Shown here: in pieces, positions 1-64,000 of the stretch
Layout: each line of letters opens with the position of its first letter
Numbering within the stretch: position 1 is the stretch's first letter
Origin: Candidatus Woesearchaeota archaeon
GTDB taxonomy: Archaea > Nanobdellota > Nanobdellia > Woesearchaeales > 0-14-0-80-44-23
Length of the DNA stretch: 64,000 nucleotides
NCBI GenBank assembly: GCA_038874135.1
Contig: JAVZCZ010000001.1
Coordinates: 751,219-815,218 of the forward strand
Direction: 5' to 3'
Translations under genes and position numbers: made by a program
Notes under the pieces: model-generated
The model's input: the letters and a program-made list of their open reading frames with translations, nothing else
Told to the model about the DNA's origin: nothing
Databases searched by the model: none

Positions 1-3000
1 TGCTCATACTCTTCTAACTACTTGGAAGTGCAGTGCTCAGATGAGCAAGCCTATGGCAATGCCTCTACATATTTTTACATATTTGAACTTCCATCCGTGA
101 ATACTTACGAACCGAACGATTCTGCAATAATAAACTCTTCCTCATTCCAATTTGAATATGAAATTCTGCCAGAATCGTCAGCATACTTAGTTAAAAACTG
201 CGCCCTTATATTAGATGGAACTTCCTGTAACTCTACTGATTTACCTCACAATGGAACAAACAGCATAAGCTGCCCGTTCAGTGAAGGATCTCACACTTGG
301 AAGGTGCTCTGCACACTCATAGGCTCAGGCCAGGAAACTATTGAAAGTCAAGAAAGAGGATTCTTTGCAGATTATAGTCCTCCAAATATAAACCTAATTA
401 ATCCAAACCAGCCCGCTTACAATTCAGATGTTCCCATTGAATTTAACATTACAGACTCTGCCTCTTCATCATTCAATTGCACAATATCCGGCATTCCAGC
501 ACCATTCAATCTCAGCTCACTTGTTTCCTACTCTTCTAAGCTTAACCTTCCAGTAGGAAAATATAATCTAACGATTTCCTGCTCAGATGCTGCTGGAAAT
601 TCTGCATATACTTGGCAAGAATTTGAACGAATAAATCTTTCAGTTTCAACTGACAAAAAATATTATATTCCTATGGAAAATGTGTTTATAACGCTGAACG
701 CTCCTCCTTCCCAAACAAATATCTCAGTTTCAAAAGGCAATTTCACACTGTCCAAAACAACAACTCCACCATATCCAATAGTCTACATCTTCACATCCTC
801 AAACGAGCCTGGAGATTACCTGGTGCAGGCATTTACAACATATAACAACATAACATTCACTGCCAACACCTCATTCTCAGTCAATATAACTAGAAACCTT
901 ACACTTTCAATATCAGCTAACACCACAACAGCTGAGCCCGGAGTAAGAATCCTATTCTATTCTAATGTTTCAGGAAACCTCACTCCTGTTACATACTTGT
1001 GGGACTTTAATAATGATAACCTTCCCGAAAGCAGCCTTCCAAATACCGAATACTCTTTCTCACAGCCTGGAAGATACCTCGTAACTTTAAAAGTGAACGA
1101 CTCATATTCCTCCGCCTCAGCTTCAATAAATATAACAGTGCTCTCCAGAGCAAATTTGAGCATTACAGTTCTTAACAGGCTTGGAGAACCTCTCGCTGGA
1201 GCAAACATCACGCTAGGCAACACATCTGCCATAACCAACTCCTCTGGAGCAGCAGTCATGCAGAATCTGCTTCAAGGCACATACCCTATAAATGTAACAG
1301 CCACAAATTACAATTCGTATTTCAACACAGTGGACATTTCCTCTAACAAAAACATAACAATATATCTACAAGAGCTCACAGAAGAGCCGGAAATCCTAAT
1401 AACAGAACCAACAGATGGTGCTACAATAACATCCCTTCCAATTACAATAAGGTTCAAAGCAAATTTATCATATCCTACAAACTGCACACTATACAAAAAT
1501 GAACAACAATCCTGGTGGGAACAGCTTTCTCAGATGGCTGTTACAAACAACACTGAAAATACCTTGTCAGTAGCCAATCTCACGGACGGGCAAGTTCTTC
1601 TAAGAATCGTATGCACAGATGTATTCGGAAACAGTGGCACCCAACAGATTTCCCTTAACATCAGCACACTACCAAAAGAGCCGCAATATCCAGAACTAGA
1701 CCAGGCAGAAGAAGAGCTCTACACAAAACAGGAATACTACAACAGCATAGGACCAGCACAGCTTGAAGCAGCTCAACTATTAGGTATACCTGATATGCTC
1801 TCAGATGCTCAGAACCGATTAACACTCGCCAGGAGGGATCTCTCAGACCTCTCATATTCAAAAAAGAGCCCGGAGGAAAAAGAAGCAAGAAAGAGTGAAA
1901 TAATATCTGACGCCGTTTCACGAATCAATGCAATTCCAGATTCAATACAGGTGCTATCTTCTTATGAACAGATACACTATCCAACTCAGCAAGAGCTGGA
2001 AAAGGTGGCAGCTCCCTTCATCTCAGCTAATTCTCTGAAGATAGACCAGCGGACATTCCTAAGAGCAAACTCTCCACTTATTGAGCTAATAACAATAAAT
2101 ACAAAAGCGTTTTCAATAGTGCTAAATTATAACGGGGAGAGCCGAGAAGTGTCTGTAATAAAGCACTCTGTACAGCTCAGCCAACAGCTTAACGAATCAG
2201 CAATCTCAAACCTGATGTTAATACTCAATATTCCAAAACAGATAGCTGACTCAGCAGCAGGAATCACATTTATGGACAGGTATGGACAAAAAGTAGTCAA
2301 AGATGATCCAATCTTTTCACTTCCTGTTACAAGCGAAATAGTTTACCAAATAAACAAGAGCATTGATGCAAATTCTGCTTCTGAGATATCACTCCTCTTA
2401 GTAAGCAAGAGTGCTTCAGTTTCAATACCAGGCATATCGGGACTGGCAGTTTCACAGACAAGGTATTCCATCTGGCCTTTCAATCTCATTGGAGGAAAAA
2501 TTGGCTCCAGTTTAGCTATTCAAATAGTAATACTTGTAGTGCTTCTTACCATATACTTAGTATACACCCTTCAGCCGGAAATAATAAGCAGATCAGCAGA
2601 TGCACTAGGAAATCATATCAAAAATCTCAGACCTCGCTCGGAAAATAGGATGAAGCAAATAGTCCATGCTGAGAAGTCAATTCCCACAACACTACAGAAC
2701 AATTTAGCTAGCATGCCGCAGCAACAAACATACTCACCCATTCAACAACAAGTAGTTCCCATAGGGCCTGGAATGCAGCATTCTTACATTGCTTACAGAA
2801 TGCAACGGGCTCTTCAGTTGGCAGAGCAGAACAACTATGAGGAAGCTTCAGCCGCATATTATGAATTAAAATTCCTTTATAACACGCTCAGCTCTCACGA
2901 AAAATCCCTACTTTATCCGCAATTATTAAACCTGGGACACAAGCTTAACATTTCCTATATCAGACAGTTAGTTTCAGAAGCAAAGTTAAAGGTTAATTCA

Positions 3001-3222
3001 GACTACCAAGAAGCCCTTGAACTTTATGATAAGATCTCCAAGGCATACTCACTGCTCCCTACAGAGTTCAAGTATGCAGTGTTCTCTGAATGTCTTGAGC
3101 TTCTAAACATTCTTGAAAGGGCAAGAAAAAACCAGAACAACTCTGAAAATCAAGCAGTAACCTTCAAAAAGAAAAAAAAGAGGTGCAGGTCAAAATCACA
3201 CGCCAAGGCGAGAAGGGCATAA
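1..3222 (+). CDS. Large glycoprotein-like surface protein with its N-terminus off-window. It has PKD-like and carboxypeptidase-regulatory-like Ig-fold modules, a C-terminal TM anchor and a helical cytoplasmic tail.
   Basis: ORF track gives 22..3222. The same frame is stop-free back to nt 1, so the true start lies upstream. 'YLWDFNNDN...GRYLVTLKVND' is PKD-like. 'ITVLNRLGEPLAGANITLGNTSAITNSSG' is CarboxypepD_reg-like. Module ends such as 'YNLTISCSDAAGNSAYT' recur. A hydrophobic stretch LAIQIVILVVLLTIYLVYTL lies near the C-terminus. N-x-S/T sequons are very dense. Confidence 0.75.
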   Translation, partial: CSYSSNYLEVQCSDEQAYGNASTYFYIFELPSVNTYEPNDSAIINSSSFQFEYEILPESSAYLVKNCALILDGTSCNSTDLPHNGTNSISCPFSEGSHTWKVLCTLIGSGQETIESQERGFFADYSPPNINLINPNQPAYNSDVPIEFNITDSASSSFNCTISGIPAPFNLSSLVSYSSKLNLPVGKYNLTISCSDAAGNSAYTWQEFERINLSVSTDKKYYIPMENVFITLNAPPSQTNISVSKGNFTLSKTTTPPYPIVYIFTSSNEPGDYLVQAFTTYNNITFTANTSFSVNITRNLTLSISANTTTAEPGVRILFYSNVSGNLTPVTYLWDFNNDNLPESSLPNTEYSFSQPGRYLVTLKVNDSYSSASASINITVLSRANLSITVLNRLGEPLAGANITLGNTSAITNSSGAAVMQNLLQGTYPINVTATNYNSYFNTVDISSNKNITIYLQELTEEPEILITEPTDGATITSLPITIRFKANLSYPTNCTLYKNEQQSWWEQLSQMAVTNNTENTLSVANLTDGQVLLRIVCTDVFGNSGTQQISLNISTLPKEPQYPELDQAEEELYTKQEYYNSIGPAQLEAAQLLGIPDMLSDAQNRLTLARRDLSDLSYSKKSPEEKEARKSEIISDAVSRINAIPDSIQVLSSYEQIHYPTQQELEKVAAPFISANSLKIDQRTFLRANSPLIELITINTKAFSIVLNYNGESREVSVIKHSVQLSQQLNESAISNLMLILNIPKQIADSAAGITFMDRYGQKVVKDDPIFSLPVTSEIVYQINKSIDANSASEISLLLVSKSASVSIPGISGLAVSQTRYSIWPFNLIGGKIGSSLAIQIVILVVLLTIYLVYTLQPEIISRSADALGNHIKNLRPRSENRMKQIVHAEKSIPTTLQNNLASMPQQQTYSPIQQQVVPIGPGMQHSYIAYRMQRALQLAEQNNYEEASAAYYELKFLYNTLSSHEKSLLYPQLLNLGHKLNISYIRQLVSEAKLKVNSDYQEALELYDKISKAYSLLPTEFKYAVFSECLELLNILERARKNQNNSENQAVTFKKKKKRCRSKSHAKARRA

Positions 3223-5564
3223 TTTGTGCTCTGCTTTTAGGAATTGTAACTATAATCTTAGGTAGTTATGCCTGCGCTTTGGAATTTTCACCATCTTCAA
3301 TTAACGAAGTGCTTTCTATTAACAAGTTTGTTCAGAAAAACATAACTTTGAAGAATGAACTCTCCTATCCGGTAAGGATTGCTCTGGTGCCCTCTTCTAA
3401 CATTAGCGATTTATTAGACATCACTCCAAATTCTATTGAAATCGGGGCAAGAGAGTCAAAGAATGTTCTGGTTACAATATACGGAAATGTTGATCCTATA
3501 AAATTTATTAATCGCTCGTATTACATCTTTAATGGCTTCATAAAGCTTGAAGGAGCTAACGCTCAAATACCTACGGACTTGATGGTCACTAATGGAACAA
3601 TAAACCTGCCCAGCAGCATGGTGCTTTCAGCATCGGCAGGTAAGGATTATTTCACTAAATCAGAAAATCTCTCTTTTATAATTGTTGTAACGAATCTTAT
3701 GACAGGCTCAAAACCAAATGTTACTCTTTTCTATTATTTCCTAATTGATAAAAACTCAGAAATTCCCGTTGGGAACGATTCCTTCATAATTACTACTTCA
3801 AAATCAGTTGTAAAGGAATTCATACCAATGTCTTCAATACCTGATGGCACCTATACTTTCAGGGTTGTAATGTCTTATGCAGATAAGAAGAGTGTTGCTG
3901 ATGTGCCCTTCAGGATATCAACCCCATTTATATTCAGAACATTCTTAGGTATAGCTGTATGGCAGTATATACTCGGAGTGATTGCCTTAATAATAATTGG
4001 CTTGTTAGTATACTGGCGAAGGAAGCGTGTTTTGGCTTCTCGTCGTTATGGTGTGAGTGTGGATTTGCGTAGTTTTCCTTCTTCTGGTAGGCTTGTGCGT
4101 TTGGGTAAGTTGGCGGAGTATGGGCGTGATTTTTGGTTTGATTTGGATGGTTTGACTACGCATTGTATTGTGGCTGGTGCTACTGGTGGTGGTAAGACTG
4201 TTGCTGCTCAGGTTTTGGTGGAGGAGGCTTTGAAGGCTGGTGTGGCTGTGGTTGTTTTTGATCCTACGGCTCAGTGGAGTGGTTTTTTGAGGCCTTGTTC
4301 TGATAAGGGTATGTTGTCTTTGTATTCGGGTTTTGGGTTGCGTCGTTCTGATGCTCGGGGTTTTCCGGGTAATGTGAGGCAGGTGTTGGATGCTCGTGAG
4401 GTTTTTGATGTTAGGCGTTTTATGCGTCCTGGTGAGATTGAGATTTTGAGTTTGAATAGGTTGAGGCCTGAGGAGATTGATGTTTTTGTGGCTAATACTG
4501 TTAGGAGCGTGTTTGATGCGGGTTTGGATGAGTGTCGTGAGTTGAGGTTGTTGTTGGTTTATGATGAGGTGCATAGGTTGTTGCCGCGTTTTGGCGGTTC
4601 TGGTGAGGGTTTTGTGCAGATTGAGAGGGCTTGTCGTGAGTTTAGGAAGTGGGGTGTTGGTGTTGTTTTGATTAGTCAGGTTTTGTCTGATTTTGTTGGT
4701 GAGATTAAGGCTAATATTAATACTGAGGTTCAGATGAGGACTCGTGATGAGGGCGATTTGGAGCGTATTCGTGTTAAGTATGGTGATGCTTATCTTAGGG
4801 GTCTTGTGAGGGCTAGTGTGGGTACTGGTATGTTTGAGAATCCCGGTTATAATGGTGGTCGTCCTTTTTTTGTTAGTTTTAGGCCTTTGTTGCATAGTGT
4901 GGTTCGTTTGTCTGATGCCGAGTTGGGTGAGTATAATAGGTTGAATGGGGTGTTGGATGATTTGGAGTTTTGGATTGGCGAGTTGGAGCGTTTGGGTGTG
5001 GACGTGTTTGATTTGAGGTTGGAGTTGAAGTTGGCTTGGGATAAGTTGAGGGTTGGGGGGTTTGGGATGGTGGATGTTTATGTTGAGGGTTTGAGGCCTC
5101 GCGTGTTGGGCGAGTTTGAGCGTTTGGGGAGGCCTGTTCCTAAGCGTGAGGTTAAACGCCTTTCAGATGAGGAGCTTGCAAAGCAGAGGAAGCTGGCTGA
5201 GCAGAGCCGTGCAGAGTTTATAAAAAAGATGGGCATTAAAGAGCAGCAGTCCAAGCAGGAGGAAAAGAAGGAAGAACACATCGTGCAGCCTTACACTTTT
5301 GATAATGGTGCAATGGTTTCGGAGCTTAAGGAGTTGAAAGACGCTATAGAACCTATGAGTGCTGACATCCTCAGAAGCGCGTTGAGTGGAAACAATAAGC
5401 TTTCTGATTGGATAAAGAATGAGCTTAAGAATGAGCAGCTTGCCTCTGAAATTGAGAAGGCGAAGACGAAAAAGGAGATTCTTGATGCAATAACTGCTGA
5501 ACTTGATAAAGCAGAAAAGAGCAGTGAGAAATCTGGAACTGATAAAGGCCAAAAGTCTAAGTAG
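3183..5564 (+). CDS. Membrane-anchored HerA/FtsK-superfamily (DUF87-like) P-loop ATPase, paralog 1. Order: signal-anchor, ~250-aa extracellular domain, TM, cytoplasmic ATPase, Lys/Glu-rich tail with a conserved C-terminal module.
   Basis: Walker A AGATGGGKT is at nt 4173-4199 and Walker B LLLVYDEVH at 4548-4574. 'REFRKWGVGVVLISQ' is a HerA/DUF87-type motif. The TM GVIALIIIGLLVYW is followed by RRKR (positive-inside). The track start is GTG 3183, which overlaps the upstream ORF by 40 nt, so the exact start is uncertain. Confidence 0.8.
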   Translation: MQVKITRQGEKGIICALLLGIVTIILGSYACALEFSPSSINEVLSINKFVQKNITLKNELSYPVRIALVPSSNISDLLDITPNSIEIGARESKNVLVTIYGNVDPIKFINRSYYIFNGFIKLEGANAQIPTDLMVTNGTINLPSSMVLSASAGKDYFTKSENLSFIIVVTNLMTGSKPNVTLFYYFLIDKNSEIPVGNDSFIITTSKSVVKEFIPMSSIPDGTYTFRVVMSYADKKSVADVPFRISTPFIFRTFLGIAVWQYILGVIALIIIGLLVYWRRKRVLASRRYGVSVDLRSFPSSGRLVRLGKLAEYGRDFWFDLDGLTTHCIVAGATGGGKTVAAQVLVEEALKAGVAVVVFDPTAQWSGFLRPCSDKGMLSLYSGFGLRRSDARGFPGNVRQVLDAREVFDVRRFMRPGEIEILSLNRLRPEEIDVFVANTVRSVFDAGLDECRELRLLLVYDEVHRLLPRFGGSGEGFVQIERACREFRKWGVGVVLISQVLSDFVGEIKANINTEVQMRTRDEGDLERIRVKYGDAYLRGLVRASVGTGMFENPGYNGGRPFFVSFRPLLHSVVRLSDAELGEYNRLNGVLDDLEFWIGELERLGVDVFDLRLELKLAWDKLRVGGFGMVDVYVEGLRPRVLGEFERLGRPVPKREVKRLSDEELAKQRKLAEQSRAEFIKKMGIKEQQSKQEEKKEEHIVQPYTFDNGAMVSELKELKDAIEPMSADILRSALSGNNKLSDWIKNELKNEQLASEIEKAKTKKEILDAITAELDKAEKSSEKSGTDKGQKSK
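4021..5176 (+). repeat. ATPase cassette copy 1. This 1156-bp block is identical to 8201-9356, and its coding strand is G+T-rich.
   Basis: Base-by-base reading matches 8201-9356 at an offset of 4180. The sense translation and the long antisense ORF translations (4005..4895 vs 8191..9075) are identical in the ORF track. Line 4081-4140 contains 6 A and 6 C out of 60 nt. Flanking line 3901-3960 contains 17 A and 13 C. Confidence 0.95.
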
Positions 5565-5674
5565 ATTTCTTATACCTTAACCAACAATGTGGTATTTATA
5601 AACTTAGATTACTTAGTATGCATTTATACACATACACTATTTGTGTCACATTTAAAAATTAGTATATAAAATGA

Positions 5675-5688
5675 AAATATTTATATAT
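5675..5688 (+). promoter_or_regulatory. Putative BRE/TATA promoter element AAATATTTATATAT upstream of the RHH-led surface operon.
   Basis: It lies in an AT-rich 175-bp intergenic region with a TTTATATA core ~65 nt upstream of ATG 5753. The identical 14-mer recurs at 27328-27341 upstream of another secreted-protein gene. Confidence 0.4.
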
Positions 5689-5752
5689 CAATATACATAT
5701 TTAGTATGAGTTTGTATTCAAAGACCTTGAAAAGGCTTTTTTGGGACCCGAA

Positions 5753-5941
5753 ATGCGCAGTACGCCTGAGAAGCATGGCTCAAAGAGAATAACCATAACC
5801 ATAAGCAAGGACCTTTTAGACTTCTTAGATTTAGCTGTGGAGAACAGGCTGTTCGCAAGCAGAAGTCATGCACTTGAAGTCTTAGTAAGGCGCAGGATGG
5901 AGTTTGAGAATGAAGCAAAGAATTACAATTACATTGGATAG
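5753..5941 (+). CDS. Ribbon-helix-helix (CopG/Arc-MetJ-like) DNA-binding protein 1.
   Basis: 'KRITITISKDLLDFLDLAVENRLFASRSHALEVLV' has the beta-strand plus two-helix RHH pattern. The ORF track begins at TTG 5741, and the first ATG is 5753. Confidence 0.7.
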   Translation: MRSTPEKHGSKRITITISKDLLDFLDLAVENRLFASRSHALEVLVRRRMEFENEAKNYNYIG

Positions 5942-6101
5942 TGAATGCCTGGCATGGGTTGATGAAAAGGTAAAGAATAGAAGCTTTGCTAATCGGAGCC
6001 ACGGCTTTGAATTTTTAATAGCGCGATTCAAGGAGCGCCAAGAACTTCAGAATCTTCTCAACTCGCGAAATTCAAAGGAGGAAGACTTAAAACATGAATA
6101 A
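5910..6101 (+). CDS. Ribbon-helix-helix (CopG-like) DNA-binding protein 2, a tandem paralog.
   Basis: 'QRITITLDSECLAWVDEKVKNRSFANRSHGFEFLI' is paralogous to the upstream RHH. The track start is TTG 5904 and the first ATG is 5910. It overlaps RHH1 by ~32 nt and overlaps the start of the 1180-aa gene by 8 nt. Confidence 0.7.
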   Translation: MKQRITITLDSECLAWVDEKVKNRSFANRSHGFEFLIARFKERQELQNLLNSRNSKEEDLKHE

Positions 6102-9100
6102 AAATCCTACCTTCAGGATACTGGAACGGGACAGGCAGCTGGAAAGGAGAAGACAGCAGCTGTACATCCTATTAGGCATCTTAGGAGTTTTACTAGCAGT
6201 TGGTGTTATACTTCTGATAAGAATGTTCATAGGATACGCAGTTCTGGAAAGCAGGGCTGGCACAATAACACAACTTAATATACAGCTCAGATACTCAACA
6301 CACATATGGGCTGGATTTTACGGATTGGCATTCCGCGTTCCCGGATACACTGAGCAGCAGTCTGCAGTTGCAGTCGGCGGCACAGTCTTCTTGCAGCACT
6401 TAGTATTTGACTGCTTAAAAACTACAGACGGCAACATTCCTGAGGTATATGCCAGTACTTCAAGAAACATTGACTGGAATTCACTCCAGCCAGCAACTCC
6501 AGACTTGATTGACAGCTACCTACAAGTAGATCCTTCAGATATAACCTCTGCTTCAAACACATTTACAGAAACAATGTCAATACTCTTAGGAGACAGAGAA
6601 ATCACAAATATTGCTGCAACGCACACCAAAAAGTTCGGAGTTCCGGACAGCACGGACTTTGATATAGGCTTCTTAAAAGATTCGTTGGGAAATCTCGTAT
6701 TTGTAACCCATGTAACTCCAACTTATACCAAAGGATTTAACAACCAAACTATAAACTACCAAATGCTCCTTCCAGTACAAGCAGGAACAGCTCCAGTATA
6801 CTACTTCTTCTCAGACCCATATGACGAGTGCCAAGCAGGGCTTGAAGCTCTCAAAAATGCTACCATATTCGGAAGAGCCATAGACAATGCAACAGGCCTT
6901 CCACTTGAAAATGTTACAGTTAATCTTCATACTGCTACAGTTCTTACCAACTCTACAGGAGACTATTACATAGCAATATTTAACGGCACCTACACCCTAG
7001 TAGCTTTCAAGCCGGGATATTACACCTTTGTTGCAACAAACATCACTCTCCCAGCTGACAATCTGTCTACACCTCAATCTGAAAATATTGTCGAATTTAA
7101 TATATCCCTCATTCCCAACCCTGGAAACCCAACTGGACTCGGAAACCTAACTGGCACTGTAACTGATAAAGACTTCGGAATACCCCTCTATAATGTAACA
7201 GTGTATGTAAACGGCAGAATCGCTAAGACAAACATTACAGGCCAATACCTACTTGAACTGCCAGCAGGAAATCATTCTCTTATAGCAATGAAGGAAAACT
7301 ACAGAACATACTACACTCCAAATGTAACTATACTGCCTGGAAACACCACTGAATTTAATTTCAGTATGGAATATGCAGAGCCAGAAATAAAAGAAACTCC
7401 TGGATATCCGCTAAATACCTTCGTTTCCAACCTACTCAAACAGGCAGTGCAGAGGCCTCAAATAATACTCACTCATAAGATTGATACAAAAGAGATATTT
7501 GAAACATTAAAAGTTGGCTCATATGTCCAGCGCTCATTCAATATAACGAGTTACAGGCCTGCCGAGTCCAAAGTTGAGTTTGAAGTCATAGGAAGTGCTG
7601 CACAGCTGGTAAAGGTTGACAAGAGCAGCTCAATAATACCTCCAAGGGGTGCAGAAAACTTCACCCTTACAATTCTAGCCAATGTGCCTCCAGGCATATA
7701 TACCGGAACATTCCTAATCAAAGGAGACCTTGAAGACAGAATCCCGATAAAGATAGTTGTTTATGAGAAGGATAGACTTCCAATAGAGGCTCTTCTCCTA
7801 GAAGTAGTGCCAATAAAAAAGATAATCAGCCCAGGAGAACTATTTGAATATAAGGTCAGCATGACAAACCTGCTGAGGGACACCCCATACAACATCACCC
7901 TTTCATACAATATCACCTCGCGCTCTTCAAATCTTACTATTCCCGTTGAAGAAGAGACGAGACTCTTGGAAACTCAGCTTTCCTACCTTAAGTATTACAA
8001 GCTTCCCAAAGACCTGCCAGAAGGAGAATACTTCCTTGAAACTAGAGCGGAATTCTTAGAACTATCAACAAACACAAAATCGCTATTCATAGTTAAGAAG
8101 CCAATTTACATGTATGCATTATTCGGAATACTTCCCCTCTGGCAGCTTTTCATAATAATAGTTTTCACCTCCCTCATGACCTTCGCAGGATTAATGTATC
8201 GGAAGCGTGTTTTGGCTTCTCGTCGTTATGGTGTGAGTGTGGATTTGCGTAGTTTTCCTTCTTCTGGTAGGCTTGTGCGTTTGGGTAAGTTGGCGGAGTA
8301 TGGGCGTGATTTTTGGTTTGATTTGGATGGTTTGACTACGCATTGTATTGTGGCTGGTGCTACTGGTGGTGGTAAGACTGTTGCTGCTCAGGTTTTGGTG
8401 GAGGAGGCTTTGAAGGCTGGTGTGGCTGTGGTTGTTTTTGATCCTACGGCTCAGTGGAGTGGTTTTTTGAGGCCTTGTTCTGATAAGGGTATGTTGTCTT
8501 TGTATTCGGGTTTTGGGTTGCGTCGTTCTGATGCTCGGGGTTTTCCGGGTAATGTGAGGCAGGTGTTGGATGCTCGTGAGGTTTTTGATGTTAGGCGTTT
8601 TATGCGTCCTGGTGAGATTGAGATTTTGAGTTTGAATAGGTTGAGGCCTGAGGAGATTGATGTTTTTGTGGCTAATACTGTTAGGAGCGTGTTTGATGCG
8701 GGTTTGGATGAGTGTCGTGAGTTGAGGTTGTTGTTGGTTTATGATGAGGTGCATAGGTTGTTGCCGCGTTTTGGCGGTTCTGGTGAGGGTTTTGTGCAGA
8801 TTGAGAGGGCTTGTCGTGAGTTTAGGAAGTGGGGTGTTGGTGTTGTTTTGATTAGTCAGGTTTTGTCTGATTTTGTTGGTGAGATTAAGGCTAATATTAA
8901 TACTGAGGTTCAGATGAGGACTCGTGATGAGGGCGATTTGGAGCGTATTCGTGTTAAGTATGGTGATGCTTATCTTAGGGGTCTTGTGAGGGCTAGTGTG
9001 GGTACTGGTATGTTTGAGAATCCCGGTTATAATGGTGGTCGTCCTTTTTTTGTTAGTTTTAGGCCTTTGTTGCATAGTGTGGTTCGTTTGTCTGATGCCG

Positions 9101-9636
9101 AGTTGGGTGAGTATAATAGGTTGAATGGGGTGTTGGATGATTTGGAGTTTTGGATTGGCGAGTTGGAGCGTTTGGGTGTGGACGTGTTTGATTTGAGGTT
9201 GGAGTTGAAGTTGGCTTGGGATAAGTTGAGGGTTGGGGGGTTTGGGATGGTGGATGTTTATGTTGAGGGTTTGAGGCCTCGCGTGTTGGGCGAGTTTGAG
9301 CGTTTGGGGAGGCCTGTTCCTAAGCGTGAGGTTAAACGCCTTTCAGATGAGGAGCTGCAGAAGGAAAAGGAGATTGCTATGCAGGAACATGAGAAAGCAA
9401 AACAGCAGGAAGCAGGACAAACTTCACAAAATTCAGATTCCAAGACAGAAACTTCCCAAATTCAAAACACAAAAGTTGAAGAGCAGCCCAGCCAAAATGA
9501 AAAGGCCGAGAACCAAGAGAATGCAAAATCCTCAAATGAAAATAAAATTAAAAGAGTAAGGGAGGGTAAAAAGCAGAGGATGAGGAAATCAGCAAGTTCG
9601 GAAAAAAATAATAAAAAAAGAGGTGCTAAAAAATGA
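6094..9636 (+). CDS. Membrane-anchored HerA/FtsK-superfamily ATPase, paralog 2. Order: N-terminal TM, ~650-aa extracellular region with CarboxypepD_reg-like and Ig-like modules, TM, the identical ATPase domain, acidic/basic low-complexity tail.
   Basis: N-terminal TM is LYILLGILGVLLAVGVILLI. 'GRAIDNATGLPLENVTVNL...GYYTF' and 'GTVTDKDFGIPLYNVTVYVNG...ENYRTY' are carboxypeptidase-regulatory-like. The second TM is LWQLFIIIVFTSLMTFAGLMY followed by RKR. The ATPase domain is identical to the one in 3183..5564. Confidence 0.8.
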   Translation: MNKNPTFRILERDRQLERRRQQLYILLGILGVLLAVGVILLIRMFIGYAVLESRAGTITQLNIQLRYSTHIWAGFYGLAFRVPGYTEQQSAVAVGGTVFLQHLVFDCLKTTDGNIPEVYASTSRNIDWNSLQPATPDLIDSYLQVDPSDITSASNTFTETMSILLGDREITNIAATHTKKFGVPDSTDFDIGFLKDSLGNLVFVTHVTPTYTKGFNNQTINYQMLLPVQAGTAPVYYFFSDPYDECQAGLEALKNATIFGRAIDNATGLPLENVTVNLHTATVLTNSTGDYYIAIFNGTYTLVAFKPGYYTFVATNITLPADNLSTPQSENIVEFNISLIPNPGNPTGLGNLTGTVTDKDFGIPLYNVTVYVNGRIAKTNITGQYLLELPAGNHSLIAMKENYRTYYTPNVTILPGNTTEFNFSMEYAEPEIKETPGYPLNTFVSNLLKQAVQRPQIILTHKIDTKEIFETLKVGSYVQRSFNITSYRPAESKVEFEVIGSAAQLVKVDKSSSIIPPRGAENFTLTILANVPPGIYTGTFLIKGDLEDRIPIKIVVYEKDRLPIEALLLEVVPIKKIISPGELFEYKVSMTNLLRDTPYNITLSYNITSRSSNLTIPVEEETRLLETQLSYLKYYKLPKDLPEGEYFLETRAEFLELSTNTKSLFIVKKPIYMYALFGILPLWQLFIIIVFTSLMTFAGLMYRKRVLASRRYGVSVDLRSFPSSGRLVRLGKLAEYGRDFWFDLDGLTTHCIVAGATGGGKTVAAQVLVEEALKAGVAVVVFDPTAQWSGFLRPCSDKGMLSLYSGFGLRRSDARGFPGNVRQVLDAREVFDVRRFMRPGEIEILSLNRLRPEEIDVFVANTVRSVFDAGLDECRELRLLLVYDEVHRLLPRFGGSGEGFVQIERACREFRKWGVGVVLISQVLSDFVGEIKANINTEVQMRTRDEGDLERIRVKYGDAYLRGLVRASVGTGMFENPGYNGGRPFFVSFRPLLHSVVRLSDAELGEYNRLNGVLDDLEFWIGELERLGVDVFDLRLELKLAWDKLRVGGFGMVDVYVEGLRPRVLGEFERLGRPVPKREVKRLSDEELQKEKEIAMQEHEKAKQQEAGQTSQNSDSKTETSQIQNTKVEEQPSQNEKAENQENAKSSNENKIKRVREGKKQRMRKSASSEKNNKKRGAKK
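8201..9356 (+). repeat. ATPase cassette copy 2, identical to 4021-5176.
   Basis: Evidence is the same as for copy 1. It is in the same codon phase in its host ORF. Identity ends at ...gatgaggagct, followed by g at 9357 versus t at 5177. Confidence 0.95.
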
Positions 9637-10457
9637 AGTCAAAAAAATCAGTTAAGTATAGAGCGAGAGTTCACAATAAGGCTAACTCAAGCAAGAAAGA
9701 TTTGAGAAAAAAGAAGGTTCGCATTGAGAGAAAAAATAGCACTAAAACAATTAGTAAAGAAACATCACCTAAAAAATCCAAAGCTTACTTAAAAAAGCGA
9801 TTTGGCAAGATTGATAACAGAGTTATTAAAAATAAAAATAATAAAGTAAAACCAGGAGCTTTAAAGCACAGAAAAAAAGAGAAGAAGCAGAATGTTCAAA
9901 AAAGAAGAAAAGCAATGCAAAAAAAGCCAGCGCCTGAAAACGCAGCCGCAGCAACCAACCAAGTACAGACAAATACGACTTCAACAGCTCAGCAGGCAAA
10001 TTCTCAAATTGAAACACATTCAGATGTGGAAGCGCTTCAAAAAGAATACTCAGATATCAACAGCTATCTGGTTCAGCGAAGAAAAGCGGGAGTTGACACC
10101 TTCATACAGGAACTGAAACTTTTTTCAATACCGTCAAAAATTCAGCTTTTAAAGGCAGAATACTCAAAAGATTATGCTGACAAGATTAGAGTTCAACTTA
10201 ATGAGATTAGAGAAGAGTTAGAAAAAGCAGAACCTCAACCGACCCCCCTTGACCTTCCTAAAGTTCAGCCGAACCAGCCGAATCCATTCTCAGAGCAACA
10301 GCTCACAAGTCAGAATAATAATCATCCCTTAACGCAGGATGCAGAAAACTATTCAAAAGAACTAGCTGAGAAGCGCCTTTCAAATAAAATAAAAAATTCT
10401 CTGAGAAATGCTTCCAAAAAAGTTATGTCCATATTCAAAAAAGGAGGTGGAAATTAG
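9633..10457 (+). CDS. Highly basic Lys-rich protein of unknown function.
   Basis: Long ORF with an ATGA overlap onto the upstream stop and GAGGTG 7 nt upstream of the ATG. The K/R-rich N-terminal half has no recognisable motif. Confidence 0.55.
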   Translation: MKSKKSVKYRARVHNKANSSKKDLRKKKVRIERKNSTKTISKETSPKKSKAYLKKRFGKIDNRVIKNKNNKVKPGALKHRKKEKKQNVQKRRKAMQKKPAPENAAAATNQVQTNTTSTAQQANSQIETHSDVEALQKEYSDINSYLVQRRKAGVDTFIQELKLFSIPSKIQLLKAEYSKDYADKIRVQLNEIREELEKAEPQPTPLDLPKVQPNQPNPFSEQQLTSQNNNHPLTQDAENYSKELAEKRLSNKIKNSLRNASKKVMSIFKKGGGN

Positions 10458-11615
10458 ATGTTCAACCTTTTCAAACGGAAAAACTCTGAAGAAGTTCCCA
10501 ATCAACAATCAGCTAACGAAGATCTGACAGCTCCAGCACAAACCCAGCAAACTGCTACTACGCAAGGACAGGAAAACCTCGCTGCAGAATTAATGAAGAT
10601 TAAGGCAGAAGTGGAAGCATTTTCAGATGTAAGAAAAGCCACAAATGAGAAACTTACAAGACTAAGCGAGCAGATTGGAGAGCTAAGAGCAATGATTGCA
10701 GACAGAGACAAGGTGATGAATCAGATAGAGGTTAAAGCTACAAAGGCAGCAGATCTCGTAGCCACAGTTAAGCCTGAAGAGCAGATGGTAGAAATAAAGC
10801 GTCAGGATGCAAAACTTGAAGCGTTTAAAGCATCTCTGGAGAGCAATGAACTTTTGATGAAGAGAGTTTTAGACGAACTTAAAGAGATGAGAACAAAGAT
10901 AGCTTCCTTCCGCGGAATTGAGGAACTAATCAACCTTAACAATGAAGTAAAATCTGAAATAATTGAAATAAAAAAGGTTGAAGCAAACATACAAAAGCAT
11001 GCAGACAAGGTAGAAACGATATTTGCAGAGGTTCAGAAAAGATTCGTTGACTTTACAAAAATTGATGATAGGATAGCATCCAACACGAAGCAAATAGCAG
11101 AGCTATCAAAGAACTTGGACGGAGTGAAGGCAACTGCCTCGGCAGCAGCCACAAAAAAGAGTGTAGATGAACTAACTTCCAAATTCTTAGAAATGAAAGA
11201 CCAACTCTCAGAACTGGTTTCAACAATAAACAAGCGCCTCTCCTTAGTGGAGAAGAACAATTCTGCAGCATTTGAAGCTTTTGAAAAAGCGATAATGCAC
11301 AAGTTTAAACTTTCAAAAGAGGAAGTAGCTGTATTTAAAGAGCAAGTACAGCAGAATCAGCAAGCCCAGCCAACTCAGCAAATATCCCAGCCGCAGGATG
11401 TCTCTCAAAAGAGCAATACTCAAGAGCAAAATCTTCAGACCAGTGAAGCACCCGAAGCTCTACCACAGCCGCAAGCCTCTCAGCAGGTTCAGCAGCCGCA
11501 GAGTGAGCCAAATGAGCAAGACTCAAAAAAGCCTGACAGCAGCATTCAGAAAGAGATAAGAGAAGCAGCCAAGTTTGCTAAAAGGATAAAAAGCAAAAAA
11601 AGAAAGAAGAAATGA
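10458..11615 (+). CDS. Coiled-coil protein with Gln/Pro-rich termini, unknown function.
   Basis: The ATG follows the upstream TAG directly, and GGAGGTGG lies upstream. Heptad-like E/K/L-rich sequence covers most of its length. The C-terminal tail is basic (KRIKSKKRKKK). Confidence 0.55.
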   Translation: MFNLFKRKNSEEVPNQQSANEDLTAPAQTQQTATTQGQENLAAELMKIKAEVEAFSDVRKATNEKLTRLSEQIGELRAMIADRDKVMNQIEVKATKAADLVATVKPEEQMVEIKRQDAKLEAFKASLESNELLMKRVLDELKEMRTKIASFRGIEELINLNNEVKSEIIEIKKVEANIQKHADKVETIFAEVQKRFVDFTKIDDRIASNTKQIAELSKNLDGVKATASAAATKKSVDELTSKFLEMKDQLSELVSTINKRLSLVEKNNSAAFEAFEKAIMHKFKLSKEEVAVFKEQVQQNQQAQPTQQISQPQDVSQKSNTQEQNLQTSEAPEALPQPQASQQVQQPQSEPNEQDSKKPDSSIQKEIREAAKFAKRIKSKKRKKK

Positions 11616-14600
11616 ATAGCTCCAAATTTTTCAAACTAATAATTTTAGGGTTTATAATAGTGGTAGGTCTCCTAAGCCAGTCAAAAGCAGACAGCATCCA
11701 AGCAGTATATGGCAATACTCAACTCATACTCACAGACAAGCCGCAGTACACTTTGGGAGAAAGTGTAAAGATAAACATACTAATCCCAACACAACTGCTT
11801 TCAGGAATGAATGTTGAAATAGATACCCCTGCTAGCAGATACCAACTTCTTGATTCAAATCTTTCAGAAGTATACTTCACTCCACAGCAAGAGGGAAACT
11901 ATACTATTAAAATATCTTCAGCAGCTGGGAATTTAATATCATCAACTTCTTTTTTAGTACTAAGAAAATCTGAAGTTGAAATTCCCTCATCAGATAGCAC
12001 CAGCCCCAAATTGTCTGCAAAAAACTGGAAGGGAAATTATCAAAAAATACTAAGACAGGAATACCTACCTGCCAACAAGAAGCTTTCAATAGAATTCTCA
12101 GAACTTTCAATACAGAAGATTGATTTTTACAATGTTTCAAATCCGAATGGAGAACTGAAAATAGAAGATGTGCCTCTATCTTATGTTGAAAACTTTTCAG
12201 GAAGAGCAGCGCGCTCATTTGCAATAGACCCAACTTTATTAGAATTTACTTATGCTGAAATTTACTTTACTGCAACTGCCAACGAGCTGTGGAAGTGCCG
12301 CGAATACGACTTCTCAACTAGAAGCTGCGCGGGAAGATATGTAAAAATAATGGACACCATTCCGGGCAGGCAGTATATCTTACACCTCACCAAAGAGGAT
12401 CCTCTCTACACAGAAGTATGGAACAATATAACCTGCACCTGCCAGAATACAGGCCCAAATAACGGCTGGGCATACTGCGAGGTATTCTGTCCGGTCAACA
12501 TTCCAATACCAACAGACGCTTTAGATGGATTCATTCAGATACTAGGCTATAATGTCACCATCACTACATCCTACCCGGCAGGCGGGTACATCACGCCTAA
12601 TTCTGGAATGCACTACGGCTTCTTTGATAGGGACCAGCTGAAAAGCAACGGAAACGAATCCCTAATAGGCTATGTGGCTTATGATGGCCCCGGAACAACC
12701 ACTCAGCTCATATACAACACCAGCATGGCACCGTCTGGAGCATATGCATTTAACAGGGCAAACTGCCCGACTTGGACCTCAGGATACTGCACCTGGTATG
12801 TATTTCTCAACTCAACTGCAAAGAGCAGCAAGGTTAAAAGGCCTGTGACTGTTAATATAACTCTTAATAGCATAAACTGGACTTGGAATTATACAACCCC
12901 TGCGCCTTCAAACATTACAATAAACCTTACAAGTCCAGCAGACAATACTGCCCTCGGATTTAGAAATGTGAATTTTTCCTATATTCCCATTTCAAGTTCT
13001 CCAGTTTCAAACTGCAGCCTTTTTATAAACATTACAGGTAGTTGGAATGCAGTTGCCACAAGCTACTCAATACAAAATAATTCTGTCAACAGTATAAATT
13101 ATACTCTTTCTAACGATGGCGAATACCTCTGGAATATCAGGTGTTATGCTGGAGACATCAGCAGTTTTGCACTATACAACAGAACTCTAATAGTTGATAC
13201 CGCACCCCCTTCAGTCACACTTCTTTCTCCTAACAATAACTCATTTTCTAACACATCTATAATCTCTTTCATTTACAATGTGAGTGACAACTTTAACATT
13301 GCTAACTGCTCATTAATACTGGACAATGTTCTAGTTGCAACTTCATACGCAGTTACTAAATATGTCCCGCAGAATATTACCTACGCGTTATCTAATGGCG
13401 TCCACAACTGGAGCATAACTTGTTTTGACTTTGCAGGCAATTTTAACATTTCCGAAAGTAGGATCATAAATATATCCGCAGTACCTACCATCTGGGACAG
13501 AAGGTGGTATGAAACTTCAACATCAGATTATACCTCTACAGCAAACATTTCTCTCGCAAATTTAAGGGACTCAACAGAAAATTCCATATCCGTTTCAGTT
13601 CCAGTTTCAACATCTTACACCCTTGTAGATGCGATTTCTCCATACATTGGAAGCAACGGGGCATTCGTTCCCAAAGGCACAAATGTATCTTTCAGCGGAG
13701 AATTCTCTACCAGCCCAAATGCAAAGGGAGTTATAAGCTGGTTCTTATACCAGACTGAGGGTTCAACAAAAAACCTTCTCTGTAATTACGGAAATGGCGG
13801 CTCGCTAGGCGCACCCATCTCATCAACAACAACTGCAAGCTGCACTATACAAAATGACACTCTAATGCTCCCAACAAATAGATTACAACTTATTATAATC
13901 TACTATAACAATTTCAAAAATTTAGTGTCTGTAACCCACTATTGGGATGGCACTAGGCTCTCGTTCGTTGAATTTTCAAACTTTACTACCTTAGGAACAT
14001 TAAGCGTTGACCTCTCCTATCCAGACACGGATATAACAGTGGGCCAGAACGAACTGTTCAATATGAGCTGCACAGTTAACTGCTCAGGAGGAAGCTGTCT
14101 TAACACACTCGTCTATGCACAGTATAACACGAGCTCAACGGCATTCACCAACATAGGAAGCTCCGGAAATCTCATTCTTAACACTGGAGAGACAAATCCC
14201 CATTCTCTCGGGAATATCAACCAGAGCTACACTACAACATTCTTAATAAAAGGAAACCTTGCATCAACAAACAACATAAGATGCGTAGCAGTTTCAAACT
14301 ATTCAAACGCTACAGGCCAGATTATAAGAAGGGTAGTTGTGGGGGACACTACGCCTCCAACAGTAAGTCTTGGAAATCCAGCAAACTTTTCTTGGCTGAA
14401 GAGTAAAACAGTAACAATCTATTACACGCCCTCAGACAACAGCGGAATTACTAACTGTTCAATATACTTGAATGATATTTTGAATTATACTCTTAATTCA
14501 GTTCCGAACGGGATTGAGCAGAACTTCACATTCCATAATCTTTCAGACGGACTTTACAATTGGACTGTAGCATGTACTGACAATTCGGCACTAACTACCA

Positions 14601-17600
14601 GGGCAGCTGAAAAATGGTTCTATATAGACACACAGAATCCCTCAGTAGAATTGCACCAGCCGGAAAACTTCATAGTTCTAGGAAGCAGCCTTGTGTTGTT
14701 CAACTTCACTGCATATGACGAAATGGCTTTCAACCTATCATGTAACCTGACAGCTGATAATATAATCAGAATTTCCGGCATAAACTCTCTAAACAGTACA
14801 CCTACAATAGTTAATTACACCCTTTCTATGGGGCAGCACTACTGGAATGTCACCTGTAGAGACCTTGCAGGAAACATTAACACGAGCGAGACTAGAACAT
14901 TTAATATAACAAACACTCCTCCTGAAGTTACCCTCATCTCCCCTCCTAACAACTACTGGGATAGAATAGGCAACATAACATTCATATTTAATGCCACAGA
15001 CACAGGCCTAATTTCAAACTGCTCACTAATAATAAATGGCCAGCTGAACCAGACTAAAAATTCAACTTTCTTAACTAACGGCATAAACAACTTTACTATT
15101 CTAAATATGGAATCGGGAGTTTATCTTTGGGAAGTAAACTGTACTGATGAGGGAAACCTGAGCACAATAGCAGGACCTTTCACGCTAAATGTTGATAAGA
15201 GCGTACCTTCTGTTCAGCTCGTATTCCCATCAAACTACTACAACTCCTCAGCTTCCTCTATTGTTCTGCAATTCATAACTACAGATGCTCATTCAGCAAA
15301 CCTCTCCTGCAACTTAACAATTGATGGCATTCTAAATTCAACAGACATAATAGCCCAAAATAATAGTTTAGTCTCACAGCCCATAACCTTCTATGATGGA
15401 ATTCACAATTGGAGTGTCTCCTGCTCTGATCTTGCTGGAAACCTGAATTCTACAAACACCTGGTATTTCAACATTTCAGAAAAACCTTCAGTATCGCTAA
15501 GCAGTCCTGCACCTAACGCCTGGACTAATGGTAATGTCACTTTCACATTTACAGCGTCTGACAATGACGGGCTTTACAACTGCTCTTTATTAATAAATGG
15601 AGCAGTCTATCAAACAAAGAATTCATCGCAACTTACAAATGGCGGACAGAACAACTTCACTGTAACAAATTTGCTTGAAGGAATAAACCAGCAGTGGACA
15701 GTAATCTGCTTTGATTTGGGAATATACAAGAACTTCTACTCACCATCTACAAGAATATTCCATGTGGATAAAACGCCTCCAGCAATAACTCTTAACTACC
15801 CTGCTGATTCAGCTCAGATAAAACAGAAGAATGTCAGCTTTAATTTCAGCGCCTCAGATAACTTCGCTTCTAACCTCTATTGCAACCTGTCCATAAACGG
15901 CCAGATTAACACTTCTGAAATAGCTGTTCAGTCAGGAAGTTCAGTTATCGTGAATGTTTCAGGATTTCCTAACGGTTTATACTACTGGAATGTCTCCTGT
16001 AGGGATTATGCTTACAATGTGAACTGGAGCGAGACAAATTCTTTTAATGTTTCAGTTCCTCCAGAGGTGTTTTTAGAATACCCCCTTGAAGGGCAGTGGG
16101 ACAATTCTGAGAATGTAACATTTTATTACTTAGTAACATCAAATGCAGAGTTACAGTCATGTTCTCTCATAATTAACGGGCAGTTAAATCAGACTGACAA
16201 TTCTCCAGTTAGTTCAGCATACAACAATTTTACCATTTTCCTAATGCCTGAAGGCTATTACACTTGGATGGTAAACTGCACTGATTCATATTGGCTAACC
16301 GGTTCTTCAAATTTGAGGAACCTCACCATTGACAGACAAGCTCCTTGGATAGTGCTAAATTCTCCTTCTAATTCTTCAATTGTTGACTCTAACTATGTAA
16401 CATTTAACTGGACTGCTTTTGACATGATGGCAGATAATATAAGCTGTGACCTATACGTAGATGATTATTTAAGAGAATCAGAAATATATTCTAAAAATGG
16501 AACACCTACCACTAGAACATACATATACTCTGACGGCACCTACTATTGGAATGTTTCATGTCGCGACCCTGCCTATAACATTAATTGGAGCCAAACTTAT
16601 AATTTCACTGTTGAGGCACCTCCAAATGTCACTCTCATAAGTCCTTCTAACTATAACTGGAGCACCGCTTATAGTATAACTTTTGCTTACTTACCTCAAG
16701 ACCCAATAGGGATAAGACAATGCACACTCTACTTTGATGGAAGCCCTAATCAGACTGATTACGACATAGAAGCTAACCAGCTGAATTATTTCACTATAAA
16801 TCCTATAAGTGAGGGAGTTCATACTTGGAGTGTTAACTGCACTGATTCAGATTGGAATACTTACATGCCGCCAGCCTTTACTCTTTATATTGACCGCACC
16901 CCGCCAACAATTGTTATAGAATCTCCTGTCAACCTGTCTGTTTTTTCAATTCCAGATGTAACCTTCAACTTTACTGCGATTGACATGTTATCAGATAATA
17001 TTTCGTGCAAAATAACTATAAATGGTAATTTGAACAGAACTATAACAGTACAGAATGATACTCCTTACAATTTCACGATTGTAAAAATGTCAGATAATAT
17101 CTATTATTGGAATGTGTCCTGCTCAGATTTAGCCGGAAATGCAAATGCTAGCAACACCATGCAGTTTACTGTAAGCGCTATTCCTTCAATAATTCCCATA
17201 TCGCCTGCCAACTTAAGTTGGAGTGAAGTATCACAGATAACATTTTACTTTAATGCAACCGACAACGATGGGCTTTCTAATTGCACTTTACTAATTAATG
17301 GTGTAGCAAATCAGACAAAATCTTCAGGTTTAATAAATGGTGGCATAAACAATATCACTTCTACTCTTACTGAAGGAGAATATGATTGGAGTATCGCTTG
17401 TACAGATTCGGGCATATTCTATAATCTCAACTTGTCCGCTCCTCAAAAGATTTTTGTTGATCTAAATTCCCCGCTGATTGTTCTTTACGCCCCTCTCAGC
17501 GGTAGCATTACTGAAAATAATTCTCCAGTTCTAAATTTTACTGCTTCAGACACGATGTACCCAATTATGTATTGCAACATTACTCTTGACGGAAAATTGA

Positions 17601-18652
17601 AACAATCTTATATTGAATTATATAACAACACACCTTATGCAGAAGCTACCTATAATTTATCTGCAGGAACTCATTACTGGAATGTTAGCTGCTGGGACTA
17701 TGTAAACCATACGGGCTTTAGCGAAACCTGGAACTTTACAGTTCCACTGCCAGACATCACAGTTTCAGCAATTGAATTCATTTATAATACCACAAACCCA
17801 GAAGAAGGCAAACAGCTGATGATAAATGCAACTGTAGAAAATTTAGGGAAGTCCAATGCAAACAATTTCTTAGTGCAATTCTTTGACGGAAATCCCGAAG
17901 ATGGGGGAATTCAGATTGGAAACAATATAACAATGAGTTTACAGCCGCTATCTGCTTCATACGCAATTATGAATTGGACTGCCTCCTTGGGAACTCACAA
18001 TATATTCGTGCTAGTAGATCCTCCAATAGCAACCAATGGAACGGTACAAGAAGAAAATGAGAGTAACAACATAGCTAATAAAACAATACTCATACAAAGT
18101 TGGCATTTCATCTACGGTAACCTTAGCGGAGAATTAGGACTTAGCAGCCAGCTCTATTCGCTGTTATTCCTCTGGAATGTTAGCGACGCCAACAATAGTA
18201 ATATATTTGCAGTTGACTCTGACAGCAATATTGATTGGGGAAGTCTAAAACCATTAGGATTGGATGTGAATAATCAAGCATCTCCCTACGACTTTTCAGT
18301 TCTAGACCAAAAACTAGGTATGTCAAATTATGAAGATTCAATAAACTCAACTTACACCGAGGGAGAATCTCCCAAAATGACAGAAACATTTACAATATAC
18401 GGAAAGCAGATAGAAAATGTTCCGGTAGCATATTCAATTAACAGCTCCAATTTTAAAACAGGAATACTGTGGGACACTTCCGATGGGAACACATACTTTA
18501 ACGGAACTCAGGATGTAGTTTTTGTAACTAAAACCAATATGAACGCACAGGGCAGTTTTGATCAGACAGACTACGAAATGCGCATCCCATCTAACTTGAA
18601 AAATTATATTGGCTCAAATCCAACAGTAGCATTATACTTAGAGATAAGATGA
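11612..18652 (+). CDS. Giant (2346 aa) secreted/surface protein with 14 Ig-like modules, a CARDB-like domain and a conserved C-terminal domain.
   Basis: The start makes an ATGA overlap with the upstream gene. The N-terminal hydrophobic signal is FFKLIILGFIIVVGLL. There are 14 modules of ~95 aa, each ending in a W-x-[VI]-x-C-x-D-x-AGN-like motif (e.g. YWNVTCRDLAGNINTSE). 'PDITVSAIEF...NLGKSNANNFLVQFFDG...ENESNN' is CARDB-like. N-x-S/T sequons are extremely dense. Confidence 0.85.
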   Translation: MNSSKFFKLIILGFIIVVGLLSQSKADSIQAVYGNTQLILTDKPQYTLGESVKINILIPTQLLSGMNVEIDTPASRYQLLDSNLSEVYFTPQQEGNYTIKISSAAGNLISSTSFLVLRKSEVEIPSSDSTSPKLSAKNWKGNYQKILRQEYLPANKKLSIEFSELSIQKIDFYNVSNPNGELKIEDVPLSYVENFSGRAARSFAIDPTLLEFTYAEIYFTATANELWKCREYDFSTRSCAGRYVKIMDTIPGRQYILHLTKEDPLYTEVWNNITCTCQNTGPNNGWAYCEVFCPVNIPIPTDALDGFIQILGYNVTITTSYPAGGYITPNSGMHYGFFDRDQLKSNGNESLIGYVAYDGPGTTTQLIYNTSMAPSGAYAFNRANCPTWTSGYCTWYVFLNSTAKSSKVKRPVTVNITLNSINWTWNYTTPAPSNITINLTSPADNTALGFRNVNFSYIPISSSPVSNCSLFINITGSWNAVATSYSIQNNSVNSINYTLSNDGEYLWNIRCYAGDISSFALYNRTLIVDTAPPSVTLLSPNNNSFSNTSIISFIYNVSDNFNIANCSLILDNVLVATSYAVTKYVPQNITYALSNGVHNWSITCFDFAGNFNISESRIINISAVPTIWDRRWYETSTSDYTSTANISLANLRDSTENSISVSVPVSTSYTLVDAISPYIGSNGAFVPKGTNVSFSGEFSTSPNAKGVISWFLYQTEGSTKNLLCNYGNGGSLGAPISSTTTASCTIQNDTLMLPTNRLQLIIIYYNNFKNLVSVTHYWDGTRLSFVEFSNFTTLGTLSVDLSYPDTDITVGQNELFNMSCTVNCSGGSCLNTLVYAQYNTSSTAFTNIGSSGNLILNTGETNPHSLGNINQSYTTTFLIKGNLASTNNIRCVAVSNYSNATGQIIRRVVVGDTTPPTVSLGNPANFSWLKSKTVTIYYTPSDNSGITNCSIYLNDILNYTLNSVPNGIEQNFTFHNLSDGLYNWTVACTDNSALTTRAAEKWFYIDTQNPSVELHQPENFIVLGSSLVLFNFTAYDEMAFNLSCNLTADNIIRISGINSLNSTPTIVNYTLSMGQHYWNVTCRDLAGNINTSETRTFNITNTPPEVTLISPPNNYWDRIGNITFIFNATDTGLISNCSLIINGQLNQTKNSTFLTNGINNFTILNMESGVYLWEVNCTDEGNLSTIAGPFTLNVDKSVPSVQLVFPSNYYNSSASSIVLQFITTDAHSANLSCNLTIDGILNSTDIIAQNNSLVSQPITFYDGIHNWSVSCSDLAGNLNSTNTWYFNISEKPSVSLSSPAPNAWTNGNVTFTFTASDNDGLYNCSLLINGAVYQTKNSSQLTNGGQNNFTVTNLLEGINQQWTVICFDLGIYKNFYSPSTRIFHVDKTPPAITLNYPADSAQIKQKNVSFNFSASDNFASNLYCNLSINGQINTSEIAVQSGSSVIVNVSGFPNGLYYWNVSCRDYAYNVNWSETNSFNVSVPPEVFLEYPLEGQWDNSENVTFYYLVTSNAELQSCSLIINGQLNQTDNSPVSSAYNNFTIFLMPEGYYTWMVNCTDSYWLTGSSNLRNLTIDRQAPWIVLNSPSNSSIVDSNYVTFNWTAFDMMADNISCDLYVDDYLRESEIYSKNGTPTTRTYIYSDGTYYWNVSCRDPAYNINWSQTYNFTVEAPPNVTLISPSNYNWSTAYSITFAYLPQDPIGIRQCTLYFDGSPNQTDYDIEANQLNYFTINPISEGVHTWSVNCTDSDWNTYMPPAFTLYIDRTPPTIVIESPVNLSVFSIPDVTFNFTAIDMLSDNISCKITINGNLNRTITVQNDTPYNFTIVKMSDNIYYWNVSCSDLAGNANASNTMQFTVSAIPSIIPISPANLSWSEVSQITFYFNATDNDGLSNCTLLINGVANQTKSSGLINGGINNITSTLTEGEYDWSIACTDSGIFYNLNLSAPQKIFVDLNSPLIVLYAPLSGSITENNSPVLNFTASDTMYPIMYCNITLDGKLKQSYIELYNNTPYAEATYNLSAGTHYWNVSCWDYVNHTGFSETWNFTVPLPDITVSAIEFIYNTTNPEEGKQLMINATVENLGKSNANNFLVQFFDGNPEDGGIQIGNNITMSLQPLSASYAIMNWTASLGTHNIFVLVDPPIATNGTVQEENESNNIANKTILIQSWHFIYGNLSGELGLSSQLYSLLFLWNVSDANNSNIFAVDSDSNIDWGSLKPLGLDVNNQASPYDFSVLDQKLGMSNYEDSINSTYTEGESPKMTETFTIYGKQIENVPVAYSINSSNFKTGILWDTSDGNTYFNGTQDVVFVTKTNMNAQGSFDQTDYEMRIPSNLKNYIGSNPTVALYLEIR

Positions 18653-21600
18653 AACGCAGCATAACTTTTGGAATAATTTTTCTACTTTTAATAGCATTAT
18701 CTCTAAAAATTTCCAGTGCGAGCTGTCCGGAAATAATACTTTCATCCAACACCACTATAAAAGATGTAGATATAAAAATAAAAGTTTCAGGGCAGACACA
18801 AGAGTCAGAATTAGTGATAAGAACGCCTTCAGGTCCGTATCGTCTTTTAGGAGATATTCCTTCCCTTACAAGCTTTACTCCAAAAGATGTAGGTAACTAC
18901 TCTGTTGAAGTTTGGCAGGACAAAGTGCTGTGTGACATAAAAAATTTTACCGCACTACCTCACAATAACTCGACACTATTCCTTCCGCCAATACTTTCCA
19001 CAGATAAAAAAGAATACCACTTAGGTGAAGCTGTTAGAATTTCACTCTCACCAGAATATTACGGTTACTCAATTGAAGGTTTAAATTTAAAACTGTTGAC
19101 AGGACAGCAATCCTACTCTCTCTTAGGGGAAATATCTGAGGATATAGAATTCCGACCTGTTTTTGAGGGTAACTATACAATTCTCTTATTAGACTCCATT
19201 GGAAATACTCTTGCTTCTGAAAGCTTTTCCGTCTACGCTTTGAATAGTTACTTTGTTAATAACTTATCTATTAAAAAACGATTTTCGGACAAATTTGAAT
19301 ACAACATCAGCACTAATTCAGAAGACATGATTGTTGAATTCTCAAACTCCTTCATTAAAAGACTAAACCTAAAGAAACTATCTTCAAGTAATCTGGCGAT
19401 AGTTAGGATTTCAGAGTTACTGCCGGAAGAGAGGAGCCGTCTGAATATTCCTACAATTGGAGGTGAAATTAAAGAATCTTTTGAATTAGATCCTTCCGCC
19501 CTAAACTTTTCAGAAGGTGAACTAACAATTGTCCCTTCAGGAAATGAGCTGTGGAAGTGCACTGATTGGAATTATGATGCTCAGTATTGTGTCGGAAGTT
19601 GGATCAAGCAGCAGAATCTTGTTCCCGGTGTTGAAAATGTAATTAAGTTTAACCTTTCCGATCCAGGATATGCTATTGTTGCAACTGCTAACATAACTTC
19701 AATAGCAGCAGCAACCCTCTCTGAAAACTCTTTTGTAGTAGCATATTGCGATGATACAAATGATAGAACTGCTTTCAAGGTTTTCTGGGCTAATGGGAGT
19801 GTAAGAACTAATGAGGTGATAGTTGATTCAACTACTGGAAATTGTGGTTACACCTCAGTTTCTGTTTCAGCACTTACCAACAACTCTTTTGTTATCGGAT
19901 GGATTGATACTGCCAGCAGTTATGCCAGCTTCGCTGTTTATGATGCCTCTGGAAATGTTATTACTCCAAGGGTGGATGTGGATACTACTGCTGGTACTTC
20001 CCGTTCTGTGAGTGTGTCTGCTTTTAATAGTTCTGCTTTTGTTTTTGGTTGGTATGATCAGGCTTCTGCTTATGCTTCTTTTAGGACTTTTAGTTCTTCT
20101 GGTGTGGCTATTTCTTCTGTTGTTAATGTGGATACTACTGCTGGTACTTGTAATGCTGTTTCTGTTTCTGCGGTTAATTCTTCTGCTTTTGTTTTTGGCT
20201 GGTATGATCAGGCTTCTTCTGATATGACTTTTCGTACTTATACTTCTTCTGGCGTTGCGATTTCTGCCGTGACTGATGTGAATACTAAGGTGGGTACTGG
20301 TTCTTTTTCTGTTTCTGTTGCTGCTTATAATTCTAGTGCTTTTGTTATTGTTTGGTATGATCAGAGGCTGGGTTATGTTAGTTTTCGTCAGTATTCTGTT
20401 GCTGGTGTTCAGATTGGGAGTCAGGTTAATCCGGATACTGCTGTTGGGACTACTGCTTCTGGTGTTTTTGTTTCTTCTGTTGGTGTGAATTCTAGTGTTT
20501 TTGCTGTGGGTTGGAATGATTTGACTACTGATGTTGTTAGTTCTGTGAGGACTTATAGTGGTGCTGGTGCTGCTGTTTCTTCTGAGGTGGTTGTGCAGGC
20601 TAATGCTTTGAAGTATAATGCTCTTGCCGGCTACTACCCTGCTACAGGCATAGGTTTCTGCAATGGAAACTTTGTAGCAATAATTGTTAATACTTCTTCG
20701 CAGGCATTTTTTAAAGCATACATGCCTAATGGAAGCGAATGGGACGGAAACTGTCCTGATGTTATACCGCCTCAAGTTGTTCTGAATAGTCCTCAGCAAG
20801 CCGCTGTCTTCTATAGTGATACTGTGGATTTTAATTTTACAGTAACCGACAATGTAGATTTAGTAATTCCAAACTGTACCCTTTGGATAAACACTTCATC
20901 AACATTCTCTCCAAACATAACAATTTACAATATAACCTCTAATAAGATGAACAACATAACTCTATCTCAAATTCCAGACAACAAATACATTTGGAATGTC
21001 AGGTGTTATGACAATGCAGGCAACTCAGCATTTGCTTCTTCAAATTTTTCATTATTTATCAACAAGAATCCACCTCAAATCTTGAACCCCCTCCTGAATG
21101 AAAGTACAGTAAATCAGAGCCATTCAGTAAAGTTTAATGTCTCAATAACCGATTCATATGGTATAGACTCTGCATATATAACTATGATGTACCCAAACGG
21201 TTCATCAAATAATTATTATCTTAATAGAAGTGGGAATGAATTTTACTTCATAATTAATAATACAATCCAGATAGGAACATATTCTGTGATATATGTGTGG
21301 GCTAATGATACCCTCGGACAAAACTCTTCTCTAACCCTTTCAGATCTCCAGTTTAATGTCACGCCTTCACCACCTGCTCAATTCAACCTTTTAAGTCCCC
21401 CGAATGCAACAGAGTCAACAAACCTGCGACCAAACTTGACTTGGGAGACATCTTACGATGAGACATTCCTTAATTATACTATTCAGATTTCTCAGGATGA
21501 AAACTTCGCAACAGTACTCTTTACATATTATAATCCGGGTGTTTATAATACTTCAAGAGTGCTGGATTATGCCCTAGAAGCGAATAAGAAATATTACTGG

Positions 21601-24600
21601 CAAGTTATTGCATACGACACCTTTGGCAATTATAAATATTCAACAAATTACTTCTCATACATAACTGACACTTTGGCACCTTCCATCGTGCTAAATATGC
21701 CGGGAAATCTTTCATTCATAAATTCTACACAAGTCAACTTTACATTTACACCTTCAGATGCTAACACGATATCAAGATGTACTCTCTACCTAAATGTCAC
21801 AGGAGCATTCCTCCCTAACACAAGTATAACTCAAGTTGTTAAAGACACTCCAAATTTAATACAAGCTGAAATTAAAGATGAGGGCGCCCACTTGTGGAAT
21901 ATCCTGTGTAATGATAGCGCAGGAAATTCTGCGTTTGCTCCTCAGAACTTCACCTTTATTTCAGATCTTAACCCGCCCTCAATACAACTATTAAGTCCTC
22001 CCAACGGCAGTACATACAACATTTCCAATTTTGTAAATTTCACTATAAATGCATCTGATAGGATATCCGCAGTATACCGCTGCACACTCATAATAAATGG
22101 ACAGCCCGTTCTTACTTCTTATTCTGTGCAGGACGGAGTGCCATACACATTTCAGTATTTCTTGCTGAATGGAAATTACTCCTGGCAGGCAGAATGTTAC
22201 GACTTAAACGGTCATTCAAACCTTTCTTATTCCTACAACATTTCAGTTTTAGTTATTGATTCAGTACCTCCAATCGTAACCTTAACTAGCCCCGCACAGG
22301 ACCAATACCTTTCCAGTAAAACAGTACTATTCAATTATACTCCGCAAGACGCTACTGGAATAAAGAACTGCACCCTATTTATTGATGGCAATGAAAACGA
22401 AACTGACTTTTCTGTTAGGAACTTGGAACCAAACTACTTCTTATTAGAATACTTAGAGGACGGGGTTCATAACTGGACTGTGCTCTGCTTTGACAATAGC
22501 AGCCAGCAGAACAGCTACGCACCCACCCCTGTAAGGTTCTCAATAGATACAACTCCGCCATCAGTAATTCTTATCTCTCCAGAAGATGGAGTTCTTACTA
22601 ATAATTCTCTAGTCACCTTTGTATACGCACCATCAGATGCAAATCTTGAAAATTGCTCCCTCTACACTAATTCTTCTAGCGAGTGGATGATGGAATCAAC
22701 AGACTTCTACCCAATTAATAATCAGCAGAATGTTTTTCAAAAATCAGTTGCGGATGGAGTTCTCGTTTGGAATGTTGTTTGTTATGATAAGGGCGGGCTC
22801 TCCAGCTTTGCTGACTTTAACCGAACATTGAATGTTGATACAACTCCGCCGCGATACGCCAATATAACTCTGATCCCGACAAGCCCAACTGAATATTCAC
22901 CTTATGGGGAGTATTACTTTAATATAACATGGATTGATGATTTTAATTTGTCATCTGTATATTTTGAGAGCAACTTTTCAGGAACCTTTGAGAATGAGAG
23001 TCCCAACCACTTTGAAAACATTTACTATGTTCACAAGACAGGTCTTAACTCAGGAACATACCAGATTAGGTGGTACGCTACTGATTCGGCAAAAAATCAG
23101 AACGAAACCCCGGCAATTCAGTATGATATAACTAAAGCAGAGCCTAACCTTACTTTAAAAATAAACAATTATTCTTATAATTTGACTGTTGAGGAAGATA
23201 GCATAGTTAATATCTCAGCAGAGCTCTTAGAGCCACCCGGAGCATACCTCTCTATTTATATTAACAATAATCTCATTACTAACGGAACTTCTCCTATTTA
23301 TACTACTTACAACTTTACAGAGCCTGGATCTTATAATGTTACTGCGAGCTTTGAAGGAAGCCAAAACTACCTTTCAGCATTCAGAACAATAATTGTAAAT
23401 GTCTCAGACACTACACCCCCAATTATAGTTCCCATCTTCCCGCAGAATAACTCATTCATAGGGGAAAATCACATTGTATTTTCTTACAATGTAACTGACA
23501 GCAGCCAAATTGCCAACTGTTCTTTATTCATAAATAGAACATTAAACCAGAGCAATACCAGCATACAGAATGGAATAAACTACTTTGAAGTTGACTTTCA
23601 AGATGGCAACTACTCCTGGCACCTCTCCTGTTATGACGAGTTTTCAAACTATGCTGAAAGCCCGGAGATATACTTCACTTCAATAAGGTCAGATAAAATA
23701 ATTGCTTCAGCACATCCTCAACAGCCGCAGTACCAAAAGGGTGAAACGGCAATACTTATAGGAAATACTACGAGCATCTTCGGAACACCATTAGATACAA
23801 ATATTTATGCTAATGTAATAAGAGGCAATACTACGATAGAATGGTGGAACACTTCATTCAAATACAGAAGGCCTATATTTATAAATAACTCAATGAACGC
23901 TTCAACATACTTGCAGGCGCTAATCAACATTTCAAACCTTAGCGCTTCAATTTCTAACTGTTCTGAACTCAGAATTGTAATGAACAACTCTTTTGAGCAC
24001 ACCCTAATCCCCTCAGAAGTACTCTTAGAAGAGGGAAATGCTTCGTGCCTGCTAAGATTTAATGCGAATGCTTCTGCACTCGCCACGAATGAGAACAACT
24101 ACTATGTATATTACGGAAACTCAGGAGCAGGAGCCCAGCAGCAGCTTCCAGAACTTGCAGGCATATCAGTACAGCGTAAGTCTGTTGTGGGAACTACAAC
24201 TTCAATCACTGATACGATGAGTGAGGTGAATACTTCAAGAGCGTTCCTGCTTTTCAGCGCCAATGTCGCCAGCTCAACTCCTGCAGTTTGGGAAATAACG
24301 GGAAGAATATTATCCTCAACGCAGGTAGTGTTTGAAAGATACTCGGGAACCACATCTGCAAATATATCCTGGCAGGTTATAGAAGGCTCAGAGATTAATG
24401 TGCAGAGGGGAACCGCATCATTTGGAGCTACACAATCAAATACTACAATACTTATAGATAGTGTTAATCTAAACGAGTCTTTCATAATAATAACCGGAAG
24501 GACCAGCAGCACCACAGCAGGGAATGCAAACATGGGCTTCTTTAGGGCAATGTTCCTTAACTCTACTGCAATTTATATTGAAAGGGCTACAACTGGAAGC

Positions 24601-26487
24601 ACTGCTGTTGCAGAATGGCAGGTAGTTTCGTGGAGTGGTGCGAGAGTGCAGAGTGGAAACATCTCTTTCATAACAGCTTCGCAGAGCGTCCCCATAGAAG
24701 AGGTTAATCTTTCCAGGAGCATGCTGATATTCAGCACTGCTGTAACTGGCAACACCAGGATAGGAGCTAACATGATTTTTGGCAACTTTACCAATTCCAC
24801 AACAGCATACTTCTCAAGAACGAATGCTGCAGGAACAGCATATGTTTCCTGGTTTGCAGTTGAGCTTCCCCAATACTACTCAGTACAAGCCGGAACAGTT
24901 TCAATCACAGCAGATACCAATGTTCAAATATACCCCGTGCGCACTGAGAAGACATTTCATCTGCACTCAGCTTCAGCAGTAGGAGCAACCAGCACTACCT
25001 ACTCTGATGCCCTAATAAGAGCCGAGCTAACAAATAGCTCAAATCTTATGCTGGATAAGGTGTCTGGCACAAATACCAACTATGTTGCCTGGTTTGTAGT
25101 AGAAGAAAAATATCTTTCAGCTAATTCGGGAATGGAAGAAGCTTTAATGGCATACAACTACAACTCCACATTGACAGGGCTTTACACTCTAAGTTGGGTT
25201 TCCGGAAAGAGCCCGGTGGGCAACTACACCTTTGTATACTCTGCAACAAAAACTAATTACTCATCTGCAAGGGCATACTCCACATTTGAGATAATTCCAG
25301 ACACAACTCCGCCCAATGTTACGCTTGTAAGCCCACTTCAACTTGAAAAGAGGGGCGTCGGAAATATAATCTTTTCCTACATACCTTATGACTTGAACCT
25401 TCTAAACTGCACACTCTACCTTGGAAAGGACGGAACTTTTTCTCCGAACATTACGAGCACGAGTCCAATAAATAATGCAGTAAACAATCTTTCAGTATAC
25501 TTAGACATCGGATTATACACTTGGAATGTGCTTTGTAGGGACAGTGAAGGAAACTCTGCATTTGCTCTGCAGAACAGGACACTTAACATAACAGGCCCAG
25601 ACCTATACCCTGTTGCTGTTTGGTTTAGCAACACGCCCAGGATTGAGACCGTTAACACAACCATCTTTGTTAACATTTCTAATAAGGGGCTTTCTGATTG
25701 TACTAAAAACTTCACTGTTGAGTTCAGGAGAAGTGGGCTGCTCATAGGCAATCTGAGTGTGCAGGGGCTGCTGATTGGCGAAGTTAAAAGCTTGAACTCT
25801 TCATTCCTGTTAGGTCCCGGCATTAATAATTTAAGTATTAGCATAGATCCTGATAACAGGATTAACGAGTCGGACGAGTCAAACAACAATGCTTATGAGG
25901 TTATTGCTGTTGAGTTTTATCAGTACTATTACGGAAATCTTAGCTTTTTACAGGTTTTGAGCAAGTCCTCAAACGAGTCTGTATTCACTTGGGAAAATTC
26001 AAATCCTGAAGATGGGGTTATTTTAGTTGCTGATATTGATTCAAAATTTGAGATTGGAAACTTAAGAGCCCTGACTCGGAATGCAAATGGGGATCCAGTT
26101 ATAAATGATCTTTCAGAATTGGATGAGGCTTTTAATTCTTCAAATCTTAACGATTCTATTAAGAATGTGTGGGGAAACGGCACTGACATTCCAATAATGA
26201 CTGCCAACTTTACGATAGGACAGTTTAATATTTCTAACGTTCCGGTAGCATATTCCAGAAATTCCACTTCTTCAATTACGGGAATACTCTGGGACTCTGC
26301 AGATGATTTAAGCCACAACCTTCAGTATGACAGCTCTGATAGGGAAGATATAGTTCTAATCACAAAGATTCACCCGTTAGCAGACTGTTCTTTTGGTAGC
26401 TGCAATTATGAGATAAGAATTCCAGCAGCTCTACGCTCTTACAAGCCTAACACCGACCTCGTAGTTTTTTACACCATGCTAAACTGA
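18649..26487 (+). CDS. Giant (2612 aa) secreted/surface protein, a paralog of the 2346-aa gene. It has a propeller-like repeat region, Ig-like modules, a DUF2341-like region, four ~85-aa repeats and CARDB.
   Basis: ATGA overlap start. The N-terminal ~330 aa and C-terminal ~350 aa are homologous to the 2346-aa protein (e.g. ELWKCTDWNYDAQYC vs ELWKCREYDFSTRSC). Repeats of ~45-51 aa with F-V-x-G-W-x-D run over ~19670-20720. 'WWNTSFKYRRPIFINN...NNYYVYYGN' at ~23840-24125 is DUF2341-like. A CARDB-like stretch lies at ~25600-25900. Confidence 0.85.
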   Translation: MKRSITFGIIFLLLIALSLKISSASCPEIILSSNTTIKDVDIKIKVSGQTQESELVIRTPSGPYRLLGDIPSLTSFTPKDVGNYSVEVWQDKVLCDIKNFTALPHNNSTLFLPPILSTDKKEYHLGEAVRISLSPEYYGYSIEGLNLKLLTGQQSYSLLGEISEDIEFRPVFEGNYTILLLDSIGNTLASESFSVYALNSYFVNNLSIKKRFSDKFEYNISTNSEDMIVEFSNSFIKRLNLKKLSSSNLAIVRISELLPEERSRLNIPTIGGEIKESFELDPSALNFSEGELTIVPSGNELWKCTDWNYDAQYCVGSWIKQQNLVPGVENVIKFNLSDPGYAIVATANITSIAAATLSENSFVVAYCDDTNDRTAFKVFWANGSVRTNEVIVDSTTGNCGYTSVSVSALTNNSFVIGWIDTASSYASFAVYDASGNVITPRVDVDTTAGTSRSVSVSAFNSSAFVFGWYDQASAYASFRTFSSSGVAISSVVNVDTTAGTCNAVSVSAVNSSAFVFGWYDQASSDMTFRTYTSSGVAISAVTDVNTKVGTGSFSVSVAAYNSSAFVIVWYDQRLGYVSFRQYSVAGVQIGSQVNPDTAVGTTASGVFVSSVGVNSSVFAVGWNDLTTDVVSSVRTYSGAGAAVSSEVVVQANALKYNALAGYYPATGIGFCNGNFVAIIVNTSSQAFFKAYMPNGSEWDGNCPDVIPPQVVLNSPQQAAVFYSDTVDFNFTVTDNVDLVIPNCTLWINTSSTFSPNITIYNITSNKMNNITLSQIPDNKYIWNVRCYDNAGNSAFASSNFSLFINKNPPQILNPLLNESTVNQSHSVKFNVSITDSYGIDSAYITMMYPNGSSNNYYLNRSGNEFYFIINNTIQIGTYSVIYVWANDTLGQNSSLTLSDLQFNVTPSPPAQFNLLSPPNATESTNLRPNLTWETSYDETFLNYTIQISQDENFATVLFTYYNPGVYNTSRVLDYALEANKKYYWQVIAYDTFGNYKYSTNYFSYITDTLAPSIVLNMPGNLSFINSTQVNFTFTPSDANTISRCTLYLNVTGAFLPNTSITQVVKDTPNLIQAEIKDEGAHLWNILCNDSAGNSAFAPQNFTFISDLNPPSIQLLSPPNGSTYNISNFVNFTINASDRISAVYRCTLIINGQPVLTSYSVQDGVPYTFQYFLLNGNYSWQAECYDLNGHSNLSYSYNISVLVIDSVPPIVTLTSPAQDQYLSSKTVLFNYTPQDATGIKNCTLFIDGNENETDFSVRNLEPNYFLLEYLEDGVHNWTVLCFDNSSQQNSYAPTPVRFSIDTTPPSVILISPEDGVLTNNSLVTFVYAPSDANLENCSLYTNSSSEWMMESTDFYPINNQQNVFQKSVADGVLVWNVVCYDKGGLSSFADFNRTLNVDTTPPRYANITLIPTSPTEYSPYGEYYFNITWIDDFNLSSVYFESNFSGTFENESPNHFENIYYVHKTGLNSGTYQIRWYATDSAKNQNETPAIQYDITKAEPNLTLKINNYSYNLTVEEDSIVNISAELLEPPGAYLSIYINNNLITNGTSPIYTTYNFTEPGSYNVTASFEGSQNYLSAFRTIIVNVSDTTPPIIVPIFPQNNSFIGENHIVFSYNVTDSSQIANCSLFINRTLNQSNTSIQNGINYFEVDFQDGNYSWHLSCYDEFSNYAESPEIYFTSIRSDKIIASAHPQQPQYQKGETAILIGNTTSIFGTPLDTNIYANVIRGNTTIEWWNTSFKYRRPIFINNSMNASTYLQALINISNLSASISNCSELRIVMNNSFEHTLIPSEVLLEEGNASCLLRFNANASALATNENNYYVYYGNSGAGAQQQLPELAGISVQRKSVVGTTTSITDTMSEVNTSRAFLLFSANVASSTPAVWEITGRILSSTQVVFERYSGTTSANISWQVIEGSEINVQRGTASFGATQSNTTILIDSVNLNESFIIITGRTSSTTAGNANMGFFRAMFLNSTAIYIERATTGSTAVAEWQVVSWSGARVQSGNISFITASQSVPIEEVNLSRSMLIFSTAVTGNTRIGANMIFGNFTNSTTAYFSRTNAAGTAYVSWFAVELPQYYSVQAGTVSITADTNVQIYPVRTEKTFHLHSASAVGATSTTYSDALIRAELTNSSNLMLDKVSGTNTNYVAWFVVEEKYLSANSGMEEALMAYNYNSTLTGLYTLSWVSGKSPVGNYTFVYSATKTNYSSARAYSTFEIIPDTTPPNVTLVSPLQLEKRGVGNIIFSYIPYDLNLLNCTLYLGKDGTFSPNITSTSPINNAVNNLSVYLDIGLYTWNVLCRDSEGNSAFALQNRTLNITGPDLYPVAVWFSNTPRIETVNTTIFVNISNKGLSDCTKNFTVEFRRSGLLIGNLSVQGLLIGEVKSLNSSFLLGPGINNLSISIDPDNRINESDESNNNAYEVIAVEFYQYYYGNLSFLQVLSKSSNESVFTWENSNPEDGVILVADIDSKFEIGNLRALTRNANGDPVINDLSELDEAFNSSNLNDSIKNVWGNGTDIPIMTANFTIGQFNISNVPVAYSRNSTSSITGILWDSADDLSHNLQYDSSDREDIVLITKIHPLADCSFGSCNYEIRIPAALRSYKPNTDLVVFYTMLN
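19969..20624 (+). repeat. Propeller-blade cassette copy 1. This 656-bp block is identical to 30550-31205, and its coding strand is G+T-rich.
   Basis: Base-by-base reading matches at an offset of 10581. Three reading frames translate identically in the ORF track: the sense frame, antisense 19867..20799 vs 30460..31284, and +frame 20012..20227 vs 30593..30808. Line 20041-20100 contains 7 A and 9 C out of 60 nt. Confidence 0.95.
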
Positions 26488-26655
26488 GTTCAAATGTTTC
26501 TTTACATTTAGTTATCTAGTTTATCTATTAATATATTTAATATAATAAATTAATTATTTTAATTTATTAAGTTAAATATTTTTTTAATTAATTTATTATT
26601 TTAATAACTTAATCAGCAAGTTTTAAAACCCCTATTAACTTATTAAAAATCTAAG

Positions 26656-27150
26656 ATGCCAATTTTAAAGAAAGAGCAACCAACTGCATTTCAGGAGCCA
26701 CCTAAAGAAGTGCCGCCCTTGGCGCGGGAGATAATTGAAAGGAGCAAGATAGCTGGGCATACCGAACTTCCTCAGGAACTTCCACGAATTGCCGAATTGG
26801 TTGAAAGCCCAAAACAGGAATATCCAATACCACAAGAGTCAGCTCACGCTTCCGACGACATAAAAGAAGTGAAAGAACGCCTTGAACGAATAGAATCCTT
26901 GCTCAGAACTGCTGTTCCGGGAAAATATCTCATACTGAGAGATGGGAAAGTACTTAAGAACATTGCCGATTTGAGAAGCGCTTTAGCCACGATGAGTTCG
27001 GAAACATTCAATTTGCATGTCAACTTTGAGAGGAATGACTTTGCAAATTGGGTTAGGAATGTCTTCTTGGAAAAAGAGCTTGCTGATAAGTTGGATGGAG
27101 CCACGAGCAGGGCTCAGATGATTAGAATTTTAAACGAATATTTTGACTGA
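26656..27150 (+). CDS. Small cytoplasmic protein carrying a conserved ~70-aa C-terminal module shared with two membrane proteins of the locus.
   Basis: 'LILRDGKVLKNIADLRSAL..SETFNLHVNFERNDFANWVRNVF' aligns with the C-termini of the 844-aa ORF (35335..37869) and the 793-aa ATPase ORF. It has no signal peptide. Confidence 0.6.
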   Translation: MPILKKEQPTAFQEPPKEVPPLAREIIERSKIAGHTELPQELPRIAELVESPKQEYPIPQESAHASDDIKEVKERLERIESLLRTAVPGKYLILRDGKVLKNIADLRSALATMSSETFNLHVNFERNDFANWVRNVFLEKELADKLDGATSRAQMIRILNEYFD

Positions 27151-27327
27151 GAAATTCTTAAGTTTTCTTCTCGTGAAGACAAAGTTTATTTTTAAACGAA
27201 ATCCCATTTGAACATTTTTAAGTTATATAATTCTTTATTTTTAATAAAAAAGAATTTTAATCCGTTATAATTAAAAAATAAGCATTTTAATGGTTTTTTT
27301 TATAGATTTTTTATGATTTTTTTTAGA

Positions 27328-27341
27328 AATATTTATATATT
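27328..27341 (+). promoter_or_regulatory. Putative BRE/TATA element AAATATTTATATAT, the same 14-mer as at 5675-5688.
   Basis: It lies in a 300-bp AT-rich intergenic region upstream of 27454 and has a TTTATATA core. Confidence 0.35.
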
Positions 27342-27378
27342 AGTATACCTTTTTGTAGTTTAAATTAATAAAAAAGTT

Positions 27379-27413
27379 ATTGGTATACTGCAATGATTAA
27401 AAAGTATACCAAT
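27379..27413. promoter_or_regulatory. Perfect 10-bp inverted repeat ATTGGTATAC-N15-GTATACCAAT, a candidate operator.
   Basis: The arms at 27379-27388 and 27404-27413 are exact reverse complements. A third GTATAC core lies at ~27343-27348. The repeat sits between the TATA-like element and the ATG at 27454. Confidence 0.4.
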
Positions 27414-27453
27414 AGCTTATTTACAAGCTTAAAGCAAGCAAGAGGGTGTCAAC

Positions 27454-28224
27454 ATGAAAAGGCGAATCAAAAACTTAGGAGCAATAGCCTCCTTCCTGGC
27501 TTTGTTGCTAGCAGCAGCAGTTCTGGCAGAACCTCAACAGGAGCCAATAGGTCCTGACAGCATAAACCAGTTAGGCTCCAGCAGGCATACCCCCGCAGCT
27601 ATTCCATCACGCCCAGCATATGCAGGAAACGTAACTGAACTTTCAGTCTATACTCAGACCACAACACTCGGCTGGCAAGGTTACTATGGAAATGTAACGG
27701 GTACAATAGTTCTTGATGATGCTAATAATCACACAATGTATGACTGGGCAATTGCACATCCAGAAGGAGAAATCTATGCAGTAATCCAACCAGTAGCTGA
27801 TTGGGACCAGGTTTCATGTGCAACTCCAGCTCAGATAAGTACGATAGAAAACAACACTTACAAGTTTAACACTTATCCGAACGGAACACTAAAGCCCTCA
27901 TTAGATGCAGACAGCATTACAAACACATTTGCAGCAAACTTTGATGGAGACTTTTATGTCGGCTCAACACGAATAAATGCTACATCCGGGTGTAAGGCAG
28001 CATACCTCTATGTCAATGATGCTCCAGACCCGTCAAAGAAGTTTACTGAGACATTGCTATACGACCAGGTGAATGCTAATCTCATCTTCACAGCAATCCT
28101 GGTAGAGAATACGGCAACAGGATTTGACGGGCTGCCTCACGACTTTCAGATGATAGTAGCAGAGAACGGTCACAATGGAGATGAAACCACAACAACATAC
28201 TACTTTTATGTAGAACTGCAATAA
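27454..28224 (+). CDS. Secreted protein, family A paralog 1, unknown function.
   Basis: The signal peptide is NLGAIASFLALLLAAAVLA, and GAGGGTG SD lies upstream. It is paralogous to 28495..29187 (shared 'YxGNVTG..VL.D..N...YDW', 'FDFQMIV', C-terminal 'YY.YVEL'). Confidence 0.7.
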   Translation: MKRRIKNLGAIASFLALLLAAAVLAEPQQEPIGPDSINQLGSSRHTPAAIPSRPAYAGNVTELSVYTQTTTLGWQGYYGNVTGTIVLDDANNHTMYDWAIAHPEGEIYAVIQPVADWDQVSCATPAQISTIENNTYKFNTYPNGTLKPSLDADSITNTFAANFDGDFYVGSTRINATSGCKAAYLYVNDAPDPSKKFTETLLYDQVNANLIFTAILVENTATGFDGLPHDFQMIVAENGHNGDETTTTYYFYVELQ

Positions 28225-28294
28225 GGGAAAGCCATACTTGCTTTCTCTTATTAATTTTCACCTCCAGGCGAGGCGAGCAAGCGAGTGATGAAAA

Positions 28295-28498
28295 ATGGAA
28301 CGCATCCCAGCACTAAATCCCAGATACACAAAAGTGGTCTGGCAGGAAACCCCTCAATCTGTAAGGGTTATACAGGGTATCTATTCTGAAGATGGAGACT
28401 TCATAAGAGTTAAAGGCGACTATAAAGAGGTTCTAATCAGAAAGGATAAGGTGATCTCCATAGAGCACAAGCAGGCTGCGCGGGGTGATATAAAATGA
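28295..28498 (+). CDS. Small (67 aa) cytoplasmic protein, unknown function.
   Basis: The ORF lies between two secreted paralogs, and its stop overlaps the next start (ATGA). No recognisable motif. Confidence 0.45.
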   Translation: MERIPALNPRYTKVVWQETPQSVRVIQGIYSEDGDFIRVKGDYKEVLIRKDKVISIEHKQAARGDIK

Positions 28499-29187
28499 AA
28501 AAAGTATTCATACTAATCTTGCTGGCAGCATTTCTCGCATTCTCAGTCCGCGCAGTTCCGACTGGCCCTGTTATAATGAGCAACAGTACAGACTACGGTC
28601 CATCTAATGCTGGCACACTGGTCAGCACTGCTGGAGGAACGATTACAACATATCTATTAAATGCTACTCAGCAGAACCTTAGATGGAAGGCATATGTCGG
28701 AAATGTGACTGGAAGGTATGTGCTTCAGGACTCTGCCAACTACTCCATCTACGACTGGAGCTTCACAATAAACTCGGGAGAGGTATATGCCACGAGAGCG
28801 TCCTCAGTCAACTGGGCAAATGTGAACTGCGCAAGCCCCGCACAGATAAGTTCAGAAGAATCAGCACTGAATCAGAACTCAGCCAATCCCGATACCATCT
28901 CAAAGACATTCAACACAAAATTTCACAACGCCTTTTCAGTAGGAACTGTCCCAATAAGTGCCAACTCTTGCAACTCCACAGCAACTAATGTTAACGGAGC
29001 CCCTCAAAGCACCTACTTTCAAGAAGTGCTCTTACATGATCAAGCGAGCGCTTTCATATACGCAACTCTTTTGAGCATTGGACAGACTGGTTATAATAAT
29101 CAGCATTTTGATTTTCAAATGATAGTGCCTGAAGACGAGATTACTCCGGGAAACACTCAGTACTACCTGTATGTAGAGCTCATATGA
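28495..29187 (+). CDS. Secreted protein, family A paralog 2.
   Basis: The signal peptide is VFILILLAAFLAFSVRA. It is homologous to 27454..28224 over its full length. Confidence 0.7.
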   Translation: MKKVFILILLAAFLAFSVRAVPTGPVIMSNSTDYGPSNAGTLVSTAGGTITTYLLNATQQNLRWKAYVGNVTGRYVLQDSANYSIYDWSFTINSGEVYATRASSVNWANVNCASPAQISSEESALNQNSANPDTISKTFNTKFHNAFSVGTVPISANSCNSTATNVNGAPQSTYFQEVLLHDQASAFIYATLLSIGQTGYNNQHFDFQMIVPEDEITPGNTQYYLYVELI

Positions 29188-29194
29188 GCCAGAG

Positions 29195-30112
29195 GTGATT
29201 AAATTGAAAATCAAGCAAGCCATTCAAGCATTGGCAGTGGGACTTCCTCTGGCATTCCTGCTCTACTTTTGGACTGCCTCACTAATATTATTTGCAGGCA
29301 AGGCTGAAGCAGTTTCATCCTGGAATGTTAATGCTACAGTCAATGTAACAAACGCTCCGCCAACAGTTGTGAGCGTGCTTTTAGACGACAATGTAACATC
29401 GCCTGCTGACACAATTGACCTAGTAGCAGGGGGCACTCAGCTAGTTTACTGCAACGCTACCGTGAATGATACTAACGGGTACTTAGACATAACTAGCGCT
29501 AGGGCTGTGCTCTACCACTCTTCCTCAACCCCCAATGCAGCTGATAACAACGAGACGCACTACACTAACAACTCATGCACACTACTCGCCGGCTCAGGCA
29601 TATCCAGACCTGTTTCCTGCGCATTCAATATGCTTTACTACGCAACTAACGGCACTTGGACTTGTAATGTAACTGCTTTTGACTCAGATAATGCCAACGG
29701 CACCGGCATAGATACTGCAAATGTGAGCATACTTGTAGCACTTAACATCTCTACACAGGTTCTAAACTATGGAAACCTTGCTCCACTGCAGGAATCCAGC
29801 CCGGTTACAGAAACAATAACAAACCACGGCAATGTGCAGATTGACCTCGTGCTGAATGGAACAGACATGCCCTGCACTTCAGTAGGAATAATAACTCCAA
29901 ACGCACAGCATTATAATGTTACAGGAACAGGAACGACTTATGCCACAATGACTCCCCTGCAGTACAATCCCGTGACCGAAACCTCATTTAACCTTGCGAA
30001 GAGGACTGACGCTGCTGAGAGCACAAGGGCAACCTACTGGAAAATCATACCTCCAGTAGGAACCAAGGGGATATGCACAGGAAATGTAACAATAGCAGCA
30101 GTAGTGGGATAA
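29195..30112 (+). CDS. Secreted/membrane-anchored protein, family B, paralogous to the C-terminal half of the 752-aa ORF.
   Basis: The track start is GTG 29195. An in-frame TTG at 29204, preceded by GAGGTGAT, is the more likely start. 'APPTVVSVLLDDNVTSPADTIDL..G......C.A.V.D.NG' and 'NGTWTCNVTAFD' match 30160..32418 ('RPPLITSILLDDDILAPSFQIDL', 'NGTWTCNVTIND'). Confidence 0.7.
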   Translation: MIKLKIKQAIQALAVGLPLAFLLYFWTASLILFAGKAEAVSSWNVNATVNVTNAPPTVVSVLLDDNVTSPADTIDLVAGGTQLVYCNATVNDTNGYLDITSARAVLYHSSSTPNAADNNETHYTNNSCTLLAGSGISRPVSCAFNMLYYATNGTWTCNVTAFDSDNANGTGIDTANVSILVALNISTQVLNYGNLAPLQESSPVTETITNHGNVQIDLVLNGTDMPCTSVGIITPNAQHYNVTGTGTTYATMTPLQYNPVTETSFNLAKRTDAAESTRATYWKIIPPVGTKGICTGNVTIAAVVG

Positions 30113-30159
30113 ACTTTTTTTATAAAACTTTTTAAATATATTCTCATTTTAAATGGCTA

Positions 30160-32418
30160 ATGTTGAAATATAATCAGAGGTTTATTTTATATGCATCATT
30201 TCTAATTTTAATAGCAGCACTTTCCAGTATGGCAGCTGCTGCTCCAATAACATTTTCTACACACTTCTTAGCTCCTATAGCAGTCGCTTCTCTGTCTAGA
30301 GACTCATTCGTAATCGCGTATTGTGACAATACCTCCGCCAAGGTCGCCTTTCAAATTTATAGAACTAATGGCACCCAGCTCCTTGCAGAGCGGGATGTGG
30401 ACACAACACTTGGAACAAACCCTTGCGGTTACACTTCAGTTGCAGTTTCAGCTTTTAATTCAACACACTTTGTTATCGGCTGGATAGACAGCGGAAGCTC
30501 TTATGCAAGCTTTCAAGTGTTTGATATAAATGGGAATCCATATTCCAGCAGGGTGGATGTGGATACTACTGCTGGTACTTCCCGTTCTGTGAGTGTGTCT
30601 GCTTTTAATAGTTCTGCTTTTGTTTTTGGTTGGTATGATCAGGCTTCTGCTTATGCTTCTTTTAGGACTTTTAGTTCTTCTGGTGTGGCTATTTCTTCTG
30701 TTGTTAATGTGGATACTACTGCTGGTACTTGTAATGCTGTTTCTGTTTCTGCGGTTAATTCTTCTGCTTTTGTTTTTGGCTGGTATGATCAGGCTTCTTC
30801 TGATATGACTTTTCGTACTTATACTTCTTCTGGCGTTGCGATTTCTGCCGTGACTGATGTGAATACTAAGGTGGGTACTGGTTCTTTTTCTGTTTCTGTT
30901 GCTGCTTATAATTCTAGTGCTTTTGTTATTGTTTGGTATGATCAGAGGCTGGGTTATGTTAGTTTTCGTCAGTATTCTGTTGCTGGTGTTCAGATTGGGA
31001 GTCAGGTTAATCCGGATACTGCTGTTGGGACTACTGCTTCTGGTGTTTTTGTTTCTTCTGTTGGTGTGAATTCTAGTGTTTTTGCTGTGGGTTGGAATGA
31101 TTTGACTACTGATGTTGTTAGTTCTGTGAGGACTTATAGTGGTGCTGGTGCTGCTGTTTCTTCTGAGGTGGTTGTGCAGGCTAATGCTTTGAAGTATAAT
31201 GCTCTGGCTGGCTACTACCCTGCCACGGGCATACGCATGTGTGACAACGCATTCGTAATAGCAATTTCTAATACAAGCACGCAAGCATTCTTCACAGGAT
31301 ATTATGCCAATGGAACCAACTGGAATGGAATATGCACGCCTCCGAATATGAACTCATCTAAAATAACCTCTTCAGAAGATAACTTTTACTACAATGCAAC
31401 CCTGATTGGATGGTGCAATGCAACCCATCCTGACAGCCAAAACATCTCATACTACTACAACTGGTACCTAAACGGGCTATTAAACAAAAGTGGACAAACA
31501 CAGTATAGCACTCCAGGAGTCGCAGTGAATGTGGATAACATAACCTCATCATACCTCTCAATAGGCCAAAACTGGACTTTGGAATGCATTGCCTATGACG
31601 GATTATCCAACTCAACACCTCTCAACTCGACAGCAGTGACAATAGTGGATATAAATAGGCCTCCCCTGATAACCTCAATTCTTTTGGACGATGACATCCT
31701 TGCTCCTTCTTTTCAGATAGATTTATCTGCGGGCTCAACTAAAAGGGTTAATTGTAATGGCACAATTCAGGATCCAGATGGAATCTCAGACATTGTGAGC
31801 ATATCAGCAGTACTTTACGCTTCTGGCAACGGCACTCTTCCTACATTTCCCGAAGACAATAACACATTATACCGAAACTACAGCTGCTCACTATCCCAAA
31901 TAAACCTGACCTCTGGCTCTTTTAACTGCTCATTCGCATTGTGGTATTATGCCCAAAACGGCACCTGGACATGCAATGTTACTATTAATGACACAAAGTC
32001 CCACTACGCTTCAGCAATAATAAATTCAACTGTTAACGAGCTGGTGGCATTTGAAGTTTTCCCACTAACAGTTGACTATGGCAATATGGCTCCTGGAAGC
32101 ACCAGCGCGTCTTCAACAAATCTGCTAATAACCAATATGGGCAATACAAAAATTGACTTAATACTTAATGGCACCAACATGAGCTGCACCTTAGGATTTG
32201 TAGGAGCTTCAAACCAGCATTATAATTTGACAGGGTTTGACCAGGAATATTCTAATATGAGAGCACTTACCGAGCTTCCGTTTACCGCTTCAGATTTTGA
32301 CCTTCAAAAGCGTGTAACCTCGGAAGCTAACAGGACTGCCTATTGGCGCGTTCAAATCCCTACAGGCGTTAAGGGAAGATGTCTAGGTATAATTCAGCTG
32401 ACAGCTCAGAAGGGTTAA
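30160..32418 (+). CDS. Secreted mosaic protein. The N-terminal propeller-like repeats are shared with the 2612-aa giant, and the C-terminal half is a family B domain.
   Basis: The signal is FILYASFLILIAALSSMAAA. Residues flanking the identical cassette are homologous to the giant but diverged. The C-terminal half is homologous to 29195..30112. Confidence 0.8.
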   Translation: MLKYNQRFILYASFLILIAALSSMAAAAPITFSTHFLAPIAVASLSRDSFVIAYCDNTSAKVAFQIYRTNGTQLLAERDVDTTLGTNPCGYTSVAVSAFNSTHFVIGWIDSGSSYASFQVFDINGNPYSSRVDVDTTAGTSRSVSVSAFNSSAFVFGWYDQASAYASFRTFSSSGVAISSVVNVDTTAGTCNAVSVSAVNSSAFVFGWYDQASSDMTFRTYTSSGVAISAVTDVNTKVGTGSFSVSVAAYNSSAFVIVWYDQRLGYVSFRQYSVAGVQIGSQVNPDTAVGTTASGVFVSSVGVNSSVFAVGWNDLTTDVVSSVRTYSGAGAAVSSEVVVQANALKYNALAGYYPATGIRMCDNAFVIAISNTSTQAFFTGYYANGTNWNGICTPPNMNSSKITSSEDNFYYNATLIGWCNATHPDSQNISYYYNWYLNGLLNKSGQTQYSTPGVAVNVDNITSSYLSIGQNWTLECIAYDGLSNSTPLNSTAVTIVDINRPPLITSILLDDDILAPSFQIDLSAGSTKRVNCNGTIQDPDGISDIVSISAVLYASGNGTLPTFPEDNNTLYRNYSCSLSQINLTSGSFNCSFALWYYAQNGTWTCNVTINDTKSHYASAIINSTVNELVAFEVFPLTVDYGNMAPGSTSASSTNLLITNMGNTKIDLILNGTNMSCTLGFVGASNQHYNLTGFDQEYSNMRALTELPFTASDFDLQKRVTSEANRTAYWRVQIPTGVKGRCLGIIQLTAQKG
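30550..31205 (+). repeat. Propeller-blade cassette copy 2, identical to 19969-20624.
   Basis: Evidence is the same as for copy 1, and the codon phase is the same. After 31205 the two loci stay ~85% identical for about 27 nt, then diverge. Confidence 0.95.
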
Positions 32419-32445
32419 GATTTAAATAATCGTGGTGATGAAGAT

Positions 32446-33636
32446 ATGAGTATGAAGATATTAACAAGAGTTTTTGTAATCTCCCTGTTCCTTATTTCAG
32501 CTTCCATTCCCTGCCTTGCAAGTTTAGGAGTAAGCCCAGGAGCTCTGATTTTTCCAAACATGCTGAGAGGCGGTTTTGCACAGCGTCAGATACTCATAAG
32601 CACCCTCTCAGAGCCAATAAATGTTCAGCTAAATGCAGGAGGCGAAATTGACTCTTGGATTGAATTCTCCCGTCAAAACCTCACAGTACTTCCAAACATT
32701 TCAACCGCAGTATCAATAGTTGTAAGGCCACCTGCAGACATTCCTAACGGCAACTATTCCGGGTTTGTCACGGTGTTTAGAACTCCTATGGATAACTCTC
32801 AGAACATAACTGGGATAGGAAATGTTGTAGTTATGAGCGTGAGAGTTCCGATAACTGTTGAGGTTACTGACAGAGAATCTAAGAAGTGTAGGGCGTACTC
32901 ATTTTCAATAGATAGTGTGGAGCAGGGCAGCCAGGCAAAGCTCAGAATGGTTGTGATAAATGATGGCAATGTTAAAATGTCTTCTCCGGTAAGAGTGGAC
33001 ATCTGGGATCAGCAGAGGACATCTATAGTTAAGTTTCAACAGTTTTCAACACCTAATGTTCTGCCAACTTTGGAACAGGCTATAGATTTTTCTCTCTCTG
33101 TTGAGCAGCTTCCAACAGGTCAATACTGGGCAGAGATATCTGTGCCGGAGTGCGACGCTTATTCCATAGTGACTTTTGACATCCTTGAAAAGGGGGCGCT
33201 CTTATCCAAAGGTTCGCTGCTGCAGATAATTAATGAGCCCTGGATCTCAGTAGGACAGACTGCAAAGATAGAAGCCATTTTCAAAAATGAAGGAGCCAGA
33301 AGCGTTCTGGCAAGGTTTAAGGGCACAGTGTCTTATCAAGGGCAGCTCGTGTCAGTTCTAGAATCTGACGAAGTTGAAGTTCCTGCTGGGGCAACAGAAT
33401 CCTTAATTACCTATTTTAAACCTGCACTTCCCGGCTCTTACACTATTGAAGGAAGAGTATATTATGGAAAAAAGGTTACCTTTCCAGCATCTTCAATAAT
33501 AAATGTGAAGGAGAGCCAGAGAATTCACTTAGATCTTATTACTCTGATTTATATAATGATACTGATTGCCAGCCTTGTTCTGCTGTTCCTCATATTTAGA
33601 AGGCATAGGAAGAGGATGCGAAAGAGACTTTTCTGA
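32446..33636 (+). CDS. Secreted Ig/CARDB-like protein with a C-terminal TM anchor and basic tail.
   Basis: The signal is VFVISLFLISASIPCLA. The C-terminal TM is LITLIYIMILIASLVLLFLIF followed by RRHRKRMRKR. 'NVQLNAGGEIDSWIEF..QNLTVLPN....VSIVVRPPADIPNGNYSGFVTV' resembles segments in the extracellular parts of both ATPase proteins. Confidence 0.7.
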   Translation: MSMKILTRVFVISLFLISASIPCLASLGVSPGALIFPNMLRGGFAQRQILISTLSEPINVQLNAGGEIDSWIEFSRQNLTVLPNISTAVSIVVRPPADIPNGNYSGFVTVFRTPMDNSQNITGIGNVVVMSVRVPITVEVTDRESKKCRAYSFSIDSVEQGSQAKLRMVVINDGNVKMSSPVRVDIWDQQRTSIVKFQQFSTPNVLPTLEQAIDFSLSVEQLPTGQYWAEISVPECDAYSIVTFDILEKGALLSKGSLLQIINEPWISVGQTAKIEAIFKNEGARSVLARFKGTVSYQGQLVSVLESDEVEVPAGATESLITYFKPALPGSYTIEGRVYYGKKVTFPASSIINVKESQRIHLDLITLIYIMILIASLVLLFLIFRRHRKRMRKRLF

Positions 33637-33648
33637 TATCTCTAAAAA

Positions 33649-33655
33649 TTTTTTT
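33649..33655 (+). terminator. Oligo-T tract (T7) 13 nt after the stop of 32446..33636, between convergent genes.
   Basis: 'tctaaaaatttttttatatg'. Archaeal termination commonly uses oligo-T. There is no further support. Confidence 0.3.
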
Positions 33656-33679
33656 ATATGGGATAACTTTTAACAATTT

Positions 33680-35338
33680 TTAATATCTCCTTACAAAGTC
33701 TACAAATGTTTCTAAAATCTTTAGCTGGTAAGATGCAAATCCCTGCTTGAACAGCAGTCTGTTCTTTCTGCGCAGGTTGTAAATTATGGCAATTTCCTTC
33801 CTGGGGCTTAGCTCCTTAACTTTGAGTACAATCTCCTCATTTTCAATTGAATTCTCAACCTCAGCAGCAGGCTCCTTTTCAATTTTTATTTCTCCTTCTA
33901 TGCTCCCTCCCAGAGCTCCTGGCTCATGCACCTCAATGTTGTAAACTGGAGCGCTTCCCACATTTCTGATAATTAATTCTACCTTATAAAGTCCGATTTT
34001 TTCTAAAGAAACATTTCTCTTTATCAACAGAGGCTCCTTCCTCCTGGATATGTACTTCATTGTTTCCTTGCCTAAAAGGAAGAGAATTGATATGCTTAGT
34101 AGTATAAGGAATAAAATTTTTAGAGTGGTGCTCTGTAATAACTTGATAATTCTTGATGGTGCCTGCTTCTTAGGCTTCTTAACCGCATCTAAAGTGATGC
34201 TGTAATTTCCATCAGTTCTGTTATTATATTTTATAAGAATATCAGGTGCACCGTTAGAGTTGATGTCTGCGGGAGCAGTGGAATATTTGTTGAATAAGAA
34301 TCCAGGACCGCCGAAGAATCCTATATAAATCATGTCCCCTTTTATTGGAGTTAAGGTTAGGAAGTAGTTTGTGCCTTCATAAGTAAAGAACCAAATTGGT
34401 CCTTTATACATTGTCACATTAAACTCGTCCTGTTCAGCAAAGTTTCCTATATAGATTATTTCTGCTTTTGTGAACAGCCTTCTCTCTTCAGGCGTCAGCT
34501 CTCTTACAGGCGTCTGATTTGTAATGTTTTTCTTCTCTTCCGGCGGCGGTGGTGGCATTCCTCCTCCCCCACCGCTTTTTTCCTCTCCAGGCTTTTCAGG
34601 ACCCTCATTCGTTATATTCGGCATAGTAAAATTTCTTGGTATCACATTTAGCACGAAAATATCGTGAGTTGCGTTGCAGCCGTCAAACGCCACTATGGTT
34701 ATTAAGAAGGTGCCCACGCTTTTAAGCCGAGTAGATATCTCTCCCGTGGTTGAATTTATTTCAAACAGCTCGGTGTTGTCTGAAAATGTTATATTATCTC
34801 CGTCGGGATCTGTTGCCTTTACTATTGTTCTGAAAAAGTCATACTGAAACATTGTGATTGAGCCCAAAGGTTCCAGTACTGGCGGTTGGTTTCCTACACA
34901 ATACCTAAACCTGAACCACTGGCTCCAATCACCATAGCTCTCATTATCAAATCCCCGTACTCTCCAAAAGTAGTCGCCTTTTGAGTAGGTAATGCTCAGG
35001 TTTGAATAGTTCGTCTGCTTATCGCCCTCTGGTATGTCTTCTGTTTCAAATGCTAAGAAAGAGAAGTTGTTATCAAGTCCAACATGTAACTGGTATGTTA
35101 TTTTGTCCAAGTTGTAGTCTATGGAATTGTTCCAAAGGTAGTAAGAGATTTCTGAATCTTCAAATATCAGAGAGTTATTCTCAGGATATACTAAGCGCGG
35201 GGGTGTCGGAGGTGCATTTTCTACATTTACTTCTGAAACAGCCATGCCTGTTTTTTCCAACCTGCTTCTTAGAAAAAGCACTAACCCAACTATTAATATT
35301 GCAATTCCCACAGCGCTTTTTATCCTGTTCAAGTTCAT
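33680..35338 (-). CDS. Membrane protein with FN3-like and cadherin/dystroglycan-like extracellular modules.
   Basis: N-terminal TM is AVGIAILIVGLVLFL. 'NQPPVLEPLGSITMFQYDFFRTIVKATDPDGDNITFSDNTELFEINSTTGEIS' is cadherin-like. There is a Gly/Pro-rich linker and a second TM, LKILFLILLSISILFLLG. The start overlaps the upstream gene's stop by 4 nt. Confidence 0.7.
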   Translation of the reverse strand: MNLNRIKSAVGIAILIVGLVLFLRSRLEKTGMAVSEVNVENAPPTPPRLVYPENNSLIFEDSEISYYLWNNSIDYNLDKITYQLHVGLDNNFSFLAFETEDIPEGDKQTNYSNLSITYSKGDYFWRVRGFDNESYGDWSQWFRFRYCVGNQPPVLEPLGSITMFQYDFFRTIVKATDPDGDNITFSDNTELFEINSTTGEISTRLKSVGTFLITIVAFDGCNATHDIFVLNVIPRNFTMPNITNEGPEKPGEEKSGGGGGMPPPPPEEKKNITNQTPVRELTPEERRLFTKAEIIYIGNFAEQDEFNVTMYKGPIWFFTYEGTNYFLTLTPIKGDMIYIGFFGGPGFLFNKYSTAPADINSNGAPDILIKYNNRTDGNYSITLDAVKKPKKQAPSRIIKLLQSTTLKILFLILLSISILFLLGKETMKYISRRKEPLLIKRNVSLEKIGLYKVELIIRNVGSAPVYNIEVHEPGALGGSIEGEIKIEKEPAAEVENSIENEEIVLKVKELSPRKEIAIIYNLRRKNRLLFKQGFASYQLKILETFVDFVRRY

Positions 35339-37869
35339 TTTATTCCGTTCAATATTTTCAGCATTTCTTCCTTATTTCTTGCTTTTCTTAATCTTGCCGC
35401 TAAATTCCTATCCCTAATCTCGTCCCTTATCCAATCTGCAAGATCGTTCCTTTCAAAATTGACATGGTAGTTGAAAGTGTCAGAGTCGGCATATTTAATC
35501 TCCCTTTTGAGTTCTTCTATACTTCTAACAACTCTCCCATTGTAAAGATGCAGGGGATTTATTTTAAGTCCGCATTCACTTTTGGGCTGATTTGAGCTTT
35601 TCAATTCTTTTTCTTCTCCACTCTTAACTTGGCTTCTTATTTCTTCTAACCTTTTTATTCTACTTCTCAACTCTTCAGCTTCCTCTGGAGAAAGATCTCT
35701 TGGATCTATGCTTTTTAACTCTTCAAGCACAGAATCAACATTCTGTACATCTTCTTTTTCTTCCAGCAAGCCTTCTTCTCCGCTGAATTCATCTTCATAA
35801 AAAGTTTCCTTTCCCATTCTGAAATAATAAAATGCAAGAGCCGTCACAATAAAAACACCCATCACTATTCCAACATATTTTGAACTGCTTCTTAAAGTTT
35901 CAAAAACAGAATATCCGCTTATATTGTTTTTTTCATAAGTCGGCTTTTTAAGTAGGACTGATTTTATACTTCCCAAATCGCTTTCTGATACTTTAGAGTT
36001 TACTACGAACTTGATAACATTTTCTTTTCCATTTGTGGGGAAGCCTATTATAGGGTCACTTTGGATTATTGTGTAGCCCTTGCTTATGAAGCGAAGTTTA
36101 GATACATCTTCTGCAATGTTTTTCGGAATCAGCATTACAATTGAGGAGTTGTTTTCTTCCTTATCTAAAATGAGTTTATCTTCAATAAATGTGATATGCT
36201 CAGTGGAGCCCTCATATATTATGCTTACAAGCCTTCCGGAAATCAACTGCTTAACTCCTTCCTGTTCAGAGCTGACCTTCTTTATATAGTCTAAGTCTCC
36301 AGAATTTTGCGGGTAAGTCTTTGAAATGGCAGACACCACATCTTCGTTGTTTGCCCTTACTTCAACTTCTGAGTAGTTCGTTAATTCTAAACTTAGAGGA
36401 ACAGCACTTAGCAGCGATCTTAATGCTATCTTCTGCCTTGAAACCTCAGAAAGTATGTCTTCATCTTTTGAAGTGCTCGTTCTTAACCCTTTCAATTCTG
36501 AGATTACTCCTTCAAGTCTCATCAATGAGTTTTGCGCCTCTTCTAATAAGCCGGTTGCATCCAGAATTTCTGAAGGGATTTCTTGCATTTTTTGGATTCT
36601 CTTCTGAATTTCCACCTTAGCAGCTTCTGCAGAGCTTATCGCTTCGCCTATACTCCTTATTGTTTGCGGGGAAAGTTCAGAATCAACATCACTTTTAACA
36701 GCTATCGCACTTACCTCATTAGAAAGCCCGCCTTCATTTCCAGCCAGGTCAACTGCTGATACTGCGTAGTAATATGTTTTTCCTTCCGCTACATTTCTAT
36801 CAACATAATATGTTTCACTAGTCTTATCGTAGTAATCCAGATAGCTTACTCCAGTTGAAGAGCTTCTATATATTCTAAATTCTGATATGTTATCCCCTTC
36901 AAATCTTATACTTAAATTTATCTTACCATCTTTTTGAGATGAAGCGCTTAGGATTGGCGCTTCAGGTGCTACTGTATCTATTATGAAAAGTTTTCCAGAA
37001 GTTATTAGGTCCCCACTTGTGCCATAGTAATCAGTACCCCTGAATGAAAAAGAGCCTATCTTGTTTCCCATACCCTTATCAATTATGAGATACCCGCGCC
37101 AAACCCTTCCAGAACCGACTAGGTCTATACTTTTTATGTTATCATCCACCTTATATGTTAATATTGGCGTTGGTACTAATTCAGTTGAAGCTGTTAGAGT
37201 AACCTCATACAGCCCATCCTTCAATGGTGGATTTTTTGAGAGCGAAATCTGAGCATAGACTGGACTTCTCACATAAAAGTTTATAACTTGTTCAACCTTG
37301 TTTCCAACAGAATCAAAACATCTTATCAGGTATGACTTTGGGCCTTGAGATAGTCCTGAGAGGATAGTTTGATGGCTGAAACCATCTGCACTTTCCAGTT
37401 GCCTTTTTACTCCTGAAGATTCGTAGGAACAGTTAGCCCTTTCATTAGTCGCAACGAACATCATAACATAATCTGTGCTTATTGAGCCAGAAGGCCCGCT
37501 TCCCACTATTAAGGGGGGTGTAGTGTCTACTGTAAAATTAATTAGAATCGGAGTGCTGCTCTCATTGTTTAAGTTGGTGCAGACGGCATAGAATTCATAG
37601 TAATCGTCTTCCAAGCTTAGGTTCAGCCAGTGTTCTGTGTCGTTACCCTGCATAAGATTTTCCATCTGTGAATATGTAACATTGTTTTCTGATATTCTGC
37701 AGAGAGCACTCTCGTTTGTTATTGTGAGAAGATTAACATTTTTATTATTGGTGTCTGCTGTTGGTGCATATGCAACTATCTTTGGAGCGGCAAGAGTGGA
37801 TGTTGCACACGCTATTGTGATAATCAGGATTATTATGTTCTCCTTCCACGAGATGTGATAATTTTTCAT
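35335..37869 (-). CDS. Large surface protein (844 aa) with Ig-like and FN3 modules, a TM, and a cytoplasmic tail carrying the shared C-terminal module.
   Basis: The signal is IIILIITIACATSTLAA. 'FRIYRSSSTGVSYLDYYDKTSETYYVDRNVAEGKTYYYAVSAVDLAGNEG' is FN3. The TM is YVGIVMGVFIVTALAFYYF. The C-terminus 'DTFNYHVNFERNDLADWIRD' matches the 164-aa ORF. Confidence 0.75.
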   Translation of the reverse strand: MKNYHISWKENIIILIITIACATSTLAAPKIVAYAPTADTNNKNVNLLTITNESALCRISENNVTYSQMENLMQGNDTEHWLNLSLEDDYYEFYAVCTNLNNESSTPILINFTVDTTPPLIVGSGPSGSISTDYVMMFVATNERANCSYESSGVKRQLESADGFSHQTILSGLSQGPKSYLIRCFDSVGNKVEQVINFYVRSPVYAQISLSKNPPLKDGLYEVTLTASTELVPTPILTYKVDDNIKSIDLVGSGRVWRGYLIIDKGMGNKIGSFSFRGTDYYGTSGDLITSGKLFIIDTVAPEAPILSASSQKDGKINLSIRFEGDNISEFRIYRSSSTGVSYLDYYDKTSETYYVDRNVAEGKTYYYAVSAVDLAGNEGGLSNEVSAIAVKSDVDSELSPQTIRSIGEAISSAEAAKVEIQKRIQKMQEIPSEILDATGLLEEAQNSLMRLEGVISELKGLRTSTSKDEDILSEVSRQKIALRSLLSAVPLSLELTNYSEVEVRANNEDVVSAISKTYPQNSGDLDYIKKVSSEQEGVKQLISGRLVSIIYEGSTEHITFIEDKLILDKEENNSSIVMLIPKNIAEDVSKLRFISKGYTIIQSDPIIGFPTNGKENVIKFVVNSKVSESDLGSIKSVLLKKPTYEKNNISGYSVFETLRSSSKYVGIVMGVFIVTALAFYYFRMGKETFYEDEFSGEEGLLEEKEDVQNVDSVLEELKSIDPRDLSPEEAEELRSRIKRLEEIRSQVKSGEEKELKSSNQPKSECGLKINPLHLYNGRVVRSIEELKREIKYADSDTFNYHVNFERNDLADWIRDEIRDRNLAARLRKARNKEEMLKILNGIK

Positions 37870-37870
37870 G

Positions 37871-38026
37871 TTAAAGCTTTATCTTTGAGACAAGGTTGTT
37901 GTCTCTTTTTACTGCCTCTTCAATTGCCTTTTGCAGGTATTCTTTTAGGGTTGTGTTCTTGAGAAAGGCGATGACCTTAGCTTTTGTGTGCAGGTCCTCG
38001 CTTAGGTCTAGATTTATCTTTTTCAT
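37871..38026 (-). CDS. Small (51 aa) ribbon-helix-helix-like protein heading the minus-strand surface-protein operon. It is below the ORF-track size cutoff.
   Basis: My manual translation is MKKINLDLSEDLHTKAKVIAFLKNTTLKEYLQKAIEEAVKRDNNLVSKIKL. The pattern is a short beta-strand (INLDL) followed by two helices. The stop lies 1 nt before the 844-aa gene's start codon. Confidence 0.55.
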   Translation of the reverse strand: MKKINLDLSEDLHTKAKVIAFLKNTTLKEYLQKAIEEAVKRDNNLVSKIKL

Positions 38027-38191
38027 TTTCAGCCGCTCCTCGGAAATTCCCGAATTACTTTAATTACTTCAATTGTTAAAAGAATTTAAATAGTTTTCTA
38101 TATTAAAATTATAAAAGTTATAAAAATTATTTAACTAATCTTAACAACTTAAACTATAAAAATAATATATATAAGAATTGAAAATGGTTTT

Positions 38192-39928
38192 TTAGTAAGC
38201 GTATTCTTCTTTCTTCTTCCTTCTCTTAAAGAAGGCTATCACTATCAACACTATCAGTACCGCTATTGCAATGGGAAGCCCATAGGTTGTAGCATAATAC
38301 ACATAATCAAATCCTGCTTCTTTCATTGGGAACTTGGCTGTCTTAAACTTCACTAGAGCATCTTGCCGCTCTCCGTAGTAAGCATTAACTGTTATCTGAG
38401 AATTTTCATTTATGTCACCTTCAGTAAGCTTCTCAGGTGCGTAAACCTCTATCTTTCTCTTTTCTCCAGGCAGCAGTGCAAAGGCGCCTTTTGAGGAGAT
38501 CGTAGTGGGTATTCCATTAATTATTACATCCGGAAGCTCTACACTCACATAAGCCTTAACCCTTCCAATGTTCTCTATCTCAACCAGGAATGCACCCGTT
38601 CGCGCATTATACTCTAAGTTGGTTATGTTGATATCTGAGTTGTCCATAACTTCAATTACTGATATTACAACTGTTGCCTGAAGCACTTTTTCCAATGACT
38701 TTTTAGACTCGCCATACAGCGTGTAAAGGCTAGCACTTATATTTCCCTGCAATCTTTCAGAAACTGGATATGTCACTGTCTTCTTTGAATTCCCATCTAT
38801 AAAGACAGCTTCAGAATCTCCAACACTAACCCTATTGCCATTTTCGTCACTTAGGATGATAGTTCCCTTAAAGTAAGCTGCTTGGGGTTTTGGATTTGAG
38901 TATGTGACCTCTAACCTCTGAGTTGCTCTATTGTAAGTTATCTGAAATAGTTCAAGCTGCAGCTCATATTTGGGAAGATAAAAGAGATCCAGCCCTTCTA
39001 CCTGTGCTATTGCGCCCTGAGGATTTCTAGCTCCTTGAGCAAACTTTACAAACACGCTCAGCCCAAGGTTTCTTCTAAGCGTAGTTGCAGTTCCAACCAG
39101 CTCATTTCCTATGAGGACTGCAAACTTTATACCGCTCTTCTTTACAAACTCGCTTACAACATCTGGAACATTGTTTGAACCTATGAATATTACCGGCTCA
39201 ACCCCGCTCATTATCTCTTTTTCTATGAACTCTCCATTTGTGAATATGACCTGCTTTTTGTCAGATATTGCAAGATATCTCTTTTGTATTTCTATGTTGT
39301 TCTCAAAGCGGTCGCCTTCCTTGTTTATCACTTCAGGATTGTATTTCTGGAAGGTGGAAAGCACGCTCCTATCCACATTTCCATAAATTATTATCTTATC
39401 AACTCTTCGCGAGGATAGAAGAGCATCTACTCTGCCCACATTTCTGCTGTTCACAAATAAGACATACCAGCCGTCCAAAACAGCATATGGTGCCACAGAT
39501 ATGGCATTATAGCCATACGAATCATCTATTATTATAAACTTGGTAATCTGCGGGAGGTTGTTTTTTAGCAAATCTAAGTTTACATCCGAATATGAAAGCT
39601 CTTCTGCATTGAAACCACGCGCCTCAACAATAGCCCTATACCCAACAACATATGGAACTTTTGAGGAGCTGATTATCTGAATGTTCTTCTTATTTGGATC
39701 TATCGTATTCAAAAGAAGAGGGCCCGCCTTGCTGCTTACTAAAAAGCCGTTATCAGCTTTTATCAGGTTGGCGTATAAAAGCGTTGAATAAACATCTCGC
39801 CAGTCCTGCGAATTGGCTATTACATAATCCGGAGTAAGCGCTTGAACCCCCCTTGCTATGAGTATTCCAGCAATAATGAGAATTATTCCAAAAGCCAACC
39901 TGCTCCTCTTCATAAGTTTCCACCCCAA
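38192..39928 (-). CDS. Secreted protein with a C-terminal TM anchor, unknown function.
   Basis: The N-terminal signal-anchor is LAFGIILIIAGILIARGVQA. The C-terminal TM is GLPIAIAVLIVLIVIAFF followed by KRRKKK. I do not recognise a family with confidence. Confidence 0.6.
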   Translation of the reverse strand: MGWKLMKRSRLAFGIILIIAGILIARGVQALTPDYVIANSQDWRDVYSTLLYANLIKADNGFLVSSKAGPLLLNTIDPNKKNIQIISSSKVPYVVGYRAIVEARGFNAEELSYSDVNLDLLKNNLPQITKFIIIDDSYGYNAISVAPYAVLDGWYVLFVNSRNVGRVDALLSSRRVDKIIIYGNVDRSVLSTFQKYNPEVINKEGDRFENNIEIQKRYLAISDKKQVIFTNGEFIEKEIMSGVEPVIFIGSNNVPDVVSEFVKKSGIKFAVLIGNELVGTATTLRRNLGLSVFVKFAQGARNPQGAIAQVEGLDLFYLPKYELQLELFQITYNRATQRLEVTYSNPKPQAAYFKGTIILSDENGNRVSVGDSEAVFIDGNSKKTVTYPVSERLQGNISASLYTLYGESKKSLEKVLQATVVISVIEVMDNSDINITNLEYNARTGAFLVEIENIGRVKAYVSVELPDVIINGIPTTISSKGAFALLPGEKRKIEVYAPEKLTEGDINENSQITVNAYYGERQDALVKFKTAKFPMKEAGFDYVYYATTYGLPIAIAVLIVLIVIAFFKRRKKKEEYAY

Positions 39929-39963
39929 AATGAATACTTTTAAGTATTAATGCGGAGCTTTTT

Positions 39964-41112
39964 TTAAATCTTTTGCCCTATTACCCTCTTGTTTTCAGGC
40001 AAGTCCTCTGAGCAGTAGTAGTCAGCCAGCTGGAATAATGCCTTAAAAATAAATAGGACAGCTAATATGTTGAAAAGCACAATTAATGCTAATGGAATCT
40101 GCATGCTGGCAAGGTCAGCGTTTGAGATGTAGATTGAAATTGCTAGTGCTGCAATGCCTAAATTCTTTACTAAAACACCATCTGAAAGCAGCAATAGTGC
40201 TGATAATAACAGGGGAAACAGCACTCCACCAAGGCGAACTAGCAGGTAAGCAGAGCTGCTGTTGCATGTAACTTTTGTAAAGAAGTGCTCATTTGCGTCT
40301 GAACTAAATATTACTGACTCACAAGAGCAGTTAAGAGCTAAGCCGACCAATCCGTGTCCCAGCTCATGAACTGCTATCGTGCTTGCAAAAAGAAATGTTA
40401 ACATTGAAATCATAAAAAAGAGGTAGTGTACGAATCTAAGAGAATTTTTACTAAGTCCCTCTTCAAATTTTTTTCCTTCACTTCTTTCAGCATCCTTAAA
40501 CTCAACTAATCCTCCAGAATTTCTAATTAGAACCATGAGTGCAGCGCATAGAAAAATCAAGGGAGCAAACCAGAATTTTCCTACTAAAATTCTTAGTGAA
40601 GAAAACAAAGATATTACGCTGCCCAGCAGCCCGTACAAAGCAATTAAAAGCCAAGCCTCTGAAATCGCCTTATGCGAGCTAGTGTATTTTGGATTATGAG
40701 CAATTCTGAGCATCACTCCCAAGAGCATGAGCAGGAGAAAAGATAGCAGGTTTAGTATGAATAAGAATGATCCGGGAATTATAGCCATTCCAACAGCGGC
40801 CATGCTGAAAATCGTCATAAACAAAATTATCCGCTTGTCTCCAGCAAGCAGGTAAGCTATATAGGATAAGAGTGCTGCTAGGGGAGTGATAAAAGCAGAG
40901 CCTGCTAGGATGAGTTCCAGCTCAGAAGGTTTGACATGGCTGAAAGCCCAGAAAATGTTTAGAACGCCGGAAGCAAGGTAGAATCCTGAGAGAAAGATAA
41001 AACTCCAAACGAGCCTTCTCCCCTCTTCTTTGTTTATCCTTGCAGTGAGAATCCAGCAGAGCAGGGTAGCTAAAAAAAAGAACACCGCATTTACAATAAG
41101 TATTTCTTCCAT
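39964..41112 (-). CDS. Polytopic membrane protein with an HExxH motif, a putative intramembrane zinc metalloprotease.
   Basis: There are multiple hydrophobic helices, and 'AVHELGHGLVG' is HExxH. The ORF track extends to 41187, but the ATG at 41112 (MEEILIV) lies ~28 nt downstream of a TTTTATAAA element on this strand, which fits a leaderless start. Confidence 0.6.
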   Translation of the reverse strand: MEEILIVNAVFFFLATLLCWILTARINKEEGRRLVWSFIFLSGFYLASGVLNIFWAFSHVKPSELELILAGSAFITPLAALLSYIAYLLAGDKRIILFMTIFSMAAVGMAIIPGSFLFILNLLSFLLLMLLGVMLRIAHNPKYTSSHKAISEAWLLIALYGLLGSVISLFSSLRILVGKFWFAPLIFLCAALMVLIRNSGGLVEFKDAERSEGKKFEEGLSKNSLRFVHYLFFMISMLTFLFASTIAVHELGHGLVGLALNCSCESVIFSSDANEHFFTKVTCNSSSAYLLVRLGGVLFPLLLSALLLLSDGVLVKNLGIAALAISIYISNADLASMQIPLALIVLFNILAVLFIFKALFQLADYYCSEDLPENKRVIGQKI

Positions 41113-41204
41113 AAAATGTATTTGGCACTTGCACTTTATAAAATTGCGCCTCTCAATTTGTTTTAACCTAAAAATATAAAAGAGCACAACTATTTACTTA
41201 GTTT
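41113..41204. promoter_or_regulatory. Compact divergent promoter region with two TATA-like boxes.
   Basis: AAAATATAAAAG at 41171-41182 lies ~28 nt before ATG 41205 on the + strand. TTTTATAAA (minus strand, ~41135-41145) lies ~28 nt before ATG 41112. Both spacings fit leaderless archaeal mRNAs. Confidence 0.45.
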
Positions 41205-42263
41205 ATGAAGAGCAGAGAAGGAGCCTGCTTTATGCGAGCCGAAGTTAGTATAGAAGATCCGGAATTCTACATAAAGCAGGCGTTTTTAAACGCTCGCAAA
41301 GCCCTCTCTCAGAAGGAAAAGAAAAGGAAAAAGTCTAAATCAGGATTCTTCTCAGCTAAGCGGAGATATGCAGATAGGATAACTTTGTTTCAGCAGTTTT
41401 TCAAAGAGCGCTTCTCAGAGATTATAGGAGCATTTCCGGAGTTGTGGCGGCTTTCTCCATTTTATAGAGAGCTTACTAATATAACATTTGGGGTTGACGA
41501 GTTCAAAAACGCGCTCGGCTCGCTCTCCTGGACAATCTCTAAGATTAACGGGCTTTCAAGTCAGTATAGGATTAAGATTTTATCTGCGGACAACTTAGAA
41601 GAAGCTCGCAATTTGATGAGGGAGTATGAAGGGAGAATCTCCTCGCTGCTGAGGGAGTTAAGCCCAGCTCTGAACTTCTTGAGAACTGCTAAGGAAGAAA
41701 TAAGGAATTATCCAATAGTTAGGCAGGACACCTTCACTGTTGCAATAGCTGGCTTTCCAAATGTTGGCAAGTCCACACTTCTCTCAAAACTAACAAAATC
41801 GCGCCCGGACATAGCGCCATACCCATTCACTACTAAATCTCTTCTATTAGGGTATGCCAGCGCCTTTGACTTTGCAAGCTCAGACATTCAGATAATAGAC
41901 ACGCCGGGAACTTTGGACAGGCCTGAGAAGATGAACAGCATAGAAAAGCAGGCATATTCTGCAATGAGAAACCTTGCTAATCTGATAGTTTATGTTTTTG
42001 ACCCAACGCTCCAATACCCTTTACAACTTCAAGAACAGCTCCTTTCAGAGATAACCACCTTCGGAAAGCCGGTGATAATTTACATAAGTAAGACTGACAT
42101 TCAAAGTGAGGAAGTAGTGAGAACTGTTGAAGAAATAAAAAACAAGCACAATTCTTTTACAAATTCAGAAGAGCTGGCTTCAGAACTTAGAAGGATTGCT
42201 AGAGAGTATTACGCTAAGCTTAAGGCTCAAAAGTTTGGAAACAAAAATAAAGGCTCAAACTAA
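41205..42263 (+). CDS. NOG1-family GTP-binding protein.
   Basis: G1 is 'GFPNVGKSTLLSKLT' and G3 is 'DTPG'. The N-terminal helical region is typical of the NOG1 N-domain, and the length (~350 aa) matches archaeal NOG1 homologs. Confidence 0.8.
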   Translation: MKSREGACFMRAEVSIEDPEFYIKQAFLNARKALSQKEKKRKKSKSGFFSAKRRYADRITLFQQFFKERFSEIIGAFPELWRLSPFYRELTNITFGVDEFKNALGSLSWTISKINGLSSQYRIKILSADNLEEARNLMREYEGRISSLLRELSPALNFLRTAKEEIRNYPIVRQDTFTVAIAGFPNVGKSTLLSKLTKSRPDIAPYPFTTKSLLLGYASAFDFASSDIQIIDTPGTLDRPEKMNSIEKQAYSAMRNLANLIVYVFDPTLQYPLQLQEQLLSEITTFGKPVIIYISKTDIQSEEVVRTVEEIKNKHNSFTNSEELASELRRIAREYYAKLKAQKFGNKNKGSN

Positions 42264-42279
42264 TATCTTTTTATAAGGT

Positions 42280-42585
42280 TTACTCATATGCGGTTAACTT
42301 CTTGTTCTTCGCCCTTCTAAGCTTTTCTCTTATTAGGTCAATCTTCTGGCTGCAAGTTGGGCATAGCATTATTATGTTTGAGAACTCATCTTTTCCCCCG
42401 CTGGCAATAGGAATTAGATGAAAGAAGTGGCACTCCTTCAGCCTTACGGGAGTTTTGCAGTTCGCGCATCTTAAGGTTATTTTCTGCTCGTGTCCACACT
42501 CAGAACATCTTATAATACTATTCTCCAGAAACTCTAAGATTACTGAGCGCTTCACCTGCTTGCTCATACTTAGATATACTTGCAC
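42280..42585 (-). CDS. HNH endonuclease-like zinc-finger protein.
   Basis: 'CSECGHE...CANC' together with 'HLIPIASGGKDEFSNIIMLCPTCSQK' gives the H-N-H pattern with flanking Cys pairs. Confidence 0.65.
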   Translation of the reverse strand: MQVYLSMSKQVKRSVILEFLENSIIRCSECGHEQKITLRCANCKTPVRLKECHFFHLIPIASGGKDEFSNIIMLCPTCSQKIDLIREKLRRAKNKKLTAYE

Positions 42586-42591
42586 GCCTGT

Positions 42592-44766
42592 TTAAATCTT
42601 TTTCTCCCCAATAAGCTTTGAACTCTCTTTAGTCCCATTATCTTTTTCATAATATTCCTGCTTAGAAGGGCATTCGGGATTCAGGCAGAACTTCCAAGGC
42701 CTCTTCCCCTTGTTAATTATTAGAACAATTGGCCAGGAGCACTTTTCACACTTCTCTTCGGATGGCTTAACCATTCCCTTCTGCGGAATGCTGAAAGTTG
42801 TCTTGCACTCAGGATAGCGGTCGCAGGCGATAAACCTCTTCCCCGACTTCTTTGAGAATAGTATTTTGAGGTTTCCCTCATTACAGGATGGACACTTTCC
42901 AACAGTGTTCTGACTGTGAATAGTTTTTTCATTCGCATCTTTAAGCTCAGCTCCCATCTCCTTCTCCTGTTTCTTGAACTTCAAAAGCACCTTAGTCAGG
43001 AGCTCTCGCGCTTCTTGAAGGACTTCTTCCCTCTTCTTTTTTCCTTCCATGACAAGGTCTGCTTCGTCTTCAAAATGCCTCGTAAGCTCTACATCCACTA
43101 TCTCCGGACAGTATCTTTCAAGAGTTTTTTCAGTGGTTATGCCAAGCTGAGTTGCCCTTATTGCCTGCCCTTCAATGTAGCCCCTCTTATAAAGCGTTTC
43201 AACAACAGTTGCCCTAGTTGCTTTAGTCCCCAGGTTCTTTGCAGAGAGCTCGCTAACCAGGGAAGCTGGGGAATACCTCTTAGGCGGCTGGGTCTCCTTC
43301 TCCTCAATCCTAATTGAAAGAACCTTAACCTGCTGACCCATCTCCATTTTTGGAAGCTGCGCCTCCTTGATATTAGCGTAAGGAGCATACAATTCCATCC
43401 AGCCCCTCTCACGAATTGAGAGGCCCTCGCATACAAAAGTTTCAGGACCAGATACAATTTCAGCTTTTACCCTCTCTAAAACTGCAGGATTTCCAAATGT
43501 TGCCAGAAATCTCTTAACAATCAGGTCATAAATCTTTTCAGATTCGGAGTCCAGCTTCTTAGGTGCATTTCCCGTGGGATAAATTGCAGGGTGCGCTGGA
43601 TCGGTCTTCTTTCCATTGTTGGGAGTCAGCTTTGCACTTCTTAAATCTTGGAATCCGCGCATTCCAGTAAGCTTCTCAATCAGCACAGCATAATCTCTCT
43701 GCTTTTGCAGGGATGACATTATTTCGTTGAATCCAATACTGAGAGGAAGCTGCTGAGAAGAAGTTCTTGGGTAAGATATAAGCCCCTCAGTGTATAGCGC
43801 CTGTGCAATGTCCAGACACCTTTTAGGATTAATGCCGAAGCACCTATAAGCTTCTACCTGCAGTGTAGTCAGGTCAAATGGGAAAGGTGGGCTCTTAAAA
43901 ACTTCGGAACTTTCAACCCTTGCTACAGAGCACTTGCTCCCAGAAGCGTTCTTTAGAGCAAGCTCAGCCTCTTCCTTATTCCAGAACCTATCATGCTTGT
44001 GCACAGCTTCAAAATTTTCACTTCCGACCCTGCCGTTGAGTATAACCTGCCAATATTTTTTTGGAACGAAACTACTTATCTGCTCCTCCCTGTCTACAAC
44101 TATCTTAAGCGCTGGGCCCTGCACCCTTCCTGAGCTCATCACTTTAAATGTGCCAACACTCTTTATTGCAGATGTGAGAGCTCTTGAAATGTTTATGCCG
44201 TAATAGTAATCCAACTCGTGTCTCAACAGTCCCGCTTCTGCCTGGCCCCAGTCAATTGTTGGGCTCTTGTTCTCATAGGCACGCACCAGATCCTTCTGAG
44301 TAAGTGCAGAGAACTTCATCCTGCAGCCGTCCTTCTGCTTGCAGATGAACCTTAGAACATTTAATCCAATTACTTCACCCTCTATATCGTAATCAGTGGC
44401 AACAGTGAAAAAGCTTGACTTCGCGCTTGCAGCTTCCAAAGCTTTTATGTATTTCTTAGTGTGAGCGCTTTCCTTCTTAATCTTATAAGCAGGAGCCCAC
44501 TCCACTTCAAAAACAGGATACTTCCACTTGTTACCTCCTTTTTCCATAAGCCCAAAGAGGTGGCCCACAGCGCATCCGACTAATATTTTCCTGCCGCCCC
44601 TCTCAATCTCATAATATGGAACGCCTCCCTCAGAAATCCTCTTTACAGTGCCTTCTGCCAGCGCATTAGCTATCCTGGCAGCAACTTTCGGCTTCTCAGT
44701 TATTATCAACTCGTAACCTTCGCCTAAAGCTTTTTCTCCTTCCGATTTTGAAGCCCTTCTAGCCAT
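42592..44766 (-). CDS. topA: DNA topoisomerase I (type IA).
   Basis: The TOPRIM start is 'ELIITEKPKVAARIA' and the acidic motif is 'DYDIEGE'. The active-site region is 'ISYPRTSS'. C-terminal zinc ribbons are 'CPSCNEGNLK...CDRYPECK' and 'CEKCSWP...CLNPEC'. Confidence 0.9.
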   Translation of the reverse strand: MARRASKSEGEKALGEGYELIITEKPKVAARIANALAEGTVKRISEGGVPYYEIERGGRKILVGCAVGHLFGLMEKGGNKWKYPVFEVEWAPAYKIKKESAHTKKYIKALEAASAKSSFFTVATDYDIEGEVIGLNVLRFICKQKDGCRMKFSALTQKDLVRAYENKSPTIDWGQAEAGLLRHELDYYYGINISRALTSAIKSVGTFKVMSSGRVQGPALKIVVDREEQISSFVPKKYWQVILNGRVGSENFEAVHKHDRFWNKEEAELALKNASGSKCSVARVESSEVFKSPPFPFDLTTLQVEAYRCFGINPKRCLDIAQALYTEGLISYPRTSSQQLPLSIGFNEIMSSLQKQRDYAVLIEKLTGMRGFQDLRSAKLTPNNGKKTDPAHPAIYPTGNAPKKLDSESEKIYDLIVKRFLATFGNPAVLERVKAEIVSGPETFVCEGLSIRERGWMELYAPYANIKEAQLPKMEMGQQVKVLSIRIEEKETQPPKRYSPASLVSELSAKNLGTKATRATVVETLYKRGYIEGQAIRATQLGITTEKTLERYCPEIVDVELTRHFEDEADLVMEGKKKREEVLQEARELLTKVLLKFKKQEKEMGAELKDANEKTIHSQNTVGKCPSCNEGNLKILFSKKSGKRFIACDRYPECKTTFSIPQKGMVKPSEEKCEKCSWPIVLIINKGKRPWKFCLNPECPSKQEYYEKDNGTKESSKLIGEKKI

Positions 44767-44875
44767 ACTAAAACAAACCCTTACAAATTTAAACCACAGC
44801 AGGAAGCATATAAAAAGCTTGCGAAAGAAAATTTACGCCGAATCATAATAACATGACAACATCCTTTGCGAAAGC

Positions 44876-44883
44876 TTTAAAAA
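44876..44883 (+). promoter_or_regulatory. TATA-like box TTTAAAAA upstream of L10e.
   Basis: Its centre is ~26 nt upstream of ATG 44906, which fits a leaderless transcript. Confidence 0.4.
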
Positions 44884-44905
44884 TGAATGGGGGCTTCCCA
44901 CCTGT

Positions 44906-45430
44906 ATGGCGAAGCTAAGAAAGGGAAGGGCTTACAGGAAGCTGAAGAGGCCTTACACCAGAATTTCCAAGTTCAGGAACAAGTCGTTCGTAAGAATGGA
45001 CCCTCACATCAAAGTGATAAGGTTTGTTATGGGGGATCCTAACAAGAAGTTTGAATACACCTTAAACTTGATTGCTAAGTCCTCTCTTCAGATAAGACAG
45101 GAGGCAATTGAAGCTGCAAGGCAGATTGCTAACAGGATTCTTGAAGGAAAACTTGGCAAGACCGGCTTCTTTTTCAGGATAAGAGCTTATCCTCATCAGG
45201 TGTTAAGGGAGAAGCCGATGGCAACCGGGGCAGGTGCAGATAGAACCAGTACGGGAATGGCAGCCCCATTTGGAAAGCCTATAGGTGTTGCAGCGCGCGT
45301 CTTAAAGGGCTCTACGGTCTTTGAAGTCCAAGTGAATGAATCTGATTTGGACATAGCCAAGCACGCTCTCAAAGAGGCTTCTTACAAGTTGCCATTGTCA
45401 TATCAGATAACTGTTCAGAAAAATAATTAA
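44906..45430 (+). CDS. rpl10e: 50S ribosomal protein L10e (uL16).
   Basis: 'AKLRKGRAYRKLKRPYTRISKFRNKSFV' and 'FRIRAYPHQVLREKPMATGAGADR' are characteristic of L10e. Length is 174 aa. Confidence 0.9.
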   Translation: MAKLRKGRAYRKLKRPYTRISKFRNKSFVRMDPHIKVIRFVMGDPNKKFEYTLNLIAKSSLQIRQEAIEAARQIANRILEGKLGKTGFFFRIRAYPHQVLREKPMATGAGADRTSTGMAAPFGKPIGVAARVLKGSTVFEVQVNESDLDIAKHALKEASYKLPLSYQITVQKNN

Positions 45431-45474
45431 AGTTATTCTTTTTTTACACTTCAACATTTTTTAGATGAGGCTTT

Positions 45475-47328
45475 ATGAAGAGAACAAGGATTTTTTCAAT
45501 ATTCTCACTGGCAATTTTTGTATTTGCTATGCTCTCAGTTACAACTTACGCTTCAAAAACAAATCTTCTGGCAGTTTCTGAAACTGAGCACGGCCATGTT
45601 GGAAGCGTTGTGCCTCTTAACCTGGAAGTGCTTCCGGGAAGTGGGCGAATACTGATAAATACAGCCCCTCTCACAAGGCCGGATACTCAGATTTCTTTTA
45701 GAATAGCCACGCAGATAGCCTGCGAGGAGGCAAATGTGGATTGTTCAACTCTAGACTTCATATACACTCTTGATTCCTCCTCGCCACTTGTTAGCGGGCC
45801 CAGTGCAGGTGCTGCAATTTCAGCCCTGGCATATTCTGAACTTAAGGGCTATCATATTAATGAGAATTATGCAATGACTGGCACCATAAATGCTGGCGGC
45901 ATAATTGGGCCTGTGGATGGAATTCGTGAGAAGGTGAGTGCGGCTTCCAGGGCAAATATAAGCCTTGTTCTAGTTCCTCAGATAGAGTTCAGTTCTAGCT
46001 TAAACTTGAATAAGAGTCTAACTGAGAATTTAAGCAGTGAAAATTCGGATAATGAAAATATTGAAGAGTTTGGCGCTTCTATAGGTGTTAGGGTTGTTAG
46101 GGTTTCTACACTATATGAGGCGCTTAGCTATCTAACCTCAGAATTTAAGTATGAGACGCCAGAAATCCTGAGGAATGCTGCATATTCTGCAATAATGAAG
46201 AATATTTCTGAAGAGCTATGCGCTGAAACTTTGCAGCTTCTGAACACTTCAAGAGTTTATAATCTGTCTCAAGATTACCTCTTAGCTCTTAACCTTTCTC
46301 AGAAGGCAATGCTTGACTATTCAAAAGGCAGTTATTATTCTAGTGCGAGCAGGTGCTTCGGGGCTAATTTGAAGCTGAGAGGGCTTATCGCTTCTTCAGA
46401 GGCACCATATAGTGCTGAAGAAGTCTTGATAAGGTTTGATTCTGTTCTGTCAGCAATTCGGTCTGAGAGGCAGTCTCTTCCTAAGAGTTATGAAAGTTTG
46501 GAAGAACTTCAAGCATTTATGGTTACCTCTTCCCGACTGGAAGAAGCCTCTAAGTATTTAGACGATGCGAGGATTAACATAGTGGAGAAAAATTATACTG
46601 GTGCAATGCTTTCAATAACCTCTGCAGAGGAACGCCTTAAAAGCGCCATCTTATGGAAGAAGCTTTTTAACCTGCCCGGAAAAAAATTGAGCTTGTCAGA
46701 GCAGAAGCTTAAAAATGCGTGTATTGCCAAGATTGTGGAGGCTCAAGAGAGCTACCAATACGCCAACTTCATCCTTCCTGACTATCTGAATTCTACTCGT
46801 GAAAAGATAATTTCTGCTCTTTCAAGCTTGAACAGCTCATACTATGCTGATTGCTTCTATCAGGCAGCTCTCGGTAAGTCTGAAGCCGATTCGGTTATTT
46901 TGCTTTCCAGTATGGAAGGTGAGAACCTGACCCCCTTCCTGGCTGCTCGGCTCAATGCATCAGAAAGGGAGATTTCTATTCAACAGAAGGAGGGAATATT
47001 TCCGCTCATCAGTTTTAGTTATTATGATTATTCTTTATCTCTGAAGGAAGACTCCCCATCTGCGTCTATGTTATATGCAGGATATGCCTTGGAGCTCTCC
47101 AAGCTTTCTCAATATTTCTTGTCTGATAAGAAAGTTCCTAGACAAATAATCCATTCTCTCTTATTAGTTATTTTGATATTTATCGCAGGCGTTTCCTCGG
47201 GACTTCTGCTCTTTCTGGCATTTTCATCATTTAGAAGACGCAGGTTTAGAAAAGCACTGCAATTTAGCAAGGGTGAAGCTTTTAAAAAAACACCTAAGCA
47301 TAAGGGTAAATTTCTTAGAATTAGGTGA
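45475..47328 (+). CDS. Membrane-associated Lon-like (S16) serine protease domain protein without an AAA+ module.
   Basis: 'SGPSAGAAISALAYSELKG' carries the catalytic Ser motif and 'TGTINAGGIIGPVDGIREKVSAA' the Lys region. It has an N-terminal signal-anchor, a C-terminal TM (LLLVILIFIAGVSSGLLLFLAF) and a basic tail. Confidence 0.7.
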   Translation: MKRTRIFSIFSLAIFVFAMLSVTTYASKTNLLAVSETEHGHVGSVVPLNLEVLPGSGRILINTAPLTRPDTQISFRIATQIACEEANVDCSTLDFIYTLDSSSPLVSGPSAGAAISALAYSELKGYHINENYAMTGTINAGGIIGPVDGIREKVSAASRANISLVLVPQIEFSSSLNLNKSLTENLSSENSDNENIEEFGASIGVRVVRVSTLYEALSYLTSEFKYETPEILRNAAYSAIMKNISEELCAETLQLLNTSRVYNLSQDYLLALNLSQKAMLDYSKGSYYSSASRCFGANLKLRGLIASSEAPYSAEEVLIRFDSVLSAIRSERQSLPKSYESLEELQAFMVTSSRLEEASKYLDDARINIVEKNYTGAMLSITSAEERLKSAILWKKLFNLPGKKLSLSEQKLKNACIAKIVEAQESYQYANFILPDYLNSTREKIISALSSLNSSYYADCFYQAALGKSEADSVILLSSMEGENLTPFLAARLNASEREISIQQKEGIFPLISFSYYDYSLSLKEDSPSASMLYAGYALELSKLSQYFLSDKKVPRQIIHSLLLVILIFIAGVSSGLLLFLAFSSFRRRRFRKALQFSKGEAFKKTPKHKGKFLRIR

Positions 47329-47365
47329 TTTTGATAAGAAAATATTTTTTCTTATATGTTGAAAA

Positions 47366-47399
47366 CCCATGCAAGCAACCCGAAGGTTGCTTGCCTGGG
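47366..47399 (+). other. Strong hairpin: a 15-bp stem with one mismatch and a CGAA loop.
   Basis: cccaTgcaagcaacc-cgaa-ggttgcttgcCtggg. The perfect 10-bp core is 47371-47380 / 47385-47394. It lies 38 nt after the stop at 47328 within a 225-bp intergenic region. Confidence 0.6.
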
Positions 47400-47553
47400 A
47401 AAAAGAGGTGATAGATCGTGATTTTTTCTACTATGTAGTGAAACTATCTAATATTTAAAACTTTCTGTTTTTTTCTATATTTTAGTAGTAACAAAATGGG
47501 GACGAATCTTTAAATAATTGTTAATTAAAGGTTTTTGAAGGAACAATAAAAAA

Positions 47554-48210
47554 ATGAGAATCGCTATTTGTGAAAGCTGCAGAGAGCATCCTGCACAAGT
47601 CTCATTTAAATATTCACGAAGCTTGTGCTATAGCTGCTTCTCAGCACTGTTGGAAAGGAGATGCAGAATTGACTTAAGAAGGCACGAGTGTCTTGAACCC
47701 CTATTGAGGGCTGAGAGAGTTTTACTAATTGAGCAAACTGCTCTGGAAGGAATGGCAGCAGAGCAGTTTCTCCACAAGCTTAACCCCAAATTAACAGTGT
47801 TTAGAACGCCCACTAAAAATTTTTCTCCTAATCAAATACTAAGCATTGCTAATGAAAAAAAAGCAAAGTTAATCGCGCTAGCGTGGAGCATTGAACGCGA
47901 ATGTTCTCTTTTTTTAAAAGAATATTTAACAACACGAACTCAAAAGACAATATCTCAGCCATGCTTAAAATCTTCAGGAAGGCTGATTTTTAAGGTTTTT
48001 AGAAATGCAAGGATTGAAGAACTTAAGGCATACTTAAAATGTGAAAAAGTAAAAATCCCAGAATTTGAAGTGCCATCTTCTGATAAGCCAATCTACAGAA
48101 TGCTTTCACGAATGGAAAGGCAATATCCAGAAATAAAGTTTTCCCTACTCTCCTCAGCTGATAAACTTGTTAAGATCCGGAAAACTTTCGGAAAAGGAAA
48201 GAACATCTAA
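47554..48210 (+). CDS. Hypothetical protein with an N-terminal Cys4 zinc-ribbon. It may be a degenerate N-type ATP-pyrophosphatase-like fold that lacks the PP-loop.
   Basis: 'CESC...CYSCF' resembles TtuA/NcsA-type N-termini, but no SGGxDS motif follows. Function unknown. Confidence 0.45.
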   Translation: MRIAICESCREHPAQVSFKYSRSLCYSCFSALLERRCRIDLRRHECLEPLLRAERVLLIEQTALEGMAAEQFLHKLNPKLTVFRTPTKNFSPNQILSIANEKKAKLIALAWSIERECSLFLKEYLTTRTQKTISQPCLKSSGRLIFKVFRNARIEELKAYLKCEKVKIPEFEVPSSDKPIYRMLSRMERQYPEIKFSLLSSADKLVKIRKTFGKGKNI

Positions 48211-48239
48211 ATTAATCCAATTTTTTCTATGAACAAGGT

Positions 48240-49223
48240 ATGCGCAGGATTCCGACAATTATCCTCTTATGCATCACTATACTAACTGTAAATTTTTTTA
48301 AAAAATTCTCATATGCAAACTTTTTTGAAATAGTTGGCAGTGCAGTCCGGGATGAGGGAAGCATTAGTGTTTATTTCTGCCCAAGACAAGACTGTCTGGA
48401 GATATTTTTAAATATACTCTCAAGTGCTCAATCGGTAGAGTGTGCCCTCTACACCGTGTCACCTGAAGTTATAACAGCTATCCAACAAGTTCCACAACAC
48501 ACAATCTTGATTGACTACAAAACCTATCAGAGGCTTTCAGAAAAAGTGACAGACATAATTCCAGTTTATTCCGAAGGAATAATGCACAACAAGTTCTGCA
48601 TTATTAATAAAAGTATTTTAATTACAGGATCCTGGAATCCGACTCTAGCGGACTCTTTCAAAAACAATAATAACATGCTAATCATTCATTCACAAAAAAT
48701 CTCTAACAATTATGAAGAGAAGTTTAAGCAGCTTCTATTGAGGAACACACAGAGATATTCCCCTAAGATTAAACATAAAATTATTCTCAGCAACGCCCTT
48801 GTTGAGAATTACTTCTGCCCAGAAGACAATTGTAGCAGAATTCTTATTGAAAAAATAAACTCTGCAACATCAACAATCTACTTTATGACATTCAGCTTCA
48901 CTGAGGATTCTGTAGGAGACGCTTTGTTAAAAAAGAATTCGGCAGGAATTATAATCTCAGGAATATTTGATAGGCAGCAACTTTCCAATTTTTCAGAATA
49001 TGAAAGACTACTAAATGCGGGAATAGATGTTTCAGCAGACTCTAACAAATACCTTATGCATCACAAGGTTTTCATAATAGATAACTCAACAGTGATTACC
49101 GGAAGCTTTAATCCTACACAGAATGGAAATACAAAAAATGATGAGAACATCTTAATAATTCACAGTCGAGAGATAGCATCTCGCTATGTTGAAGAATTTT
49201 TAAATTTGAAAGCTGATAATTAA
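48240..49223 (+). CDS. Phospholipase D-family protein with two HKD motifs and an N-terminal signal-anchor.
   Basis: The two HxK(x)4D-type motifs are 'HNKFCIINKSILITGSWNPT' and 'HHKVFIIDNSTVITGSFNPT'. The N-terminal hydrophobic segment is IPTIILLCITILTV. Confidence 0.8.
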   Translation: MRRIPTIILLCITILTVNFFKKFSYANFFEIVGSAVRDEGSISVYFCPRQDCLEIFLNILSSAQSVECALYTVSPEVITAIQQVPQHTILIDYKTYQRLSEKVTDIIPVYSEGIMHNKFCIINKSILITGSWNPTLADSFKNNNNMLIIHSQKISNNYEEKFKQLLLRNTQRYSPKIKHKIILSNALVENYFCPEDNCSRILIEKINSATSTIYFMTFSFTEDSVGDALLKKNSAGIIISGIFDRQQLSNFSEYERLLNAGIDVSADSNKYLMHHKVFIIDNSTVITGSFNPTQNGNTKNDENILIIHSREIASRYVEEFLNLKADN

Positions 49224-49233
49224 AAATATTAAA

Positions 49234-50730
49234 CTATTTTATCACAACCATGTCGCTTCCAATGTTCTTAAGAAACTCAACTGCAGACTCCAACCTTTCC
49301 CTGTTTGAAGAATATAGTGTCAGGATTGGTTCTCCGACATTTACTTGACTGTCCACATGCTTATAGAGGTATATCCCTGCCAGCTTATCTTTGGGAGTTC
49401 CAGCTGCTCGGCACACCTGTGCAATGAGCTGGCTGTCAATGTGTGCTATCCTCCCGCTGTTATAGGCAGTCATCGTGTAGGAGAACCTTCCAGGGGAGAG
49501 CTCCTTCTCGTCAGGAACTCTTCCCCCCTGAGCTTCAATTATCTCCGTGAATTTTCTGAGAGCCCTTCCAGATTCAAGTATCTCCTTGGCAAGCTTATAC
49601 CCCTGCCCTTTCTTTGCCTTTCCACCCATTTCTAACAGCTTGGCTGCCATCTTAAGAGATTTCTCTTTAAGGTCCAAAGGCATTCCCGGCTTGTTCTGAA
49701 GTATTCTTAATATATCTCTCATCTCCAACAGGGCACCTATGCCATTGCCTATTGGTTGAGAACCGTCACTCAGCATAACCTCAAATTTTATATCCAGCGC
49801 CTTTCCAATCTCTACAAACATCCTTGCAAGCTTTTTCGCTTCAAATACACTTTCAACCTTAGCACCCTTCCCTACAGGTATGTCTATCAGCACATGAGTT
49901 GCAGAGACGGACTTCTTCTTAGCTATTATACTTGCCAACATCTGCGATGGAGAATCTATCCCCAGAGGATATTCCAGCCTAATTATCGTGTCATCTGCAG
50001 GTGCCAGAGAAACTGCACCTCCCCAGACGATACATCCTCCAGTTTTCTGAACTATGCTCTTTATCTCATCTACTCCAAAGGAAACATTTGCTATGACTTC
50101 AATAGTGTCAGCAGTGCCGGCTGGACTGGTAATTGCTCTAGAGCTTGTTTTCGGGATTAAAAGCCCCGCCTCAGCCACTATTGGAACAACAATGGGCGTT
50201 GTCCTATTGCCAGCAACACCGCCTATGCAGTGCAAGTCAAATACGGGAGGCTCAAATTTTATCGTTTCCCCACTTTCAACCATCGCTTTAGTAAGTGCAA
50301 TGGTCTCCCTAAGCGTAGTTGGCCTCATGTAGCATGCAGCTATAAAATATGATATCTCGCTTTCTGAAAGGCGATTTTCAACGATATCTCTGACTATCTG
50401 GCTCATCTCTTGAGGTGTGAGCTCCTTGCCTTCCATCTTCTTTCTTATCAACGACACTGACAGCGGCTTTCCTTCAGGCTGAACCTCAACAATTTCGCCG
50501 CCCTTACATTTAAGTTTGGAAGCAACCTCTTCAAAAACAGCTATCCTGCCCTTAGGCACAAGCTTTTTGTTCTTAGCTATATCAATTATTGCTACAACAT
50601 CAATCCCCTGCTTCTTTATCAGAACTCTGTCGCCGTAGTGAAGGTCCAGTTTAACCGCATCACTCTCATTCAGCACTACTATCGGTGCATCTCCAGTTCC
50701 TATGCCTAAAAGCATTGTTCTCAATTTCAT
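49234..50730 (-). CDS. deoA: AMP phosphorylase (archaeal thymidine-phosphorylase family).
   Basis: It is ~500 aa and has the N-terminal extension typical of archaeal AMPpase (MKLR...VVLNESDAVKLDLHYGDRV). 'HCIGGVAGNRTT' and 'SRAITSPAGTADT' are core motifs of the family. Confidence 0.8.
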   Translation of the reverse strand: MKLRTMLLGIGTGDAPIVVLNESDAVKLDLHYGDRVLIKKQGIDVVAIIDIAKNKKLVPKGRIAVFEEVASKLKCKGGEIVEVQPEGKPLSVSLIRKKMEGKELTPQEMSQIVRDIVENRLSESEISYFIAACYMRPTTLRETIALTKAMVESGETIKFEPPVFDLHCIGGVAGNRTTPIVVPIVAEAGLLIPKTSSRAITSPAGTADTIEVIANVSFGVDEIKSIVQKTGGCIVWGGAVSLAPADDTIIRLEYPLGIDSPSQMLASIIAKKKSVSATHVLIDIPVGKGAKVESVFEAKKLARMFVEIGKALDIKFEVMLSDGSQPIGNGIGALLEMRDILRILQNKPGMPLDLKEKSLKMAAKLLEMGGKAKKGQGYKLAKEILESGRALRKFTEIIEAQGGRVPDEKELSPGRFSYTMTAYNSGRIAHIDSQLIAQVCRAAGTPKDKLAGIYLYKHVDSQVNVGEPILTLYSSNRERLESAVEFLKNIGSDMVVIK

Positions 50731-50736
50731 CTTAAT

Positions 50737-51819
50737 TCACTCCGCTTCTCCTCGCCAGTATTCATCCTTGTATATCTTTAAAAATGTTGAGAAAAGGGCA
50801 AGTACTACAGGCCCTATAAACACGCCCACAACCCCAAAAAACATTATGCCCCCAACTGTTCCAAACATAACTATCAGTGGATGAGTTTTTATCTTGCTGC
50901 CAACTATCTTAGGCCTGAGAAGATTGTCAATCGTACTAACTATTATGGCTCCATAAGCAAATATGAATATCCCATTTTTGAGCATCGCAATATTGTCCAT
51001 GCTTATTCCCTTTATGACATGGTAAGCAGATATTGGAAGCCAAATTGCTACTGCTCCCATGAATGGAATCAGAGCTGCTATTACTGTAAAGAATCCCCAG
51101 ATGAGGGCTGCCTTGACACCAAACAGGTAGAATCCGAAAGCAGCTAACGCTCCTTGTACAACTGCTATAACTATGTTTCCATATATTACTCCATTCAGAG
51201 TCGTAATCACCCTCTTAGCAGCTTCTTTTTTATGACTCTCTTTTATCATCAAAGTGTCCCAAATGGATTTGTATATCTCTTCCGCATCTCTTAAAAAGAA
51301 GAACATGGTAAAGAATATTATGAAAAGGTGAAATGCAACTCCAGGTATTATTTTTATGAGAGAAGCAATGTTCTGAGTAATGAACGAAGTGAAGTTGGAG
51401 ATCATCTCAAGTGAGATCTTATTGAATGGCTGCGTATACATAACCTTGCTGATAAGAGAGTAGATGGTGCAGGCTATCTTTCCATCATCTTTACACCCAA
51501 CACCGGTATAGCTCTGCTCTATGAACTGTTGGACCACAGCATAAGAACCTGAAAGTTCACTGAGCAGACGATTTATAAGCAGAACTGATGGGACTGCAAT
51601 CAAAAGAAATGCAAGCACACTCACAACTCCAGCAGATAAGTTCTTATTGTTAATCCTTCTAAGGATAAACCTGTAAAGTGGGCTGAAGGTGTAAGAGAAT
51701 AAGAAAGCCATAAAAATGTCTACAAAAAAAGGTCTTACTATCAAAAAAGAGAGCACTGCCAGACTGCACAGAATGAATATTAAAAAATACTTAGAAGTGG
51801 CTCCATCCCTCTTTTTCAT
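50737..51819 (-). CDS. AI-2E family (PerM/UPF0118) transporter.
   Basis: It has about 8 hydrophobic helices. The C-terminal 'LLRPKIVGSKIKTHPLIVMFGTVGGIMFFGVVGVFIGPV' is typical of the family. Confidence 0.75.
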   Translation of the reverse strand: MKKRDGATSKYFLIFILCSLAVLSFLIVRPFFVDIFMAFLFSYTFSPLYRFILRRINNKNLSAGVVSVLAFLLIAVPSVLLINRLLSELSGSYAVVQQFIEQSYTGVGCKDDGKIACTIYSLISKVMYTQPFNKISLEMISNFTSFITQNIASLIKIIPGVAFHLFIIFFTMFFFLRDAEEIYKSIWDTLMIKESHKKEAAKRVITTLNGVIYGNIVIAVVQGALAAFGFYLFGVKAALIWGFFTVIAALIPFMGAVAIWLPISAYHVIKGISMDNIAMLKNGIFIFAYGAIIVSTIDNLLRPKIVGSKIKTHPLIVMFGTVGGIMFFGVVGVFIGPVVLALFSTFLKIYKDEYWRGEAE

Positions 51820-51847
51820 CCTCGCATTCCCTTTCCTAGTTGAAAAA

Positions 51848-51920
51848 TGGGCCCGCCCGGATTCGAACCGGGGACCTTCTGCACGTCAAGCAGACGTCAT
51901 AGCCTCTAGACTACGAGCCC
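51848..51920 (-). tRNA. tRNA-Val (GAC).
   Basis: The reverse complement is GGGCUCGUAGUCUAGAGGCUAUGACGUCUGCUUGACGUGCAGAAGGUCCCCGGUUCGAAUCCGGGCGGGCCCA. The acceptor is GGGCUCG/CGGGCCC (with a U-G pair), the anticodon loop is UUGACGU and the T-loop is GUUCGAAUC. CCA is not encoded. Confidence 0.85.
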
Positions 51921-52007
51921 TCTTTCTAAAACAAACATTCCATCCTTATTTAAATATTTCGCCAAATATCAAAATGTTTAAAAATAACTGAATATGCTCT
52001 CCATCCT

Positions 52008-52093
52008 GCGGGGGTATCAAAGGCTGGTCAAATGAGCGGGACTTAAGATCCCGTCCCCTAGCGGGTTCGGGGGTTCAAATCCCTCCCCCCGCA
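52008..52093 (+). tRNA. tRNA-Leu (UAA) with a long variable arm.
   Basis: The acceptor is GCGGGGG/CCCCCGC and the discriminator is A. The anticodon stem-loop is CGGGA-CUUAAGA-UCCCG. It has an extended variable arm and the T-loop GUUCAAAUC. A TATA-like GTTTAAAAATA lies ~25 nt upstream. Confidence 0.85.
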
Positions 52094-52138
52094 TTTAACC
52101 GATTGTTTTAAAAACAAAGCCAGATTCCAGGAGTTTGC

Positions 52139-52245
52139 GCCTCTGTAGCTCAGTGGTAGAGCGCCACCTTGGTATATTCCGCAGTCAACCCAGGCTTGGA
52201 ATTGCAGAAAGGTGGAGGTCGCGAGTTCAATCCTCGCCAGAGGCT
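52139..52245 (+). tRNA. tRNA-Thr (GGU) with a 35-nt intron (52175-52209) at the canonical 37/38 position.
   Basis: The acceptor is GCCUCUG/CAGAGGC, the discriminator is U and the D-arm is GCUCAGUGGUAGAGC. The anticodon stem CCACC...GGUGG is separated by 42 nt, that is a 7-nt loop UUGGUAA plus 35 nt. The T-arm is GCGAGUUCAAUCCUCGC. I did not fully verify a bulge-helix-bulge (BHB) splicing motif by eye. Confidence 0.7.
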
Positions 52246-52760
52246 TACTTTACAAATCGGTACATGTTCAGAAAGCTCTTGATTGTTGCTTCTATGTCTG
52301 CAGTGTCGGAGCTTACTATGTTCTCAAAGTGTTGAGTGTAGTTTTTATAGAAAAACTTGTCGTAAACCGTTCTCATAAAGAAATAGAAAGGCGTCTGCTC
52401 CCACCTGCCTTCATAATCAGTTTCAAGATAGGAATCAACTTTTACTTCCATTTCACCCTGATTGAGTAAAGCCTTATGCCCGTCTATCTCAACTTCTACA
52501 TCCTTAAGGTCTCGTATAATGATTTGAAGCCTTATTACAGATTTGGCATAATCACTCATCTTCTTGAAAGGCATCATGTCTATATCTATAAACTTGCCAG
52601 ACTGTTTAACATGCTCTTCATTCTTTATCTCCCGCCTGTCATACCCTTTCTCTTTTAGCCATTCGTTTATTATCCTGTAAAGCTCGTTAAAGCTGAAGAG
52701 TCCAGAATACTTTATCACACGCCCCTGCACTACAGGCATCTGCTCTGACATTCTTATCAC
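52245..52760 (-). CDS. Hypothetical protein (171 aa), tandem paralog 2.
   Basis: The ORF directly abuts 52761..53276 and has the same length. The shared pattern is 'Y.G.F..N.LY......WL...G'...'V.DVEV..DG.K'...'TDY'. No known family recognised. Confidence 0.6.
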   Translation of the reverse strand: MIRMSEQMPVVQGRVIKYSGLFSFNELYRIINEWLKEKGYDRREIKNEEHVKQSGKFIDIDMMPFKKMSDYAKSVIRLQIIIRDLKDVEVEIDGHKALLNQGEMEVKVDSYLETDYEGRWEQTPFYFFMRTVYDKFFYKNYTQHFENIVSSDTADIEATIKSFLNMYRFVK

Positions 52761-53276
52761 CTACACCATGCTTCCAGTTCCTTCCATTCCGAGGTATGCC
52801 TTAACATCTTCATAAAATCTTAACACATAATAATAAAGAGGGTCTACATGCTTAAAATCCAAATCCTGTCTCAAAACATACTTGTCAAAGAACTCCTGCA
52901 TTTTAATTAAGAATTTGCTTTCATCCCACAAAGTTTTTCCATACTCATCAGGATAATCAGTCTGAACCTTTCCTGAAAAAGTTATTATCACGCGGGCATC
53001 CTGCATCTTCTTCTTTTCCCCATCTTTTATAACCTCAACATCCCTTACGCCGTAAAAGTGAAATTCCACGCTTATAACATACTTGACATATCCTGTGATT
53101 TTTTTTTCAGCCTCCCAGCTCAGCTCAATCTCAGGAGGCTTGTGCTTATACTTCCTTTCATAAAAATCAAAACCCTCATTTATAAGCCAGTTAGACATGA
53201 ACTTGTAAAGCCCATTTATGTCAAAGATGCCCTTATATTTCAGAACAGTGTTGGGAAGCTTTATCTCTCTCATCAA
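52761..53276 (-). CDS. Hypothetical protein (171 aa), tandem paralog 1.
   Basis: See the paralog at 52245..52760. The two are contiguous with no intergenic gap. Confidence 0.6.
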   Translation of the reverse strand: MMREIKLPNTVLKYKGIFDINGLYKFMSNWLINEGFDFYERKYKHKPPEIELSWEAEKKITGYVKYVISVEFHFYGVRDVEVIKDGEKKKMQDARVIITFSGKVQTDYPDEYGKTLWDESKFLIKMQEFFDKYVLRQDLDFKHVDPLYYYVLRFYEDVKAYLGMEGTGSMV

Positions 53277-53341
53277 AACCCTTTAAAGAAAAGTTTGTTT
53301 ATAAAAGTTTCCCTATTATTCCAGCAGTGCGCTTCGCATTT

Positions 53342-53884
53342 TTAGAGTTTACTTCTGCACTCAACGCAAACCAGCATGTCTTTTACTCTGTATAACTTCT
53401 TGGCAGGATTTCCGCAGAGCTCGCAAACTGAATTGCTAATTGTCCTTACAGGCTTATGTTCCTCTTCCCTTATCTCAAACTTTTCTACTATTAGATCAAA
53501 AAGCTCCGGCTGTATCTTTAAGATGTCCTTAATTGTCAGCAGCCCGATTATGTTCTGTCCGTCCACTATTGGAAGGTGCCTTATGTTGTTGTCCCTCATC
53601 TTTATCAGAGCATTGTATATGTCGGCTTCAGGCCCTATTGTTATTAGCTTCTTGACCATCAGCTTCTTCACAGGAACTTTTGAGCAGTCAATGTTTTGAG
53701 CAACTGCCTTTCTGACAATGTCCTGCTCGGTTATTATGCCTCTAAGCTTCTTGCCCTCAGTTATTAGTAATCCCCCAACATGCTTCTGCTTCATTATCCT
53801 AGCACAATCGCAGATGCTGGTTTCAGGACTAACCGTTATGGGCTCCCTAGTCATTGCGTCGCATACCTTATACCCAGTTTTCAT
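53342..53884 (-). CDS. CBS-domain pair protein with a C-terminal zinc ribbon.
   Basis: There are two CBS-like units ('VCDAMTREPITVSPETSI..A..IM..KHVGGLLI', 'VKKLMVKKLITIGPEADIYNALIKMRDNNIRHLPIV'). The C-terminus is 'CELCGN...CVEC'. Confidence 0.8.
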   Translation of the reverse strand: MKTGYKVCDAMTREPITVSPETSICDCARIMKQKHVGGLLITEGKKLRGIITEQDIVRKAVAQNIDCSKVPVKKLMVKKLITIGPEADIYNALIKMRDNNIRHLPIVDGQNIIGLLTIKDILKIQPELFDLIVEKFEIREEEHKPVRTISNSVCELCGNPAKKLYRVKDMLVCVECRSKL

Positions 53885-53951
53885 TCTGAGATGAAGTAAC
53901 CCTCAGATGCTTATAAAGATTATTATAAAATAAAACAACAATAAAAAAGGT

Positions 53952-55820
53952 CTATGCGTTTATTAGAATTTCCATTTTTGGACCGAATATTTTTTTTAGA
54001 GACTCAAAGCTTTTCTCCTTTATGAACACCACAGGCGCTTTTTCCAGCTTTGCAAGTTCAGAGTCCATCTCTTCAAAGCTGCTTTCTCTCAACTCAGATA
54101 TCTCGCCATCCTCATTCACATTTGCCATTTGAACCTTCTTCCCCTCCTGCTCTGTCTTTATTATGAAGGCGGCCTTTTCCAGCATTATTACTTCTGCATA
54201 TTTATTTTCATCATACTTTATCTTGATCTTTACTCGTTCAATCTGCTGTACATGGTACCTCTGCAGATATTCTATAACATACTTTATAAATTCGGAGAAG
54301 GAATTCTTGAGCCTTTGAAGCTCCGCCTTGTCCAGTTTTCGTTCTTCGTAATCTTTTTTTCCCTTGATTATCTCTCTAAGTAGCCTGCTGAACTTTTCAG
54401 GCATCTTTCCAGTGTTAACAAGATGCTTTTCAAACAGTTCGGCAATTTCTTCTTCTGAAGCTTGAGTTATGCCTTCTGTTTTTAGAATGTCTCTTACAGC
54501 GGTTATAGTGCTTTCATATATGCTCCTCATGCTTTCCTCTTCTTTCATCTTGTTTATCTGGCTAAATAGGCGTTGTATCCTCTTTAGATATGCCTTTGCG
54601 TCTGTGAGAAGCTGGTCTATCTCTTTTCCAGTCAGCTCCTTCTTTTCCCCATGCTCAATGTCTTTTCTTACTTTTATATTTCTCTCTAATATGTCAACAT
54701 ATTTTTCTTCTAGAAGTCCTTCTTTCTTTACAAAGATTTCTCGCATCATCTCAGCAGTTTCTCTAGGAGCTGGCGGTGGCACGCCGTACAGCATTAGAGC
54801 TGCCTGTGATGGGGTAAGAATTGCATAGTATATGTCTTCCATTCCTATATCTTTCAGTTTCGTCTCAACATGGTTGAGCATCTGTTCTCCCGTGCTCATA
54901 AACATGTCTATTGCTTCCTGAGAGGGCTTTATCCTACCCATCTTTAAAAGCTGCTTCCAAGGCATAAATATTCCTCTATCGTATAATGGCACTCCGTCCC
55001 TCAACAGGGTGAATATTATTGGATTCGCTTCTCTGAGAGAGTCCCAGAAGTCAGTAAGTATGTACACTTGTATGTTTAGCTTATTTTTTATTCCTGTAAT
55101 CTCTCCGGCTTCTATTCCCATGCTTATTATTATTGCCCTCAGCTTGTCTTTGAGCTCAGCTCTAGTCATTCTCTTAACATCAGTGTCGTCAATAACAACC
55201 CACACGTCAATATCTGAATTCTTAGTTGCCTTCCCCTTAACAAGAGATCCTGCTAATACGTAACTCACTATGTACTTCTCAAATTTCTTAATTACCATTG
55301 ACTTGTGAATTTCTCCAATCTTTATTGCAGAGAGCATTCCATTGTCATAAACTGGCGCCGCCATTGCTATTGTTTGTAAAAGCTCATATTTACCGTCGTA
55401 GCAGGACTGCCACAGCTCTGAAAGTAGCACAGTTTTGGGCACCAGCTTTTCATCTACTTCTCTTGCCATCTGCTCAACTATTGATGCCAGCTTTAGAGAA
55501 AGCTCGTCTTTGCTCATCTTCTTTGAATCAGAATCATCAACTAGGATTAGTAAAGGAAGCTGCTGTTTTCCATCTTTTTTCTCATCTTCCTTATTTTCAG
55601 GCGGGAGCAGTGCTATCCCAACCACATAGTTTGAGAACTTTTCTAAAAGTCTCTTCTTAAACTCGTCAATCTTTCCCTTTAATTCCAGAATGTTCTTCTT
55701 AGTCTCTTCCGGAAGCTGCGTAATGAGTTTGTCAGTATCATTACTTTCAGCCTGCTGATTAATTCCCATTTTTTGAGAATTATCATTTTTTTCTTCTGCC
55801 TTTTTCCTTGCCATAAACAT
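53952..55820 (-). CDS. Large nucleotidyltransferase-domain protein with a probable HEPN-like region (fused NTase-HEPN architecture).
   Basis: 'GSLVKGKATKNSDIDVWVVIDD' is the pol-beta-type NTase G[SG]...DxD motif. Downstream, 'VRKDIEHGE' fits the HEPN Rx4-6H motif. An upstream segment 'VVGIALLPP...LLILVDDSD' looks like a degenerate second NTase unit. Confidence 0.6.
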   Translation of the reverse strand: MFMARKKAEEKNDNSQKMGINQQAESNDTDKLITQLPEETKKNILELKGKIDEFKKRLLEKFSNYVVGIALLPPENKEDEKKDGKQQLPLLILVDDSDSKKMSKDELSLKLASIVEQMAREVDEKLVPKTVLLSELWQSCYDGKYELLQTIAMAAPVYDNGMLSAIKIGEIHKSMVIKKFEKYIVSYVLAGSLVKGKATKNSDIDVWVVIDDTDVKRMTRAELKDKLRAIIISMGIEAGEITGIKNKLNIQVYILTDFWDSLREANPIIFTLLRDGVPLYDRGIFMPWKQLLKMGRIKPSQEAIDMFMSTGEQMLNHVETKLKDIGMEDIYYAILTPSQAALMLYGVPPPAPRETAEMMREIFVKKEGLLEEKYVDILERNIKVRKDIEHGEKKELTGKEIDQLLTDAKAYLKRIQRLFSQINKMKEEESMRSIYESTITAVRDILKTEGITQASEEEIAELFEKHLVNTGKMPEKFSRLLREIIKGKKDYEERKLDKAELQRLKNSFSEFIKYVIEYLQRYHVQQIERVKIKIKYDENKYAEVIMLEKAAFIIKTEQEGKKVQMANVNEDGEISELRESSFEEMDSELAKLEKAPVVFIKEKSFESLKKIFGPKMEILINA

Positions 55821-55927
55821 CTCCTCTATTTTTTCTTACTTTACCACTTACTTTACCGGCATATATAAAGGTTTCCAAACAAAGTTTTAAATAATCATCT
55901 GTCTTCTAACCCTACAGGTGGTTTAAT

Positions 55928-56542
55928 ATGGGAGTTGACTATGCTAAGATTGAGCAGAGGATACTTGACGAGGCACTTCCGGGAGCCGAAACCTTGGAGT
56001 CCTTGATATATGGAGCTTACTATAAAATTCTGGATTCTGATGAGCTGCACTATAAAGAGCACGCATTTGAAGATGTTCATAAGGATAAACTTGTAAATGA
56101 GATTATCAGTAGATTGAAGCAGTTCTTTTTGGCGAAAAACGAGGACTACAAGCAAATGGACAAGGAGCTGTTTGATAAGAATTTTAACGATTATATAATG
56201 AAAAGCGTTTTCGGTATAACTCCTTCTGAGCTAAGAGAACAGTTCATGGATTTAAAAAGGATAACTCATCAACACATAAGCCAAATCGCATCCTCAATCT
56301 CTAGAAACTATTATTCTTATACAGTGCATTCTGCCTTTTCCGACATTAAAAGTTTAAGTGACATCAAGGGCGCTTTTGACTACCTCAAAAACAGCTACAA
56401 GTCTTTAGGTATTAATCCTCCAGATTTTGAAAAGAAGATTGCCGAGTCACCTAATAAACTGCCCATGGATATTGTAAAGCAGCACTACTTAGAGGTTGCA
56501 AGCCAGAAGTATGAAAATAAGCTGAAACAGAAGTATTCTTAA
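55928..56542 (+). CDS. Hypothetical cytoplasmic protein.
   Basis: 204-aa ORF with no recognisable motifs. Confidence 0.45.
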   Translation: MGVDYAKIEQRILDEALPGAETLESLIYGAYYKILDSDELHYKEHAFEDVHKDKLVNEIISRLKQFFLAKNEDYKQMDKELFDKNFNDYIMKSVFGITPSELREQFMDLKRITHQHISQIASSISRNYYSYTVHSAFSDIKSLSDIKGAFDYLKNSYKSLGINPPDFEKKIAESPNKLPMDIVKQHYLEVASQKYENKLKQKYS

Positions 56543-56569
56543 CTTTTAACTTTTGCAGCTAAAATTTTT

Positions 56570-57238
56570 TTATCTTAACTTTTTTGAAAGCCCGCTGGCT
56601 ATAAAGCCGAATGGAGCCATGAGCCAGCTTCCTCCTGCAAGTGTTTTCTTTAAACGGATTGCTTTTTCCAATGAAAGGGATTCTGAAAATGTAGTGTAGC
56701 CCGATCCAACTTCAAAAGGGAAGTGCGCATCAGAGCCACCTGTTCTTGCAATTTTGTACTTCTGAGCTGCAACTTCTGCATTCCTGTTTGCTCCAGGCAC
56801 TATGTTTCTCGCGTTAAATGTTTCAATTGCATCCACAACTTTAGCTGCCCTTTTGAGATCTCCGCTGAAATTCTTCCTGAACCGCGTAAAGGGGTGCGCT
56901 ATTGAGCAGAGAGCCCCCTGCCGTCTTATCTCATCTATAACATCTTCAAACCTGCCCGGGCGTATCCTCTCATTAAGATAATACGCAAGTATCTCCCCCT
57001 TATCAGTAAGGATTTCCTCTCCAATCACAACTTCAAAAGTTTTGTTAGAAAATAGCTTCTTTGCAAGCTTCTTGGCTTCTAAAGCACCTCTAATCTCGTT
57101 GTGGTCTGTTATTGCAATACCATCTAGCCCTCTAATCTTCGCGAACCTCAAAGTGTCTTTAATGCTCTGAAAACTGCATTTGGAGTAAATCGTGTGGCAG
57201 TGAAGATCATACCTAAGCTTTTTCTCATCCGAGTCCAT
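56570..57238 (-). CDS. PHP-domain metal-dependent phosphoesterase.
   Basis: 'YDLHCHTIYS', 'IAITDHNEIRG' and 'GGSDAHFP' are PHP histidine/aspartate motifs. Confidence 0.8.
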   Translation of the reverse strand: MDSDEKKLRYDLHCHTIYSKCSFQSIKDTLRFAKIRGLDGIAITDHNEIRGALEAKKLAKKLFSNKTFEVVIGEEILTDKGEILAYYLNERIRPGRFEDVIDEIRRQGALCSIAHPFTRFRKNFSGDLKRAAKVVDAIETFNARNIVPGANRNAEVAAQKYKIARTGGSDAHFPFEVGSGYTTFSESLSLEKAIRLKKTLAGGSWLMAPFGFIASGLSKKLR

Positions 57239-57322
57239 GCTCGCAGTTTTTCTCAGGTTAAATATAAAACTTGTGCTTCCGCAAAATTTTTATAACCTTA
57301 TCAGATAATCAAAAACCTGTGT

Positions 57323-57394
57323 GCGGCCGTGGTCTAGCGGCTATGATTCGAGCTTCCCAAGCTTGCGACCCGGGTTCGAATCCCGGCGGCCGCA
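57323..57394 (+). tRNA. tRNA-Gly (CCC).
   Basis: The acceptor is GCGGCCG/CGGCCGC and the discriminator is A. The anticodon stem-loop is CGAGC-UUCCCAA-GCUUG and the T-arm is CCGGGUUCGAAUCCCGG. A TATA-like AATTTTTATAA lies ~30 nt upstream. Confidence 0.85.
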
Positions 57395-57465
57395 TTTTTC
57401 ACTTCTTAATAGAGAAAAAATTTAAATATTGCACTGTCTAAAGAGTTTTTGTAGGGGGTGTTTTT

Positions 57466-58713
57466 ATGAAAGCTTGGAAGAAGTTTTTAGTCGGCGCTGT
57501 TGTTGGTGGGGCTCTGCTCGTATCAGCTTTAGTGCCAAGCTGTCAGAAGCAGCATTCAAACTTTTACATCCTTGATGAGTGGGCGGTTATGGAAGGATGC
57601 ACTTCAAGTTCAAATTTTTCAGCAAAGGGCGTTCCTAAGCTGGAGATGATTGTTAAGCAGCCGGTTGTCTACATAAGGTCTGAATCTGAGATGGATGATT
57701 TGGATTTAAGGTTTGAGCTTCCCACTATTTCAAGTAGGAATTCCGTATTAGTATACCCTCAAGCTTCAGTTTCTGAAAGCGCTGTTGAGTGGAACAATGT
57801 TAAAGTGTTCAGCTCTATTAACAAGGTTGTAAATCCTGCGAAATCAGGAAACTCAGACCTGGACGCTCTGCTAGATGTACTTGGAGAGACCGATTCAAAC
57901 ATATTAAGTGTCGGTTCAACAAGGTCAAAATTCTTATTTTATGAGGCGGAGCTTAAATTTTCAAATCCGGTCAGAATCTCTTATGATAATGAAGAGGTGC
58001 GAATAAGAAACATTGCAGATTACACATTAGAAAATTTGGTTTTTTCTGCAGAGTTTCCGACAGGGGAAAGTCCAATCTTCGGCAGGAACTACTTTGCAAC
58101 TGCAGCCAAGCTTAATCCTGGAGAGGAGCTTGTGCTTAAACTTTCAGAGAATGCTCCTGAATATTCAATATTTAAGGATGACCTAATTAGATTGGGCTTT
58201 TCTGAGCGGGAGGCTGATGCATTCGTAAATACTTGGGCTTCAAAGCTTTTAAACCCAGGAATTCAAGGGCGATCTGCACAGCTGACCTTTAGGATTCCTG
58301 AAAAAGAATATGACAAAATAATCCCGTTAAAGGCAAATCCCGTTCCGAAAGATACAAACAGAGCAATGTATGTTCTGTTAGATGCTGGCTCATGCCTTAA
58401 ACCAAGTTCAGAATTATATGAGAAATATGCACAAATACTTCCGGCAGAAGCTCTGGCGCTTCTTAGAAATCCAGATTCCAAGTGGCAGCTGACTGCAGAT
58501 CCTGATTATAAGAAGTCAGAGGTAACATGCGAGGCGTGCGGCTGGATATGCTACTCAACACCAGTCCCATTTGAGTATGTTATCTCAGGAGATAGAGGAG
58601 ATCAGCTTGAGATTAGAATTAGAAATGTGCAGTGCTTCGGCAGGGTGCCAATCTTCTATTATAATAGCAAGGAATTTAGGCCTTCCCTCTCTCTTGAAGA
58701 TGTGGACAAGTAA
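57466..58713 (+). CDS. Secreted hypothetical protein.
   Basis: The N-terminal signal is FLVGAVVGGALLVSALVPSC. No recognisable domain. Confidence 0.5.
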   Translation: MKAWKKFLVGAVVGGALLVSALVPSCQKQHSNFYILDEWAVMEGCTSSSNFSAKGVPKLEMIVKQPVVYIRSESEMDDLDLRFELPTISSRNSVLVYPQASVSESAVEWNNVKVFSSINKVVNPAKSGNSDLDALLDVLGETDSNILSVGSTRSKFLFYEAELKFSNPVRISYDNEEVRIRNIADYTLENLVFSAEFPTGESPIFGRNYFATAAKLNPGEELVLKLSENAPEYSIFKDDLIRLGFSEREADAFVNTWASKLLNPGIQGRSAQLTFRIPEKEYDKIIPLKANPVPKDTNRAMYVLLDAGSCLKPSSELYEKYAQILPAEALALLRNPDSKWQLTADPDYKKSEVTCEACGWICYSTPVPFEYVISGDRGDQLEIRIRNVQCFGRVPIFYYNSKEFRPSLSLEDVDK

Positions 58714-59499
58714 TCATATTGAGAATGAGTATGTGAAGCTTTTTCCAAGGTTTCCTTTTTCCTCTTTCAAATTTTTGTATGCTTCGTATATTTCTCTTCT
58801 CCTTTCCAGCACGAGTTTCATGACTCCCTCTTTGTGTCCAGCGCCTAGAACTGCGATGACTTTTTTTCCAGGATTTGACCTCATTATTTCAACTATCCTG
58901 CTAGCCATTATCCGATTCCTGTCCTCAACGAGCACTTCATACAAGCTAGGGTACCTCTTCTTAATCTCTTCAACAGCCCTTTTTACAACTTCATCTTCAG
59001 GCACTTTTTCAAGGTCAAGCTGAACATCCTGAGCAATCATTCCGCGCTTAAACAAAATTCCACTAATTAAGTCCCAAGCCATTCTGGAAGCCTCTCTAAG
59101 CGTGAATCTTCTGGAAAACTCTTTGAGTGTAATTTCAAGGTTTCTATCTATTAAGAAGATTGGAATTTCACGCCTTTTTGCTTCCATTATTGCAGCCTTC
59201 ATATCCACGCCAGGAGTAGAGCCTATGCTTTCGCCCAAACGCTTTTGAATTATTCCTCCAATCTTAGCAAAGAGGTATCCCTTGAAGCCCAACTTTTTTG
59301 TATCTGAAAGAGATGGCCCTCTCTTTTCTTCCAGTACGCTCATTAACGCCTGCATCCTGTTTGAGTCCAGTTCTAATGCGCAGATTTCCGGAGAAAATTC
59401 TGAAAACTTGTCCCTTATTAGTTTAGAGGTTGAGGTTGCAATGTGAGAGGTTCCAACTATGAGCAACCTTTTTTTAACATATTCTTCTGCCTCGTCCAT
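58714..59499 (-). CDS. TraB/PrgY-family protein.
   Basis: 'LLIVGTSHIATSTS' and 'VIAVLGAGHKEGV' are the family signature motifs. Confidence 0.75.
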   Translation of the reverse strand: MDEAEEYVKKRLLIVGTSHIATSTSKLIRDKFSEFSPEICALELDSNRMQALMSVLEEKRGPSLSDTKKLGFKGYLFAKIGGIIQKRLGESIGSTPGVDMKAAIMEAKRREIPIFLIDRNLEITLKEFSRRFTLREASRMAWDLISGILFKRGMIAQDVQLDLEKVPEDEVVKRAVEEIKKRYPSLYEVLVEDRNRIMASRIVEIMRSNPGKKVIAVLGAGHKEGVMKLVLERRREIYEAYKNLKEEKGNLGKSFTYSFSI

Positions 59500-59600
59500 T
59501 AAAATGGCTTTTTATAGTGCTCATTATAAAGTTTATGCGCAAGATTTAAATAGTAGCAATTAAATAGTCAGCCCATCCAAAAATATGGAGGGATAAGGCT

Positions 59601-59894
59601 ATGCTCAAGATGAAGAGGATAAGTGAGATGTATGGTATGAAGGTTTTTACTGATGCTGGCGACTATTTTGGAGATGTAGAAGAGGCTGTGCTTACCTCTT
59701 CCAAGATTTATGGGTGGAGAATAAGGGCAGGCAGGGAGTCATTCCTGGGAAAGATTTTGGGAGGAGGAGCTAAGGGTGTAATTGTGCCTCACCACTTTGT
59801 TGAGAGTATAGGGGATGTTATGATTATAAGGAAGCTCGCAATACCCAGCTCTGCAACAGAAACAGCAGAGGAATCCCCGCGTGAAGAGGAGTAA
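59601..59894 (+). CDS. PRC-barrel domain protein.
   Basis: 'ISEMYGMKVFTDAGDYFGDVEEAVL....IYGWRI' is PRC-barrel-like. Length is ~97 aa. Confidence 0.65.
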   Translation: MLKMKRISEMYGMKVFTDAGDYFGDVEEAVLTSSKIYGWRIRAGRESFLGKILGGGAKGVIVPHHFVESIGDVMIIRKLAIPSSATETAEESPREEE

Positions 59895-59930
59895 TTTCTT
59901 CTTTTTACCCTGTTCTTCTGTTATCCGCTT

Positions 59931-60410
59931 ATGTCTAAGACGCTCAAATTTTTGAACACTAGAGATGCAAAGGAAGTATTAAATATTGTGAAGGAGCAGT
60001 GGGGTGCTGATTTAATATCTGAAGGATTTCTTGATAAGTTTGCTCTCATGCAGGACTCAAATAACAACATATTCATAATTTCTAAAGGAGTCTCAGCGCT
60101 CAACAGTGTCAAGCATTTGAGAATTGACTCGGCAGGATTATACTTTGGAGAATTGAAAAATGGTAATCTCAGATTGAGTATTGAAGGTTCTCAAATTGTT
60201 GGCAGGCATGCTTCAAAGAACATAGTTAAACTTTCAAGAGAGGAATGTTCTGAATGGATGAAGGGCAACTCAATTAGAAAAGACATCCCATCACACCAAG
60301 GGTACCTCATTGTTAAATACGAAAACTATTTTCTAGGCTGCGGCAGAATTAAGGACGGAATGCTCCTAAACTTTATCCCGAAGGTCAGGCGGGTTTCTGA
60401 GCCCTGGTAA
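59931..60410 (+). CDS. Small PUA-like RNA-binding protein, resembling NIP7 or a methyltransferase N-terminal domain.
   Basis: It is 159 aa. 'GLYFGELKNGNLRLSIEGSQIVG' and 'GYLIVKYENYFLGCGRIKDGMLLNFIPKVRR' resemble the pre-PUA/PUA pattern. The assignment is tentative. Confidence 0.45.
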   Translation: MSKTLKFLNTRDAKEVLNIVKEQWGADLISEGFLDKFALMQDSNNNIFIISKGVSALNSVKHLRIDSAGLYFGELKNGNLRLSIEGSQIVGRHASKNIVKLSREECSEWMKGNSIRKDIPSHQGYLIVKYENYFLGCGRIKDGMLLNFIPKVRRVSEPW

Positions 60411-61233
60411 GCTTATCTGCTTCTTCTAAAATTCTTAAAAGGTTCTCATACTTCAGGTTTTGTATCTTCTTATTGAGTATTCCCCTTCCAAGAGGGATTC
60501 TGCTAACTAGTATTCCAGCTTCCCTCTTTGTTATTTTAAGCATTTTTATGAAGATTTCACGAAGAGCATTCTTAACTAGCTTATCCCGCTGCAGGTAAAG
60601 CTCTCTAAGAAGGTATCTCTGAAACATAAGCTCAGAGGAGAGTGCTTCTTCAATACTTATTGGCTCGCGCTTCCTCACACTTACAAGTACGGTTCTGGCC
60701 TTTGGTGCCGGGCTGAATGATTCTGGAAGTATCTCCCTCACGAAGTTCATTCTTAAAAATGCGTCTGCAAAAAGCCCAAGCTTCGTATTCTTGGCAGCTA
60801 TCCTATCTGAGAACCTCTTGGGAAGGAGCAATATGGCTTTTTCATATTCTCTTAGGAAGAGTTGGTGCATAAGCGGCTCACAAATTAGGAATGGCGTGCT
60901 GGATATTATTTTGTTGAAATTAATTTTGGATATCACCTTAATTGCATCGCCTAATATCGGCTCTACATAGTCTAAGTGTTGAACTTCCTTTTTCAGGATT
61001 TCAAATGTTTTAGGTTCAATTTCAACTGCATAGACCTTTTTGCATTTTGGGATGTTCTTAGTAATTGTGCCTATGCCAGCTCCGACTTCAAAGATAATGT
61101 CTTCAGGCATGACTTCCAAGAGCGTTATTATTTCCATTATGTTGTCCCTATTGTTAAGAAAATGCTGATCCATTGACGGATCTGGACTGAAATGATACCT
61201 CTTAAAAATTATGTCCAGCTCATCTTCTTCCAT
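60385..61233 (-). CDS. ksgA: 16S rRNA (adenine-N6,N6)-dimethyltransferase (KsgA/RsmA/Dim1).
   Basis: 'QHFLNN', the SAM motif 'VFEVGAGIGTITKNI' and 'NKIISSTPFLICEPLM' support the call. Its 3' end overlaps the convergent 59931..60410 gene by 26 nt. Confidence 0.85.
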   Translation of the reverse strand: MEEDELDIIFKRYHFSPDPSMDQHFLNNRDNIMEIITLLEVMPEDIIFEVGAGIGTITKNIPKCKKVYAVEIEPKTFEILKKEVQHLDYVEPILGDAIKVISKINFNKIISSTPFLICEPLMHQLFLREYEKAILLLPKRFSDRIAAKNTKLGLFADAFLRMNFVREILPESFSPAPKARTVLVSVRKREPISIEEALSSELMFQRYLLRELYLQRDKLVKNALREIFIKMLKITKREAGILVSRIPLGRGILNKKIQNLKYENLLRILEEADKLTRAQKPA

Positions 61234-61281
61234 GCACTCTCACTTTTGTTAGAGAATTTATAACTTTTTCTTTTTAGTAAT

Positions 61282-61686
61282 TCACGCTTCTCTTATTGTG
61301 ACTAAAATCCTGGATTTCGGGCTTTTAAGATACTTCACAAGATCTCTTGACATTTGAGAAGCCGCCTTATCAGCCAATACGCCCAGCGTCCTTTCTGATT
61401 CATAGTCACTTTTTCTTATTACAATCTCCCGGTCAGAGCTAAAACTTTTATTCAGCACTGCTCTAATAGTTTCTCTGATGCCGTTTCCGCATATTTCAAT
61501 TTCAATCATATGCGATTTTACCATTTTAATGAACTCTTGGATGGCTTCTGGAGAAAAATCAGCGCTGACACCAAGAATGCAGTCTCCATTCTTAGTTAAT
61601 TCAGAGTCCTTAGTAAATTCTATTGTTTTTTTATGAGTGGCAAGTATGTTTTTATGTCCAAAGGCGTTAAAACTGACCTGCGCCAT
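61282..61686 (-). CDS. DUF371-family protein.
   Basis: 'FNAFGHKNILATHKKTIEFTKDSELTKNGDCILGVSADF' matches the DUF371 pattern. The track start at 61770 would overlap the upstream ORF, so I prefer the ATG at 61686 (MAQVSF). Confidence 0.65.
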   Translation of the reverse strand: MAQVSFNAFGHKNILATHKKTIEFTKDSELTKNGDCILGVSADFSPEAIQEFIKMVKSHMIEIEICGNGIRETIRAVLNKSFSSDREIVIRKSDYESERTLGVLADKAASQMSRDLVKYLKSPKSRILVTIREA

Positions 61687-61696
61687 TTCAAAATTC

Positions 61697-61930
61697 CTAC
61701 TGCAAAACTTCGTCAATGGGCTTCTTCTTCTCTTCTTTCTTCTGTTCAGACTGCTTCTGCCCAAGCTCAACTCCCAAATCTTTCAAAGACTTAAGATGCA
61801 TCTGCATAAGCTGTTCAACTATTGAGAGGGTCTTCAAAAATTCTTCCCTTTCCTTGGCAAGAGTAGCCAAAGCCCCCTTATGGAATCCAATTTGTTCTTC
61901 TCTGCTCATTTCGCCCTTCTTCTCAGCCAT
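61697..61930 (-). CDS. Small coiled-coil protein, unknown function.
   Basis: The ORF lies between infB and the DUF371 gene. The internal ATG (MAEKKGE) is 6 nt after the infB stop. The sequence is helical and E/K-rich. Confidence 0.4.
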   Translation of the reverse strand: MAEKKGEMSREEQIGFHKGALATLAKEREEFLKTLSIVEQLMQMHLKSLKDLGVELGQKQSEQKKEEKKKPIDEVLQ

Positions 61931-61935
61931 TTTTC

Positions 61936-63732
61936 TCACACTCCCCATAATTTATTCTCTTTTCTCATCTCCAGAGCAATTTCTCTCAGAGCCTCAACCT
62001 CATCTTCCCTTAAGTATTCCTTATAATTTTTTATCTTTACAAAATCGCTTTCAGGCATAAATGAATATAAAACATCTCCAGGATTGAGCTGTCTTCCTAT
62101 AGTAACACCTTCCAGGCTAACTGCTACTTGTTTGCCCTTAACCGCAGCAGGTATGCTCTGATTTTCCTCCTGTATTGTTTTTACTACTGTAACCTTTTTG
62201 CCATCCTTCATCAGAGGGGTTTCGGGCTTCAGAGTGCCTAACAGCACTTCAACTCCAACAATTGCCGGATTGCTCTTCCTAAATATGAAGTTTGGAAGTA
62301 TCTGAATCTTGCACGGAGAGGTTATTGAACTCAGAGCAGCTCTTTCCAACTCTTCCTTTCTGGCATCTCTCCACCTTTCAAACTCGTCAAGTAGATTATA
62401 TATTATGTTAGAAGTGATTATCTTAACCTTTGAAGAGTTCAAATACTCTTTAGCCTCCTTGTTAGGTGAGGATTCAAATGCAACTATCACTGCATTAAGC
62501 GGTTCCCTCTCCAAAGATGCCTCTGCATCTATAACATCGCTTTTAGTAATTGCTCCGAGCCCAACCTTTCTTATCTTTATCCCGCTGTTCTTAAAGAGGG
62601 TTACAACAGCTTCTAATGCTCCCAAATTTGCAGCCTTAACTATTATCCCTTCCTCCTCTGTTTCTATGAATATCTTTTTTATATCCCCCTGAACTTCATC
62701 TGATACTATACTTATCTCATTTTCCTTCCTGCATCCTAAAAAGGGCATTCCTGCAAGCATGCCTTCTGTTTCAGAACATTTGAGGCAAACTGAGGTAGCA
62801 GCAACAGCTTCCTCAACCTGCACAAGTTCATACCTTTTATCCTTTCTCGTAGGAGCCTTCTTTTCAAATATAGCTCTCACCTTAGCAGAAATGGGTCTCT
62901 CAACTCCCCCTACAACTATGAAATCTCCTTTTCTTAGAGTTCCATCATAAATTACTGCTTCAACAGTGCTTCCAAGGCCGGGTTCTTCCTTAACTTCTAA
63001 GATTGAGCCTTTAGCGTTTCCCTCAGCAGTGCAGTGAAGTCCTGAGCTTAGATATCTCTGCACAAGCCCCACTATCAAGCTTAGCAGTTCGGGAATTCCC
63101 TCGCCCGTTTTAGCAGAAACTGGAACTATTGCAATCTGTCTTGTAAAGTCCTCAACCCTGTCAAAACGTTCAGAAGCAAAGCCCATTGCGTACAATCTTT
63201 CCACTATGGTGTATATTCTCTGGTCTAGCAGCGCCTGCGTTTCACTACCCTGTTTTGAAATATTTTGTATGAGAAGCTCTTTAGGCATCGGTTCCCATCC
63301 AGGCACCATGTCAATCTTGTTTGCGGCAACTATGAACGGCGTCTTATTTGCTTTGAGAATGCCTATTACTTCCTCTGTTTGCGGCATGAACCCTTCATTT
63401 ACATCCACAACTACAACTGCAAAGTCAGCTATTGAGCCGCCCCTCTTTCTCAGGCTAACAAAGGCAGAGTGTCCCGGAGTGTCTATAAATAGTATCCCGG
63501 GAAGGTTGAAATTAATCTTTGACTTGCAAAGTATTGGCTCGCAGATGCTCTTTATGTTCTCTATAGGGATTAAATACGCATTTATGCTCTGTGTAATCTG
63601 GCCTGCTTCGGTCTTAGTTATTGAGCTGCCCATAATTCTGTCTAGCAGGGAAGACTTTCCATGGTCTACATGCCCTTCAAATACGCATATTGGGCTTCTG
63701 AGCCTCTTGTTGCTTGGGCACTGCTCTTCCAT
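61936..63732 (-). CDS. infB: Translation initiation factor aIF5B (IF-2 homolog).
   Basis: G1 is 'GHVDHGKSSLLD', G3 is 'DTPGH' and G4 is 'NKID'. The ~600-aa archaeal length and domain order fit. Confidence 0.9.
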   Translation of the reverse strand: MEEQCPSNKRLRSPICVFEGHVDHGKSSLLDRIMGSSITKTEAGQITQSINAYLIPIENIKSICEPILCKSKINFNLPGILFIDTPGHSAFVSLRKRGGSIADFAVVVVDVNEGFMPQTEEVIGILKANKTPFIVAANKIDMVPGWEPMPKELLIQNISKQGSETQALLDQRIYTIVERLYAMGFASERFDRVEDFTRQIAIVPVSAKTGEGIPELLSLIVGLVQRYLSSGLHCTAEGNAKGSILEVKEEPGLGSTVEAVIYDGTLRKGDFIVVGGVERPISAKVRAIFEKKAPTRKDKRYELVQVEEAVAATSVCLKCSETEGMLAGMPFLGCRKENEISIVSDEVQGDIKKIFIETEEEGIIVKAANLGALEAVVTLFKNSGIKIRKVGLGAITKSDVIDAEASLEREPLNAVIVAFESSPNKEAKEYLNSSKVKIITSNIIYNLLDEFERWRDARKEELERAALSSITSPCKIQILPNFIFRKSNPAIVGVEVLLGTLKPETPLMKDGKKVTVVKTIQEENQSIPAAVKGKQVAVSLEGVTIGRQLNPGDVLYSFMPESDFVKIKNYKEYLREDEVEALREIALEMRKENKLWGV

Positions 63733-63765
63733 GCATAAGAGAAATTTTGAGGTGCTTTTAAATCT

Positions 63766-64000
63766 TTACAAAATTTCAGAGCAGAGCCATCTGTAATATT
63801 CTTTATTTGCCTCAGCTTCCATTTTGAGAATGCAGGGAACATCGTATGGGTGAACCTTTTCAATTTCTCTTTTGACACTATTAAAATTGCTGGCTCTTGT
63901 TTTTAATATCAGTGCATATTCCCTTGCGCGCTCAACTCTTCCATTCCACTTATAGATACTGTCTATTCTGAACATATTTGCGCAGGCGACCAGCTTCTTA
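63766..64000 (-). CDS. cutA: CutA1 divalent-cation tolerance protein, 5'-truncated by the window edge.
   Basis: 'SIYKWNGRVERAREYALILKT' and 'HPYDVPCI' are CutA motifs. The frame stays open to nt 64000 (..KKLVACANMF..). Confidence 0.75.
   Translation of the reverse strand, partial: KKLVACANMFRIDSIYKWNGRVERAREYALILKTRASNFNSVKREIEKVHPYDVPCILKMEAEANKEYYRWLCSEIL

Follow-up and report, generated by a model that had tools for sequence, protein, structure and literature searches.

The window analysed here is a stretch of 64,000 nucleotides from a Candidatus Woesearchaeota archaeon, and the same locus is present in the NCBI assemblies GCA_038731275.1, GCA_038871545.1 and GCA_038872315.1. Archaeal NOG1 and L10e are also encoded in the window. 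The gene for a 1,066-aa surface protein (22-3222, + strand) overlaps the start of the gene for a membrane ATPase, ATPase-1 (3183-5564, +), thus the pair may be translationally coupled. A second ATPase gene, ATPase-2, is located at 6094-9636 (+). Between the ATPases and orf164 (26656-27150, +) there are genes for two giant secreted proteins of 2,346 and 2,612 aa (11612-26487, +), which carry 132 and 128 N-glycosylation sequons, respectively, and have no C-terminal anchor; this arrangement is kept in locus L093 and in five assemblies from the window's species. The opposite strand encodes an 844-aa surface protein, p844 (35335-37869, -).

The orf164 product is a soluble protein of 164 aa, in which a P/E-rich N-terminal half and a charged helix are followed by a C-terminal domain, called the module below. 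No TM segment, signal peptide or sequon was found in it, which agrees with the original prediction of a free-standing soluble module, but the module is not bare, as it is preceded by a conserved N-terminal half of 88 residues. The identical gene is present in five assemblies, and full-length orthologues with 78% and 51% identity were found in conserved synteny. The 51% identical orthologue occupies the same position, 3' of the gene for a 2,663-aa giant protein, and shares the downstream genes, which include an orthologue of p844 carrying the C-terminal module.

The two other carriers of the module are membrane proteins. p844 consists of a signal peptide, a glycosylated ectodomain, a TM segment (residues 665-684; 35818-35877, -) recognized as a hydropathy peak followed by R/K, and a cytoplasmic tail, in which an acidic charged linker (residues 685-768; 35566-35817, -), delineated by reading the sequence, connects the TM segment to the module. 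All 13 N-glycosylation sequons are upstream of the TM segment and a positively charged flank follows it; as judged from these sequence features, p844 is a type-I membrane protein whose tail module is predicted to be cytoplasmic. Both its 912-aa homologue P0097 and its orthologue in L093 retain the C-terminal module. ATPase-1 starts with an N-terminal TM/signal segment and a small ectodomain, which are followed by a TM segment (residues 253-280; nt 3939-4022), the sequence RRKR, a HerA/FtsK-type P-loop domain, a charged linker (5177-5282, +; also read from the sequence) that joins this motor to the module, and the module itself. In p844 as in ATPase-1, hydropathy, sequon distribution and positive-inside flanks agree that the module faces the cytoplasm, as had been proposed. 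The motor domain of ATPase-1 scores above the Pfam cut-offs for DUF87 (37.8 bits, cut-off 23.2) and HerA_C (37.4 bits, cut-off 22), and far below the NCBIfam equivalog thresholds for HerA and CedD, thus it can be assigned to the HerA/FtsK superfamily only.

The C-terminal ends of orf164, p844 and ATPase-1 are formed by one helical domain of approximately 75 residues. The copies comprise the C-terminal 76 residues of orf164 (residues 89-164; 26920-27147, +), the C-terminal 76 residues of p844 (residues 769-844; 35338-35565, -) and, in divergent form, residues 701-776 of ATPase-1 (5283-5510, +). For an independent assessment of their homology, a family HMM was built from 185 modules of unrelated database proteins, leaving out the window, orthologue and ATPase sequences. 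When the six-frame translation of the window was searched with this HMM, exactly three ORFs were matched (orf164, E 2.8e-30; p844, E 2.1e-25; ATPase-1, E 1.2e-15), and the next match had an E-value of 0.27. The ATPase-1 module scored 57.8 bits, as compared with a maximum of 11.1 bits in about 2,000 shuffles. A fourth, hidden or decayed copy was detected neither in ATPase-2 nor in the tail of the 1,066-aa protein, nor in any of the six frames. In pairwise BLASTP comparisons orf164 matched p844 with E 3e-17 (42% identity over 69 aa), and p844 matched ATPase-1 with E 6e-10, their linkers aligning as well; the orf164 to ATPase-1 match was weak (E 0.002, 18% identity). The original prediction that these three C-termini align was thus upheld: the translations are as quoted, and the similarity is highly significant in a profile search with the independent HMM. 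On the basis of the profile comparison and of the structural model described below, the three tails are one homologous module, which is predicted to fold independently.

The module could be related to a known family. Pfam DUF5752 (PF19027) matched p844 with 20.6 bits (E 3.1e-4) and orf164 with 18.1 bits (E 1.7e-3), both below the cut-off of 23 bits, and the Pfam search gave no DUF5752 match for ATPase-1. The matches span positions 14-79 of the 208-position model, which corresponds to one repeat. A profile made from the three copies retrieved small database proteins annotated as PF19027, and NCBI names the close relatives 'DUF5752 family protein'. The same profile matched the sequence of OrfY of Thermoproteus tenax (PDB 4CSO) with E 2.4e-5 in two places, at around residues 63-85 and 135-186, each containing NDF..W; from these two matches we conclude that DUF5752/OrfY is a tandem of two repeats and that the window proteins have one each. 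The AlphaFold model of the orf164 module (pLDDT 95.3) is composed of a short beta-hairpin and five helices, and this is the fold of the OrfY repeat. Thus, the window copies share with recognized DUF5752 members the fold, the NDF..W sequence motif and significant profile homology, and differ from them in repeat number: OrfY and the Pfam model comprise two repeats, spanning about 210 residues, whereas there is a single repeat in each window protein. They also differ in their carriers, which are a membrane ATPase, the tail of a surface protein and a motif-bearing adaptor outside any alpha-glucan or trehalose cluster. Single-repeat relatives are common in the databases. One DUF5752/OrfY helical repeat makes up each tail, and the module is a sub-threshold, single-repeat variant of this known but uncharacterised family. 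The precomputed public Pfam lists for the ATPases omit the module, and the fusion context of the window modules is absent from public annotation.

A search on DUF5752, OrfY and 4CSO returned no paper describing them in the literature library covered, and the depositors of 4CSO labelled OrfY 'transcription factor'. Kouril and co-workers reportedly described orfY beside treT in 2008. Among the structures compared, the N-terminal domain of ViaA (7UGC), the partner of the AAA+ ATPase RavA, aligned over 58 residues with 5% identity and a low Z score; this was considered generic helical similarity and was given no weight.

The hallmark of the DUF5752 domain is the motif F..HV(4-5 residues)NDF..W followed by LA, and the family consensus reads ..YF.L.NG..l.nL.EL...L..Md..tF..HVn...NDFa.Wi..v..d..LA..l..a.tkeEm. 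In the family N39 and W44 are invariant, and G9, L18, F30, H33, D40, F41 and L54 are conserved to at least 90%. No match to a catalytic family was obtained for the module by Pfam searches and structure-neighbour comparison. The ATPase-1 copy departs from the consensus: it has the degenerate loop 'ILRSALSGNNKLSDW' where most homologues have 'FKQHVN..KND.ADW', and lacks the family His and Asp. The degenerate loop is also found in relatives that are 76-79% identical, and a 66% identical relative has the canonical one. The conservation of the degenerate form in close relatives suggests that the hallmark loop is not needed for retention of the ATPase-1 copy.

The family is large and its architectures are very diverse. 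An exhaustive HMMER search of 1.84 billion representative sequences retrieved 4,884 clusters with E <= 1e-3, of which 3,210 also reached E <= 1e-10. Short members include solo small proteins, tandem pairs and proteins in the range of about 400-480 aa that end in two modules; membrane members have either an N-terminal module and a C-terminal anchor or a type-I layout with the module at the C-terminus; and among ATPases there are a KaiC-like fusion and membrane HerA ATPases of 1,300-1,970 aa with CarboxypepD_reg ectodomains. Of the 152 best database representatives, 84 contain at least two modules. In a set of 271 module proteins, TM segments are absent from 198, a tail anchor combined with an N-terminal module is present in 48, and in the other 25 TM segments precede the module. 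The charge bias around the membrane segment places the module in the cytoplasm in all 73 membrane-tethered proteins (27% of the members), the K+R counts on the module side and the far side of the TM segment being 4.4 vs 1.6 and 3.1 vs 0.1.

Another conceivable function is a DNA-binding role, in which the module would act on the translocase as the gamma domain does in FtsK, and as a small transcription factor when free-standing. The name given to OrfY by its depositors and the membership of the ATPase in the HerA/FtsK/CedD-like superfamily of DNA translocases speak for such a role, and small operon-embedded proteins are often regulators. As in FtsK, a small C-terminal domain follows a flexible linker behind a HerA/FtsK-type motor. 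However, FtsK gamma is a winged helix, whereas the window module has another fold, is acidic and is also present on non-ATPase proteins; no winged-helix or other DNA-binding fold was seen among the structural neighbours of the module. The modules are acidic on average (mean net charge -1.6, median pI 6.1; the ATPase-1 copy has a pI of 4.7), and more than a quarter of the family is held at the membrane. The acidic charge and the fold rule out DNA binding as the leading idea, and we consider it very improbable.

To see in what genetic context the module occurs, GTDB genomes were scanned with the pattern ERND[FL][AS][NDE]W[IV], which returned 80 loci; because of the pattern used, this sample is biased to canonical copies and blind to degenerate ones such as that of ATPase-1. 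Most of the loci belong to Woesearchaeota, Nanoarchaeota, MAGs labelled Methanosarcinales, Aenigmatarchaeota and CPR bacteria. Genes of alpha-glucan metabolism, as recognized by Pfam, were found in 46 of the 80 loci (GH57 amylase in 44, GT4/5 in 42, GT3 glycogen synthase in 30 and GDE_C, amylo-alpha-1,6-glucosidase, in 21), and in four loci a GH57-module fusion is encoded. Along the cluster, GT4/5 and GH57 are usually followed by a small protein whose module is C-terminal, then by a tail-anchored protein whose module is N-terminal, and finally by glycogen synthase. The conserved DPANN/CPR glycogen cluster, represented by L007 (7178-16085) and 45 other GTDB loci, also contains an NTP-transferase and GDE_C; its two small DUF5752-repeat genes encode one soluble and one tail-anchored protein, and its GT3 synthase is of the 'eukaryote-type'. 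Outside this set, the gene for the bacterial homologue P0001 is immediately followed by those for GlgE, a TreS-like amylase and GlgB. The term 'DUF' does not occur in the first 300,000 characters of a 2024 review of alpha-glucan metabolism (PMC11046441).

The proximity to glucan genes raises the possibility that the module is a ligand-sensing or regulatory domain, whose H/N/D/W loop would bind an alpha-glucan, trehalose or a sugar phosphate or nucleotide sugar and report the carbohydrate status to the fusion partner. Besides the frequency of glucan genes in the scanned loci, the GH57 fusions, which have the layout of a hydrolase with a binding module, the neighbours of P0001 and the near-invariance of the polar and aromatic residues H33, N39, D40 and W44 would fit such a function. 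On the other hand, no alpha-glucan gene was found in the 64-kb window, the copy of ATPase-1 and of its close relatives is conserved despite the missing His and Asp, and the conservation of F41, W44 and the N-D pair may simply reflect positions in the core or at helix caps rather than ligand contacts. Known carbohydrate-binding modules are unlike this helical fold. On balance, ligand sensing appears unlikely to be the function of the module, even if the strong link to alpha-glucan genes could mean that the module binds a ligand instead of serving for docking.

The original prediction tied the module to surface proteins and ATPases. Taking into account the 4,884 clusters, the high share of glucan loci and the finding that a HerA-type ATPase is encoded within 10 kb in only two of the 80 loci, the module is not specific for surface or ATPase genes, and to this extent the proposed link failed. 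A part of it nevertheless stood: when the cytoplasmic portion of ATPase-1 was compared with its best 120 homologues, which carry Woese-, Pace- and Nanoarchaeota annotations, 118 of them had a C-terminal module. These homologue counts argue that the link between the module and the ATPase is real within DPANN.

The distribution of the module within ATPase loci was compared in nine clusters, the window and eight related loci (L014, L156, L158, L159 and L162-L165). In L156 the module is present on the homologues of ATPase-1 and ATPase-2 and at the N-terminus of a 187-aa protein. In L163 the two ATPases jointly have three modules; the other carriers are a protein of 181 aa and one of 393 aa, the latter with two modules and an N-terminal signal/TM segment at residues 1-29. 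L158 and L162 have modules on both ATPases, and L014 has one ATPase and an adjoining 223-aa module protein. In L159, L164 and L165 the ATPase is the sole module carrier within 10 kb. Thus, five of the nine clusters have no non-ATPase module protein within 10 kb, a distance too short to reach the equivalents of orf164 or p844 from the ATPase.

ATPase-2 has a long CarboxypepD_reg ectodomain and a motor identical to that of ATPase-1, and after the identical stretch it ends in a low-complexity tail rich in Q, E, K and S. The earlier claim that ATPase-2 lacks the module is correct for this window, but the ATPase-2 orthologues in L156, L158, L162 and L163 have it. Of these loci, L162 belongs to a close relative, with 79% identity between its ATPase-1 and that of the window. 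The presence of the module in these orthologues indicates that its absence from the window protein is a recent loss. The gene after ATPase-2 (9633-10457, +) encodes a 274-aa basic protein without the module, and at the equivalent position L156 encodes the 187-aa protein with the N-terminal module. The module-less state of both genes suggests that this lineage lost two module copies here.

Module genes tend to occur in groups. At least two are present in 35 of the 80 GTDB loci, and 27 loci have an adjacent pair, in which the gene for a small protein with a C-terminal module is followed by the gene for a tail-anchored protein with an N-terminal module. The members of the pair represent distinct subfamilies (identity within the subfamilies 41.6% and 36.0%, between them 34.3%). 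The window copies differ little in their similarity to the first- and second-repeat types (orf164, 35.7% vs 30.4%; ATPase-1, 25.1% vs 27.0%). In the glycogen clusters the module is carried by GH57 fusions, small proteins and tail-anchored proteins, and in the surface clusters by ATPase-1, ATPase-2 and small soluble and TM proteins, with three carriers in L156, four in L163 and three in the window.

This grouping is relevant to the view that only domain shuffling is seen, i.e. that a stable and mobile helical cap works separately in each protein, or has a general cytoplasmic factor as its partner, and leaves the three window proteins unconnected. The size of the family, the very wide range of architectures (solo, tandem, tail-anchored, GH57, KaiC-like, HerA and type-I) and the clusters in which the ATPase has no module-bearing neighbour are in line with shuffling, as is the window ATPase-2, which functions, or at least persists, without the module. 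Shuffling alone does not readily account for the clustering of module genes far beyond expectation, nor for the recurrence of several module proteins in one conserved cluster across species, and we regard it as an improbable explanation.

The reading that we prefer, tentatively and at somewhat less than even confidence, is a protein-docking role. It is favoured by the occurrence of modules in twos, both within proteins and as adjacent genes of two subfamilies, by the presence of the module on several different proteins per cluster in two unrelated systems, and by its constant cytoplasmic location at the end of a charged linker in a domain without catalytic signature. Its near-universal retention among the closest ATPase-1 homologues and the preservation of module and synteny by the orf164 and p844 orthologues down to 51% identity lend further support. 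What the analysis establishes is the homology of the tails, their fold and cytoplasmic placement, and the architectures and genomic surroundings of the family, whereas protein binding by the module, including mutual binding of the three window copies, is inferred. Docking is weakened by the subfamily identities, which reveal no clear complementary types for the window copies, by the loss of the conserved His and Asp from the ATPase-1 copy, and by the five ATPase clusters without a non-ATPase module protein within 10 kb.

The N-terminal half of orf164 contains a feature that would fit an adaptor. Residues 38-45 (26767-26790, +) form the linear motif LPQELPRI, of the type [VLI]P.[DE]LP.[LIVM], and the orthologues of orf164 have the version VPDELPTL. 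Motifs of this type are found near the N-terminus in 24 of the 152 top module proteins, whereas 0.055 were expected from shuffled sequences; in the GTDB loci, most of which are glycogen clusters, the motif occurs in none of the 119 module ORFs. The VPDELPxL motif is probably a peptide ligand of some partner, and the combination of the module with an over-represented motif in orf164 and its orthologues gives these proteins the anatomy of an adaptor. A motif of the same type is also present in L165, in a module-less 234-aa ORF (17837-18538) located between the two ATPases.

In the envisaged docking mechanism the module, held at the end of a flexible charged linker and always in the cytoplasm, would hold together, on the cytoplasmic face of the membrane, proteins that are encoded in one cluster. 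In the window the coupled partners would be ATPase-1, a HerA/FtsK-type ATPase that is presumably hexameric, the tail of p844 and the soluble adaptor orf164, which would contribute its N-terminal VPDELPxL-type peptide motif. In the most specific version, single repeats on different chains would pair and imitate the two-repeat state, in which the family is most often found. The AlphaFold model of a natural tandem, P0008, had a pTM of 0.63, and only about one repeat of it could be superposed on OrfY.

Homotypic adaptor domains of this kind are known, such as the death-fold, SAM and PB1 domains, with the dockerin-cohesin pair following a comparable principle. Like the module, they are small autonomous domains found on many otherwise unrelated proteins of the same pathway or cluster, often at the ends of flexible linkers and often in pairs. 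By extension, the DUF5752 repeat could be a prokaryotic homotypic adaptor, whose pairing across chains rebuilds the two-repeat unit; we consider this broader proposal doubtful. If it applied, membrane HerA-type ATPases, tails of proteins from giant-surface-protein clusters and VPDELPxL adaptors of DPANN and CPR organisms would be wired into membrane-attached assemblies, and at other loci pairing repeats would wire GH57 and glycogen-synthase enzymes. In the window, orf164 and the p844 tail would dock on the ATPase-1 hexamer, and the module-less ATPase-2, with its identical motor, would be uncoupled.

DPANN archaea have large gene clusters for giant surface proteins and membrane HerA/FtsK-type ATPases, and the module marks nearly every ATPase of this family and several co-encoded proteins. 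Its fold is already solved in OrfY but is uncharacterised, and the module therefore offers a concrete handle on the coupling between surface proteins and ATPases. Mutual binding of the three tails, if true, would be the first function assigned to DUF5752, and would also bear on the small proteins in the glycogen clusters of DPANN and CPR organisms. Should the module turn out to be no more than a cap spread by shuffling, or a sensor of sugar, these results would amount to ordinary domain bookkeeping.

The identity of the two motors extends to the DNA. A direct repeat of 1,156 nt (4021-5176, +) is 100% identical to 8201-9356, at an offset of 4,180 nt; it covers the entire coding region for the cytoplasmic motor domain of each ATPase, and its first copy stops 107 nt short of the module of ATPase-1. 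In other species, exact stretches of 1,240 and 1,066 nt are common to the paired ATPase genes of L156 and L162, and no such stretch links the paired ATPase genes within L158 or within L163. L157 has a single chimeric ATPase of 842 aa, as compared with two ATPases in L156, and one MAG contig of the window's species stops about 120 nt inside the repeat. This pattern suggests that the ATPase paralogues have repeatedly undergone gene conversion or recombined with each other.

The repeated motor domain (4001-5200 and 8400-9200) has an extreme composition, with a GC skew of +0.49 to +0.63 and an AT skew of -0.37 to -0.52. Its codons are nearly all rich in G and T (GGT, GTT, TTG, CGT, AGG), unlike those of the flanks. 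The long antisense ORFs at 4005-4895 and 8191-9075 are by-products of this skewed composition. A foreign cassette and strand-biased mutation are both possible origins of the skew.

The 1,066-aa surface protein has a helical cytoplasmic tail of about 210 residues (residues 856-1066), for which searches gave insignificant TPR and MIT matches (E 0.085-0.8). Three ATPase homologues (P0188, P0224 and P0258) have true TPR repeats after the module. Such TPR or helical tails could represent a second, different docking device.
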